A stretch of 64,000 nt of DNA from Pseudovirgaria hyperparasitica (Eukaryota). The notes under the pieces are model-generated. The model saw only the letters and a program-made list of their open reading frames with translations, was not told the origin of the DNA and made no database searches. This document shows, piece by piece, positions 1 to 64,000 of this stretch. The DNA is taken from NCBI GenBank assembly GCA_010093815.1, contig ML996575.1; one strand, 5' to 3'. A program made the translations under genes and the position numbers. The first letter of the stretch is position 1, and every line of letters starts with the position of its first letter.

Positions 1-260
1 ACTAAGGTCTTATAAGACTTAGGATAGGGATATAGAGATAGGTAACGATCTAGGTCGCTAAGGGTAGCTTCCTAGAGGGAAGGGATAATTATTAGGACTT
101 AGCCTTAGATAGGACCCGACCTATATATACCTTAGCTAATAGGGTTAGGAGGTAACGTGAAGGGTAGTAAATAGTTACGTGCTAGATAGATTAGTGTCTC
201 TTTATATATATACTCTCGGATTCCTACCGAAAGGGTTCGGTAGTAATTCGTTCTATGATA
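1..260 (+). mobile_element. RIP-mutated 3' end of an LTR retrotransposon (polypurine tract + ~170-bp LTR)
   Basis: Purine tract AGAGGGAAGGGATAA (~74-88) is followed by TATTAGG at ~90 (RIP form of TGT..). The segment ends in TATGATA at ~260 (RIP form of ..TGACA). It has an internal TATATATATA and extreme TpA enrichment. Confidence 0.45.
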
Positions 261-2610
261 GAATACACCCTATTATTCTATCTTACTACACTACTATCCA
301 ATAACCCTATTCTTACATATAGTTAAGACGTTTTATAGGGTATAGAAGGAGGGCAAGCGAGTATATATACATCTTATTAAATATTATATAGTATTTATTA
401 AATATATAGAAGCTAACGTTAATTACGTGTAGAAAGGTATACTTACCTTATATTATAGCACGTTCCTATAGAAATAGATACTTAGTATTACTATAAAATA
501 AGGTAAGAGACTTAGATACCTTTTTAGAGTTATAATAGTTTAGAAGAATATCTATTATTAACTATACTATATTAAAGGATACTCTATCGCCTTTATAGAG
601 CTTTATAGTAGTATAAAAGTAGGATAGGAAGTAGTAAGTATCCTTGAGTAGCTTATAATCCTTCTTATTTAGGAAGTCCTTATAAAGATTATTATTATAA
701 GCTACGGTATACTAGCTAATAGCCTTCTTTATACGAGGCTTAAGTACGATGTTAATCGTTCTATACTAGAAGTTCTATTAAGTAATATTCTCTTAAGGAA
801 TAGTACGCCTAGCCTACTCTATAAAGCTATTAAATTATTATATACTTCGCCGAATATAGACTTTAATATTATATAGCTTACTAATAGTACCTTATTATTA
901 CTAGCCCTACTTAATTATCTTCTATAAGTCTAGTTTTCGAAGAAATTATATGAAGTCTAGGTCATCTACTATAGATTAGTTAATTATAGAGTCTATAGCT
1001 TTATTACTATCCGTAAATAGGAACGCCTAATAGGTAAGGTTAATAATATAACTAAGGCAGCGAATTTAATAGGCTTAAGGGTCCTATAGTAGAGTTTTAG
1101 AGGTAGATTTAACTATAGAGTCTATAATATTTAAGGTTAAAGATACTATCGGCGGCTAAACCTCGGTTAAGGCCTTAGCGACGTATTTAAGTATCTTATT
1201 ATTTAAAGACGCGTTATTAGATATTAAGTATCCCACCTTATCTATAACCTTATATTCCTTTATTACCTCTAGGAAGGCCTCTAATTACTCTCTACCGCTA
1301 TAATAACCGTATATTTCTAGTAGCGTAAGTAAGGCCTTATAGAGCTTACCCTTAGTAAGGTTAATAAAGTATATAATAATAGCTAAAAGCGACTTCTTAT
1401 TCGGTAACGTCTATAAATTATATAAATAATAGATACTATATAGGTATTCTATTAGGACTTACTTAAGGCGCCTCTTATAGATATCGTAAGAGAAGTTAAG
1501 GAGCTTTAGTATAGCGCTTCTTAACTTAAGGATAAGGTTTTCGGTCTACGGATTAATTACAAGGAATAGAGTCTTTAGTTCTAGCTAGTCTACTACCGTA
1601 TAGGGTAAGTTCTAGATAATAATTAGCTAGATAAAGGCTTCCTAAAAGGTATCTTAATTAATAACCTTATTTAGAACCTTAGTAGTAGATAGTTATAATA
1701 CCTTAGAGGCACGCTCCTTTATCCGCGTAAAACCAGCCTCTAATAGCTTTAATAATCACAACTTCTTTACTACTATACTATCTAGAAATATACCATATTT
1801 CTTTAATAGATAAGTCTCTACGGCACTAGTACTTATAATACCTTTCTAATAGCCTTTAATATTATAGTACTAGATCTTATTTTTACCTCTTATAATAGGC
1901 TTATTCTAGATAGCCTCACGGTAATAATCCTATACTAGATAAATATACTTACGCTTACGCTTACTATTAAGAGAAGGTAGAGAAGATAAGGATTACTATT
2001 TACTAATATTATTATTACTACTTATAAAGAGTAAGTTATAGGCTATTATAAAGAGATAAGGAGATAAGGAGATAAGGAGATAAGGAGATAAGGAGATAAG
2101 GAGATAAGGAGATAAGGAGATAAGAAGGTAAGTTTAAGATATATATACTATAACACCCTAATAGATTACTATACGGATTTAGTAATAAACTAATAAAGGG
2201 ATATTACTATAATACGCCGTTTATAATAGGATATAGTCTCCCTTACTTTATCTATATTTATTATTATCCATGATATAGATAAAATACTATTTTTAGTATT
2301 TATATAAGGAATAACCTAGTAAATGGCGTAAGTTATATAGTAAGAATATAACTCTATAAATAATATATATATCTATAATATTATAGAGAAGAATAAGCAC
2401 TAAAAACGCGTAATTCTATATAGTTTTTAGAGTTTATATAGCGATTTACTAATAAATATTATAGGCGTTATTAGCTATATATCCTACCTTAGATATATAT
2501 ATATTTACCCTATACGGACGTATAGATAAGACTCTACGGGTACGGTATAATGGGGATAGATTACTTATCCCGTAAAACCTTATCCGTACGGGGTACGGAG
2601 TACATTACTA
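261..2610 (-). mobile_element. RIP-inactivated hAT-superfamily DNA transposon relic
   Basis: Minus strand ~1440-1170 reads IYYLYNL*TLPNKKSLLAIIIYFIN...YYSGRE*LEAFLEVIKEY...VGYLISNNASLNN. Reversing C>T/G>A changes gives the hAT motifs DLWTSPN, VVVHF-D, HSG-EQ and GY--SDNASSND. A YSLALLL-P motif lies near 330-365. The terminus TACATTACTA at 2601-2610 fits a RIP'd CAGTG-type TIR. Confidence 0.8.
2053..2124. repeat. (GAGATAAG)x9 tandem repeat
   Basis: Nine perfect 8-bp units read directly. Confidence 0.95.
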
Positions 2611-2639
2611 GCTAGCGCTAAGATATAAAATGTAATTAG

Positions 2640-2875
2640 AGGAGACGGAAGATTACCTAGATTGGGAATCGTACATAGATCTTGATAAAGAAGAGGCAGT
2701 CGTGACTCCGGACAGCTATGGTAGGTTTTCCGATCTTTATATTAAAATGTAGATCGTTATTAATAAGGTGTTAGTCTTCTTTACCCTTGCAAGCATCTTA
2801 TATAGGTAACATGGTATTGTGCTTTTAGAGGAGGATTTGGAGGACAGGCGCCTACTAACGCGTCTTCAACGATGA
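2640..2875 (+). pseudogene. 3' remnant (last two exons) of a fourth member of the secreted zincin-like family
   Basis: Exons 2640-2720 and 2775-2875, joined by a GTAGGT..AG phase-1 intron, give EDYLDWESYIDLDKEEAVVTPDSYVFFTLASILYR*HG... This aligns with the last exons of 3702-4998. In-frame TAA at 2807-2809 (likely RIP'd CAA). The upstream part is replaced by the hAT relic. Confidence 0.7.
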
Positions 2876-3505
2876 AATTCGAATTCCTAGTAATTAAAAT
2901 TTCTTTGTTAGTAGTTAAAGAGAAAGAGGACTAGCCTCTTTAGATTTATTATATCTATTATACATACGAAACTATACTAATTAGATTCTTATATAACCAA
3001 TCTTAAGTAGAAGCACCTAGCTTGATACTTTATTATGAATAAGCTCTAGCGAAAAATAAGGTCTATCCCTACTCTACATGCGCGATATAATATCTTTTCC
3101 CTACCGAGCCGGGATTATCTAGTCAAGTTCTATGACGTGGCCGTGCACGCTCTTAACGCTTTGTAGTAACTCCGTACGCAGCTTAAAATATAGGTATAAC
3201 TCATTAATACTACGGAATATAGATAAATGTATATAAGAGATAGTTATAGTATTACCTTTATCTAATAAGAAACTATATAATCTTCTCTATAGCTACTATA
3301 TTTTATAGAATTTTAAAGTGATAATAGAATTAACATATGTAGAAAAGTAAGGGACGTAGTAATATACTAGTACTAAAAATCTTAGCTCTCGGTGGAAAAA
3401 GTTTTCCACTAGTGATTAGATTCTACGGAGATACTAGACCTACTTTTTTTTCTACGTTAGATGTTATAGATATAGATATATATATATAGATCATACAGCC
3501 TATTC

Positions 3506-3514
3506 TTGCGCGAT
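3506..3514 (+). promoter_or_regulatory. TTGCGCGAT motif shared upstream of all three intact family members (also 5388-5396 and 7035-7043)
   Basis: Identical 9-mer ~110-195 bp upstream of each ATG, followed by a similar TAGT(G/C/A)ACA element. Regulatory function is inferred. Confidence 0.35.
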
Positions 3515-3701
3515 ATAGAATTTTATAGTGACATGCCAAGTCATTCTTCTCGTTAGGACTCGCCTTATATTAATTAACTACTCATTCTTCCTCTTGCCTC
3601 GCCTCCTTCCTCTATATCTTATCTTTTAGCATTTCTCTTATTCGCCAATCTTTCACGCTAGTGTCAAGCTAGTAGCGAGAATTCCTAAAAAAAAAAAAAA
3701 T

Positions 3702-4998
3702 ATGTACTTTTCGTTAAGCACGACACTCTCCCTTGTACACTCTCTCCTTATCCTCGTCCTACTCTTTGATACTCCTCTGGCGGCGAGGGAGAGGCAGCGA
3801 CTTCCGGTCCCGGACGATCGCCTACGAACTCTAGCGACGGTAGCGGCATCACAGCCGGGGACATTTATTATAAGAGAAACGGAGACGTAATTGAGGTCAT
3901 TGAGTGTATTCTGTAAGTGTGTAGAGAACTGAGTTCTGGGAGACAGAGTCGAAGCTATTTAACCGTTTAGACACTAGTCCCGTTTAGGAAGCAGTGTCTC
4001 TCACTCAAAGTGCCTTCCGACAACAACATTAACTTATGCCGTGCACCCAACGTGCGATAACTATCCGATGCGTCGAAATCTAGACGAAGCTCTAGGAATG
4101 GCTAGGCTAGCGTATGAAGGTCTACAAAACTTTGAGATGCTACCAGCGCACCTTAAGTTTGGCTATCGAATACTATTCCAACGCCTAGAACGTGGCCAAC
4201 AGAATCCGACAGAAGAATTAAACATAGTCACCCGAACAATGAGAAAGATCGCCACCTTGACAGAGACCAGCAGACCGGCAAGCGCAGCTATGATCATCTT
4301 CTGCGATGATTCCCGCTGGGAACGGGAGGGCAATCGTGTCAATGTCGATGTCCATCGTACGCGATGGAAGCCTGACCGCGATTCCGATGAGCGAGTGTGG
4401 GTCGATAGCGTGTTAGGAACGAGATGGGCTGAAACACCATATTGCCGTCAGCCCTTCGATGGAGAACTAGAAAACCCCTACATGTACTACTACCCCTCGC
4501 CGCCTAATAATCCCGATCAGGTCGTAGTCTCATTCTGCGGGAATCAATGGCCCGAGAACAGCTGGGACCTTATCCACGACGGAGATCTCAGTATGCCTAT
4601 TGATGCGCTAACTATGCATAATCTCCGTGGCACCTTTCTAAGTCCCGAACTCCTCTCAATGTTTTTGAATTCGAACCTTTTTAGTGGTAGGTCCAAGTGT
4701 TCCGCGCTCTTCTCCTGGGCATATTTGTCACAGTCCTACGAGTACTAATAGAACAATAGATGAGATGAGGGGAGATAGTCTTGACTGGCCCCAAGTTATA
4801 CAAGTGAGGCGCCAACAGCAAATTCGCAGTAGAGAGAACTATAGTCAGTCTTAAAGATCGTAAAAAGTGCTATGGTACAATCACTAATGCTATATAGTAT
4901 TTTTTGCCATTCAGTTTCTCGTAGACCACATGGGCTTAATGCTTGAGCCGGTACCAGATGGTGTCCTAAATGGGAAAGTCATATGGAAACCGACGTGA
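3702..4998 (+). CDS. Secreted M35/zincin-like protein lacking HExxH (paralogue 1), multi-exon
   Basis: Hydrophobic leader (MYFSLSTTLSLVHSLLILVLLF). The main exon has YAVHPTC, IIFCDDSRW, WVD and SFCG. Exons 4760-4843 and 4898-4998 give DSLDW...RSRENYIFFAI. The 5' exon structure is uncertain. Confidence 0.7.
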
Positions 4999-5210
4999 GC
5001 ATATACAATCGGATACAATCCAAGGTCCCAGATGAGGATTGTGTGATTAGTCACCCTAAAAGTAAGGATTGAGCTTGAAATCTATACCAAGGGATTGAGA
5101 TTGTACCGTCTTGGCAATCATTTTGAGGCGTGGATTGAGCTTGTATTCTCTATTGAAATTTTGGCCCAGATTGAGATTGCGCAGATTCAGATTGTATATG
5201 CCCATCTCTG
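4990..5210. mobile_element. 221-bp hAT-type MITE with 8-bp target-site duplication
   Basis: TIRs are CCGACGTGAGCATATACAATC and (reverse complement) CAGAGATGGGCATATACAATC. Flanks are TATGGAAA (4982-4989) and CATGGAAA (5211-5218). Related copies lie at ~6786 and ~42741. Confidence 0.85.
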
Positions 5211-5497
5211 CATGGAAATAAGCGATAGGAAAGGAGAGAATCAGAGGTGGTAACGAGCGAGGGGCGACTAGGGGCATGCGAAGGAACTCAAAGGACAAAA
5301 GTAACAATAAAAAGGCTCATAGCTTAAGGAGAGCTATTAATCTAAAGATGATACAGGAATTGTATTTTTAGAATGATAATTCGAGACTTGCGCGATTTGT
5401 ACTTTTGTAGTCACACTATAGGTATATAAACAACCTGTATATTCGCATTAATCCTGTAGTTAGCATTAACCTTACGATACACTTCTCTCTACACACT

Positions 5498-6518
5498 ATG
5501 CTCTTACTTATACACCTGCTCGTACTTCTTATAGTACACTTCACTCCCTCGCTGGCAGACCATGACTATGCCTTTCATCCCTCATGCGCTCGTTATCCTT
5601 CAATTCGTGCCCATGCCCAGGAAACTATAAGAATAGCCTCACTAGTCTTCGAGACTGTGCAGGATATAGACAATCTTGGTATCGACGATCTGCGCATCAT
5701 GTATCAGATGACTTTTGAACCAGCACCTCATGATATCGTACTTGTTGCAGAGACTAAACACGCTCTTCTCCAAATGATGCACACAATTGAGGAGTATACA
5801 GAGCTGCAAAGTGGGGACAACGCATTCGACTGGCGAAGCGCAGAGATTCTCATCTTCTGCGATGATGACCGCTGGGTACCGATGCGGGACCGTACCGAAT
5901 TTCCCTCTGGTATCAACTTCCACGGTCACCCTCCCCCTGGGCTACGAAACTCTATGCAGGACCCCGAAAATGTGCTATGGGTTGATCGTGTGATTGGTAC
6001 GGAGATAAGGGGTCCACCGGGGTGTCTTAGAGGGGGAATGCATTTCAGCACGTACAAACAGCATAATAGCAATCCCCAGAGCGTCACAGCCTCTTGGTGC
6101 TCAGGGGGCTTGCCCTCAGAGTCCTATGGTCTTATCCTCGGTCATGATCATAACAATGATTACTTTAGGGAAGATCCGGTCGGATATTTGACCAACCTAT
6201 CTATAAGTCCTTCATTACTAGGTATTTTTCTAAGCGCGCCGCGTGTCCAGCGTAAGTTCTTCGACATTTCTCTTTCTTTTTATAGACATGCTTATAGCGG
6301 TACTACGCATACTAATAGAGTAATAGGAGTCCGCAGGGCCAGCAGTCGGTGGCTATATAGTCATAGGGGCCGTCCCACTGCGGTACCCTTGGACCCTAAC
6401 GGTATTCGTAGGTCTTTAGTATTCCAAACAGGCGAGCAATTATTAACGTCATACAGTATCCTTTGCCATTTTGGTCCTTGTTTTTCAGCTACACACTGAA
6501 GCTTCAAGGCCTAACTAA
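5498..6518 (+). CDS. Secreted M35/zincin-like protein lacking HExxH (paralogue 2), 3 exons
   Basis: Signal peptide ending TPSLA. Motifs YAFHPSC, LIFCDDDRW, WVDRVIGT and SWC. Two phase-1 introns (GTAAGT at ~6252, GTAGGT at ~6408) at the same positions as in the paralogues. The last exon begins LSFAILVLV. Confidence 0.75.
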
Positions 6519-6785
6519 TTTAATCCGTTCGAGTCGTAGTACGGAACGATCATCTATTACATCCTTAGAGATCTATGGCAAGAGGTGGTTACGTGGATGG
6601 AAACAGGGAAAAAGTATATTCTTAGAAAGAGAAAGTAGACTTTCTCAGGTGCGGTTACATGAGCGCAATATGCTCGACACTTTACTCTACTAAGAGGCTC
6701 AGCCTATCGTTCGTGTATCATGTGACAGATTTAAGCAATGCATATAGCAGCTATAGTGTATTACAATAACTTTAGCTTACATCCT

Positions 6786-6971
6786 TAGACATAGGCATAT
6801 ACAATCCGAATTCATACAAGCTCAATATGGGCTAAACTTTGAATAGAGAATATAAGCTTGATCTACGCCTTATATGATTACTAAGACGGTGTAACCTGAA
6901 TCTATACATTGAGGGTAATTAACAACATAATTTCGATATAGACCTTCGGCTCTTACGTAACGATATATGCC
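6786..6971 (-). mobile_element. Inverted, RIP-mutated, internally deleted copy of the 4990-5210 MITE
   Basis: TAGACATAGGCATATACAATCCGAA...AATAGAGAATATAAGCTTGATCTACGCC matches the reverse complement of 5100-5210, with mainly C>T/G>A differences. The far end is degenerate and no TSD was found. Confidence 0.75.
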
Positions 6972-7157
6972 GCAATATAATTTTGAATCTAAAGATAGTA
7001 TAGATTTCATATTTTTAGAATGAGGAGCTGAGATTTGCGCGATTTGCACGCTCCATGCTTTCGTAGTAACACTTTGATAGATTAGATATTTAACTGACCT
7101 CTATGCTAGAATCAAGTGCGTATTAGACTTAACATGATATAACCCTCCCCAAGTACA

Positions 7158-8179
7158 ATGCTCTCTCCTATATACCGTCTCGCGCTTCTCACAACGCTCT
7201 TTACTCCTTCTCTGGCGGCGCTCTATTATGCCTTTGATCCAGTATCGTGCGCTGAGTATCCTTCGCTAAGTGATCATGCCACGGAAGCTAAAACTATGGC
7301 AAGGCTAGCCCTCGAGAGCCTGCAATCAGTACATGCCTGGAGCAGAGATAGCGACCACAAGCGGCTGTTTCGGCAACTGTTCGGACTCGATCGCAATTAT
7401 GTGGAGATCCAAATGATCAGAGGCTCACTTGCGGATTTCTTTTGGATGCTTTCGACGCTTCCAGAGGCGTTCGGCACAAGGGCTAGAATCTTGTCAATGG
7501 CAGACACAATCATCTTCTGCAATGATGATCGCTGGCAGCAGCTACCGGACCGTCCCGAATCTCCCCCTGAGCTACGCAACTCTGAGCTGCCGGTTAACCA
7601 ACGAATGTGGTTTGATACTGTAGTCCGTATGAGGACGAGGGGCACGCCAGGTTGTCTTCAGGAAGGAATGGATGACGTGTTCTACCCAAGCTCGATCAGG
7701 TGTTATGCGTGTACTCAATTCTCATGGTGTGGAAATCGATGGCCAACAGACTCATACCGTCTCATCTCGAACCCTGATAACGGTGCATCCATCCGCGGTT
7801 CAAGGATCAAAGACATCACCGGAAATTATCTAAGTATTGTGTTTCTACGTATGCTTATACGCTCGCCGCGCATGCAGAGTAAGTTCATTAGCATTCCTTT
7901 CCTTCTTATAGTCATGCTTACGATGGTGCTGTGCGTACTAACAGAGTAATAGTGGTTTTTCACGGGGCGGACGCGGCAATACGCGATCAGTCTAGTAACT
8001 CAGGACCCTACAATAGGAAACGTCTTTGTAAGTTTTTAGTAACCTAAGAAGGCTTACCAAACAAGTATTGATCTCATACAGTGATGTATGCCGTGGGGGT
8101 CTATCTTAATCACCTAGGCTACAGGTTTGAATGGGATTCTCGTGGTACAACGAATTACCGGATAGTAGGGGCACCTTGA
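7158..8179 (+). CDS. Secreted M35/zincin-like protein lacking HExxH (paralogue 3), 3 exons
   Basis: Signal peptide ending TPSLA. Motifs YAFDPVSC, IIFCNDDRW, WFD, GTPGCL and SWCG. Two phase-1 GTAAGT introns. The last exon LMYAVGVYLNHLG...* ends at 8179. Confidence 0.75.
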
Positions 8180-8935
8180 GCTCGAGACTTGAAGACGCAT
8201 TGCAGGAAGCAATAATGCGCATGAAGACGGAGGAAGAAAGTATACTCTCTCGGGGGGACAGTATAATTACTGGGGCACGGTTGCAGAGGACATTGAGATA
8301 AACAGACCATGATCTCCAAGGGTGACAGGTTGGTTGAGATCATTACATAAACTTATCCACTGTTCCTTCTGGACGGGTGTATGTTTGCCTTCGACACAGG
8401 CGCAATACGATACGACTCTGTGCTCTAATGAGAGCTTAACCTTGCCGTTCGTGCATTTGGCTTGACTCAAACGGCTTTAGCTGTTATAAATGTGTTCCGA
8501 GACGCACACATCGCCCTAAAGTGATATGCTTGTATTCAGAGTTCCTAACAATCAGTTCAGTTCAACTTTGGGCCTCTAGTTGAACTGGACTGAGTCAATT
8601 CTGGAGAGGCAGAATTGAAGTTGGACTGATTATTAGGAACTCTGCTTGTATTGATGTTGGAAGAAGTGCCAAAGTCGGCCGTAAGATACGAATACTATTA
8701 TGTGCTGGTCTATAAGAATCAGACAGGCAGCACAGATCTACAAATAGTGCAAGGTTCGTTATGATCGATGTACCTTGTCCATAAAAAGCTGTACACAACT
8801 CCTGAAAGAGGTATAGCGCTAAATATTGCATGTGATGTCACTGTGGGGAACGTGACTATACATAGATGTGTGATATGTTTATAATTCCAACATTAGCGAA
8901 CCAGAGAGCAAGGAGTGCTTTAAATTTCGGCCATT

Positions 8936-10452
8936 ATGTCAAAAATAGCGAGCAACCCGATCGAAGTGCGCGAGCAGTATTTCTGGCGTGGCGACAAACG
9001 AGTGGGTCACAAGCTCTCTCTTCAATTAAGAGATGCGAGGCTAACAAGTGAAGCAAAGTTCCTTATCCGTGGCATCGTGTACCACCACAATGTCACCAGG
9101 AACCAGGGAAGAGTGGCCGTGACAGAGCCAAACGATCCTATCGCAGACGACCGACTTGACAGGCTAGAATCCGATATCACCATGTTCAAGGAACTGGGCG
9201 TGAACACCATCTACGTTTGTCAGTAAATTCCAAGACCCCGTAGAAAACATAGATCTTTGACTGTCAAGACTGGATCGATGCTACTAAAGAACACGCCAAG
9301 GCTATGAGACTGCTCGAAGAAGCGGGCATCTATGTTATTTGCGTAGGTTCCCATCCTGAAGATCCGGTGCGATAGCTGAAAGTCTGAGAGACACTGGCAA
9401 CAAATGAAATCAGTATTTCACGGATAGATCCAGTTGGCTCCTATACCGCTGCTCTTATGCGACATTTCTTCGAGACGCTCGACGAGATGGCCAAGTTTCC
9501 CAACACCCTTGGCGTGATGGTTGCATATGAGTTGATCAACGACACTCAAAGTATGAAATGCGCACCTGTCTTGAAAGCAGCCGTGAAAGACCTGAAAAAG
9601 TATATGAGATTCCAAAGTGAGTCTACTGGGCAGAGGGTCCTTCCGATTGGATACGATGCATCGTCAGCACGTTTGCCACTATTTGAGACGTTATATTACT
9701 TGTCATGTGGCGACAGTGATGCTCGGATTGACTTTGTGTCTGTAAGTCGTGCATGTAGAGTGATGTCTTGAGATTATCTCTGACACGTTGACAGTGCAAG
9801 GGGTACGAGTGGGTTGGGAGTAAGTCCAGCATCAAAATCAGCGGATGGCAGACACTGGTGAGAGCATAGTTTGCGATTGTGAAAAGTGTGCAGGAGTGAC
9901 AGTTTGAAGATCGAACAGTTTCAGCATCTTCCTACGCCTATATTCTTCTCCGAGTACGGCACAACCATGCCCACGTACACTGTGAGCGCCACGACGGAGT
10001 CACGCGAGTTCACAGAGACCTCAGCCTTGTTCTCCCCGGCAATGACTCATGTGTTCTCGGGAGGTTGTGTGTACGAGTTCTGGAGGAGTAGGAATGGATA
10101 TGGTATGGTCAAGATGCAAACAGAGCGAGAAGAGATGATGGAGAGAGATAGCGAGACACTGTCTAAACAAGAGCTCGAGGAGAGATATGGGGATGAGCTT
10201 CAAGTCTTCCAAGGCGGAGCAATTGTGGAGAAACGTGCTGGTCCGTTGGGAATCATGCTTGTGTATGCTGATTTCTTCAACTACCAGAAACGTCTGGCAG
10301 CAGCGCGAGAGGTGGAGCCGAACACGCTTGCAGCGCACACAGATCGCACAGGGTACGAGCGAGTGTTTGAAACGGTGCAACGACGCGATATTGCCGACAT
10401 GGGCGAGGTTCCAGATAGCCCTATAGATTGGGCGCAATTTATCAATCTGTGA
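8936..10452 (+). CDS. Glycoside hydrolase family 72 (beta-1,3-glucanosyltransferase-like), no signal peptide or GPI signal
   Basis: FLIRGIVY, DPIADD, ELGVNTIYV, YELIND (acid/base position), PIGY, FFSEYG (nucleophile) and VFSGGCVYEF across about six exons. Confidence 0.85.
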
Positions 10453-11413
10453 TACTTGGTTCGTTTCACGAAAGCAGTTATGCGCTGAACATACCGGCAC
10501 AGGTCTCATGTATACAACACCATGTTCATACCACGCGTGGTTGTGCAACGCAAACTGTCATGATGATGGACGAATTGAGATATAGTTGCATACACTTCGT
10601 CACAACAGTCTGCTCCGCTGATAATGATATCATCCTCCGCCAATGATACAGTACACCTTTGTGCTTTTCCTTATATGGATGTAAGACTGAGCTGGTAGAT
10701 CCTGGCCTCCATGTTATCATATCATCCTCAAGCGCATTGGATTTTAGTTATGCAATTGACCGGAGAGTGACTCTGACTCCTAACATATTTACTTGCACAG
10801 TGACGACAGAGCCTAATCATTGCACCTGCGCGTGTCCCTGTCAGATGTCAGCATGCAGCATCTGATTTAGCGCGTCCTAGCTTGAACGATCCGAGATGAG
10901 TCTTCTTCCGCCACAAAGCTAGCGCTCACCATCACCACCAATGGGAGATCCATTATGACGTTGTCTAGCAGCTTGTATGTGGTCCGAGGCCCATGGCTTG
11001 TCGAAATTGCGGGGTGGCTCCAAAGCTCCTGAGTCCCTCTGTATGTGACAAGTCCTTGGCACATGGCATGGGGGGTTCTGCGATAGGTGTCAAGAATGGA
11101 AATGACGAATGTGAACGCTTTTAGGTTCTGAGAGAATGTGAGAATGAGAATTATTCACACTGAACGAGGTCAGTATCGGTTTCAGGTAAGGCGAAATGAT
11201 GGTTTAAGGATTTCGACAATGAGGTGTCATAGAGTCTGTAAAGCTCTTGTATTCATGATGTCTGGGTATCGATTATAGAGTTATCTTCATCACGCCGCTG
11301 TTGCGAACCGCGGTGAGAGTGAAAACAGGTTATTAGTGTTTTTCATCAGTGACGTCGATGGATGATTGTTGGGCCGTCGCGTAATCTCGTGCTTCTGCCT
11401 CCAACATCGAAGC

Positions 11414-12050
11414 TTACACCACCATCTTCCTGCTGCCACGCTTTTTTGCGAAGAAGGTCACTCCGATAGCCATAAGGAACATGACCATGCCGAGGAATAA
11501 GAAGACGTAGTCGGCTTGTCCTCTCTGGCAGCGGCCTTTCAAACTGTTCGCCCGTGTTTGGACATCGTCTTCATCGTCTCCAGGCCGTCCTCCGGTGCCG
11601 CAAAGTCTCTCGCCGTCCTGCTCGATGCATCCACCGTTGACGATCTTATTATCGAACAGGGAAGGGTAGTTCTGTAGGCTAGAGCTGCAAGATAAACCCT
11701 TCATAGCCACGGTAAGTGCCTGTGGCAGTCAGTGGACAAGGTCAAGACAGGGCACACGAATAGCGTATAATCAGCCCGGCATTGTTACTACTTACAATCC
11801 CACCCGCGAGGAAGATCAGTGCACTCAAGGCGTCAATAGCGATGATAACCAAGGCCGGGATAGCTTCAATGAAAGACGCGATGAGACCAATTGCAGCAGC
11901 GACCAGGCCCCAGCCGCCACAAAATGCGGCATAACCAGTCGTAGCAGGTGCCTTGCCTACTGCTTGCCATTGAGTCATGCTGACTGACAGTCCCAGAACA
12001 ATCGCGGCGAAGATGAGCTGGAAAGCTCGAGTGACGAGTGTAACAATCAT
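11414..12050 (-). CDS. MARVEL (membrane-associating) domain protein
   Basis: RAFQLIFAAIVLGLS, YAAFCGG, DALSALIFLAGG, then RCQRGQADYVFLF. Four TM segments and one intron (~11795-11721). Confidence 0.8.
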
Positions 12051-12973
12051 GTTGCAAGTTTGGTTGATCGGGTCGTGTCGGAGGTGTGTGTGTATTTTCG
12101 ACGTCTGGAGTAATTCTAAGCACAGATGTGTCGACAGCAATTGAAATGTTGCAAAATAAAGGGTGGAGCGCAATGGATGCGGTGTACGCAGAGATGGGAA
12201 CCTATATATCCTTTTAGCGCAGCAATATTACAACACCAGCCTGTGGCTCTGTTTCGTTCGTTATGGCCCAGTAGCACAGCCCAAACAAGATTAGCAGCAG
12301 CCGTTGCTTGGAATGATTTGCTCATCCATGACGAAGGAACGGTAGCGACTTTCCAAGTTCGCCAATTTTGGAAAGGCTAGCGCATTGATGCCTACAGATG
12401 AGATCAGCTGCATCCCGATGGATCTGTTGAAACACGTTAGATCCCAAAGCCACGTTCTAATTGTGGCGGGACACTCATTGGATATTCTCCAAAATTAATA
12501 GATCTTTCAGCACGAGGCGCTCTATGCTCATCCACTAGGACGTTGTGGTATGACGCGTTGAAAGTTCGTGTTGACAAGGGCTGTTCAACGGCAATATTTA
12601 TATCTGCAGTGCTGCAGGTGTGTTCATTCCATGATGTGTCAGCTACCCCATGTCGATCGGGAGTTGCCCGAAGCTTTAAGCGACTTACAATAGCTTTCGC
12701 CTACCAACCAATAGTGAGTACACTCGACGCCGATTTGCTAGTGTTCCAGCCAACTTACAGGAAGGCAGATTCAGCCTCGTGGATAGGCTACGCTGCATGA
12801 ACGATCAAAGTTCCACGCATGAAGAGAGCAGACAGTGCCTGATGATGCTAGCAGGGATGCTGATGAAACGGAGACTAAGAAGTAATAAATTGTGACCGCT
12901 TCAGGCCGTGATGTTCTATAGTCCATCTTTGCTATCTTTGACAGAGATGCGGTATCGAAAGTCGAGAAAATGC

Positions 12974-14070
12974 TTAAAGCTTCGGTTGCACCCCTTCATC
13001 AGCCGTGGTATCATCGGTCCTCTTCAATATCCATTCAATGACGTCGTTCGCAAAAGTTTCACGGTCAGGCGATGGTTCGAAGTGTACTGTGAAAGTAAGT
13101 CCAGAGAACAGCTGATTGGAGAGGCGCACTCACATTGATGGTACCAACCGTCGTAAACCTTGAACTCAAAGTCTTCTATGTCCTTCTTTTCTCTGTCGCA
13201 GAACTTCTTGGTCGCATCGAAACTGCATACCCTGTCACCAGTGCCGTGGCTAACCCACATTCTAGTCCTTCCGCCTTGGCCTCGCCCTTCGCTGATCCTC
13301 AACTTTCCGCTCTCCAACAGATCAGCTCTTTCGAACATCCCCGCTAGTCCTTCGAGGGTGCCCGTATCGTGACACAGCGGATCATCCACGATGGACTGAT
13401 TGTTTTCTGGGTCTCTTGAGATATAGTCCGCTTTGAGCTTATCGGTCCTCTGGAAATTTGGTGCCAACTTCGCAGCCAGTTTTCCAAGTGTTAACACAAG
13501 CTTCAGTGGTTGTGATGCCGGATCGAGACCGATGAGGGGCGCCTCTGCAAGATATCCCCTTATATGCTGACGGGTGTCTGCTGGACCCATCGCTGCGTAA
13601 GTAAGAATTTCACCGCCGCCCATCGAGTGGCCCATGAGGAAGAGTGGCACAGATGAGGGTATGAGCGTATTCAGGAAGGCTGTGATGTCGGCATGAACGC
13701 GAGAGGTAGGACCTGTCAGGCCTCTTTCAGAGGGTTTCTGTACAGAGCGACCCCATCCACTGCATGTATATTAGTCATAACCAACATTATTCAAGCCGTC
13801 ACATACGCCTGGTCAAAGGCACAAACTTCGATGCCGTTTGATGCTAGAGTCGGGAAGAAAATGCCGTATCGGCCGCAGTGGTCGCTATAGCCGTGCACGA
13901 AGGCAACGCGCGCTTTCGCAGGTCCGTCAGTCTACCTCTATTGTCAGCTTCTGAGTTTGTCATTATAGCGGGGAGTGAGTGCAACCTTCCATGTCTTTGT
14001 ATATAACTTTCGATCTTCGAACTCAAGCGAACCCTCTACTGTCGACATTTTGCAGAATATTGTTGGACAT
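12974..14070 (-). CDS. Alpha/beta hydrolase, monoglyceride lipase/lysophospholipase (Yju3-like)
   Basis: FVHGYSDH, FDQ-GWG, GHSMGG nucleophile elbow, HGTGDRV and YDGWYH. Three introns. Confidence 0.85.
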
Positions 14071-14290
14071 GATGGGCAAATGAGATTACAAACTTGTAAC
14101 CAGATATAGGCCGAGGCTGACTAGCTAAAACTATAAGCTTATCGATAAGAGTAATCCATCTTAGGACTGCTGCCTCAGCAACAGTGAGGCATTCATGAAT
14201 GCAGCTCCACCTCGGCGGCATCACAATCAAGGTCATCTCTTACCACGCCGCACACCTGCAGTGGACGCATAAACTGTTGAATGCAGAACG

Positions 14291-15337
14291 ATGCGTGCAC
14301 GCGGTACAAGAGTCTCCTACAGTCTGTATAGATCGAAAGGGCCTGTATACCAACAGAAACGCGCAATGGCAGCAAAAGCATACCTTAGTCACCAGGAACG
14401 AACTGCCAATGAGCCGCGGGACCCAACACTACACAGCGTCAAGGTCAGAGATATCGAACAGGTTGTTAATAGCATTAGACTCATTCGGCTTGTCCCGAAT
14501 GAAACACAGCCCACAATCAAGGTATGTAGTATATATGCCTAGTGACTGAGGCATGAAAAACGGTTTGGATTGAAGTCTCACATTCGAAGTTTCTGCCTGG
14601 TCAGTGGCTTGATGTACATATTCCTGGAATATACAAAGCTGGGGGCTTCACACTCACGTCTACACCAGAAGACTTGTCTCCCTCAACAGATGATGAATAC
14701 CCTTACTTGGAACTAGCGATTCAGAATGCTCCAAGCAATCCTGCTGCCGCTTGGCTATGGCGTCCTCAGCATGAGATACTGAAATCGGATCTTGACGTTA
14801 GAGTCGGCGGAAGCTTTACTTGGCCTCCATCTACCATCAAGCCTGAACGCATACACAAGGTCGTTCTTGTTGCAGGTGGGATAGGCATCAAGTGAGTATT
14901 CGCAGCCATGTCATCGGAAACTTCATAGCTGATTTTGTGCCTGCAGTCCGCTCATATCGATATGCTCTGCATTGAGTAGGAGTAGCCACATCAACTCCAT
15001 CAAGGTGCTGTATTCTACCAGATTGACGACTAGTTCATCAAAGGTTTTGTTTCTAGAACGTTTGAATGCGTTATCACAGAAACAGTCGACAACGACAGTC
15101 CAACTTTTCTTGACAGGGTCAACGCCTCTTGAGAGAACGTGTGAATCAATGAAGGCTGCTAAGTTGCAGCGAATCCGACTCGACGATCTGATCGATGCTA
15201 TTGGCCCAGCTACAGGGAGAGCTTCTACCATCTGCTATGTTTGTGGCCCATCTAAGATGACCGATGATGTCGTTAAATACCTTGCGGCGCAGGAAGGCAT
15301 GGATCGTTCGCGCGTGCTTTGCGAGAAGTGGTGGTGA
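14291..15337 (+). CDS. FAD/NAD(P)-binding oxidoreductase (ferredoxin-NADP reductase family, OXNAD1-like)
   Basis: FLPGQWLDV, AGGFTLTS, LVAGGIGI-PL, YVCGP and terminal EKWW. Two introns. The start may instead be 14366. Confidence 0.85.
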
Positions 15338-16227
15338 TCAGACCAATCTTATTGCGGCAGTCAGACGACACGGGCGTATAAATGCAAGAACAGATAGCTA
15401 ATGGCATATCACGGCGGCTATATGTTATCGCCGGGCGCTTGCTTCAGAAGAAGTGCTCAAATCTAGCCTTGCGGCTGTCATGGACCGACCGATGCGGACA
15501 TCGTGAATCATCTGACCATAGAGCAAGAGATGGTTGTACGTATCAAGCTTCACACGAACGTGTCGATCACACCCTCGATCAAGAGTGTGGTATAGGATAG
15601 GAAACGCGAAGCAGTGATTTAGATGATACTGCAAGAACTATGCTATGCGGCCTATGCCTAGCACTCTGCGGAAGACTTGGTTGCGAAAGCGACTACGACG
15701 ACAGACACCCGAATGGATTAAGAAGAGTAGGGTGGATCAAGCAACCCCAGGGCAGTGGTGTGATGAGTGCATTGATTGGTCCAGTTGCATTCGACCGGTG
15801 CACGCTCCTTGCATTGGTGTATCCCACGTCGACCATTCAGAGGCTGCATGCTCTCTGCCAGCGAGTGAAATCAAGCTGTTGCCGCCGTGCCCATGCTGGT
15901 GATAAGTCCATCGCGGTGATTCGAGCCTGGAATGGATACTGAACGGCGGAAATATGAAGAGCTCTCCACCTCAGCCTTCTCCGCATCTTCAATCCTCCTG
16001 CCCGCGACCATCAACCACAATACAATAAGTACAGCCCGGATACTCGTGTCTGAAGTGGTGACGCTTTTGCGCACAACACCTCGACCGAAACCTGGAGCTC
16101 ATCTCCTCTACGGAAAAGCGTCTGTGGTTCTCGCTGAACCCCGCCCCAGCTGGACGTCGTCGCAAATAAGCGCCGACCAGACCGCTCCCAACCTCACGAA
16201 CGTTTCGAAACATCATACATCCACAAC

Positions 16228-17195
16228 ATGATGTTCTTCATGTCCAGGAAGTGGAGGGTTCCGCGAGTGATACTTGGCTTGATCATTTTCGAGTTCCCTC
16301 TTACAGTGGCCTGCTTGACTTTGACTGGAATTGCTGCGCCCAATTTATACAGAAATAAGTTATGGCAGACTGGTGGAGATTTGGGCTTCAACAGCAAGCC
16401 GATTACAATTGTCTACGCTTATGCCAACTATCGTCCCGTCGATATACCACTGGTCTGGAGCCAATTGTATGTGATCTAGGCCTGTCGACAGCACCCTGAC
16501 TGACATCTGATAGCTCAACCAACTTTAACCTCGTCATAAGCGTCCTCTCCATGTTCCTACTCCTCACAAAGATGACAATGCACATTCTCGGCACATTCTA
16601 TCCTGTCATGTCCCTCATCGTCCATGGCCTCCTTGTCGGACTCTGGAGCTATAGCGTTCATGTACAAACAGCGCCCGACACCATCGATCGTAATCGAATC
16701 AACAATGGTGTTCCATGGTATATTTCCAAGAGCTGTAACGTTGCGCCTGAAGGCGAGGTCAGGGGTTACTGCATGCAGGCGAAAGGGTTCTTCGCCATGA
16801 CTATCGTCTCTCTGTACGTTCTTATACTTGAATGGGACTCATTCAAAGCTAACGTCTACAGGCTACTCTTTTCTACCCATTTCATCCTTGCGCTGTGGTC
16901 GGCAATACCTACCGAAGACCAGAAAGCAGCCCGGAGGACCAAGATTGAAGAGAAGAAGATGTTCTCGCCAGGCTCAGGCTCTGATTTTAGCGCCGAGGAT
17001 GCGTGGCAGCGGCAGTGGGAGATGGGTCAGATTCCCTCCACTCCTGGAACCACAGGTGGGATCAAGAGCCCGTTCACGCCACGCACGCAGGCATTCCACA
17101 ACCTTGGCGGCGGCATGGACCAAACAGAGCACACGCAACCACGGGCCAGTGGTCTGCCTCTCAGAGAACGTTTCGGAGAATTTTATCGACAATAA
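16228..17195 (+). CDS. Fungal integral membrane protein (four-TM, MARVEL-like)
   Basis: Four hydrophobic segments, a Cys pair (SC...YC) and a C-terminal PxTP/SPFTPRT tail. Two introns. Confidence 0.7.
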
Positions 17196-17752
17196 TTCCG
17201 CGTAGGTGCATCATGTGACCATGATTCGCTCTGTGAAACACATTGAGCATGCAACTTGATCACGGTTTGTGGGCTTGGGAAAATGGAGTAGAGGTCTGGG
17301 CAGTCCTAAGAGGACGGATTGATACCATGGGCACGACGCCGTTTTTGATTGTCTTTATAACCACATCTGAAAGCATACACGAACGCCATGTGTCCTCTAT
17401 TTACTGTCGAATACTAGCCGAATATTTGAATAAATTTTTATCATGAGTTCTGTGTTCAGAAGAATGTAGAGCACTGCTACTGATAATACAAGGCAGACTG
17501 ATATTTTACCAGTAGCTTCTCGCTCGTGCCGTCAAAGGTATATTTGCGCGTAATCGCAGTCGAGGTGAGTGGGAGCGCTCGTACGCGTTGCCCCTTGCAA
17601 CACTAGCGTCTGAGCGCAACGTGCAAGACGGAGTTGAAGCTCAAGCTTCAGGTCGCGAATATATCAATTCCAGGCAATCCATCGCATTATGCTTGGCTCT
17701 AATGTATAGTTCTAGCTCCTCATGTATAGGCGACCTTCTTTAACGCACTGCG

Positions 17753-20700
17753 ATGATCAAATTGGCCAATCCCACCACGACGACCCAGACACGCGCCGAC
17801 AACGTACGACTGGCTTTCTCGGAACCTACAACATGCTCGTCAGCCACCGTGTCGGAGCTTGGAAACTTGCTGTTCCCAAAGGGAGAGGATGAGGAAGACA
17901 AGGAAAATACAAAACCAAGACGAACAAAGGCTGCTACACGTTTAGCATCGACGCGTCTGAAACCAACGAGCTCGACCCGAGCCACCACAAAATCTGCCAC
18001 TGCGACAATTGATGCGCACTTTGTAATCTCACCGAAAGAGCGTTTTACACTCGCGACCGACGTCGTGAACTCGTCGTTGAAAGTTCTCGCCGCCAGTCTC
18101 AAACTGCAGCTCAAGGTCCACTCGCCGTTATCAACAATTCAAAATGATGCTCCTATGCACAAACGAAGCGCCTCCTCTCCATACTTAGATATCAATGCTA
18201 AGATATCTACAAAGCCTTTACGAACGAAGACCAATAACCACCTATCTAATGGTAATAGCCGGTCCGCGCGTCCACGATCGTCTTCCTTCTCTTGCGGAAC
18301 CGACAATGAACCTTCTTCCCATATACTGGCAATCGCGGAATGCGCAAGATTAGCATTTGCATACCTGAGGTCCGGTGAAGCCAGAAAAAGTAACGGAAAA
18401 GATTTGCCACCGCTTCAGATCGAGCATGGAATGGTTGCGCTAGTTGGCAAACTTCTTGGACACGGGATGACCTCATTAGCACTTAAAGAGTTACAAGTAC
18501 TCAAAAGTAGACTTCGAAGTCACATGTGCCCGAAGGCGGATGGATGCGACACTGCCACAAGTCCGATTACGATCGCCTCACTTCTGGCATTCGAGTCAAT
18601 ATCTTACGAGTCCTCTGCGCTCCCAATCGTCATTTCATTCCAATTACAAGTCTTGAGAGTTGCTGCATCATTGAGACGGCCCAAAGCGATCGAGGGCATA
18701 CTGAAAGAACTGGACCTAGAGAAGGAAACTGCGCCCGCCAACATCATCCTGCAATCTGCCAATAATCCAGACCAGCGCAGCAAAGCAGCCCGACAGCTGG
18801 AAACACTCGCCCAGAGCCTGCTTTCTTTATGCCCAAGTATTGCATCGAATCAAGATGAGGCAGCTAAAGACGCGAAATTGAAGCCAAGCCCCGATGCGGT
18901 CTTCCAACTCCAGCGCATTGCATTCCAGGTCAGGCTGCTTTGGTGGAAACTCGCAGGGCATAGAGGCGATGTCAATAAAGAACTCTGGGAACCATTTACA
19001 AAATGCATGATGGCTTACACTAGACGCTCCGTGACGCCGAAAGTGCACCAGTATCACATTTGCAAGAATCAGTTTTCAAAACTTGATGCTTCCTATCGCT
19101 CCCTGCTTTTGACTACATCAATTTCCATACCATCCCATACCGCTGCATTGTTTCCGATCCAACGAACCCTGTCCAATCTAGCCCAGTCCGCTGGGCTTTT
19201 CGATGAAGCTGTAACGTTCGCCCAGACGGACCAAGATTCAGCCGCCCAGGGAGATGCTACAACTGCCAGTAGCACCATAAAAATTGCTGCCATTGGGATT
19301 GATCGAGCTTTGAGTCAAGGTTGGGACGAGGAAGTAGAGACGCAGGTCTCTTTGGCGCTGGATGCATTGAGCAAACGAGGTGCTAAGACCGAGAACGATC
19401 AAAACTCGCTTCTTGGCGCTGTTATTGCGTTGCGTAGATCTGCCACGAAAGTTTTCGTGGACAGAGAATCTTCGGACTCTACTACTCGAGACCTACACTT
19501 ATTCTCATTCAAGGCCATCTCAGGATGCATAGCCTTTCTTGGACGCCACGTCGACAGTCCTTCTCGCTCCATAGTTCATCCAGAATCCCAGAGCCCAGCT
19601 GGGGTAATAGAGAAAACCGCCAAAGCCTTCATCGACTCTGCAATCATTGCCTCCAAACTGCTTATAGCTCGCGGACTATTGGGATTCGACGAATTAGATC
19701 TATGTCTCCAGTCATGCCAGACACTACTAAAAAATCTGGAGCAGTATTGCATTACAGAAACAGAAGATAGTGACACACACAAGAATATGCAATTTCCTTT
19801 GGTAAAAGTGTCTAATGTGTACTGGGCTTGGGCCCTCAAAGAGAAGGCTCGAGAAGGTGCTCCACTCGAAGATGTCTTCAAGTCGATGAGAAGCTCAATC
19901 GAGGTTCTAACGTTTTCCTCGTTCCATGAACAATCTTCCGGTAGCATTTTGTTGAAATGTGCAAAAGCAGGAGAACTCTTTAGAAGTCACAAGCGCGTTA
20001 GTGAGGCGCGTGAAATGGTCAGCCTCTCCATCCGATGCCGTACCAATGCTGGAGTGTTGACAGTCGCTGCTGCACTCGCCGATTCACAACCCCTCGACTC
20101 AGTCTGGAACAGCAAAGAAGAACTGATATCATATCACAAAGACCTGGAGACCCTTTTACGCCTCGGTGTGTTAACTGGTGATGGTGGATTCTACGACGAC
20201 GTAGATCTGAATTACTTGGAGAGGGCGGCACTGCTGGAATGTCAGTTGATACTCATCTGCCGCAGTTCTGCTGTGTACAACAGGCTTGAAGCTGGCCAAG
20301 CCACAGCTACATCGATTGCCACCATGACGCTCTCACTCTATACTCTAGACGAATACCCCGTACGCCGATTGAGAGTTCTGCTGCAACTCATGCAGGCACA
20401 GTGGGAATTTCCGGAATTACTGGATCTTTCAATCTGCTCCCTCGTCAATGAAGTATATATACGTACACCTGAAAATCTTGGTAAAGATTCCGAACTAGGC
20501 TCCTATATGCCACATCTCAAGAATACATTCGAAGTGCGACAAAATCTACAGCAGCCCACACCGGATCCAGACAAAGTGAGAAGCAACCTCGAGGTATGGG
20601 ATGCAATGGTCAAGGAGTCAAAAGACCGTATTGGTTTAGGAAAACTGGTTGATAGCTTCGATAGCTGGATCAACATCTTGCACACTGTTGGCGACTTTTT

Positions 20701-23700
20701 CGAATCGAGAGGCCACGACAATATGCAAATCCCTGTTCTCAGTCTAGTCACCAGAATCCTACAGCTTGAAGGGTTAGGAAAGTCTTCTCAGCTACTCACG
20801 AATATGACGCGACTGGGCAGACAGCTCCTGACTCTCGGCTACCCTGCTGAGGCCCTGAAACTGTTCAACCGTGGCAAAGATGTACTACAGAGCGCTGACG
20901 TGACTACTGAATCAAAACTGCAGTATCACCTAGCATATGCAGAGTTCTTGTCCTCTATTGGCGACTCGACGAGAAGTGTTAACGAGTTGCGGGATATTGA
21001 GCGTCTGATCGAAGCCAAAGATGTCCTTTCTGATCTCACCAAACCCGCAACTACTACCAACGTACGGCTAAACCTGCACAAACTTCTAGCGCAGGCCAAC
21101 TTTGCGCATTCTCTTTTGTCCATGCAGACTGGTGTCCCAAAGGATGCTCTACAATACGCGAAGCGGTGCGTGTTATTGAATCGACGCATTTGGGTCACTA
21201 TAGAAAACAGAAACAAGGGAAACCAGAAGACTGTTTCCTTAGACGGGAATGTGTCGGACGCAAGCGATACTGTATCTCGTATTGGAAATATGACACTGTC
21301 CAGTGATAATCATACCCCGATATCAATGACGCACGGCAGCCTCACCGGACCAGAGTTCTGGACCCTCGTTCCGGTAATATTCACGGGTCTGTCGCAGCTA
21401 GCTCAGGTTTGTGAAAGTCAGGGCATGGTCGGCGAGGCAATCTACTACCTCGAGCAAGCATTTAGGGTCGCAGACGCGGTCAAGGCCACTTCTTGGCTTC
21501 TCGGGAATCTGAGCACTCGCGCCATTATATGGGCTAGAGCGGGTAATATCGACAAGGCTCAAATCTCCCTAGAGCAAGCTAAATCATTCCTCAATATGAC
21601 TGTGACTACAGGAGAGGCAGCTACCTACCATAGTGCTGTTGCAGCTGTATACCGGGCTATGGGCGACGTGGACAATGAGATTCAGGCTTTAAAGAAAGGC
21701 CAGCAAATCTTAGCAAATCTCAGCAAGATGCCTTTCACTAAGTGGCTTGATGGGCTAGATCCAGTGGGAGCCGAGCTGGGCACGAGAATGTCCGAACTCT
21801 CTTTGGACAGCGCCACTGCTAAAGCCTATACCCCAGCACGAACAGACACGATATCAGGGTGGGCTAAGAAGCCAAATCCCAGGATTCGAGCGAAGACATT
21901 TCATACGATGACACGAACCACCGAAAGCGACCCTGTAGTGCCCGCAAATCCTTTGTTCTCTCCTATTTCTGCATCTCGTGCAGAATTGCTTCGTCAGGAA
22001 GCCTTTGCTGAGCTGGCACGGGACAACAAAACTAGCTCTGCCGCCCTACTAGATGAGGCTGAAGCATGCTATGACTGTGCTCAAGGCCATGTTGCACAGA
22101 ACATTGCACGTATCAAACTGCTCATGGTCCAGTTTCAGAGTGCTGTGAATGCTGACTTCACTTTCAATGGCCTGCCAGAATCAACCGTCTCTTTTCCGTC
22201 TGTTAGAAGAAGTGAGAGGAATAAGTCGTCCGTGGCGAATGCTCCAAGGCCTGATCCTTTGGGCTCGAGGGGGAGAAGCAAGAAGACGTCCAAAGCGAAG
22301 GTCGTTGCGAATGAAGACTTTGTCAGCATGCTAAGACAAGCCCATGTCTTCTTGTTGGAGACTCAACCACTCGCGCTCAAGAGTGCACATAGCTCAGTCA
22401 TGCATCAGGTGTGCAAACTTGCGAGCTCAATTACAGTCCTCCTATCAGCTGTTCATTGCCTTGCACCGGATGTGTCGTTGCATCCTCTACAAGCAGCGTT
22501 TTCATTTGGTACGCCTACCACTATACGATACAGCATATCCAGCTAACAGCGCTAGGGCATCCTCTTAACCGCACTCTGCAGCTCGAACAGGCGTCTATAG
22601 AGATAGAAGTGAACTCTACAGCCAAAACATCTTTAATGCAATGGCCGACTACAACAAGGTCGAACGATACAAGTGCCTCCTCGGCTTCGGAGTTTCAACG
22701 CCTATTCGTCGATATCATACCGGAGAACTGGTCAGCGATTGCACTTTCTCTCAGCGAAGCCCGAGACGAGCTATTCATTACGCGGTATCGCTCAAGTGAA
22801 ACACCATTTATCCTACGCCTTCCCATGTCACGCCACACGTCCCGTGACCTGGACGAGGAGACATTTTCTTTTGATAACGGCAAGTCAGAACTTGTTGAGA
22901 TCATCGAGATGTCTGACTTCAGTACGCATGATGGTCGAGACGTATCAAGCAAAGAGGCTAAAGCCGACTGGTGGGCTGAGCGCGAGGCCTTGGACGCTCG
23001 GCTGCAAGATCTCCTCGTCAATATGGAAAACATCTGGCTAGGTGGCTTTCGCGGTATTTTCTCACAGCACATGACGCAAATAGACCTGCTGTCGCGCTTC
23101 CAAAGGTCATTTGAGAATATCCTAAATGTGCACCTGCCATCAAGAAGCGGTAAAAGCCAGCCACCAAAGATCAATCTCGACTCGCGGATACTAGACTTGT
23201 TTATTGGGCTTGGTGATCCGTCAGCCGAAGAAGCCGATTTTGAGGAACCGTTGATGGATCTGGTGTACTTTGTCATTGACATTCTACAATTCAACGGAGA
23301 AAGTAACGCTTACGATGAGATTGATTTCGACGCCATCGTCGTTGAAACATTGGATATACTGCAGACGTATCATGCCGAGGCGGAATCTGAGCCAGCGCAA
23401 CCGCAGCATACGATTCTTATTCTCGATAGCGCACTCCACTGCTTTCCTTGGGAGTCCCTACCGTCCCTCCAGCATATATCAATATCGCGACTCTCATCTC
23501 TCGCTGCTCTACGTGAGCGTCTATTATCTCGCTCGGCACCATCCAAGATTGGTGCAGACCATGACCCTGGCCACTACGTCACGCCGACAGGCAGTACCAT
23601 CCTTAACCCGTCGCGCGACCTCACAAACACACAAACCCTTCTCTCTCCCTACCTAAACGCACTCCCTGGTGCCTGGTCTCACATTACTGCCCGGGATCCT

Positions 23701-24249
23701 ACGGAGTCTGAATACGAGTCGGCTCTCCAGAACAGCGAGCTACTGCTCTACTTTGGGCATGGAGGTGGAGCACAGTATATTCGCCAAAAGAACATCAAGA
23801 AGTTGTACGTTCGAGACGCGTCTGATGAGAGCACGAAGCCACGATGCGCAACGACGTGGCTGATGGGTTGCTCATCGGCACATCTTACTGAACAAGGCAC
23901 ATACACCCCGTCCGGCACAGTCGCGTCGTACATGACGGCAGGCGCACCAGCAGTGCTTGGGATGTTATGGGATGTCACCGACAAGGACTGTGATCGATTC
24001 TCGATTCGATGTGGTGCGGTATGGGGGCTGTGGCAAGAACGAGAGGAGAAGGGAAGAAAGAAAGGACGGGCTGCTAAGAAGACTGCTGAGATGACAGCCA
24101 AGAGGAAATCAAAGGAGAGAGGGAAGCAGAAGTCTAGGGGTATAAGTCTGGACGACGCGGTCAGGAGCAGTCGGGATGCGTGTTATTTGAGATATCTGAA
24201 TGGTGCGGCGCCAGTTGTGTATGGGATTCCGGTATACCTGAATGGGTAG
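17753..24249 (+). CDS. ESP1: Separase (separin, peptidase C50)
   Basis: ~2150-aa protein with a long helical N-terminus. The C-terminal protease domain has FPWESLP, YFGHGGG (catalytic His), LMGCSS (catalytic Cys), LWDVTDKD and YLNGAAPVVYGIP. One intron near 22510-22555. Confidence 0.97.
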
Positions 24250-24778
24250 GGCGATGGGGCATGCGGTTTTACATGTATTGACATGTAGTGGCGTATTCTT
24301 ATAGGACATGTCCCGGAGAGTCGTATGTACTAAGACCCTTTGGAAATGGATTGATCTCGTATCCCCTCACCTCAGATGTCTCTCGCGCACCTCTCTCCTT
24401 GTTGTGCTCAGAGGTATCAATCATCCATCGTCCATCACACAATCTGTTTCGTCCAGATACGGTAGATACACATTGATTGGCTTCCAGGGCAGGCTAACAC
24501 CCGTTAGGCAAGTGAACAACTAGCAAGCTACCCCGCTGGCCCACTAGACAGCTCTGGACCCCTCATTCACACACACACACACACGTACACACCTGATGCA
24601 ACAAGCCGTTATATAGCAAGCTTCCCACCCCTCCACTCGCACCACTCCTCGCCCATCCTCCTTACCTTCACCTCACTCACCCTTCTCCAACCACTTCAGA
24701 CACAAAGCACGCAAACACACCAAGAACCGCCATACGCCTACAGACGACGACGACGACGACAACAAGAAAAGCATCAAC

Positions 24779-24983
24779 ATGCAGACATCCCCCACCTCTT
24801 CCCTCGTCGATATGCACGGCAGTACCTGCCCCAAGTGCAGTGCTTCCATCGACGGTGGTGCAAAGACCTGTGGCTCTTGTGGAAGCGTATGTGTTATCCT
24901 CTTTGTTGTGATACTATCTATCCCTGTCATGTCATGTTGATCATGGGGGCTGACTGTGTGCTCTGTAGTCCTGCCCTGTCTAG
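24779..24983 (+). CDS. 40-aa cysteine-rich zinc-ribbon-like microprotein (2 exons)
   Basis: Exons 24779-24886 and 24969-24983, joined by a GTATGT..GCTGAC..TAG intron, give MQTSPTSSLVDMHGSTCPKCSASIDGGAKTCGSCGSSCPV*. Good start context (CAACATG) and a TATATA ~165 bp upstream. Confidence 0.8.
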
Positions 24984-25774
24984 AGCGCTATGGCCGTGTT
25001 CGAATAGTCCTGACTGGCGTGTAAAGAGCGTGTATGGGAGGTGGTGTGGTGTGGTGTGGTGTGGTGTTTCTGAGGAGCCTGTGTTGAGGGGGTTGCATTG
25101 GGGATGAGGAGTTGGGCTCGGAGTTGTGTGGGTTGCGAGCGAGAGTGCACTGTGTCGGCGATATGTCGAGATGATGACGTTTAGGGACCTTGTCGTTCGA
25201 ATTTAAAACAGAAATTATCCGATTTATTGTCCGTGGTTTTTCTCACTTTTGTGCTGTGTGACTGTCGTATAGGTGATTTGTCTTGGGTCGTTTTAGTGTA
25301 GCGCGCGGCTTGGGCTGCTGCGTGACTTGCTATCGGATACCTTGGCTCGTAATATATGTGAGTGTCGGTATCGTGGAGTCTCTTCTGCGGTCTGGCAGTG
25401 CAATATATCGGACGTAAGAAGTACCGTAGAGCGATTTATAATGCCTGCAGGCAAACGGCCGGAGCGGGGGCTTCGGGGGATAAACGACCGTGGTTGGGGA
25501 TCCGAGGAGATATATAAGGTGGTTGAGCACCTAGATATGTTTAAAAACAGCTTTATATTAGCATGGTCTGCTTCTCAGTTATGAGTTTACGCTGCTGATT
25601 TTGACGTCAGTTCTCGCACTTCTTAGATCTCAGTCACGACATTGCCTCCGTCGGATTCCATCATTCCATGATTGGTAGATATACACTCCGTCTGGCACAA
25701 AATCCGAACATCCGTCCACTTTCTGAGCCTTCTTCTGAACTCATCAACGCATTTCCACCTACCATCCATCCAAC

Positions 25775-27089
25775 ATGTCGATCCCCGCAACCCGACGAGC
25801 CTTGACGATTCTCGGCCCCGGCGAAGTCGCCGTGCAAGAGCGTCCACTCTCCCCCACTCTCCGCCCGGACTACATGCTCGTCAAAACCGCCGCGATCGCG
25901 CTCAACCCAGCAGACTGGAAACTGCTCACGAGGCGACCGAACAAGGGCACGATCCTCGGCCTCGACTACGCCGGCACCGTCGTCGCCATCTCAGCCAACC
26001 CGACACATGACTTCGCGGTCGGCGATCGCGTCGCCGGCATGGTCTATGGCAACTACGTGTTCAACGCCGAAGACGGTGCGTCTGCCGACTACGTATATGC
26101 CAAGACGGGGATTGCGTGCAGGGTGCCGCCCGCGATGACGTGGGAGGAGGCGGCTACGCTGGGCGTGGGCGTCACGACGGTTGGGCAGGGGTTGTATCAG
26201 AGTTTTGGGCTGCCGTGGCCGGGGAAGGCGGAGATGGGGGAGGTGTTGGGGGGGAGGAGGAGCGTGCTGGTGTATGGTGCGAGTACGGCGACGGGGACGT
26301 TGGCGGTGCAGATGGCGAAGCTGTGAGTCGGTGTCGTTTCTCTTTGTGGTGGGGATGGATGTGATGATGTGCAGAATGGAGCGGACCGAGCCTTGTGGGA
26401 CGAGTGTATGCTGTGCATATGTTGGAGCCGGAAGGGGCTGAGACAGCATTGTCCTCACTTTGCACACCATATTGCTACCCCCTCCCTCTCCTCTTCCTCT
26501 ATCTCTTTTGAGTCTGCTCTGGTGTAGTGGAACTAGCTAAACATGCTCCAGCTCCGGCCTCGAAGTGATAGCAACATGTTCGCCGCACAACTTTGACATG
26601 GTCCGCTCTCTCGGCGCCGACGCCGTATTCGACTACAAGTCCCCCAGCTGTGGCGCCGACATCAACGCCTTCACATCCAACAGCCTCCTCTACGCGTTCG
26701 ACTGCATCTCCGAAGGTACCTCGCTGGCAATCTGCGCCGCCGCCCTGTCAACCTCGAGCCCTGGTGGCAATGGCATCACGCCAAAATACGGCGTCCTCCT
26801 TCCCGTCCCGGAGGACAAGTTCCCGCGTGACGATGTGAAGCCGGTGCTGACGCTGGGGTATAGTGCGTTTGGGGAGAAGTATCGGTTTCGAGGGGCGGAT
26901 TTTGAGGAGAAGGGGGATTATGTCTGGATTGAGCGGTGGTGGACTCATGTGCAGGAGCTGTTGGAGCGTGGGCTGATCAAAGCGCACCCGCCAGATGTGA
27001 GGGAGGGGGGACTGGAGGGTGTGGTGGCTGGATTGAAAGATCTCGAGGATGGTAAGGTCAGTGGGGTGAAGTTGGTATATATGTTATGA
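25775..27089 (+). CDS. Medium-chain dehydrogenase/reductase, trans-enoyl reductase-like (LovC/ToxD type)
   Basis: ALNPADWK, GLDYAGTV, VLVYGASTATG, ATCSPHNFDMVRSLGAD and GKVSGVKLV. One ~225-nt intron. Confidence 0.92.
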
Positions 27090-27431
27090 GGTTGGTTTGG
27101 GCAGAGTGAGATGGATGGAGCTGGCTGGGTCGGGGAGGTACGTAACGACATAGCGGAGAATGTTATGTGTGTCGCTGAGACATGGATGGTATATCCCATG
27201 CGCTTCTTACAGCATACGCATGTAAAAGCTATGCGAAGCCATGATTCTGCGACACGATATGCTTGAGCCAGTCTCCTGGACCCGGAACTGTCCTGCACAG
27301 ATCTGAAACGTCCTCGGCAATACACACATATACCAACGAACAACCAACCTCAAAAAAAGTCTAGAACGAACCTTACATTCCGCATAGACGGCCCATCTTC
27401 TCATCGACACTCGCGCCCACCTATTAACAGA

Positions 27432-27944
27432 ATGCCCGGGCTCCAGCACATCCTCACAACCCTCGTTCTACTCACCCACATCTCAACAGCCACGACCGCA
27501 TCTCCAATACCCAACCACACCACCTCCAATCCATCACCACGTCCCAGCATCCCCATAACAGCCCTCGTATTCGACCGCGCCCCTGGACCAAAGTCCTGTC
27601 GAGGAACCCTCGTCTCTAGCATCACGCTGACGCGCCCGTCCTCCCAGCACAGGAACGGCACATGTTACGACATGCATCACGCAGCACAATGCGGTGTCTT
27701 CGTTGCCAACAAAGCAGACGCGTGCGAGGCGAGACTGTACAGTATGTCTGGGTGTCCCGAGACGCTGCAGGAGGCCTATGTCACGACGGTGGTGTTTGGA
27801 CCAGATAGGACGGCGCGTGGAGGGCTGTGGGTTAGTATACTTGTGAGGTGTGGAGTTGAGATTGATGAGGGAAGGCTAGAGGAGGAGCAAATGCTGTTGC
27901 ATGATGTATTTGGAGACTATGTTAAGGATGGCGGTGGGCGATAA
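27432..27944 (+). CDS. Small secreted cysteine-containing protein
   Basis: Signal peptide followed by 6 Cys (SCRG, CYDM, QCGVF, CEARL, GC, VRCG). Single exon, 170 aa. Confidence 0.7.
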   Translation: MPGLQHILTTLVLLTHISTATTASPIPNHTTSNPSPRPSIPITALVFDRAPGPKSCRGTLVSSITLTRPSSQHRNGTCYDMHHAAQCGVFVANKADACEARLYSMSGCPETLQEAYVTTVVFGPDRTARGGLWVSILVRCGVEIDEGRLEEEQMLLHDVFGDYVKDGGGR

Positions 27945-28293
27945 AGGGGCTGTGATGCTATTGGTGATGCATTATCGAGTCCACGGTGTTTGCTTTTTCC
28001 TATGGGATCGCCCAGAAAGATAAATACGAGCCATCTCCGAAGTCGCAGCGCCACGGGAGTCTTGGCATAGGAGGATCGAAGGACTTGCCTAATCTGGCAG
28101 TTCCGTCCCCCGGTTTTTTGAGTTATCAGATCCTGCATCTAATCTACATAGATTGGGTACGTTGGCCGATTCGGCGACATACACACACACACGCGACACC
28201 AATATCTTTGTGCCTTTTGGTGGCCGTGAGGCTGAGTAAGTACTGGAAGTGTCCTGTAACGTACAGAGAGAACTCTCTGGCAAGCTTTGTGCC

Positions 28294-29958
28294 ATGGCTT
28301 CTGTATTTCATAATGGGCGCATTGTGACCTTCGAGGGAGAAGGCTCAAATTTAGTTGAGAAGTTTGTGGACTGTATGATTATCAAAGATGGTATCATCAC
28401 CTACATTGGAGAGTATGCAATGGTACCGCAATCAGACTTGTCCAGCGCCGCCTCAATCACGGATCTGGCTCAAAAAACAGTCGTCCCAGGTTTCATCGAT
28501 GGGCATATGCATCTCCTTATGCTCGGTCAGTCACTGACCAAACTCGACCTACTACATTGCAACTCCCTCGAAGATATCCGCGCAACCATAAAAGCATACG
28601 CCATCTCTCACCCCGACGAGCCACGTATCATGTGCAAGTCCTGGCTCCCGAGCATGACCAACGACCTCGCCCATAAGAATATGCTCGACGACATCGACCC
28701 CAGGCCTATCTTTATCGACAGCAACGGTCTGCACTCAACATGGTGCAACACCGCAGCTCTCGCCGAACTGGACATCAAAGACATGCCCGACCCCCCAGGC
28801 GGCACGATCCATCGTGACGAAAAGGGCGAGCTCATCGGCCTCTTGAGCGAAGCAGCAAACATCAACCTCGTATGGCCATATCTCTCCCGCGTGTCCAGCA
28901 TGCCGAAAAAGGTCGCCGCACTTCGCAGCGCTCTCCGCGCATACGCTGCAACCGGCTACACAGGCTTGGTCGAAATGGCCATGGACGACGCCGCATGGGA
29001 AGCGCTCCAAGCTCTACGCGCCGAAGAAGAGATCCCAATGCGTATCTCCGCATACTGGCTTATTCTCCCCAAGCCCACCGAAGCAGAAGACCTGGCCCAA
29101 GTCGACCACGCAATCGAAATGGCACGCCGCTTCAGCAAAACCACCTCGCCAAACTGCCGCATCATAGGCATCAAGTGCATCACCGACGGCACCGTCGACA
29201 CCTGCACCGCCGCCCTCAGCGAAACATACGGCCAAATGACCTCCCTCACCGACCCCCTCTGGCCCGAAGAAAAGCTCATCCCAGTCGTCAAGCGCGCCGC
29301 AGCCGCAAACATGCAGATCGCCCTACACGCCATCGGCGACAAAGCAGTCACAACCGCCATCAACGTGCTCCGCGACCACGCTTCCACCCCCGGCCCCGAC
29401 GCCGCACCACCACGCCACCGCATCGAGCACCTCGAGCTCACCACCCCCGAAGACGCAGCCAGACTGGGCCTCCACGGCATCACATCCAGCATCCAACCCG
29501 TACATGCCGACCCCTCGATCCTGCGCGCCTGGCCCGCGCTCATCGGCCCAACACGCCTCACCCGCGCCTTTGCATACGCCGAGTTTGCCGCCGGGGGCAG
29601 CGTGCTGAGTATCGGGAGCGATAGCCCGACTGCGCCGTTTGACCCGCTGGCGAACATGTATGTTGCCACGACGCGGAAGACGGCGCGGGCAGGGGAGCTG
29701 GCGAAGCCGGAGGCGGAGAGAGCGGCGCCGGTGAATGAGGGGTTTCGGTTGGGGCTGGCGGCGGCGTTGGCGGCGGCGACGTGGGGGAGTGCGTGGAGTG
29801 TTTGTGAGGAGACGAGGGTGGGGAGGTTGGCGGTTGGGTGGAAGGCGGATTTTTGTGTGGTTGATTTGGAGTGGAGTGGGGAGAGGTTGTTGGAGGGGAG
29901 GTTGTGGGAGACGTGGTTTGAGGGGAGGAGGGTTTGGAGGAGGGAGGGGGGAGTGTAG
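28294..29958 (+). CDS. Amidohydrolase family 3 (YtcJ-like) metal-dependent hydrolase
   Basis: PGFIDGHMH, HSTWCNT, IKCITDG, HAIGD, HRIEHLE, QPVH and GSDSP. Intronless. Confidence 0.93.
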   Translation: MASVFHNGRIVTFEGEGSNLVEKFVDCMIIKDGIITYIGEYAMVPQSDLSSAASITDLAQKTVVPGFIDGHMHLLMLGQSLTKLDLLHCNSLEDIRATIKAYAISHPDEPRIMCKSWLPSMTNDLAHKNMLDDIDPRPIFIDSNGLHSTWCNTAALAELDIKDMPDPPGGTIHRDEKGELIGLLSEAANINLVWPYLSRVSSMPKKVAALRSALRAYAATGYTGLVEMAMDDAAWEALQALRAEEEIPMRISAYWLILPKPTEAEDLAQVDHAIEMARRFSKTTSPNCRIIGIKCITDGTVDTCTAALSETYGQMTSLTDPLWPEEKLIPVVKRAAAANMQIALHAIGDKAVTTAINVLRDHASTPGPDAAPPRHRIEHLELTTPEDAARLGLHGITSSIQPVHADPSILRAWPALIGPTRLTRAFAYAEFAAGGSVLSIGSDSPTAPFDPLANMYVATTRKTARAGELAKPEAERAAPVNEGFRLGLAAALAAATWGSAWSVCEETRVGRLAVGWKADFCVVDLEWSGERLLEGRLWETWFEGRRVWRREGGV

Positions 29959-30816
29959 GTTGTAGGGTGGTGGTGGAGAGGGGTGGAGTGGGATTGTTCT
30001 GGTTTGTGTCTGTGTATACGCGCGTTGTGCAGTCATGGTCATAACAGTGGACAGTTTCCTCGGGATTTCTTTGTGCGTCGTCTCTTGGCCGACGAATACT
30101 TAAGGTATCTGTCCATCCAATTCACTAGACACCCGTCCTATAGAGTTCCAAGCCACTCGAATACTTCATTCTACACAGGTTACGAAGAACCTCACAACCT
30201 GCTCAAGAGTTATCACATAAATCAGTTCATCATTCAGACCCCACAATCATATGCATAACATCAAAGCAGACTTACTCAAAAAACGACGAGCTTCATACTT
30301 CTCCTACGTTGCAACTTTCCCCCTGATTACTCACTATTGAACTTTGTTCAAGTAACTCAGTCGTACACATATCGAAATGCATAATCGCGTGGCATTTGTA
30401 GATATAGTCCCACAAAGCCGTATCACATCGCATCATAGTTCCAACTCAAAGGATCATTTCTCTAGGGACATCCTACTCGTCAATCGTCTTGTTATACCTG
30501 TCGAGAGTCAATGAAGCCATGATAAACTACATTTATTGTAGCCTGTTTGCCAAGCAGAAAAGTGCTATGGAATGCTCGGTCCTTGAAAACAGACAACACA
30601 GCCACTTCACTTCGCGTCAATCCGAGGTTTGGAATGCGAAGTCGGTGGCGATTGGATTTAGGCACCCGAGTATCATGGTGTATATATGTATCGCATTTCT
30701 TCGGGCAAACAGTGCTTTATCATGCTTTATCATATAACAAGGCTTTACAGCATTGTGAGCGGCGCATTGTTCATTATTCCATCGCCCTGTTCTCCGTATC
30801 CAAAACATCATCCCGA

Positions 30817-31863
30817 ATGCCGTCATCAACGTTACCCAACGATCCTCCATGGTCCGGACGGTTTTGGACTACCAATGATAAAAACCACCTGCTGGCGCTA
30901 CCCCCCGAAGTTCTCCTCATCATCCACGCCCACGTCCCCGGCCACGTGCAAGAAGCTTTCCGCCAAGCCTGCGCGAAACCCTACCATGTATTCAGTTTTG
31001 CGTCCTTCGCCCGCACCAGTACACGTCTAAGACTGAACCTCCACCATGAAACAGGCGACCGCGCAGAAGGCTTGCTTGCCGAACAAAGACTGTTCAAGGA
31101 GGCTCTGAAGAGAGATTTATGGTACACGGGACCTGTTCGCAACGAACGACGTCGGGAGGCGCATATGGGGCGCGAAAGGTGTTGTTCGACGTGTCTGCAG
31201 ACACATGACCGGCAGTTCTTCACAAACGCGGAGATGGAGAAGGATCCGGGTGAGAGGCGGTGTGTGGGCCAGCAAGGAGACCTCGTAGTCGTGACAGGAG
31301 GGGACACCACGATGATGAGAATAGGAGGAGATGACAAGCCCCTGACCTGGGCGAAAATGGTCAAACTGGATTTCCAGGACCCAGTCGACAGGGTATCGTC
31401 TTATCGATTGTTTGCATGGCCACCGAGATCACAATCGACATACAGTAGGGAAGAAGCGCCGGAAATCACGTACACCAGGTTGGATGGATACAAATTGTCC
31501 TTCCGTCGAGTCCTGTATGTTTCCATCACGGATGGTAGCACGTCGTACGATCAGGACGTTCAATGGCAGCATGTACAGGAACCTGCGCCGCATTACATAT
31601 GTCCGCACGTTGCACTCACGGCGGAGTCCTTGACGGAAGGCTGGCCTCTGCTGCACTCGCCTTTTGGTCGAGAGTGTGCAGTCAGGCGCTGCAGCACAAA
31701 GTGGTGGCTTGAGAGATTAGACGTTGACGGAGGTTCGAGGAAGGAGATAGTTCTCAAAGTAGAAAGAGGACTAGGAAAGGGCCCGACCGATCCGAAGTGG
31801 TTGGCACAGCTCAGATCAGACCAGGGGGATGTGCAATACCGTATCAGTCAATTGATCAGATGA
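30817..31863 (+). CDS. F-box-like domain protein
   Basis: LLALPPEVLLII F-box-like start, a CSTCLQTH-...-RRCVG Cys/His cluster, ICPH and C-terminal DPKWLAQL. Confidence 0.6.
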   Translation: MPSSTLPNDPPWSGRFWTTNDKNHLLALPPEVLLIIHAHVPGHVQEAFRQACAKPYHVFSFASFARTSTRLRLNLHHETGDRAEGLLAEQRLFKEALKRDLWYTGPVRNERRREAHMGRERCCSTCLQTHDRQFFTNAEMEKDPGERRCVGQQGDLVVVTGGDTTMMRIGGDDKPLTWAKMVKLDFQDPVDRVSSYRLFAWPPRSQSTYSREEAPEITYTRLDGYKLSFRRVLYVSITDGSTSYDQDVQWQHVQEPAPHYICPHVALTAESLTEGWPLLHSPFGRECAVRRCSTKWWLERLDVDGGSRKEIVLKVERGLGKGPTDPKWLAQLRSDQGDVQYRISQLIR

Positions 31864-32483
31864 TCAATGCCCCCCTCGGTGATCATTTGACCGGTTTGGG
31901 TGTCTTTTTGGGTGGTGCAGTTATACACACCTTTTGGTGTCTGGGATTAGATTTTTCCTTGAATCAGACTTGTGACTTACGGATGGGTAGACACAGGATT
32001 TCAAATTCCTTCTGTTTTGACTTACGAAGACTGTCTGGTCGGTACTGAACAACTGATATTGATTGCGATTAGTTAACCCATAGTACGTAGTATTTTGAAT
32101 ATAGATCATCATTGTTGTGTGAAATAAGTATGAGCAATGTCTGCACATTCTCTGACCCGACAATGTTTTATACCACGCATATTCTGCTGCTACATCTAGA
32201 GTATGTATTCAAAGTCTACATGTATGTCTGAGGGTGTCAAAGCTACTCGGTGTCGTAATGTCAGCCCAAGCTGATACCTGTCGAAGCTACGCTACGTAAG
32301 TACCAAGCTTTCCTACAAGGAGTCAAAACAAGCTTTTCCACGCGGCAAAAGTGGGGTCAGCAACGAGGTAATAATATATAAACAGCCAACCCATCCATCC
32401 TCCACAACCTCAAGCTACACACACCTAAAACAACAACAACATCTCCTCCCTCCCAAACAACACCATCAACCTACCAACCCACA

Positions 32484-33302
32484 ATGACCACCACCTCGCC
32501 CCCGCCAGCAAAATACCTCCACGGCCACCACCCCTCCGTCCTCAAATCCCACTCCTGGCGCACCGCCCAAAACTCCGCCGCCCACCTCCTCCCACACATC
32601 ACCCCCAACGCCCACATCCTCGACATCGGCTGCGGGCCCGGCACCATCACATGCGACCTCGCCGCCCTCGCCCCCGCCGGCCACACAACCGGCCTCGACG
32701 CCTCGCCCGCCGTCCTGACCACCGCCCGCGCCACAGCCGCCACCCGCCACATCCCCAACATCTCCTTTGCCCAAGGCGACATCTACGCCCTGGCCTACGC
32801 CGACGCCTCCTTCGACGTCGTGCACGCCCACCAGGTGCTGCAGCACATTGGCGATCCGGTCCGGGCGCTACGCGAGATGCTGCGTGTGGCGAGGAAGGGC
32901 GGGGTAGTCGCTTGTCGGGAGGCGGATACGGCGGCTTCGGTGTGGTGGCCGCGGAGCAGGGTGATGGAGGATTGGCGCGACACGTATGTGCGGACGGCGG
33001 AGGGGAGCGGGGGGAGTCCGTATGCGGGGCGGATGCTGGGGGTGTTGGCGCGGGAGGCGGGGGTTGAGGGGGAGAGGGTGAGTGTGGGTGCGAGTGCGAC
33101 TTGTTATGCGGGGGCGGATCGGAGGTGGTGGTGTGAGATGTGGGCGGAGAGGATGCAGGGGGAGTTGAGGGGGAATATTCTGGAGGGCGGGTATGCGACT
33201 GTTGAGAGGCTGGATGAGCAGGTGAGGGTGTGGAGTGAGATGGCGGGGGATGAGGATGCGATGTTTACGATGGTGCATGGGGAGATGATTGTGAAGGTTT
33301 GA
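32484..33302 (+). CDS. Class I SAM-dependent methyltransferase (UbiE-like)
   Basis: YLHGHHPSVLKSHSWRT, ILDIGCGPG (motif I) and SFDVVHAHQVLQH. Intronless. Confidence 0.93.
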   Translation: MTTTSPPPAKYLHGHHPSVLKSHSWRTAQNSAAHLLPHITPNAHILDIGCGPGTITCDLAALAPAGHTTGLDASPAVLTTARATAATRHIPNISFAQGDIYALAYADASFDVVHAHQVLQHIGDPVRALREMLRVARKGGVVACREADTAASVWWPRSRVMEDWRDTYVRTAEGSGGSPYAGRMLGVLAREAGVEGERVSVGASATCYAGADRRWWCEMWAERMQGELRGNILEGGYATVERLDEQVRVWSEMAGDEDAMFTMVHGEMIVKV

Positions 33303-33767
33303 GGGCTTGAAGGCTTGAAGGCTTGAGAGGGTAAGGGGTAAGTCTTGCTACTTGGAGGACTGTCTTTTGATATAGATAGCTCTCACCACATACGAGTGTC
33401 GAACGAATAGCCGGTACACCATTTTACTCTGTATATACTTTCAGGACACCATTACTTTCCAACTTGACCACAAGAGACATCTTCTTAAGCTTAGGTGTGA
33501 ATTCATAAGTTATGCTATGGTACGTCTGCGTTGCAAGCAAGCTCTGGACTCTGAACGCTGCAAACGCATTCTAGCTTGAAATTACCCCAGCGCCCCCCAA
33601 CACCATGCATGCAACATGCTCTCCACAATCCCACGTTCCCCTTCATACAGCCTCAGTGGAAATAGCACGCCAGAACGAAACATCCACTCAGCCCTGCTCT
33701 GCCCCTTTCAATCCCCTCCATCAACCCCCTTCACCAACCTTTCCCACTCCCACCCCTATCACCCACC

Positions 33768-34322
33768 CTACAACCCCACCTCAACATGCACACCAGCAAC
33801 ATGCCCACACCCATCCCTCTCACACCGCCACGTCTCCTTGCCCCTCTCAAACGCCTGCCCATGCCCAACTTTCACGCTCTGGAAATCCGGGCAGGGGCAC
33901 ATGACGCAGCGCCAGCGAGATGGGCTGGTGGCATGCTCGGATGGAGAAGAAGGGGGAGAATTGGCGGATTGGTTTGGGAAGGTGAGATGGGTGTCTTGTT
34001 GGGGGTTGTTTGTTGTTGATGGTGGTGGTGGGTTGTGTGGGTGGGCTGATTGGGATGTTGTTCCGGTTCCGGGGGCGCTGAGCGTGGTTATGGGTGTGAG
34101 GTGGAGGATGTAGGATTGTGAGTGTGGAGGTGAGAGGGGTGTGTTGTTCTGAGGGTACGGTATGGTGGGAATGGGAGGAGTCGCTGGGGCTGAGATGGGA
34201 GCTGCTGCTGCTGCTGCTTGATCTTCGGGGGTCAGGCGAAGGAAGGAGTGCGGTGGTGGTGGTTCAGCATTGCGGGTATCCTTCTTCGGGCTCTGCGTTT
34301 CGTCTTTGCTTTGGTTAGCCAT
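33768..34322 (-). CDS. Hypothetical Pro-rich protein with C-terminal Cys/His cluster
   Basis: ATG-initiated 184-aa ORF ending in C-x2-C-x-C...C-x4-C-x-H-x4-H. Confidence 0.5.
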   Translation of the reverse strand: MANQSKDETQSPKKDTRNAEPPPPHSFLRLTPEDQAAAAAAPISAPATPPIPTIPYPQNNTPLSPPHSQSYILHLTPITTLSAPGTGTTSQSAHPHNPPPPSTTNNPQQDTHLTFPNQSANSPPSSPSEHATSPSRWRCVMCPCPDFQSVKVGHGQAFERGKETWRCERDGCGHVAGVHVEVGL

Positions 34323-34837
34323 GTTATTAGGCCGTGGGTGTGGTAGTCTCGAAGATTGATTTAGAAAAGGGCGGGCTACGCACTACCGACGAAACGATGT
34401 GTGCAGTATATAAGCGTAGTGGAATTTGCGAGAAAACAAGGCTTGGTCACACAGCACCATGCGGACCCATCACTAGAGTGTGAATCAATTCAGATTGGTT
34501 CAAACAGGGAATGTGTACGTCCGGAGTCAAGTCCGTGGAGTATAGCCTATGGGTCTATGTCAGATGTGTGACATTGGAGCTCATGTGTTGTCACTTGATT
34601 GTGTTACGATCAACACAATTCTTGTCCCACACACAGATTCTCGCTTTACCCAGCTATCGCTTAACCCGGTACGAGCAGGGCCCAGTCGTGAGTGAAGACT
34701 GCAGGTCCAAACCGTCGTCCACATATTGACGATTATCCATATGATTGTTTTAGATGAACCTTAGTGAGGAATCATCAGATAGTGACTTGAAGATGCTTTC
34801 GACTGTCATATTGACAATGCAAGCTCCAGTCTACAGG

Positions 34838-35786
34838 TCACTGGCTATAGGCACAGAGAGTGCTATAAATCACCACACATTGCTGGGATCAACGTGGAAG
34901 TCTTCACCGTTTTCACGAATGTGCTTCTTGTCTTTGTCTCTCGGCAGTGGCTTCCTCATATCAAATGCATCTTCGCCGTCATTGTAGTAGTTGACAACGC
35001 GTTTGTATACCGTGTATCTACAAACTGTCAGAACGTCGAAGGATTATCATTCGGTCCTAGTAGTCACTTACCCTAGCTTCTTATAGAGCTTGATTGCAAT
35101 CTCATTATCGGTCCTCACGAAGAGGTCAATGAACCAGCAATTTTGTGCTTCTGCGACTAACTCCAGGGCTTCCGAAAGCTTCGTGCCCAGTCCGATGCCA
35201 CGAGCCCACGACGCTACTGTGAGGGCTGTGATATGTGCGTGCCAAGGCAGGTAGTTCGGGTTGGTATTGGTATCAGGATCGTAGGGTGTAGGCGAGGAGA
35301 GGAACGGTGAAGATTCAATTTTACCCAGAACTACGACAAGAGTCAGCGAAGAGCTATAGAAGAATCGCAGTAGAACTCACGATAAGCAGCTACCCTGCCA
35401 TTTCTTGTCTTGACCACATTGCAGCACTCAGGCCATCGGTCCAGGTAGTCCATGTAGAATTCTGTCTGATATGTCTCGGTCAACGGATCGATGTTGCAGT
35501 CGCCGAACTTGAAGAGGTCCAATGCTTCCATCTGGTGGACTCCATAGCCTGGAGGCATTGGCTTGAGGTGCTCCCATGACGTGCCCTTTAAGGGATTATA
35601 GGGCTCTTCAGCTACTTTCGACTTGTCGATCTTGACTCTCCGAACCACGGGAAACCAGTTCTTGTCTACGTCGTAGTGGGTTTCGTATTCGTCGCTGTCG
35701 TCTTCTGGACCGCCGGTGGGAAGAGGCTCAGGTATAGGGCTGTACTCGGTGGGGAAGCTATAGTCACGAGTATCCGAGGTGGACAT
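34838..35786 (-). CDS. NAT3: N-terminal acetyltransferase B catalytic subunit (Nat3/Naa20)
   Basis: NIDPLTETY, FY--YL--WP, WHAHITALTVA, FIDLFVR--N, Y-VYKRVVNYY and EDAFDMRKPL-RD. Two introns. Confidence 0.93.
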
Positions 35787-37569
35787 GTTGACGCGATTTC
35801 AAGAGAAGTGCAAAGTGTGTTGTCACGAAGCAAAAATTATGAAGCAACTGGACAAAAGGTTCAAGAACTGCCCCGCAACGCGACGAACCTACATGACGCT
35901 AGGGAGCAGTAGCAACGCTAGGCCATGAAAGGCAAAGCCCTGAGCCTGCAAGTACAAAGAAAGTATCTTACGCAGATAGGTCTGTCTTCTTCATGTCGCG
36001 TTGCCATGATCGCTGCAGGTCCGGATCTATTGGTCAAAGGAACAGACTTGAAGCTCTTTCAAGATATCACAAATTTGTAGAGGGACTGTGGTGCACTACC
36101 ACAGTGAGCATTGCTTAGAAGTAAATTCTGCTGCTTCTTATATCGGACATTGCGTTTCCACACAATAGTCATACCAGCGTGAACTTCTCGGTATTAGGCT
36201 TGTGAGATCTCAGGTACCTTGCTTTGGCAATTGATGCTAGAGCACGCAATGGTGGACTGCGAGAATGCGACCGACGATTGGCGATCCGAGTCCTTCTGAC
36301 ACCCGAGTAATGTTGAGACTGTAGTGAAGAGCACTATGCATAGAGCCTGTAAGTATAGTACTTTCATGTACATAGCGAGAAATTTATAAGAAATAGAAGA
36401 AATGTAATCGATAGCGTGAAGAGAATGGAGTGAAGGAAACGGTGGAATCAGGACAGGCTGTTGATCGTGATTATGTCCTGTAATCTCCTCCTGGCAGAGT
36501 TTGGGCCATGGCACATACTTTGACTTCAGTGACCTTATGATAGTTGCTGATAGACTTGACGAGAGAGGGAGCGCTGATGTCGGCGAAGCGTTGAAGTTTT
36601 CCACTCTTAAGCATTAAGCACCTAGGGAGTCGCAATAGGAGTACCATCAAGATACTGACAGATTCCTGCCTGAAGAAAGCCAATATGAGGGTACTGTATG
36701 GTGGATATGAGTGTTCCTTTTCTCGTCATTACAGGTGTAGCTAGATTGTCTATAGGATATGTGATGTCGTGATAGGAAGTCGAATGAGGACTGCTGAGGA
36801 GTGTTCTACGTCTGCATTCGCGTAGACCTTCGGACTCCAGGAACAGAGCGGCGCGCATACGATCAGTCAACAGACTAGACGTACCTACATTGGAAGGAAG
36901 CGTTGTCGTTGTCGAATTGCTCGACGATGTTCTGTGTAAGAGTTGAGGATGATTGATGATTGCAGTAATTATCGCAATGCTTAACAGCGGAGTCGCAGCC
37001 GAAAAACTGGCTGCTCTTTAGAGGAAGCGGAGTAAGCCTAGGGAGCAGGCCGCGGAGCCATCTTATGCCCGTCGGACGTCATTGCTTGACCTTCGTCATT
37101 CTCCTTTGACGACCTCCTATCCACTACTATTCACTCCACTGTTGTTGTGTGTACTATGTATGCCATGATATCCACGATCACCACCACTGTTCCACAGTTG
37201 GTGCAATCGGGATACTAGGATGCACAGCCCTTCCCGCCTCCCCATAGACTACACCGTCAAGTTTCCACAATTGCATGCCAACCGCCTCCCGGGCCCCCAC
37301 AGGTTATGCCATATTGTCCACTATATTGCGGCGCATATCCATCTCATTGGAAGACTACACCTGTTGTGTCATGGAGTCACGTCTTTTTTTGGCCTCGTCG
37401 TGTGTCGTACCATCTATCGCACATGCCGCGAGTCATAACTTCACCCTATGCGAAAAAGGGTCCACTGCCCAGCTCCGTGTCAGCCTTCCATCTTCTCCCG
37501 CCATGATGCCTCGTTCCTCGCTTGTTTCTTCTCATCGCGGTCCTTTGCCGCCGTCCAACATATGCGGCA

Positions 37570-39963
37570 ATGGACCAGCGTGATCTCAATGTGAACATCA
37601 TCGGAGATCAGTCTTCTTTCTGTGCACGATGCAGGCCATTGTGTCTTGACCCCTCTCAATACCGCTGGCGTGAGCGGACCGATCCGACAGGGGCCAGCTT
37701 TTTGGAATCGACACCTATAATTGATCAGGATCCATATGAGCGCACGCAGAACATTCCGTTCATTCTACACGACTCGCTACCACAGCTTCCACGACTAGAA
37801 GAGACGGCATCATCAGGATGTGCTTTTTGTACACTATTACGAGCGGCAGTACTCTCAAAGCTATCACATATCACACCGGATTACGCGGACTCTTCATCAT
37901 CGGTCGACGCTCGTTCCCACTGCCATCTAGAATTTTCTGAAGCAAAATATGAATGGATAAGCGCAAAAAGCGTACACTGGGGGGAAAATGCCAAATACTG
38001 GTATCTCAAAAGTCTGAGCCTTTATGGGACATGTACCACTGTAAACGAACACGCCAGTTCCAAGAAGTTCAACATCTGTTTCGACGTCATAAGTCCTCCC
38101 AGTAAGTCCTCAGTCGGCGGAGCAGCGATCGCTGCTGAATTGAGCGAATCAGTCCATGAAGGTGCTCCTCTCGCTATATATCAACGGCCATTGGTGAGTT
38201 CAATACTGTCCGATACGAATCTGAACATGGTCCGCTCATGGCTACGGTACTGTAACGCCGGTCACACGTTATGTGCCAGTCCTTCTTGCGCAATCTTACC
38301 CACGCGCCTTGTCGAGATAGATACAGTAGGCACCTCATGTCGATTGAAACTTATGAACGAACCCGGTGATCAATATGTGGCACTGAGTTATACATGGGGC
38401 ACTTTTCAACCACCCTTACGCCTGACGATGCAATCACTTGACGCATTTCGCAACAATATCCCATTTGCGCTCATGCCACGAGCCTTCCAAGACGTCCTTC
38501 GATTTGTTCAAGCACTTGGGTTTCGCCATGTCTGGATTGACTCTTTGTGCATTATTCAAGGTGCGCTACATGTTGTTCTTTGTCCAACCGCACTGGGACC
38601 TCTCCTTTTGGAGCGCCCTCTCGTCTTGGGCTTAAGCTTGGTCGTCCTAGATATTGTGGCTCTCCAGGATCCGCACTCTTACTAACTACTGGCAGACAAT
38701 GAAGAGGATTGGTCATCGGAAGTCTCCAAGATGATGGAAATCTATCAAAACGCTGCCCTGACAATCTCACTGTCGGGAAGCCGAACACCGCACCAAAATA
38801 TTCGGAGCGAACTGGAGATCCGCAACGCCATTACTATGTCTTACACGTCCCTCTTCAACTCGCAAGTACCTGGTCACTATCTTCTCTCACCAAGCCCGAG
38901 TGTCAACACATTCCAGGGACCGTCGCTCCAGTTCTTCCACGACGTGGATCCGTCGTATTGGAACACTCGAGGGTGGACTTTCCATGAAAAATTGCTGTCC
39001 AGGAGGACGCTCTACTTTGGCACTCGGAAAATGTACTTCACATGCCAAGAGTCGCTCTTCATGGAAGGGAGTGATGTCTGCGAAGAACCGAACCGCTTGA
39101 CATATCCATCGCTGGCTATTCACTGGTTCTGGTACCGCATCAACAAGACTCGAAATCCGGATTCGCTATTGGAGAATTGGTTGACAATGGCACAGGCCTA
39201 CAGCACACGAAACCTGAGCTACATCAGCGATAAACTGCCAGCACTATCGGCACTAGCTAAAGAGATGCAGCAACGACTGGTCGATAATTGTGATTTGACA
39301 ACACGCTATCTCTGTGGTATCTGGGATACTGATTTGATTCGCGGACTGGCCTGGTATCCGGTCTCTGCAAACACCAGTGAAACGGACCAACTTTCATCAC
39401 AACTCATAGTGAAACGCGACGATCTTCCATTATCACTTCCGGGACCATCGTGGGCGTGGACCAGCTACGACACCCCGGTTCGTTTCGCGCATCTCAATCT
39501 TCTTTCTCATAGCATCGAGAGCGATACTAAACTCAGGCTCACCTCATCAAACACGAAAGAACATATCAGCGACGCTTCCTCCAGCCCAATGGCCTGCATC
39601 TCTCTCCAGGTCTCCAGCCAGATAGTCCCCCTCAACTTCTCCTACCTCGTGGACTCCACGGGCAACGCAATGCAAATCTCCTCCGAGAACAACACCGTCG
39701 AGTTCTCTCTCAACTGGACGACGTCAGATTACGATGCCGCAACAAACAATCAATTGGACGTCTACGCCCTTGCAATCCAGTTTCATCATGTCGAGCGTTC
39801 ATTTTCCAAACCTTACATCTCAGTGGGGCTTCTTGTTACGCCTGCTGGGCTGGGTCCAAATGGCGTGAAGCAGTATCGACGTATTGGGCTGGTGTTTTGC
39901 AACAGTGAGAGGAAGAGCTCGGTGTTTGATGGTGTGGAGGCGGAGACTGTGCTGCTTGTATGA
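37570..39963 (+). CDS. HET (heterokaryon incompatibility) domain protein
   Basis: GCAFC, LPTRLVEI, YVALSYTWG, WIDSLCIIQ|D--EDW, M-EIYQNA, RGWTFHE--LSRR, DKLPALS and PSWAW. Intron 38561-38694 and a probable in-frame intron 38102-38152. Confidence 0.93.
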
Positions 39964-40643
39964 GTCTGTGGTGTTTTGACCTTCGCGCTGGATGTATTTC
40001 ATCATTACATTTCTCAATTTCCCCGTGGATGCAGCGATACGGTCACGAGGAATACTTGGTGACTCTAGAGACCATTCAGTGAGCTTTAGCGATGACATTC
40101 GAACCTGGGTTTGTCCAACTTGGCAATGCCAAATCTTGCGGTTGGCAAACGTGTTCAAGGCGGACGAGCTCGGTTTGAGTTATTGCAAGTTCTTGTGATT
40201 GTATTACTATTTGACGCATGTACATTGCACACTGTATAGTTATGATGGATGTAACAATGGCGATGACTTATGCGGCTTCTGTATGATGGCGAAGTGTCTG
40301 GAAAGACTAGACGATGAATTCGTCTCTCGATACTTGGCCGGTATATCCTGGAACTGTGTACACTACTATATGGAAAAGCGACCATGAGGAAATGAATACA
40401 AGCGGAGATCTGTAGTAGTGCACCAGACCACATACAGCTTAACCAATTCCCACACATGGAACCCATGTGGAGAGCCGCAGATCCATACCCAACACAGCCT
40501 AGTTTCAAACAAATGACAAGGATGACCGCGCACCGCCACCGTGGCCACGGTTCAACTACCCCAGGCTCGGCATATCGTTACACTGTCTTATGCCAACTCA
40601 CACAAGATCTCATTGATCACGCTTTTGATCTCAATCGATTAAC

Positions 40644-40919
40644 ATGTCTGCGCATCTCTTCGACGTCAAAGAGCACAAAGTCGCCGGCTGCCATATCCGC
40701 GAGTATCCCGGCTCGACGGTCGACCAGGAGGATGTGCTGTACCTGCATGTGAAGCAGTACGTCCCGCATGAAGCGCAAACGCCGCGCTCTCCGACGACGA
40801 ACCCAGCGAGAGATGCGGTGACGTTTATTGCGGCGCATGCGGGCGGGATGCCAAAGGTGAGGAAACGCAGGAAAATGAACCTAGATATCGCGCTCTGCGC
40901 GGTTTGCCGAGGTTAATGT

Positions 40920-41002
<83 letters not shown>

Positions 41003-42469
41003 GACGTTGGTGTGTTATAGGAGGTGTATGAGCCGCTTTGGGACGAGATGCTGCTGCGGTCGAAGGAGCATGGGTTTGCGATACGGGGGATCTGGATTGC
41101 GGATGTGAGCAATCATGGGATGAGTGGGGTGTTGAATGAGGGGAAGAATAGCACGGATTGTGAGTGAGATGGGAGATGTCAGAGGGGGTTGGAAGACGTG
41201 GTGCTAATCTGAGATTGTACAGATTCGTGGATGGACCATGTGCGCGACTTGCTGCTTGTTGTCAATGAGTTTAGGCATGAGATGCCGAGACCGTTGGTGG
41301 GGATTGGGCATAGCTTTGGGGGGAATCAGATGTATGTGTTTGTTTACTTTGTCCTTGGTTCATGTGTTTCCGCGCTTGATTACTTTTCCGTGACTTTCTT
41401 ATCTTATCAAAACTTGCAACTCTTCTTCTTCTCAATCTCTCTCTCTCTCTCCTCTATATGTCTCCAAACCACTCCCTGATTCATCCCCACGAACATCTAT
41501 CTCATCGCCCCCCTTCCCCACCCACAAAACTGACTCCCTCCCAGCGTCAACCTCGCCCTCATCCACCCCCGCCTCTTCACCACCCTCCTCCTCCTCGACC
41601 CCGTCCTCCAACACCGCCAGCCCTACATGGGCTTCGCCTGCACACCCCCCGGCGTAACAAACTGGGCCCTCCACAAACCAGACCTCTTCCCCTCCCGCTC
41701 CGCCGCCATCGCCACCCTCTCCACCCAACCCCCCTTCACCCGCCTCGACCCCCGCGTCCTCACCCTCTACCTCGCCCACGCCCTCCGCCCCCTCCCCACC
41801 CCCCTCTACCCCTCCATCCCCGCCGCCCTCGCCTCCCTCGGCCTCGCAGACACACACTACTCCCCGCACGACCCCCCCGTAACATACACCACCACCCGCA
41901 CATCCGAGCTCCTCACCCTCAACAGACAAAACTTCGCCGCCGCAAAGGGCCGCTGGAATCGAACCACACACCCCGACCTCGATCTCCTCTCCAACGGCTG
42001 GGCAGGCAGTCCCGACCGCATAACACACCCGGACCCCGATACCCCACCCCCTATCTTCCCCATGTACCGCCCCGAAGCAGGCCTCACGCACGCCCGTCTG
42101 CCGCAGCTGCGCCCGTCCGCGTTCTTCCTGCTTGGGCGGCGGACGTGGCTTGCGCTGGACGAGCTGCGTGCGGGGATCGCGAGTTGTGGGACTGGGGTTG
42201 GGGGCAGTGGAGGGGTGGGGGCGGGGAGGGTGGAGTCGGTTGTGCTGGAGGGGCAGGGGCATTTTTTTCCGTTGGAGGTGGTGGGGGAGTGTGCGGGGAG
42301 GTGTGCTGGGTGGGTGGGGAGGGAGATGGAGAGGTGGAGGGGGGAGGAGAGGGCGTGGGTGGAGGGGCGGAAGGGGGTGGATCATGGGAGGTTGGAGGGG
42401 GAGTGGTTTGAGGTTATTAGGCCTCCGGGGAGTTTTGGGAGGGGGGCGAAGGGGGGCGCGAAGATGTAG
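40644..42469 (+). CDS. Alpha/beta hydrolase with C-terminal PTS1-like signal (Lpx1/AKT2-like)
   Basis: HIREYP, AAHAGGMPKE-YEP, WIADVSNHG, GIGHSFGG, LLDPV, GHFFP and terminal AKM. Three introns. Confidence 0.88.
40921..41003. repeat. (GTT)~27 microsatellite in intron 1 of the hydrolase
   Basis: Read directly. Confidence 0.97.
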
Positions 42470-42740
42470 ATTGGGGGTGGAGGGGGTGTGGGTGTGGGTG
42501 TATAGATGTGTGAGGTTCGTGGGTGGTCGGAGGTTTGTTTATAGTTGTATAGTGTTGGATATTAGACGGTCTGGCATCGTGTACTATGGCATGCTTTGTG
42601 TGGTCTTGGCTACGACAATCACGAAGCGTCCAAGACAGTGAGCATGCCTTTCCGCCACGCAGCATCTCAAATAACCATCATCATCGCGAGCTCATGTCCT
42701 CCTGAGATCCGCACTTTGTCTCTGTTTTTCTTATTCTCAC

Positions 42741-43350
42741 CAGACGTGAGCATATACAATCGGATACCATCCAAGGTCCTAGATTAGGATTATATAATTA
42801 GTCACCCTAAGGGTATAGGTTGGGTTCATAATCTATGCTAAGAGATAAAGATTAATTATGTTGGATTAAATGAAGTAGGGTATATACCCAAGGGGCCTTA
42901 CTTAGGTATTTATTTCTACTTGAGGCCTAAACTTAAGCCTTAGACTTTAATATTCAGGCCTTGATAATGCCTAACGAAGTGTCTTGGCTATACTTCGGTA
43001 TGTACTCTACTCTATTTAATCTATTAAAATCTATCCAACCGATTAGTATTAAATTATACCGTCTAAGTTGCTAAGTAATTATGTAGTTAATAATTTAGCC
43101 GAAGTAACCCCCGGCAGCCTTCTATCATCCGCCTCTTATTCTCATCTCTCTCTCTCTGTCTATCTCTCTCTATAATATGTGTTTTTAACTAATTCTGACC
43201 TCTTGGGCTTCAGAACAACGTTTATACACGTGTTCTTTGACCGATTTTGACTAATTCTAACCTTATAGGCTACGGATATACACGTGCTTCAAGCTTATTC
43301 TATATCACTTAGTAAGATGGCTTAGATATAAGGTATAATAGGCGATTCGT
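42741..43350 (+). mobile_element. Third MITE copy followed by an AT-rich RIP-like tract
   Basis: CAGACGTGAGCATATACAATCGGATACCATCCAAGGTCCTAGATTAGGATTATATAATTAGTCACCCTAA matches 4990-5060 with C>T/G>A changes. The right end is not resolved. Confidence 0.75.
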
Positions 43351-43394
43351 ATGATACACATGATACAACTGGACGCTTGCGAAACCCTCCTTAG

Positions 43395-45011
<1,617 letters not shown>

Positions 45012-45559
45012 TTGGGCTCTCGGCTGGGAACGCACGGAATTCCACGACTTGGACCGTCGTTTTGGATGGAAGCGAGAAGGTCGTTATGTACTTAGCTTGT
45101 TGGTGTGAATTATGCATTCATTCAATTTGAAGCCCTGGAGCTTAACAAAGCCCGTACGCGAGATTTTTTGATCCTGCAAAGGATTCAGGCTGTCCTAGCT
45201 ATTCTACCTACTACTTCACGACCAGACCAGAATGCACCAACCGATCCGACAGCAAAAGAGAAAAAAAAGTTAAAAGGAAAACCCTCGCACTCAAGCTCGA
45301 TCACACACTACATGCAACCCAGCGGTCCTTCCTTAAAGTCATTTCGCAATTCCTCAATCGCGATAACTAACCAGTATACAAAGAACCCTTAGAAAATAGA
45401 CCAGGCAAACCCTTAAATACCTTTAGCAGGTAGCAAATTCTATCCAAGCCCTACATTCCATCTAATAAGTAACTACCAGATATACACAAACCCTTTGGAA
45501 GTTAAACTTAATACACTCCTAGGTACCTATCAAATATGGTACATTCGCGTGAAACTTTA

Positions 45560-45870
45560 CACTCTACATGATATATAACTACCACGTAACGTCTTGATGA
45601 TACTTGACCATCTGCTGTAGTACGGATTCTTTCGCGTAGAACTTGCATTTGCAGTACGCCGTCCGGGGCATAACCCGCTGAAGGTGCTCCTACGCGACGC
45701 CAAATGCGAGGCGTTCGCTATGGCGTACATCGACGATATTCCCGTGTTTAGTGGGGAACTTGACGAGCATCTTAGCCACCTGCAGCAGGTATTCTCGGCT
45801 CCGTTTGGGAAGGATCTCGGTCAAACAAGGTTTGCACCGGAAATCTATAGAATGGTTAGAGTCTAGCTAG
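45560..45870 (+). mobile_element. Degenerate LTR-retrotransposon reverse transcriptase fragment (Ty3/Gypsy-like)
   Basis: FAMAYIDDIPVFSGELDEHLSHLQQVF matches the YxDD motif context of Gypsy RT. Flanks are TpA-enriched. Confidence 0.65.
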
Positions 45871-46347
45871 TTTTCTATAGGTGCATATATGTTAAATCGT
45901 AAAAGTCTCTACTGGCTACGTAAGATGAGAGTTACTAGAGTTGGTCTATCGTCGGTTATATACATCAGTAGAGCTGTAATTGATTGTTATAAAAGAGTAA
46001 AACAGGGCAAGCCTCTACTGGCTATCCAAAATATACAGCTTCTCCAGCGAGGGCGAGCATGAAACCGCAGATACCTTACCCGTTTCACGATTAGCATATG
46101 ATGTGCAAACACCGTAACACGGTACCAGCTACCCTCATCCCTACCTTCACACCTAGACATCACACTCAACACCCATCAAGCCACCACAAAAAGTCACATT
46201 CACAAGCACACACGCACCCATTCACACACCAAATCCACGTCAAATTTCCACACACCACCCCCGATCTAAACACCGCCATCCTCAGACAGCTACACAACCT
46301 CCCCACTTCCCCCCCGGACAAGAAACCCACACCACCCCCTCCCGACA

Positions 46348-47134
46348 CTACATATTCCTCCGCGCCCGCACCGCCGCCGCCCTCTCCCTCGCCTCCTCCC
46401 TCTCCCTCTTCCCCTTGATGCGCTCATTGATATGATGCTGCGCGAGAGTGGGCAAGTGCTTGCGCGCCGTATTGGCGCTAGTGACGTCTTGCTCCGCTGA
46501 AGGAGAGCAGACGGCCCTGGTGTATGTTATCAGCATGTGAGAGATTGGAAAGGGGGGGGTGGGGAAGTGGGAGTTCAACTAACGACGTTGTGCGTACACG
46601 GGGGACAGGGTCATGTGTATCCATGGATACGTCTCCGGAGGGGGAGGATGCGAGGGTGCGCATGCGGGCTGTTGGGGCGGTGGTGGTGGACTTGGGGGTT
46701 GGACCGCGGGATTGCGGGAGAGGGGGACCCATGGGGGAGGCGGACGGGGCACGCAGGTGTTTGGGCTTGGTCTTGGGGGTGGAGGGCGCGGCGGGGACGA
46801 AGAGGGGTTGGTCGTCGCTTGCGTCGCTCATGGTTTTGCTGGGGGTGCGGTGGTGGCGGCTGGGTGGGCGGGTGGAGGGTGGAGGAGAGGCGATGGGCTC
46901 GGAGGGCTGGAAGACGAAGGTGAAGTCGCCGAGGGCGCCGACGCAGGAGATTTCGATGAAGCCGCCGGGGCGGACGGTGAGCTCGAAGCAGCCTTGCTTG
47001 TAGCTTTTTGCTTCGGAGGTGGCCGTGTCCCACTGGAGGGAGACGTGGTCGCCGGAGGGATCTTTGTAGGAGATCTTCACCTTGGCGGCATCGATGGTGA
47101 GGGTCAAGCCCGGGAAGTTGAAGACTTCGGGCAT
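46348..47134 (-). CDS. Orphan protein A: ~80-aa beta-rich N-terminal domain plus Pro/Ser-rich and basic tail
   Basis: ATG in good context (ACCATG). A GTTAGT..GCTGAT..CAG intron (~46583-46518) joins the ...ARRNM* exon. The N-terminus is homologous to 47889-49066. Confidence 0.65.
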
Positions 47135-47888
47135 GGTTGCGGTTGGGTGATGGGAGATGTGAGGTAGTGATGGAGGTTCTGTGAGGATGTCTGAAGATTC
47201 AGGAACAGAAAGGAGCAGTGACTTTTGCTGAAATATCGATAGTCTGAGATCTTCGTGGTGACTTGCAAAGAGAAGTAGACAGTGAGCTATCCCGTACAGG
47301 ATGGAAGGTCAATTGACGAACTGGACAGGCGTACAAGAGTGGTACTGAACGTGAGAATCGAAAATGCTTGTGTGCTTGAAGAAAGTAAGACGCGTAGGAG
47401 TTCGTGGTCAAGAGGCGGTGGAAAGTAAACAATGCAAACAGAAAAAAAGCACGGCCCACGATCACGAGAAAAGATCAATTAAGCCTAGTCTCATAGAAGA
47501 TATTCTCGTAGCCAATAGGCAGCAAAGACAATTTGAGCTGGCCAGTGTCGTCATATCTGTAAGAAAGTGAACTGCATGAGAAGTGAACAACTTGCGAACG
47601 CTACTTGAGCACCTTCCGTACTTGAAGGCGCCCGACGTGTGTGATATGGTATACAGGTGGCTAGTCAAACCAATTGCTATCGCACATCAGATGGAAACAT
47701 TCAGTGACCGTATAAGCTCTGTCTGTTTATGTTTTGAAGGGAATACAACCACTAAGACAGACACTTGAGGTTTAGTCGACGCCTCGAAAAGAAATCAAAC
47801 AGGCATGGACCGAAACATTCGAAACAACATAGAATCCTGTGACTTGGCCACTTCCCACAGTACTCGACCAGCTGATCGCTCACTGGTC

Positions 47889-49066
47889 CTACATTTCCTT
47901 GAGCAGCTTCAAGGCAGCCTTGACGGTATCATCGAACCATAGCCACCACTCAGCGTTGTGGACACACTCTCCCGGGACAGCTTCGAGGAACCCTTGCACC
48001 TCGCGTGTCCAGAACGAGAACTTCTTCTTCTTCCCTCCATCTACGTCCTTGAGCAAGATAGTACGTGAGCCAGGCGTTCCTGGTATGTGCTCGAACTCAG
48101 CTGTCGTAGACTGTCAGAAAGATATGCAGAAAGTATACGGACAGTCAGGACTGGTAGATGGGACTTACATAGTCTAGTCAGAGTCCACTCTTCCAACATA
48201 AGTCCTCCCTCGGGCTTACACGCAAAAGTCATCTTAGCGGTATTTGCAGGGTCGATGCTGAGGAATCCTGCCATTGGATTGCCGTTCCGCGATATCTTTC
48301 TGACATACAACCCTGAACCGTGGGGAAAGTCTCCATGAGACTTGTATGATACAGGTTCCTGGCTTTTTCTCGTCTTTTCCAGACTCAGACCTTTCATGTT
48401 CAGCTTCTGTATTGTAGGGGTGGGCGTGAGCTGGCGCTCGTCAATCAATGTGGACTGGCTGTCTGGCGTACTGCAAGTTGCTAGCTTTGGCACGAGAGCC
48501 TTTCGTTCGTTGGACGCAGGTGTGATACCTGTAGCGCTCGCTGGCTGCATGGCGAAGCAGCTTCTCAGATGCATATCGAATGCCGAACTCGCGATACTGG
48601 ACCCGCATTTCGGGCATATGGGACGGCAGCTCGTCAGATCCGGCGACGAAACAGACGTGGGATGGACAATTCCGTGATCTTTACGCGTCTGCGACGGATT
48701 CGATGTCTTGGGTTTCGCGTTTGTCGTGCACGTTACGACGCTTGGTGTCAGTGGCGGGCCTTGTTTCTTGGAAGCTGGAACTGGAACTGGAACTGGAGCT
48801 GGAGCTGGAGCTGGCGCTGGCGCTGGCGGCTTGATGCTAACCTCAAACCGTCTCCCTGCTGGTCCTACCCATACTGCTTGTATGTCACCTCCACGGAGAA
48901 TACTCAGCGAGAAGTTCCCAGCCTGAATGCCTCTGAGCTCTGTTGTGGTATAAGCAGTGCGAAAGATTCGCATACCGCCCGTTGGGGAATACCACCAGGC
49001 ATTGACCTCCTTATCATCCACCGTCAGTTCTAGGTCCGGAAAGATGTATTTATCTGACTCAGGCAT
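47889..49066 (-). CDS. Orphan protein B: shared N-terminal domain, (PA/PV)n linker, C2HC (UBZ-like) zinc finger, C-terminal globular domain
   Basis: MPESDKYIFPDLEL..., then CPKCGSSIASSAFDMHLRSC. A GTAAGT..CTGACAG intron near 48168-48111 leads to ...WWLWFDDTVKAALKLLKEM*. Confidence 0.7.
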
Positions 49067-50323
49067 GATTGCTTGACTGCCGTTGAGGGAACGAGACGGT
49101 GTAAGGGAGGCGATCGCTCGGTGGACGTTGTGAACTTGGCGATGCCCGGAGACGTCGGGATGGCAGGTCAAAGCTGTAAAACGACGTCAACTAGGGCCAT
49201 CTCAGACTTTGGATGCAGAAAAATTGGCGGAAACTCAATCACAGAAAAATTGCGAGAATTGAAGCAGCGTGAGAATGAGAAATGGCAGTCAGAATAAGTG
49301 GGGACTAGCGGTAGTGTGAACAATGCAAACCTACCCACCTCGCAATTCTGCAGGTACCTGTGTATAAGAGAAAAACCTTCTGTGACCCATTTTGACTAGA
49401 AGGTAGGTAAGAAAGACTTTGCTAGGCTCATATGCCGCTTTCTGAGGCCCAAACATGATGCTCTTAGCAACAGCGTTCAAAAAGACAAGAATGAAAGATT
49501 GACAAACAATCAAGACAGCCCAGACATGCAACATACCTCAAACAGTCGAACCTGAGATTAGAAATCCAGAGACAAACTTCATGTAACAGGGACAAGAACG
49601 ATCCAAATACTCGGCGCTTCGCAACATCAGTAGTCGAGAGCCACCAAAGACTTCAACCCACGACACCCTCAAGCAGCACGCCTCTCAAGCCCGAAGCACC
49701 TCAATAGCACACCGAACAGCAGCAACAAACACCACAAGCCCTCTAACATACTCCCCACACGGCCTCGGCAGAAACATAGCATCCCCATACGCATCCTCCG
49801 AAGAGCCGACCTCAAGTCTGAGAAGCGTGCCTCCAGGGTACACGCGTCGGAACTCCCAGATGCGGGAGCTCAGAGAAGCGGTCAAGCTGCTATACATAGC
49901 TACAGTATTTCGACGTCGTGGTGAGTATCAAATCAACAAAGCTCTGAACGAAAAGAAAAGAAAAGGGGTGGGGTCAAGACGGACGATTCCAACATTGCTC
50001 AGTTGAGATCCCCCAAGTCTCGACGATGATGAACGTGCGTGTTGAATGCTGTGAGAAAGACGATCCAGGAATCGGTGACGAGAAGATGAAGGGAAAGATA
50101 GAGACGCGAAGATGAGAGAGCATGGAAATGGGTACGAAAAAGTGGTAGGGAACGTAAATGGATGCAAGCAGGGGATGTACAAACAGTAAGCGAAGTTGAA
50201 CATTCAGTAGTGAATAAGTAAGGGCCTCCTTGGCATCGCCACAGTTGGCCGAAACCGCATCGAGGGACAGCTGCAACTCTGTGAACCTAGCTGATCTCTT
50301 CATATCATTCAGATCCCTACAAT

Positions 50324-51576
50324 CTAGTCAAGCTGACCCCATAGCAGTATTCCCTCACCATACAAACCCACCGCAAAGCCCCGCCCAAAAGCCTTGTCCC
50401 TCACCGCCGTACAGGCACTCTCGAATTCATGCCCGACATACAGGTCCTTCAAGCCTTCTTGCTCCGTCCACTCTTGGATCCAGCTGCCTGCCTTGACATC
50501 CAAGCACTCCGGGTCATCTCTTCGAGCAGCACACGCGACCTTCTGTTCAAGACTAGGAAGATGCGGATGTCCGGCGAGAATCAGCGCTCCCGAATCATCG
50601 ACACTCAGGTTGTCTACGAAATGCTTCGTTCGGACAGTACGTTTGTGGCTCAGCTCGTTAGTGGTGGAATTACGCTCGTAAAAGTAGATACCAGTTTTTG
50701 TGGTTGAAGCCACTGCGACATGTGTCGAATTCAGGAGTACGACACCATTGGCGAACGGAACACGAGCAACGGAACGCACCTCGTTTGTGGCGAAATTGAC
50801 GTAAAAAACACCTCCGAGGGGCAAGCCGACCAGAGTCTCGATGGTCTGAAGGACGTGATGATTCTCGTGGCCGAAGTACTGGCAATTGGTGATGTAAGTT
50901 TCGTGGTCGCTGATGGCCGCGAGGTTGTTGGGCGTGTTCAACGAGGGATGCGAAAGGATCGTTTATGAGTCGCCGTTGGCTCCTCTGCCGTGAGATCCAA
51001 CGAGAAAATCTCGAGCCGCTTGCCAGTGGAAAGATTGTTAATCACGAATAGTGTCTTACTCTCCTCATGATACTCGATACCCAACGGATGGAATTCCCCT
51101 CCGGTTTCTGGATAATCAACCAACTCAATGTCCACGTGGCTCGCCATGTTGCGGCCCTTATACATGTATCGAACGAGATGGCCAGGTGGGCCTTTCTTTG
51201 GGTCGTCGAAAACATTCTGCTTCTTGTTAGCAGACTATGCTACGACGTTCACCAGACCGGCGACATATGAAGCACATTCCATTATTGGATTCCAATGGTC
51301 CCTCCCTGGGTCACAGCTCAGTATCCCAAACCCAACACTCCGGACCATGACCGCATCCTCGCAGTTCTTAAGCTCCTTCAGCGGGTATACATATCGATGA
51401 GGCTGCACGATAGCAAGCTTCGAAGGCGCATTCGCTATGAAGGTATTGATCACAGGGAGTCGATCGAGTCCGAAAGCTGCAAAGGCTACAAACACTGCGA
51501 CGTTCTGTAGAAGTATATGTTAGCATTGGGCTGGAGCTCCGGGAAGCTAACTACGTACAAGTACTTTGCCAAGCAT
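50324..51576 (-). CDS. Paraoxonase/arylesterase-like six-bladed beta-propeller
   Basis: NCED, LSCDPGRD-WN, FHPLGI, PNNLAA, FANGV, VDNLSVD and AGHP. N-terminal hydrophobic anchor and several introns. Confidence 0.85.
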
Positions 51577-53284
51577 GCTGGCGGTTGAAGCTCAGTCAAG
51601 CTGTCGCAAGAATATCGGTCCAATGGTGAAGGAAGAGAGTGTTCTTGGAGGTCGTCAAGCTCTGTCGAGTATCGTCATTCGGTGGTAGTGGTGATATGAA
51701 TCATATTATCATACGACCGCATTCCAAAGAGGCCTGCATGATGCATAAAGCATGAAGGCCTCGGCCAAACCTTAGAACGGTGGGGTAATTAGCTCCAGTT
51801 TTTGAATCCGGCGTTGGGACGGATCCGCTGGGGACATCCATGAAACCTACATGCTCCATGTGCTCTGATGCCGAATGTTCGGTGTTATGTTGGCGTGCGC
51901 ATGGATGTAGACGCGATGGCAATCGTAGTGGTGGAGAACAGAGAGCTGTAGGTGCTTGTCTGAAACAACTCACAAAAGCTGTCACGTGATTACAGGGATT
52001 GCAGACCATAAACTAAACATTCCTCCACGATGACTTGAGATTTGATTGTGATATGCAAAGAGTTTGATGGTTGAAAATGCCTTCTGTGAGGGTTTCATGG
52101 AAGATATATCTTAATCCCATCATTTCTCATCCTAGTCCACCAAATAGCCGACATTGACTCCCAACCAACTCTTCCAAGGGTGACATCCACTCTGAAAGGG
52201 CGAGTGTTGAATGCGAGCAAGGCAGTCTGCATAAATCTACGGCACTGTAACCTCATTAGATCCAACAACAAGCATTTTGTCCTCCTTAACGGCTAGGAGA
52301 TCACTTCCTATCACATTGCTGTTAGACTCGTCTGTGCCCTGGTTGCCAGATCGTGACATTGCACTAAAGAATGCTTGAACTCTGATCCGTAGTTGGAACC
52401 AGTAGTCAGAATCAAAACTGTCCCTGTCTTCCTGAGAAAAAGACTCGTCCGGTGAGGACTGCTGGGCATGGAAGAGGTAGCAGCCTGAGAGTCCGGACGT
52501 GATCAGTAAGATACGAAAGGCGGCAGCACCTGGAGGTTGCAATGCTTTCAGCCACTCCTTGATCGTTTGAATGAGTCTGGGCCAAAGGATCGCGGATTCT
52601 TTGTGATAGTCGCGGCGATGAAAACAAGAGGGAGTAAATATATAGAGTTATCCAGGCCCAGACCCAGGGTTCAGCCACAAGTGTCTCGTGGCGTTGTGGC
52701 GGTAGTGTAGTAGTCTACGGCAGACAATATATAGCAGAGGACACCTCTCGCAGCGCAAAATAAGAAGACGACAATGAAATCTAGTTAGCTCTCAATTATA
52801 TCTCTTCTCTATCAAGCTAATGTCTACGGTATTGACCCATTTCAACTAGCTACATGTACATCTTCTACCTGATCATCTAGATGACAACTCTTCGTATGTG
52901 TATCTAACGCGCATGCAGCTTGTCGTCTGCCGTAGTGATTGCGCTATCCGCTAGCTTTTGACCCTTTTGACCCTTTTGACCCTGAAACAAACACGGACCA
53001 TTTCACTTTTGCGCAACTAAACACCAAGACATGAGACATCTCGTCATCTACAACCCCTTCAAGCCTGCCCTCACAGGCTTGATGCCTCCACAATAACGTT
53101 TAAACAATGCGCAAATACTCTTGACTCTTGTCCTCCGCTTCGACTCCCCATATCCTTCCCTTGCAACGCTCTCCCTGGACTCCGCACGCGCTTGTATATC
53201 ACCCACCGACACCTCCGAACCGTCTAGACACTCCGCGATCCGATACTCAACTGCGATTTGCAGTAGACAGACCTACGCGCATCA

Positions 53285-56011
53285 ATGGCGTCCGTGTTAC
53301 CGCATCAGGTTGCAACTGGTGGCGATGGCACCGAGACCGGCCGCCGACATTCTTCTTCCATCTCCTCCTCGCGATCACCCTCTGCCTTGTCGATACGTAC
53401 GGCCAATCGCGCAGGGCGTCCTACGAAGAACACTCCCGTGCGGCGATCGGATGACTCGACTTCTCAAATACCATCGAGACGCTCTTCCATGTCTTCACCG
53501 TTGCAACCCGCACCGCACACTGCCCAGTTGTCCATACCCAGCAATCACTACCATACCCAGAGAGTCAGGTCACAGTATCCCTCAGATGCTTCGGAAAATC
53601 ATGTGGAGTACATACTGGTTGCCAGTTTTGACATTGATCGCGGATCAATCATGGAGCACCAGTACCCTGGGCCTGTCGGTGGAGACGAGACTATGCTGGC
53701 GGAGCTGATGCTACCAGATCAAGCACACGTTAGGAGTCAGGATTGGACCATTTTCTTTCTTCACAAGGACAACTCGGCAGAAGAGGAGGCAAAGGAAGAA
53801 CGACTAGCAAGGAGGGAGCGACGGAGGAGGAGGGACCGTATAAGAGAAGCACTGGAAAAGGGAGACCCCGTTCCCGAGGAAGAGCTCCAATATGCAGATG
53901 ACGACATTGATGAAATGAGTGATGATGACGACGATGATGACCCTTCTGAAGACGACGACGATAGTCTAGAGGGGCCGCCCTTGATATACGTCTTGAATTT
54001 GGTAAATACAAAACAAGACAACACCGTCAAGAGGTGAGGATGCTGAAGTTGAATTGGACCGGGAAAAGTGCTTACAATGACTCAGAGGAGCTGTCGTCAA
54101 AGCTATGGCGATATGCACAAGACATTCTTTTCTTCATATCTACAAGGTTTGGATCACACCTCAAGCGCGAAAGTTTCGAGCAGAAAATAACTCCGTTAGC
54201 CTCTCCTACTCCTTGCACTCGAAGAGTATTTCCGCTCTCCTCACCCCGAAAGCCTTGCATCCCTGTACAATGCTCTCAACTCAATGGATCTGTCGCTCTT
54301 GCCGCGGTTATCTCTTCTAGAGCGATTTGTCCTCCAGGCAAGTGGCGCGAAAGACATGTTCATTGAAAAGTTCGAGGCCTTGATGAGACAGCGCATGGAG
54401 GAAGACGCCCGTGCTGGCGCTGTTGGATCCCCTGATCTTGGTCCAACCTCGAGCGCTCGAATGAAACCTCGCTACGCTCTGCCACGAGATACCCATGAGT
54501 TTGAGTCACGAATCAACTACAATGGCATACCAATTCCTGTTAAGATTCCTACCGCAATATCACCCGAGACGGTGGGCGACTTCTCCCTCATAAAGCTTAT
54601 TCAGACCTTTTCGGGCCCGCATTCGTCTTCACCCCAGCCATTTGCTCTACATCCTCACCTCACAACTGGTGGCTCATACACCCATCCCATCATTGTCCTT
54701 GTAAATGCCCTTCTTACGCAAAAACGAATCATCTTTCTTGGTCACAACATGCCTTCCGGCGAAGTCGCGGAGGCTGTTCTTGCAGCTTGTGCACTGGCGT
54801 CTGGTGGGATGCTGAGAGGGTTTACACGTCATGCTTTTCCCTATACTGATCTCACGAAGATTGACGATCTGCTCAAGGTCCCAGGTTTCATTGCTGGCGT
54901 GACGAATCCAGCATTTGCAGGTAAAACCGAGTGGTGGGACTTGCTCTGCGATCTTCCGACCGGCCGAATGAAAATCAGCTCCAAGATCGAAGCAGCCCCT
55001 ATCACAGAAGGCCTTCTCTACTTCCAACAGCAACAAAACCAACCAAACAACCCCCTTTCCTCTCTCAACCTCGGTGCTCTCACCGGGTCAGGCAATAGCC
55101 GTGACGGCGACATCACAGGCGACAACGCCTTCATGGACTCGCTCCTCTCCAGCATCGCGAATCGCCACGGCGAAGCCGCCATCCGCAGCCGCTGGCGCGA
55201 ATGGGTTCTCAAATTCACACGCCTCTCATCCGCCTTTGAAGAATGCGTCTACGGCGCCTCCGCGCTGTACTTCGGCACCCCCAAAGACGCAAGCATGTAC
55301 GGCGTCCACGGCCACGGTTACGTCTGGCCCGACGAAGCATCCCGCCTCCGCGAACTCGCCGCCAACGTCCACCGCATCGAAGCCTGGCGCACAACCCGCA
55401 GCTACTTCTCCTTCATCCAAGACATCACCCAGATCTGGACCAAGCGGCCCGTCCAAGGCATCGACTTCCAGCACCAGCACGACCGCCTCCGCACCCAGCG
55501 CCTCAGCCCAGACACCAGCGCAGCTATCTACCTCGCGCTCGCCCGCGCCGTCGAAGACGCTGCCTACGGCTTCCATACCAACAACACCATCACCACCCCC
55601 GCCACCGCCACCGCCACCGATTCCTCCCCCACCACAGACGCAGCCCTCTCCCTCACCACAACCCTGACAAACACCTCCATCCCCATCCCCGACTCCGCTT
55701 CCGCCTCCCTCGCCCCCGGAACCCCACACCCGCTCTTCCCTCCTCCCCTCAAACTCCCCGCTACTCACCCACACCTCCAATACAACACCATCCTCCAGCT
55801 CCTCGCCGTCCTCCCCGAGTCCAACACCGGCCTCTTCTACCTCTCCCTCGGCCTCTTCCACCCTAAACATGCTGTCCGTGAAGCGGTTGTCAGGCTGCTT
55901 GATCGTGTGCGCGAACATGCCGCTGGCCGTCATTATTGGGCTTGTTTGGGCAGGTTTGCGAAGTTGGCGTTTTATCGGATTAAGAGGGAGGAGGGTGGGG
56001 GTGGGAAGTAG
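53285..56011 (+). CDS. mesA: MesA/Afi1-type polarity protein (Afi1 + SPA, DENN-like)
   Basis: [80 protein letters not shown] and GFIAGVTNP. Two introns. Confidence 0.9.
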
Positions 56012-56822
56012 GGGGTTTGATGGGGTGATAGGGATAGGGGGGTGGAGGGAAGGGAGGGCAGGGAAGGGAAGGGAGGGATGGGCAGGTATGGGCGGGGGAT
56101 TTTGGGGGTGGGTGGAGGTGGGATTAGAAAATCTGCTTTTGTGTGTTACATACCCTTTGCGCGCTGTTGTTGTTGATGTTGTTGTAGATGTAGATAGATG
56201 GATGGATAGATAGACAGGGAAAGGAGATGGAGAGGGACGGGGGAGTACGGGGGAGCAGCGAGAGAGAGTAGGAAGCGGAGGAACTCTGCTACATCTCGTA
56301 TAAGCGGTCGCGAGATACCCGGTCTTCAATGTATTACCCTCCCCCGAAAGCACGTTGTTGATGTTTTATATCCCCATGCCATGCCATACCATGCTGCGTC
56401 CGCTGATGGGTTTCGATGGAGTGATGGAGTGATGGTTTGATGTGAGTGATATGAATGATCTGAATGATATGCTATGCCACAAACCCGCGCTACATGATAT
56501 GACATCCCATCCCATCCCATCCCATTCCACGCCACGAACACGAAGACGACGCCCACCCATAAACCGTCAAACCCCACAGAACCCACAGCGCGTGACAGGC
56601 AGGCGATATCATATATATATACGTCCCATACATCCGCCACGCACATAGTAGCCGCTAGCACTCGTAGCATATTGTGGCGGTGCCTGAATTTGCAAACCCT
56701 TATTTTTGGCAGGGGTTTTCACCCGCCGTCGTAATGCGCACTGTTTACTAAAGATTGTCGATGTGATTGTTGTTTTTCCTCTTGTCTTGTTCTCTCTGTC
56801 CGATTCTTTCTTGTTCTCTCTC

Positions 56823-56917
<95 letters not shown>

Positions 56918-56927
56918 NNNNNNNNNN

Positions 56928-57021
<94 letters not shown>
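56823..57021. repeat. (TGTC)n microsatellite spanning an assembly gap (N at 56918-56927)
   Basis: Read directly. True length is unknown. Confidence 0.97.
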
Positions 57022-57022
<1 letters not shown>

Positions 57023-57863
57023 CTTTCTATTTATGGTGAGTGGTTTGCGATGCGAGAGGGCGGTCTCTCTCTCTCTCTCTTATGGAGAGGCAGGTGGGAT
57101 GAGAGGAGGGGATTAGAGGGATCGGAGAGGAGAGGAGAGGAGAGGAGAGGCGAGGAGAGGAGAGGAGAAGATGAAATAGCACGGCCGTTATACATTTCCA
57201 AACGTCGAGGAATAAATAGTACATGGCATATGGCATCAAGGGGAATCAATCACCAAAGGGCGCATCAAGACATCAAGACAGCAAAGCCCGAGCAACACGT
57301 CCACAACAAGTCTCGATATATTATTTCACATCAATCATCAACATTCCCAGGCGTCGACAAAATCTAATCTCAAAAGTTCCCGCCCTGCGATTTGATCATA
57401 TCAAAAAAAAACAGAAAGCCCGTCCCGTTGCTAAGCAAAAAAACCGCCACCACCACGCTATCTATGCAAGTAACCAGAAACGCTATAATAAAAAGACAGT
57501 GGTATATATCGTACGGGCAGAAAACGGTCGTGGCAGATCGTAGAACGTAGGTCGTAGACAAAGAGCCGTGAGGAAGTCTCAAAAAGTAACATGCGACGCT
57601 AGAACGCTCGACGATAAAGTGTAAAGACGACGAAAGAGTGTGAGGAGAAGAGAGAGAGCCGGAGCAAACAACAGGAAAAAGACAACGCTGTGTGACGGAG
57701 AGTGACCAAACAAAGACATTATGAGTCGCCTTAGGTGATGGTAAGGCAGATATGGCGGCAAACAAAAATTTCCCACGCCCAGCGCGAACGAAACGAATCG
57801 AAATAAAAGTATGCAAGTACATGTACCCATACACGTTCAAAGTAAAAAGGAACATGAGCGGAC

Positions 57864-60800
57864 TTAGACGCTCACGGTGCGTCGCACCGCGCAAGCTGGC
57901 TTCTGTGCATATGCCACCAAAAGTCGGAAGCTCGTGCCGCGGCTCTCGCACTCTCGCAACAGAGAACCATTGTTCCAGAGGCTCTCTGAAAGATCGCCTT
58001 CAGGAAGAGAGATGCCTTCGTAGCAGCGACTGTACCACCAGCGACCAACACGCGCCACCATGTCGCCGATGTTGGCGTTTGCTTCGTTGGCGATTGCTGG
58101 ATCGGGAGATGGTGGTGCACCAAGGAGGTCTGTAAAGTTCGGTGCTGGGGCTCTCAGGCGGGACATGCGCTTCTTGCGTTTCGAATTAGGAGACTTTTTC
58201 GGGTCTTGTACATGCACCATGCCGTTCACTTGGAGAGCTTGTTTGCATGACGGCTCGTCTCCGCCTGAGCTGTCGCTGCTCCAAGAAGTTACGCGGCCGG
58301 CAGCCACTGGCACCGCAACCATGCAGCGATTGATGTTTTCAAAGTTCTTGCGGCCAATAAGGCGCATGACCATATCGCCGACAGGCTTCAGGCTGACCTC
58401 TGGCTCGTCAGCACTGATATCCATCTTAAGGCCCCGGACGGCGCGGCGTGCACGGTTGCCCATGTTGATGAGATCGATATCGAGGATGGAGAGTTCAAGA
58501 TAGCCACCAGGACGAAGGACGCGTTTACATTCTGCGATGCAGTTCTTATACGTCGCCTCGCTGGCGGCAACTGGAAAGCGGTACACTACCGCGGCGAAGT
58601 AGCGCTTAGGGAAGGGGAACATAGTTAACATGTCCGAGTGCGAGACATGTTTATGGTTTGGGACATTCGACCATGCCGTCCCAGGGTTTGCGGTCTCGGT
58701 GCCTGGATTGAGATTGAATATGGTGGCTTCTGGGTAGGTCAAAGCACAGTAGTAGGACCAATCTTTCTGCATGTTAGCTCAACTCGATGATATGGCCAAA
58801 TAGTCCACGTACCTTTGCCGAGCCCGTCGACGACGAGCACCCTGTCTTCGGTATTGTCTTTCAGGTCGAAATGTACAGGACTGAAAAGGACACGGCCAAA
58901 GGACAGCCACTTGCTCGTCATCAAAGCACCGAAGCGCAAATTCGCCATTGTCTCCAAGCCATCCTTCTCATTCTCCGCCCTTTCAATCAGCTTGCTGTCG
59001 CGATATCTGCTGGATACGCGTCTCTCCTCAGTCGAGCCCACGGTAGATCTAGATTGACGAGCTGCGACCCCGACGGATGCAGGAAGGCTTGATCGTGTTG
59101 AAGCGGGTCGGGATGTGTTGTCATCGCGCTTGGTTGCCTGTAAACTAAGGCGACCAGTCGCGGGGTCGACAATGCTGATTCCACGCTCGCCGTACATAGA
59201 ATAGAGATCAGATACAGAAGGGTACGTCTGCGATTTTGGAGAACCTGCGTGTAGTACGGATAGCAAGCGAGAGCGACGTAGATGGATGGACTGAGGATGG
59301 GATGATATAGAAGTATGAGCAGACCGGATCATGTCCATTGACACGCGGAATGGAATGTCATCCGATGCCTCAAGTGAATTATTCGGCTGGACCGCTCCCG
59401 GTGACTTTTGTTGCCGGGCAAAGGGAGAATTGACCGACTGATCACCAGGGGAGAGCACATCATCAATCAGATCATCGTATTCGTTCCAAATCTCGTCCTC
59501 GCTTAGTGGAGCACCAGGAGGCGAAGCAACCGTCGTCGGGTATGCAAAGCTCCACACTCCTGAGCTGCTTGAGCAAGATTGTTCGGAGTTCTTGCGAGGC
59601 GGGAAGGCCAAGAACTCGTCACCATGTTGATGTTGAGCATAACTTAAAGGCAGCGAGCCCATGTTCGGTTCGTTGAAAGGTTTTCCAAGGCCGATAGGAA
59701 ACGCGTCTGTCAAGACAGTGTTGTCGACAGCGAGCGATACTTGAATTGATTCAACAGATGTACGCGAGGGCTTGATGGAAGGCAGAGGTTGTGTCGGAGG
59801 AAATGGGCGAGAGAAGGACTGATCTGACAGTTTGACATCTCGATCTCGTCTCGAAACTACTGGCGGTATACGACCTAGTGGTACGAGCCGGGTCGGACGA
59901 GGAGCAGGGACCTTTTGTACCGGCTTCACCGGCTCATGTTCAGCCTCGATGCGTTCCGGTGGAGCATCGGGTTCAGCGGACTTGGGAGGTGGTGGAGTCA
60001 AGTCGACTAGGTTCTCTTTGCGTAGTCTGACTTGAGGCGATGCGGGACGTTCCGAAGACGCAAATCCGGCAGGAAGTAGTGGCGGAGATGGAAGCAAGAT
60101 GGAGTCGACGTGTTTGGCTCCTTTACGTACGTTCACATTGTTGATTTCGTGTGTCGGAGCCGAAGGGATCTCTGGGGAGGGTGTAGGCACGTCTCTCGGC
60201 TTTTCGGGCGAATTCGCTGCCTCTTCCATTATTTGTTCGATATCATCAAGATCAATTTCGCCACCATTCATGAGAGCGTAATGCGGTACCGACCGAGATG
60301 ATGGCACATGTACGGCGTGTGCATTCCCACCTGGTGTCTCCCTCTGAGGTTGTGCGGATCTCTGGAAAAAGTTCCACTTCCTAGCGAGCTTTGGCTGCGA
60401 ATGTGGCTGTTGTTCCCTGGTCGACTCTGATTTCTTTGACTTCAGCCAAGTACCTTCCTTACCTTCTGACGGGTCCACCTTCGAGTGGCTTGCAGTCCGG
60501 GAAGCTGAAGGTCTTTGAGCCTTGCTAGGTTCAGGTTGTGGCGCAAGCGTTGCAGATTTGCCAGGGGCAGATGTCGACTGTACAGATCGCCTCACGTTCG
60601 ATGGGCGCATAGCGCCAGACTTCCTCTCTTCATCACTTTCCGACGGTCGCCGGAAGCCAAAACCAAAACGTTTCATGGGTGAGGCACCTCGACCATCAGC
60701 CATTGCAGATGGTAGAAGCGTTGGCTTCGAATGCGCGGCTTCCCTGGCCCGAGAACTACCGATCGCAACATAACTTGTGGATGACTCTGCGCCCGCACTC

Positions 60801-62680
60801 ACTACATCATCAACAGCGGAGTCGAGACTGCTCGTACTCCGGATACCATCCGGGCTGTAGCAAAGCTCGGCACTGCCACCACGAATTATGACAGGCGCAA
60901 GTCTTTCACGGAAATAGTCGTCCAACTCATCGTCTTTCTGGCTACTGAGACTGCTTTTCCGGCTAGACGGAGTCCTCTGTGTACGACCGTTTGTGCTATC
61001 TTGGCTCGCTGTCCGTCCAATGCTGCCTGCATTGCTCGTCGTGCTTCCACTACGTCCACGTGTAGCGTACTTGCCATAGCCTTCATGACCAGTGCCCGCC
61101 ATAGGCCCTTTACGGAGTAGTTTCTTCTCTTGCTTCGCTGGAGCTTCACTGGGATCCGTCTTGTTGCGCTTGAAAAAGCCGAATCGCGAACCAGACTTGA
61201 CTGACTTGACAGGGCTTGGGGCGGTCACAGACCTAGCTTGTATGGCCATCTTCTCCGAATCGCTCTGTATCTCAGGAGTCGGGCCTCTCGACGTAGGTAT
61301 ACGCGAGATATGCGAAGGAAAGCCAGGCGAATCAATGGCTGGAGAAACTGTTTTGCTGTAGCTCAGACTTGGAGTCGACTTTGAATCAGTAGAGCTATTC
61401 CGTCGGTGCGAGGGGAGGCTAGCCATATTGCTCTGGATTATTGGAGATTGCTGTCGCATTCCAGATAGCTCAGGGGCCCCTTCTCGACTGGGTCTTGAGG
61501 GTCTTCCAATCATGAGTCGCCTAGGTTCAGCATCCACGGCAAGATGCGCAAGCTCTGGAGGTGCTTGGACATCTGACGTAGCACTGGTACGTCGAGACGT
61601 GCTACCGCGTCGCTCAATGGGCTTCTGGAGTGATGTCTGAGTGGTAGACGGAAGCAAAGACAGTCTGGAGCCTTTAGCCGGGGCCTTTGTATGTGGACGA
61701 ACATTAGTAGCAAGGACAGTCGATGCGGAAGAGGAGGATGCTGATGATTCGCGAACTAGAGGCAGACCCTCACGTTCACGATGCTGCGACTCATCCGTGC
61801 TTTTGCGTACTACAGGCGGCCTACTCTGCATAGGACTCATCTGCCTTGACCGAGGGATTGTCTTGTGGGTCGAAGTAATCCCTGGTGAGTAGGAAGATAT
61901 GGATGTTGGGGTAGACACATGGCTGAAGCCAGTGGGTGACTCGGAGTAGGTAGTCGAAGGAGTGGCAGAAGTCGCATAGTGTGGGGTTGGAGGAGACAAA
62001 TTGTCCGTTTCGAGATTATGCGGCATCTCAAGGGCAGATGGATGCGTCTGAGAGGCTCCTTTGTGGGAAGTCGCGATAGTGGGCTGAGGAAGACTGATTC
62101 CCAGAACGGAATCTGCAAAGGGGTCGACGTAGGTTCGAGGGATATGTCGCATGTGACGCTCATCTTCTTGGGATGCTATGGAGCTAGGATGGCCGTGAGC
62201 AGTCGGTCTTCCAATGGACGATGGTTTTCTTCGGAGTCTGGCCGATCGTGGACTATCGACCTCTGACAAAGATGAGCCGGATATAAGAGACGGAGTTCTT
62301 GTGCTTGCAATACCGTCGTATCGCACTGAACGACCCCCTACACTGGGCGCAACAGGTCGAGGATGTGTGGCCAAGGGGATATGTGTTGAAGGTGGTGCCA
62401 GCTGATCGTTCCTGTTCATCGGCCTCTCCGTATGCTGTGGTTGCTGCGCTCTGTTTCTCGGCGTTCCCAGATGTTTACTAGGGGTCGGCTGTCCGTTCTC
62501 GTTGTCTCTTGTGGGTCTCTTCTTGAGAAGCTTCGCTGTTGGAGGTGCAGTGCCGGGCTTTGAGTAGGTCGTCGAAGCGGTTGATCGCGGAGGCAATCGA
62601 GTAGAAGGACGTCGCTGGGCGGGAGGAGCTTGAAGTTCCGGTCCCGACGGCAGGACTGTGTGCGACTTGTGTGATGCCAT
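57864..62680 (-). CDS. Large Ser/Pro-rich protein with C-terminal class I methyltransferase-like domain
   Basis: ~1300-aa low-complexity N-terminus containing RKGPMAGTGHEGYG. It is followed by LRFGALMTSKWLSFGRVLFSP, VLVVDGLG, DWSYYCALTYP, ECKRVLRPGGYLE and RVGRWWY. One intron near 58812-58769. Confidence 0.85.
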
Positions 62681-64000
62681 CTTGAATACCTATCCGGTAC
62701 TACAGTGGCAAGGGGCGCTGGGTGGCCAGGCGCGGTTTGACAAGAATCTGTGTAGCCGAGGGGACTCATGAAGGCGTGGGTGCGACGAGGGTACTACTAT
62801 GAGCTGTGGTCCATCCAGGACTTTGGCAGACGATATGGTCCAGGTATACAGCCAAACATCCAGAGATTATGCCGACGGAAGACGTCTCGGGTAATTCCCA
62901 CGCCAGCAAAGACAATTCAGAGGCGGTCCGAAGCGTGCGGGCGGCGGCGGCAACGTAGTCAGTAAGTCTGATTTAAGCGCCGGGGGTTATATATGGACGA
63001 GTATTAGGGCGCTGATGTCAGATCCGAGACTTGTAGTCGGGGTAGGATGGAAGAATGATAGAAGGCCGTAACTGTAAATATGTCTGTGTGTTATAAGTTA
63101 GCGGGGGGGATAAGGCAGATAAGAAAGAGTGGTAGAGCGGTGGAGGCCGGATTGCGGGACCCCAGAGCTTAGGGACGGATCGCAGTGTATATTCCCCAAA
63201 TAAAGGCGCTCGAGCTGCGGCCGTTGCCCCACCAAGCGTGATAGGATGGATGACTTTTTAGGTAAACTTACCTGATGAGGAACAGGGACAGGGCTTGTAG
63301 TTGCCAGCGTATCTCAGTGTAGTGCGATGCGACGGCGCCTCCGACCGACAGACGAATAGACAGACACAGTGACAAGACTTGATTGACGTGCCAGGGCTTG
63401 GAAGCTGTGGCTCAGCCTCACTAGGTACTGGTACTGGTACTGCCTCTGGTTCGCGGTGCGTGGGTTATATGCAGCTTGCCAGCCAACGAAAATCTCTGTC
63501 AATTACCAATGCTCTTTTCGAGAAAACGCTCTCTGCTCCGTGCGTCGTCGTATTGTCTTGTCGACGATCCGGAGCTGTCACGAGGAGGAAACCTTTTTGG
63601 ATGATGGACTGGCCATTCGACGACCCGTACACGTTATTCGCTCCAGGTACTCAGGCGATTGCAAATGGAGCGTCGAATAAGTGTATGTGTACACTGTCGA
63701 GACCATGTGGATATGCGGCGAAAAACAGTCGGTGCTGCTACAATGTTTGTGTCGTGCTCGAGAGGGCGCCAGCGACAGGTATAAAGGGCTGGAAGCTAGC
63801 AGACGGAGCGACAGTGATGATGACTGGAGCGGCACCATCTCCCGCCATGACTCTGCTCGAGGATAGTTGGAACAAGCGTAACACGACAGGAAGACGCATG
63901 GTTGGCGGTTCAAGGACAGAGTAGGATGCAAGAAAACGGCGAGTGGGGATGTTGTGGTGTCCAGTGAATGCAGAGAAATGAAGCTACAAGCTGTGATTGG

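Follow-up and report, generated by a model that had tools for sequence, protein, structure and literature searches.

A lineage-specific family of predicted pseudoproteases derived from M35 aspzincins in the mycoparasite Pseudovirgaria hyperparasitica

All 139 Dothideomycete M35 proteases (deuterolysins/aspzincins; PDB 1EB6; PF02102, PF14521) in a 2026 survey, for which a Pfam domain hit was required, keep the three zinc ligands and the catalytic Glu (PMC12924839). The Pra1/Aspf2 zincophores (HRxxH + H; PDB 9N47; PF13933) are secreted, non-proteolytic derivatives of the M35 fold that retain both His residues, bind zinc, and are ancient and widespread. Effector families consisting of dead enzymes have been described in plant pathogens. 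The RALPH effectors of powdery mildews, the pseudo-ART effectors and MoCDIP5 of Magnaporthe oryzae are secreted enzyme folds minus the catalytic residues, and the former two are expanded and diversified, with host-protein binding shown or proposed (PMC12018790, PMC9447291). Likewise, Phytophthora XLP1 is a non-enzymatic paralogue next to the active enzyme XEG1 (PMC12003678). In the literature searched, we found no dead-enzyme effector family on an M35 fold lacking both zinc-binding histidines, none in a fungus attacking fungi, and no description of the P. hyperparasitica family reported here.

We analysed 64 kb of contig ML996575.1 (GCA_010093815.1) of P. hyperparasitica, hereafter the window, which carries three genes, P1, P2 and P3, and the remnant of a fourth copy (Table 1). 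In line with an earlier note on this DNA, the array adjoins a RIP block, where the TpA/ApT ratio is 1.3-1.9 over positions 1-~3500 compared to 0.69 for 10000-64000 (dinucleotide counts), and its members are co-oriented and diverged, sharing 26-31% amino-acid identity. The four motifs described as common to them are each found once per copy, the first as YAVHPTC, YAFHPSC and YAFDPVSC in P1, P2 and P3, respectively, the second as IFC(D/N)DxRW in all, and the others as WVD/WVD/WFD and SFC/SWC/SWC in the same order; the two phase-1 GT-AG introns were also found at equivalent codons of all three. Moreover, the word TTGCGCGATWT, with a chance mean of 0.04 matches per 64 kb, occurs once ahead of each paralogue and is a putative promoter word common to P1, P2 and P3. 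A second copy of the small element at the P1 stop codon, which carries terminal inverted repeats, lies at ~6787-7000 in inverted and more mutated form. The pseudogene said to end in PDSY/VFFTL is real, but lies outside the span given for it; when its pieces were compared to the family, no shuffled sequence scored as high (exon 2 piece, 0/1000; exon 3 piece, 0/500).

Table 1. Features of the array and its flank, in window coordinates
Feature	Position	Strand	Details
RIP-mutated AT-rich block flanking the array	1..3500 (3' edge ~3500)	.	GC 0.30-0.32; TpA/ApT 1.3-1.9; composite RIP index +0.9 to +1.8
Fourth copy, remnant	2636..~2873	+	exon-2-like piece 2636-2720, intron 2721-2774, broken last exon with internal stop
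Shared upstream word TTGCGCGATWT, before P1	3506..3516	+	3 matches in 64 kb
P1, whole	3702-4998	+	
P1 start codon and signal-peptide-like segment	3702..3785	+	hydrophobic 9-mer KD 3.3; resembles N-terminus of paralogue P0009
243-nt segment inside P1, absent from P2 and P3	3786..4028	+	four in-frame stops
P1 body	4029..4998	+	exons 4029-4686, 4760-4843, 4898-4998; SMFLN at HExxH position, 4656-4670
Small element with terminal inverted repeats, at P1 stop codon	4996..5204	.	
Shared upstream word, before P2	5388..5398	+	
P2, 298 aa, signal-peptide-like start	5498..6518	+	exons 5498-6251, 6327-6407, 6457-6518; GIFLS at HExxH position, 6221-6235
Shared upstream word, before P3	7035..7045	+	
P3, 297 aa, signal-peptide-like start	7158..8179	+	exons 7158-7878, 7953-8027, 8082-8179; RMLIR at HExxH position, 7848-7862

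P1, P2, P3 and the remnant descend from an M35/aspzincin protease. This descent, and the loss of both His residues and the Glu from P1-P3, are supported by four lines of evidence: a paralogue with an intact site, a match between profiles, shared intron positions and a search by fold. The intact paralogue of the same species, P0007 (EJ05DRAFT_513790; HELTH...YGW...NADNY), is the nearest M35 member, passes the Pfam Aspzincin_M35 (PF14521) cut-off with E 6.4e-7 and is entered as M35 in supplement file 3 of PMC12924839. Its model matches deuterolysin with Z 13.8 and rmsd 2.6 over 161 residues, aligning to the mature enzyme from residue 23, right behind the signal peptide. Profiles of dead copies only and of the intact P0007 group were aligned by hhalign with a probability of 99.9% over 277 columns and no gap in the site helix, and 3/3 intact proteins were recovered with E 1e-19 to 1e-21 by a profile built solely from P1-P3. 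Both introns interrupt matching codons, in matching phase, in the window copies and in the intact gene L001 of another fungus (HEMTH); the four-Cys scaffold is common to the dead copies, P0007 and L001, and the dead copies share with M35 proteases the fold, a signal-peptide-like N-terminus and a C-terminal helix after N-A-D/E-N-Y. With pLDDT 61.8, Foldseek E 1.4 and VIA Z < 8, the model of P1 is of mediocre quality, and its best 4 of 48,161 chains, deuterolysin, Pra1 (second, Z 6.6), AsaP1 and a Grifola peptidase, all have the M35 fold at weak Z values of 5.7-7.5; Foldseek rows for WW domains were discarded as weak (E > 3). A PDB sequence search with profile A1, which includes intact P0007, retrieved 1EB6 at E 0.017, and the dead-only profile retrieved 21 hits with E ≤ 10, none of them M35/deuterolysin. 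Alphavirus macrodomain hits of both profiles (~30-40 residues, E > 0.08) were dismissed as chance. Identity between the dead copies and P0007 is just 19-25%. Pfam gave no hit at all for the three window exons and no M35 family (PF02102/PF14521) for P0001-P0006 and P0009.

The proposal that LLSMFLN, LLGIFLS and FLRMLIR have lost both His residues and the catalytic Glu was confirmed, as SMFLN, GIFLS and RMLIR align without gaps to HELTH/HEMTH of the intact helices. Furthermore, the third-ligand Asp of GTXDXXYG is gone, its candidate columns reading M/G (P1), V/R (P2) and M/F (P3), and the Tyr of Tyr-Gly reads L, S and A, respectively, with the exon-2 alignment of P2 and P3 being uncertain. The D-x-x-D-W noted earlier in P1 is shifted by one residue relative to D-x-x-Y-G-W, and the third ligand is therefore lost. 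Among the seven dead copies aligned, the first His is replaced by seven different residues and the second by six, a His being present at neither position in 7/7, and the Glu position holds M or I in 6/7. The only His/Cys/Asp/Glu columns that they conserve are those of the four Cys, one Glu, three acidic residues and an H/D near the N-terminus; all fall outside the site and show the same residue type in intact proteins.

The family extends beyond the three members and the RIP edge described earlier. Protein searches, on which the count rests, revealed five further dead copies elsewhere in the genome, resulting in at least eight (8-9) with P1-P3. P0004, P0005, P0006 and P0009 are full length and located on other contigs, and the public model of P0003 is devoid of the site helix; P0008, a protein with Ig repeats, was judged spurious and excluded. 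The eight dead copies form one branch (support 100/98), even after removal of the site columns, and a separate clade of P1-P3 was rejected (p-AU 0.001). With one phmmer query against 1.84 billion representatives, 7/8 hits came from P. hyperparasitica. Judged by sequence, this is a lineage-specific expansion of catalytically dead, divergent paralogues, found by that query in one species only. The insensitive word-indexed searches retrieved only the query itself for P1 and for P0007, and three proteins for profile A1, most of whose own members were not recovered. Dead M35 families of this kind may also be concealed among the unnamed ascomycete clusters of the Atlas (290, 228 and 345 aa; P1 score 0.95).

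All three window copies had been credited with a signal peptide and an open frame; P2 and P3 do have an open frame and a signal-peptide-like start. Hydrophobic N-termini with the family ending TPSLA/TPLAA are present in P1, P2 and P3, but that of P1 is split from the body by the 243-nt segment with its stops at 3888, 3930, 3960 and 3975. The dinucleotide bias of this segment is RIP-like, and a second copy was not found within the window; homology to the N-terminal extension of P0005 found no support (473-931/1000 shuffles score as high). Fourteen GT-AG pairs would bypass the stops, a consensus-like donor being present only in 3887-3991 and 3887-3994, both without a clear branch site. The segment interrupts P1 unless an atypical intron removes its stops, and the 5' end of P1 is probably defective. 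The matching public protein P0001 has an identical end, and its model uses both introns and begins at Met 4068 without a signal peptide. The public annotation merges P2 and P3 into one gene, and the C-terminal part of P0002 is identical to the last 200 aa of P3. The introns of P2 and P3 are 77% and 73% identical, whereas exon 2 matches at only 25/75 positions and resembles the family in no frame (288-765/1000 shuffles score as high), which could reflect decay or paired frameshifts. An alternative frame in P3 exon 2 that looked family-like by eye was not significant (288/1000).

In neutral simulation, the probability of no stop did not exceed 0.003 at 0.3 substitutions per site, and Cys are retained 4/4 in every pair compared to 0.3-0.7 expected. 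As the frames are open and the Cys/Trp residues kept, we strongly infer that selection maintained the frames and the four-Cys scaffold through most of the family history. Some copies are decaying, and the duplicates might all be relaxed or recently dead, once selected and now functionless at RIP edges. The remnant, the 5' stops of P1, the scrambled exon 2 and the site helix missing from the public P0003 model are in keeping with this, as are the P2/P3 dN/dS of 0.87, with a bootstrap interval (0.62-1.19) that includes neutrality, and a RIP-like TpA excess at codon junctions of all three paralogues (0.47-0.54 vs 0.05-0.43 among 20 further long frames; p 0.02 relative to the neighbouring genes). 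In simulation, a copy dead for the last ~0.05 substitutions per site still has an open frame 22-28% of the time. However, we consider general loss of function unlikely, given that three-exon open frames, splice signals, an exon-2 length that is a multiple of 3, the four Cys and the putative promoter word all persist in P2 and P3 despite a dS near 0.86, that the four copies on other contigs are full length, and that exon 2 outpaces the neutral simulation (P 0.026 at dS 0.86; 0.0015 at 0.66).

On balance, we favour a lineage-restricted, secreted-type, zinc-free family of pseudoprotease binders under birth-and-death evolution. Since every zinc-holding and cutting residue is lost, the dead-M35 proteins probably act as putative binding or decoy proteins, and a putative retained non-proteolytic role is indirectly supported by the past selection on frame and Cys/Trp scaffold. 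The in planta setting first proposed is inappropriate: P. hyperparasitica parasitises rust sori, its host is a rust fungus, and any target is therefore more likely to reside in the rust or its surroundings. One M35 (aspzincin) gene would have lost the zinc ligands, the catalytic Glu and the Asp/Tyr motif, probably once, and would then have been duplicated to at least eight copies. The site helix would stay folded with hydrophobic Met or Ile replacing Glu, with free variation at the two ex-His sites and in the exon-2 loop at the cleft, and the proteins would bind, not cleave, variable protein targets during colonisation of rust sori. Copies adjoining RIP blocks would be born and lost, the remnant being dead, P1 probably dying, and P2 and P3 intact. 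More tentatively, the copies could constitute a RALPH-like mycoparasite effector family on a de-metallated M35 scaffold, with at least eight secreted binders whose hypervariable former cleft (two ex-His positions and an exon-2 cassette) would recognise rust proteins, RIP acting as diversifying mutagen and selection holding the frames open. Compared to RALPH and pseudo-ART effectors, with their RNase and ART folds and plant hosts, the dead copies have the M35 fold, a fungal host and a much smaller family (8-9); MoCDIP5, which was compared to an unspecified metallopeptidase, likewise has a plant host.

By analogy to XLP1/XEG1, the dead copies could instead absorb host inhibitors or receptors and thereby shield active M35 proteases, of which the genome holds the intact paralogue and three further members. 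Despite the Phytophthora precedent (PMC12003678), we deem this improbable, as XLP1/XEG1 is a single gene pair whereas the dead copies are many and ~20% identical to the active one, the cleft residues that would face an inhibitor are the least conserved, and a rust M35 inhibitor was not found in the searches made. A substitute metal site or new catalytic activity is hardly credible: Pra1, an M35 fold turned zinc binder (PMC12663325), and His-rich copies such as P2 (16/298) speak for a zinc scavenger or other enzyme, but Pra1 retains both His residues and is widespread, whereas the dead copies, non-proteolytic by prediction, have neither, were found in a single species and conserve only columns outside the site. 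Nor do we give much credence to dead copies that bind, restrain or chaperone the active paralogue in trans, even though P0007 follows its signal peptide without a propeptide, since eight divergent copies for one partner are hard to explain and their surfaces are not conserved. Complex prediction for P0007 and P0001, at a score of 0.00, spoke neither for nor against such binding.

For the M35 family, these results imply that domain-based surveys are blind to dead-M35 genes lacking HExxH, the third-ligand Asp, Tyr-Gly and a Pfam hit, which public annotation moreover merges or shortens. The series from active founder through intact dead copies and a dying copy to a remnant suits the study of pseudoenzyme birth and death under RIP. 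If the binders that we favour do bind rust proteins, they would provide testable candidate factors in the recognition or disarming of rusts by a hyperparasite, with relevance for biocontrol.

The window is fungal DNA; its RIP-mutated block is followed by three co-oriented genes, P1, P2 and P3, with 26-31% pairwise protein identity. Every motif quoted in the earlier note is present in each of them, and their six introns (all GT-AG, phase 1, 49-75 nt) split the same codons, which bears out its description of strongly diverged paralogues with two equivalent introns at the edge of a RIP block. Its assignment of signal peptides and open frames to all three fits P2 and P3, with their hydrophobic N-termini, but not P1, where four in-frame stops lie in the 243 nt directly after the putative signal peptide; this segment is missing from P2 and P3 and RIP-like in composition (TA/AT 15/9). 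The stops could be bypassed from a consensus-like donor only by an intron of 105-108 nt, for which no clear branch site is evident, and P1 is probably a young pseudogene. The remnant of a fourth copy was matched by 0/1000 shuffles for family exon 2 and 0/500 for exon 3. The 64 kb contain three copies of the motif TTGCGCGATWT, one 5′ of each gene (chance mean 0.04); two weaker copies, at ~215-nt spacing before that of P1, are possibly relics of further duplications.

Features of the array and of the remaining window
Feature	Position	Remarks
RIP-mutated block	1-~3500
ATAAGGAG tandem repeat	2048-2132	10.6 copies; within RIP block
Fourth copy, broken remnant	2636-~2873	similarity to family exons 2 and 3
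Weaker upstream-motif copies	3077-3105; 3295-3323
P1 body	4029-4998	co-oriented with P2, P3
MITE-like dispersed element	4996-5204	~210 nt; 18-nt terminal inverted repeats; start at P1 stop codon
P2	5498-6518	co-oriented with P1, P3; 298 aa; open three-exon frame; hydrophobic N-terminus
MITE-like element, further copies	6787-~7000; 42750-42853	inverted; partial
P3	7158-8179	co-oriented with P1, P2; 297 aa; open three-exon frame; hydrophobic N-terminus
Inverted repeat or hairpin	8537-8644	108 nt; between P3 and GH72 gene
Neighbours: GH72 glucanosyltransferase, MARVEL protein, alpha/beta hydrolase, separase (C50), HET-domain gene	8924-13770; 17744-24246; 37507-39960
Long open frames	30526-31860; 48044-49186; 58742-62689	444, 380, 1315 aa; no Pfam match at E 0.01

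The family lacking HExxH (hereafter dead copies) descends from M35, as had been proposed. Profile-profile alignment of seven dead with three intact sequences scored 99.9% over 277 columns and placed LSPELLSMFLN on LSHTILHELTH without a gap; a profile of P1, P2 and P3 only retrieved 3/3 intact proteins (E 1e-19 to 1e-21). In the intact metagenomic locus L001, the phase-1 introns lie within the sixth residue past the second His and within the residue after NAENY, the same codons as in P1, P2 and P3. The AlphaFold model of P1, mediocre at pLDDT 61.8, has the motif within helix 191-201. With this model, Foldseek ranked deuterolysin first, but not significantly (E 1.4); rows to WW domains were weak and not significant. 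The four best of 48,161 chains in VIA-align were deuterolysin (Z 7.5, rmsd 3.7, 138 residues), Pra1 (Z 6.6), AsaP1 (Z 5.8) and the Grifola peptidase (Z 5.7), all below Z 8 and weak taken alone. The control, the intact paralogue P0007 (EJ05DRAFT_513790), reached Foldseek probability 1.00 (E 0.014) and Z 13.8 (rmsd 2.6). P0007 and L001 (4001-~5100) are without propeptide and share an extra Trp-rich hairpin (RW...WVD) that all dead copies keep. Head-to-head with the M35 gene, L001 encodes a large Cys-rich multi-exon protein (1028-3182, minus strand).

M35 requires HEXXH and the Asp of GTXDXXYG, as stated in passages of PMC3938660 and PMC12924839. In the seven aligned dead copies the first His reads S, G, R, Y, Q, I, E, the Glu M, I, M, G, I, M, M and the second His N, S, R, L, E, L, K, and the third-ligand Asp is absent from both candidate columns. 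At the sequence level the zinc and catalytic site is lost, and what had been noted for P1, P2 and P3 extends to all seven. The eight dead copies form one branch against three intact sequences (100/99), which suggests a single loss followed by expansion; with site and C-terminal columns removed the branch stands at 100/98, with a long-branch warning attached. A separate clade of P1, P2 and P3 was rejected (p-AU 0.001).

P1 is identical to a public Pseudovirgaria hyperparasitica protein. With P2 exon 1 as query, phmmer found eight matches among 1.84 billion representatives, seven of them from this species; the eighth, an Ig-repeat protein, was dropped as unrelated. P0004, P0005, P0006 and P0009 are full-length paralogues without HExxH on other contigs, and the public model P0003 lacks the HExxH-bearing helix. 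P0002 (EJ05DRAFT_502000; window 5498-8179) is a chimera joining the P2 start to most of P3; this fusion looks wrong, as does the label "nucleotide-diphospho-sugar transferase" from one source. P0007 keeps HELTH, YGW and NADNY and exceeds the Pfam Aspzincin_M35 cut-off. The relevant sections of a 2026 survey (PMC12924839) give four M35s for the species, including P0007 and none of the dead copies, and report intact ligands in 139/139 Dothideomycete M35s, a Pfam hit being required for inclusion. Metagenomes yielded two intact HEMTH relatives, P0010 and L001, the latter the one confirmed among 128 candidate stretches. Unnamed ascomycete Atlas clusters (scores 0.91-0.95) may hold further dead M35s; restriction of the family to this species is therefore unproven.

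NG86 dN/dS was 0.87 (0.62-1.19) for P2/P3 and, near saturation, 0.61 for P1/P2 and 0.52 for P1/P3. In neutral simulations, once 0.3 substitutions per site had accumulated, the probability of a stop-free copy was ≤0.003; each pair retains 4/4 Cys where 0.3-0.7 would be expected. From this we infer selection during most of the family history. Death within the last ~0.05 substitutions per site would be compatible with these results, 22-28% of simulated copies being still open at that point; present-day decay as a reading of the family is considered unlikely. P2 and P3 share 77% and 73% identity in introns and 70% in the promoter, whereas in exon 2, which once formed the loop of the third ligand, 78/200 shuffles aligned equally well. 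The divergence of exon 2 is greater than in neutral simulations run at three rates (P <0.0005, 0.0015 and 0.026), and it resembles the family in no frame; diversifying selection, paired frameshifts or decay may each be the cause. At codon junctions TpA shows a RIP-like excess: 0.47-0.54, versus 0.05-0.43 across 20 further long frames, of which some overlap in antisense (p 0.02 in the comparison with neighbouring genes).

The dead copies descend from M35 but do not qualify as active M35, and lack both His, in contrast to Pra1, which retains both and binds zinc (PMC12663325, in part). In mode of working, RALPH and pseudo-ART families may be the closest analogues (parts of PMC12018790 and PMC9447291), the latter source describing the metallopeptidase-like MoCDIP5 without conserved catalytic residues. 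That the copies act as inhibitor decoys, for which XLP1 serves as comparison (PMC12003678, in part), appears improbable; the portion of PMC8364246 consulted contains nothing on decoys. A new metal or catalytic site is very improbable, as no His, Cys or acidic column close to the site is conserved among the seven aligned copies and no substitute is evident; regulation of the active paralogue is just as improbable.

On balance, we lean towards secreted M35 scaffolds, putatively exported and braced by disulfides between four invariant Cys, which would neither hold zinc nor cut, and whose former cleft would engage variable targets while the fungus, a mycoparasite of rust sori (PMC3317363; PMC7082219, both in part), colonises the sori; copies near RIP blocks would turn over. 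Taken together, the expansion of a fully de-metallated M35 pseudoprotease in a mycoparasite is real and apparently undescribed.
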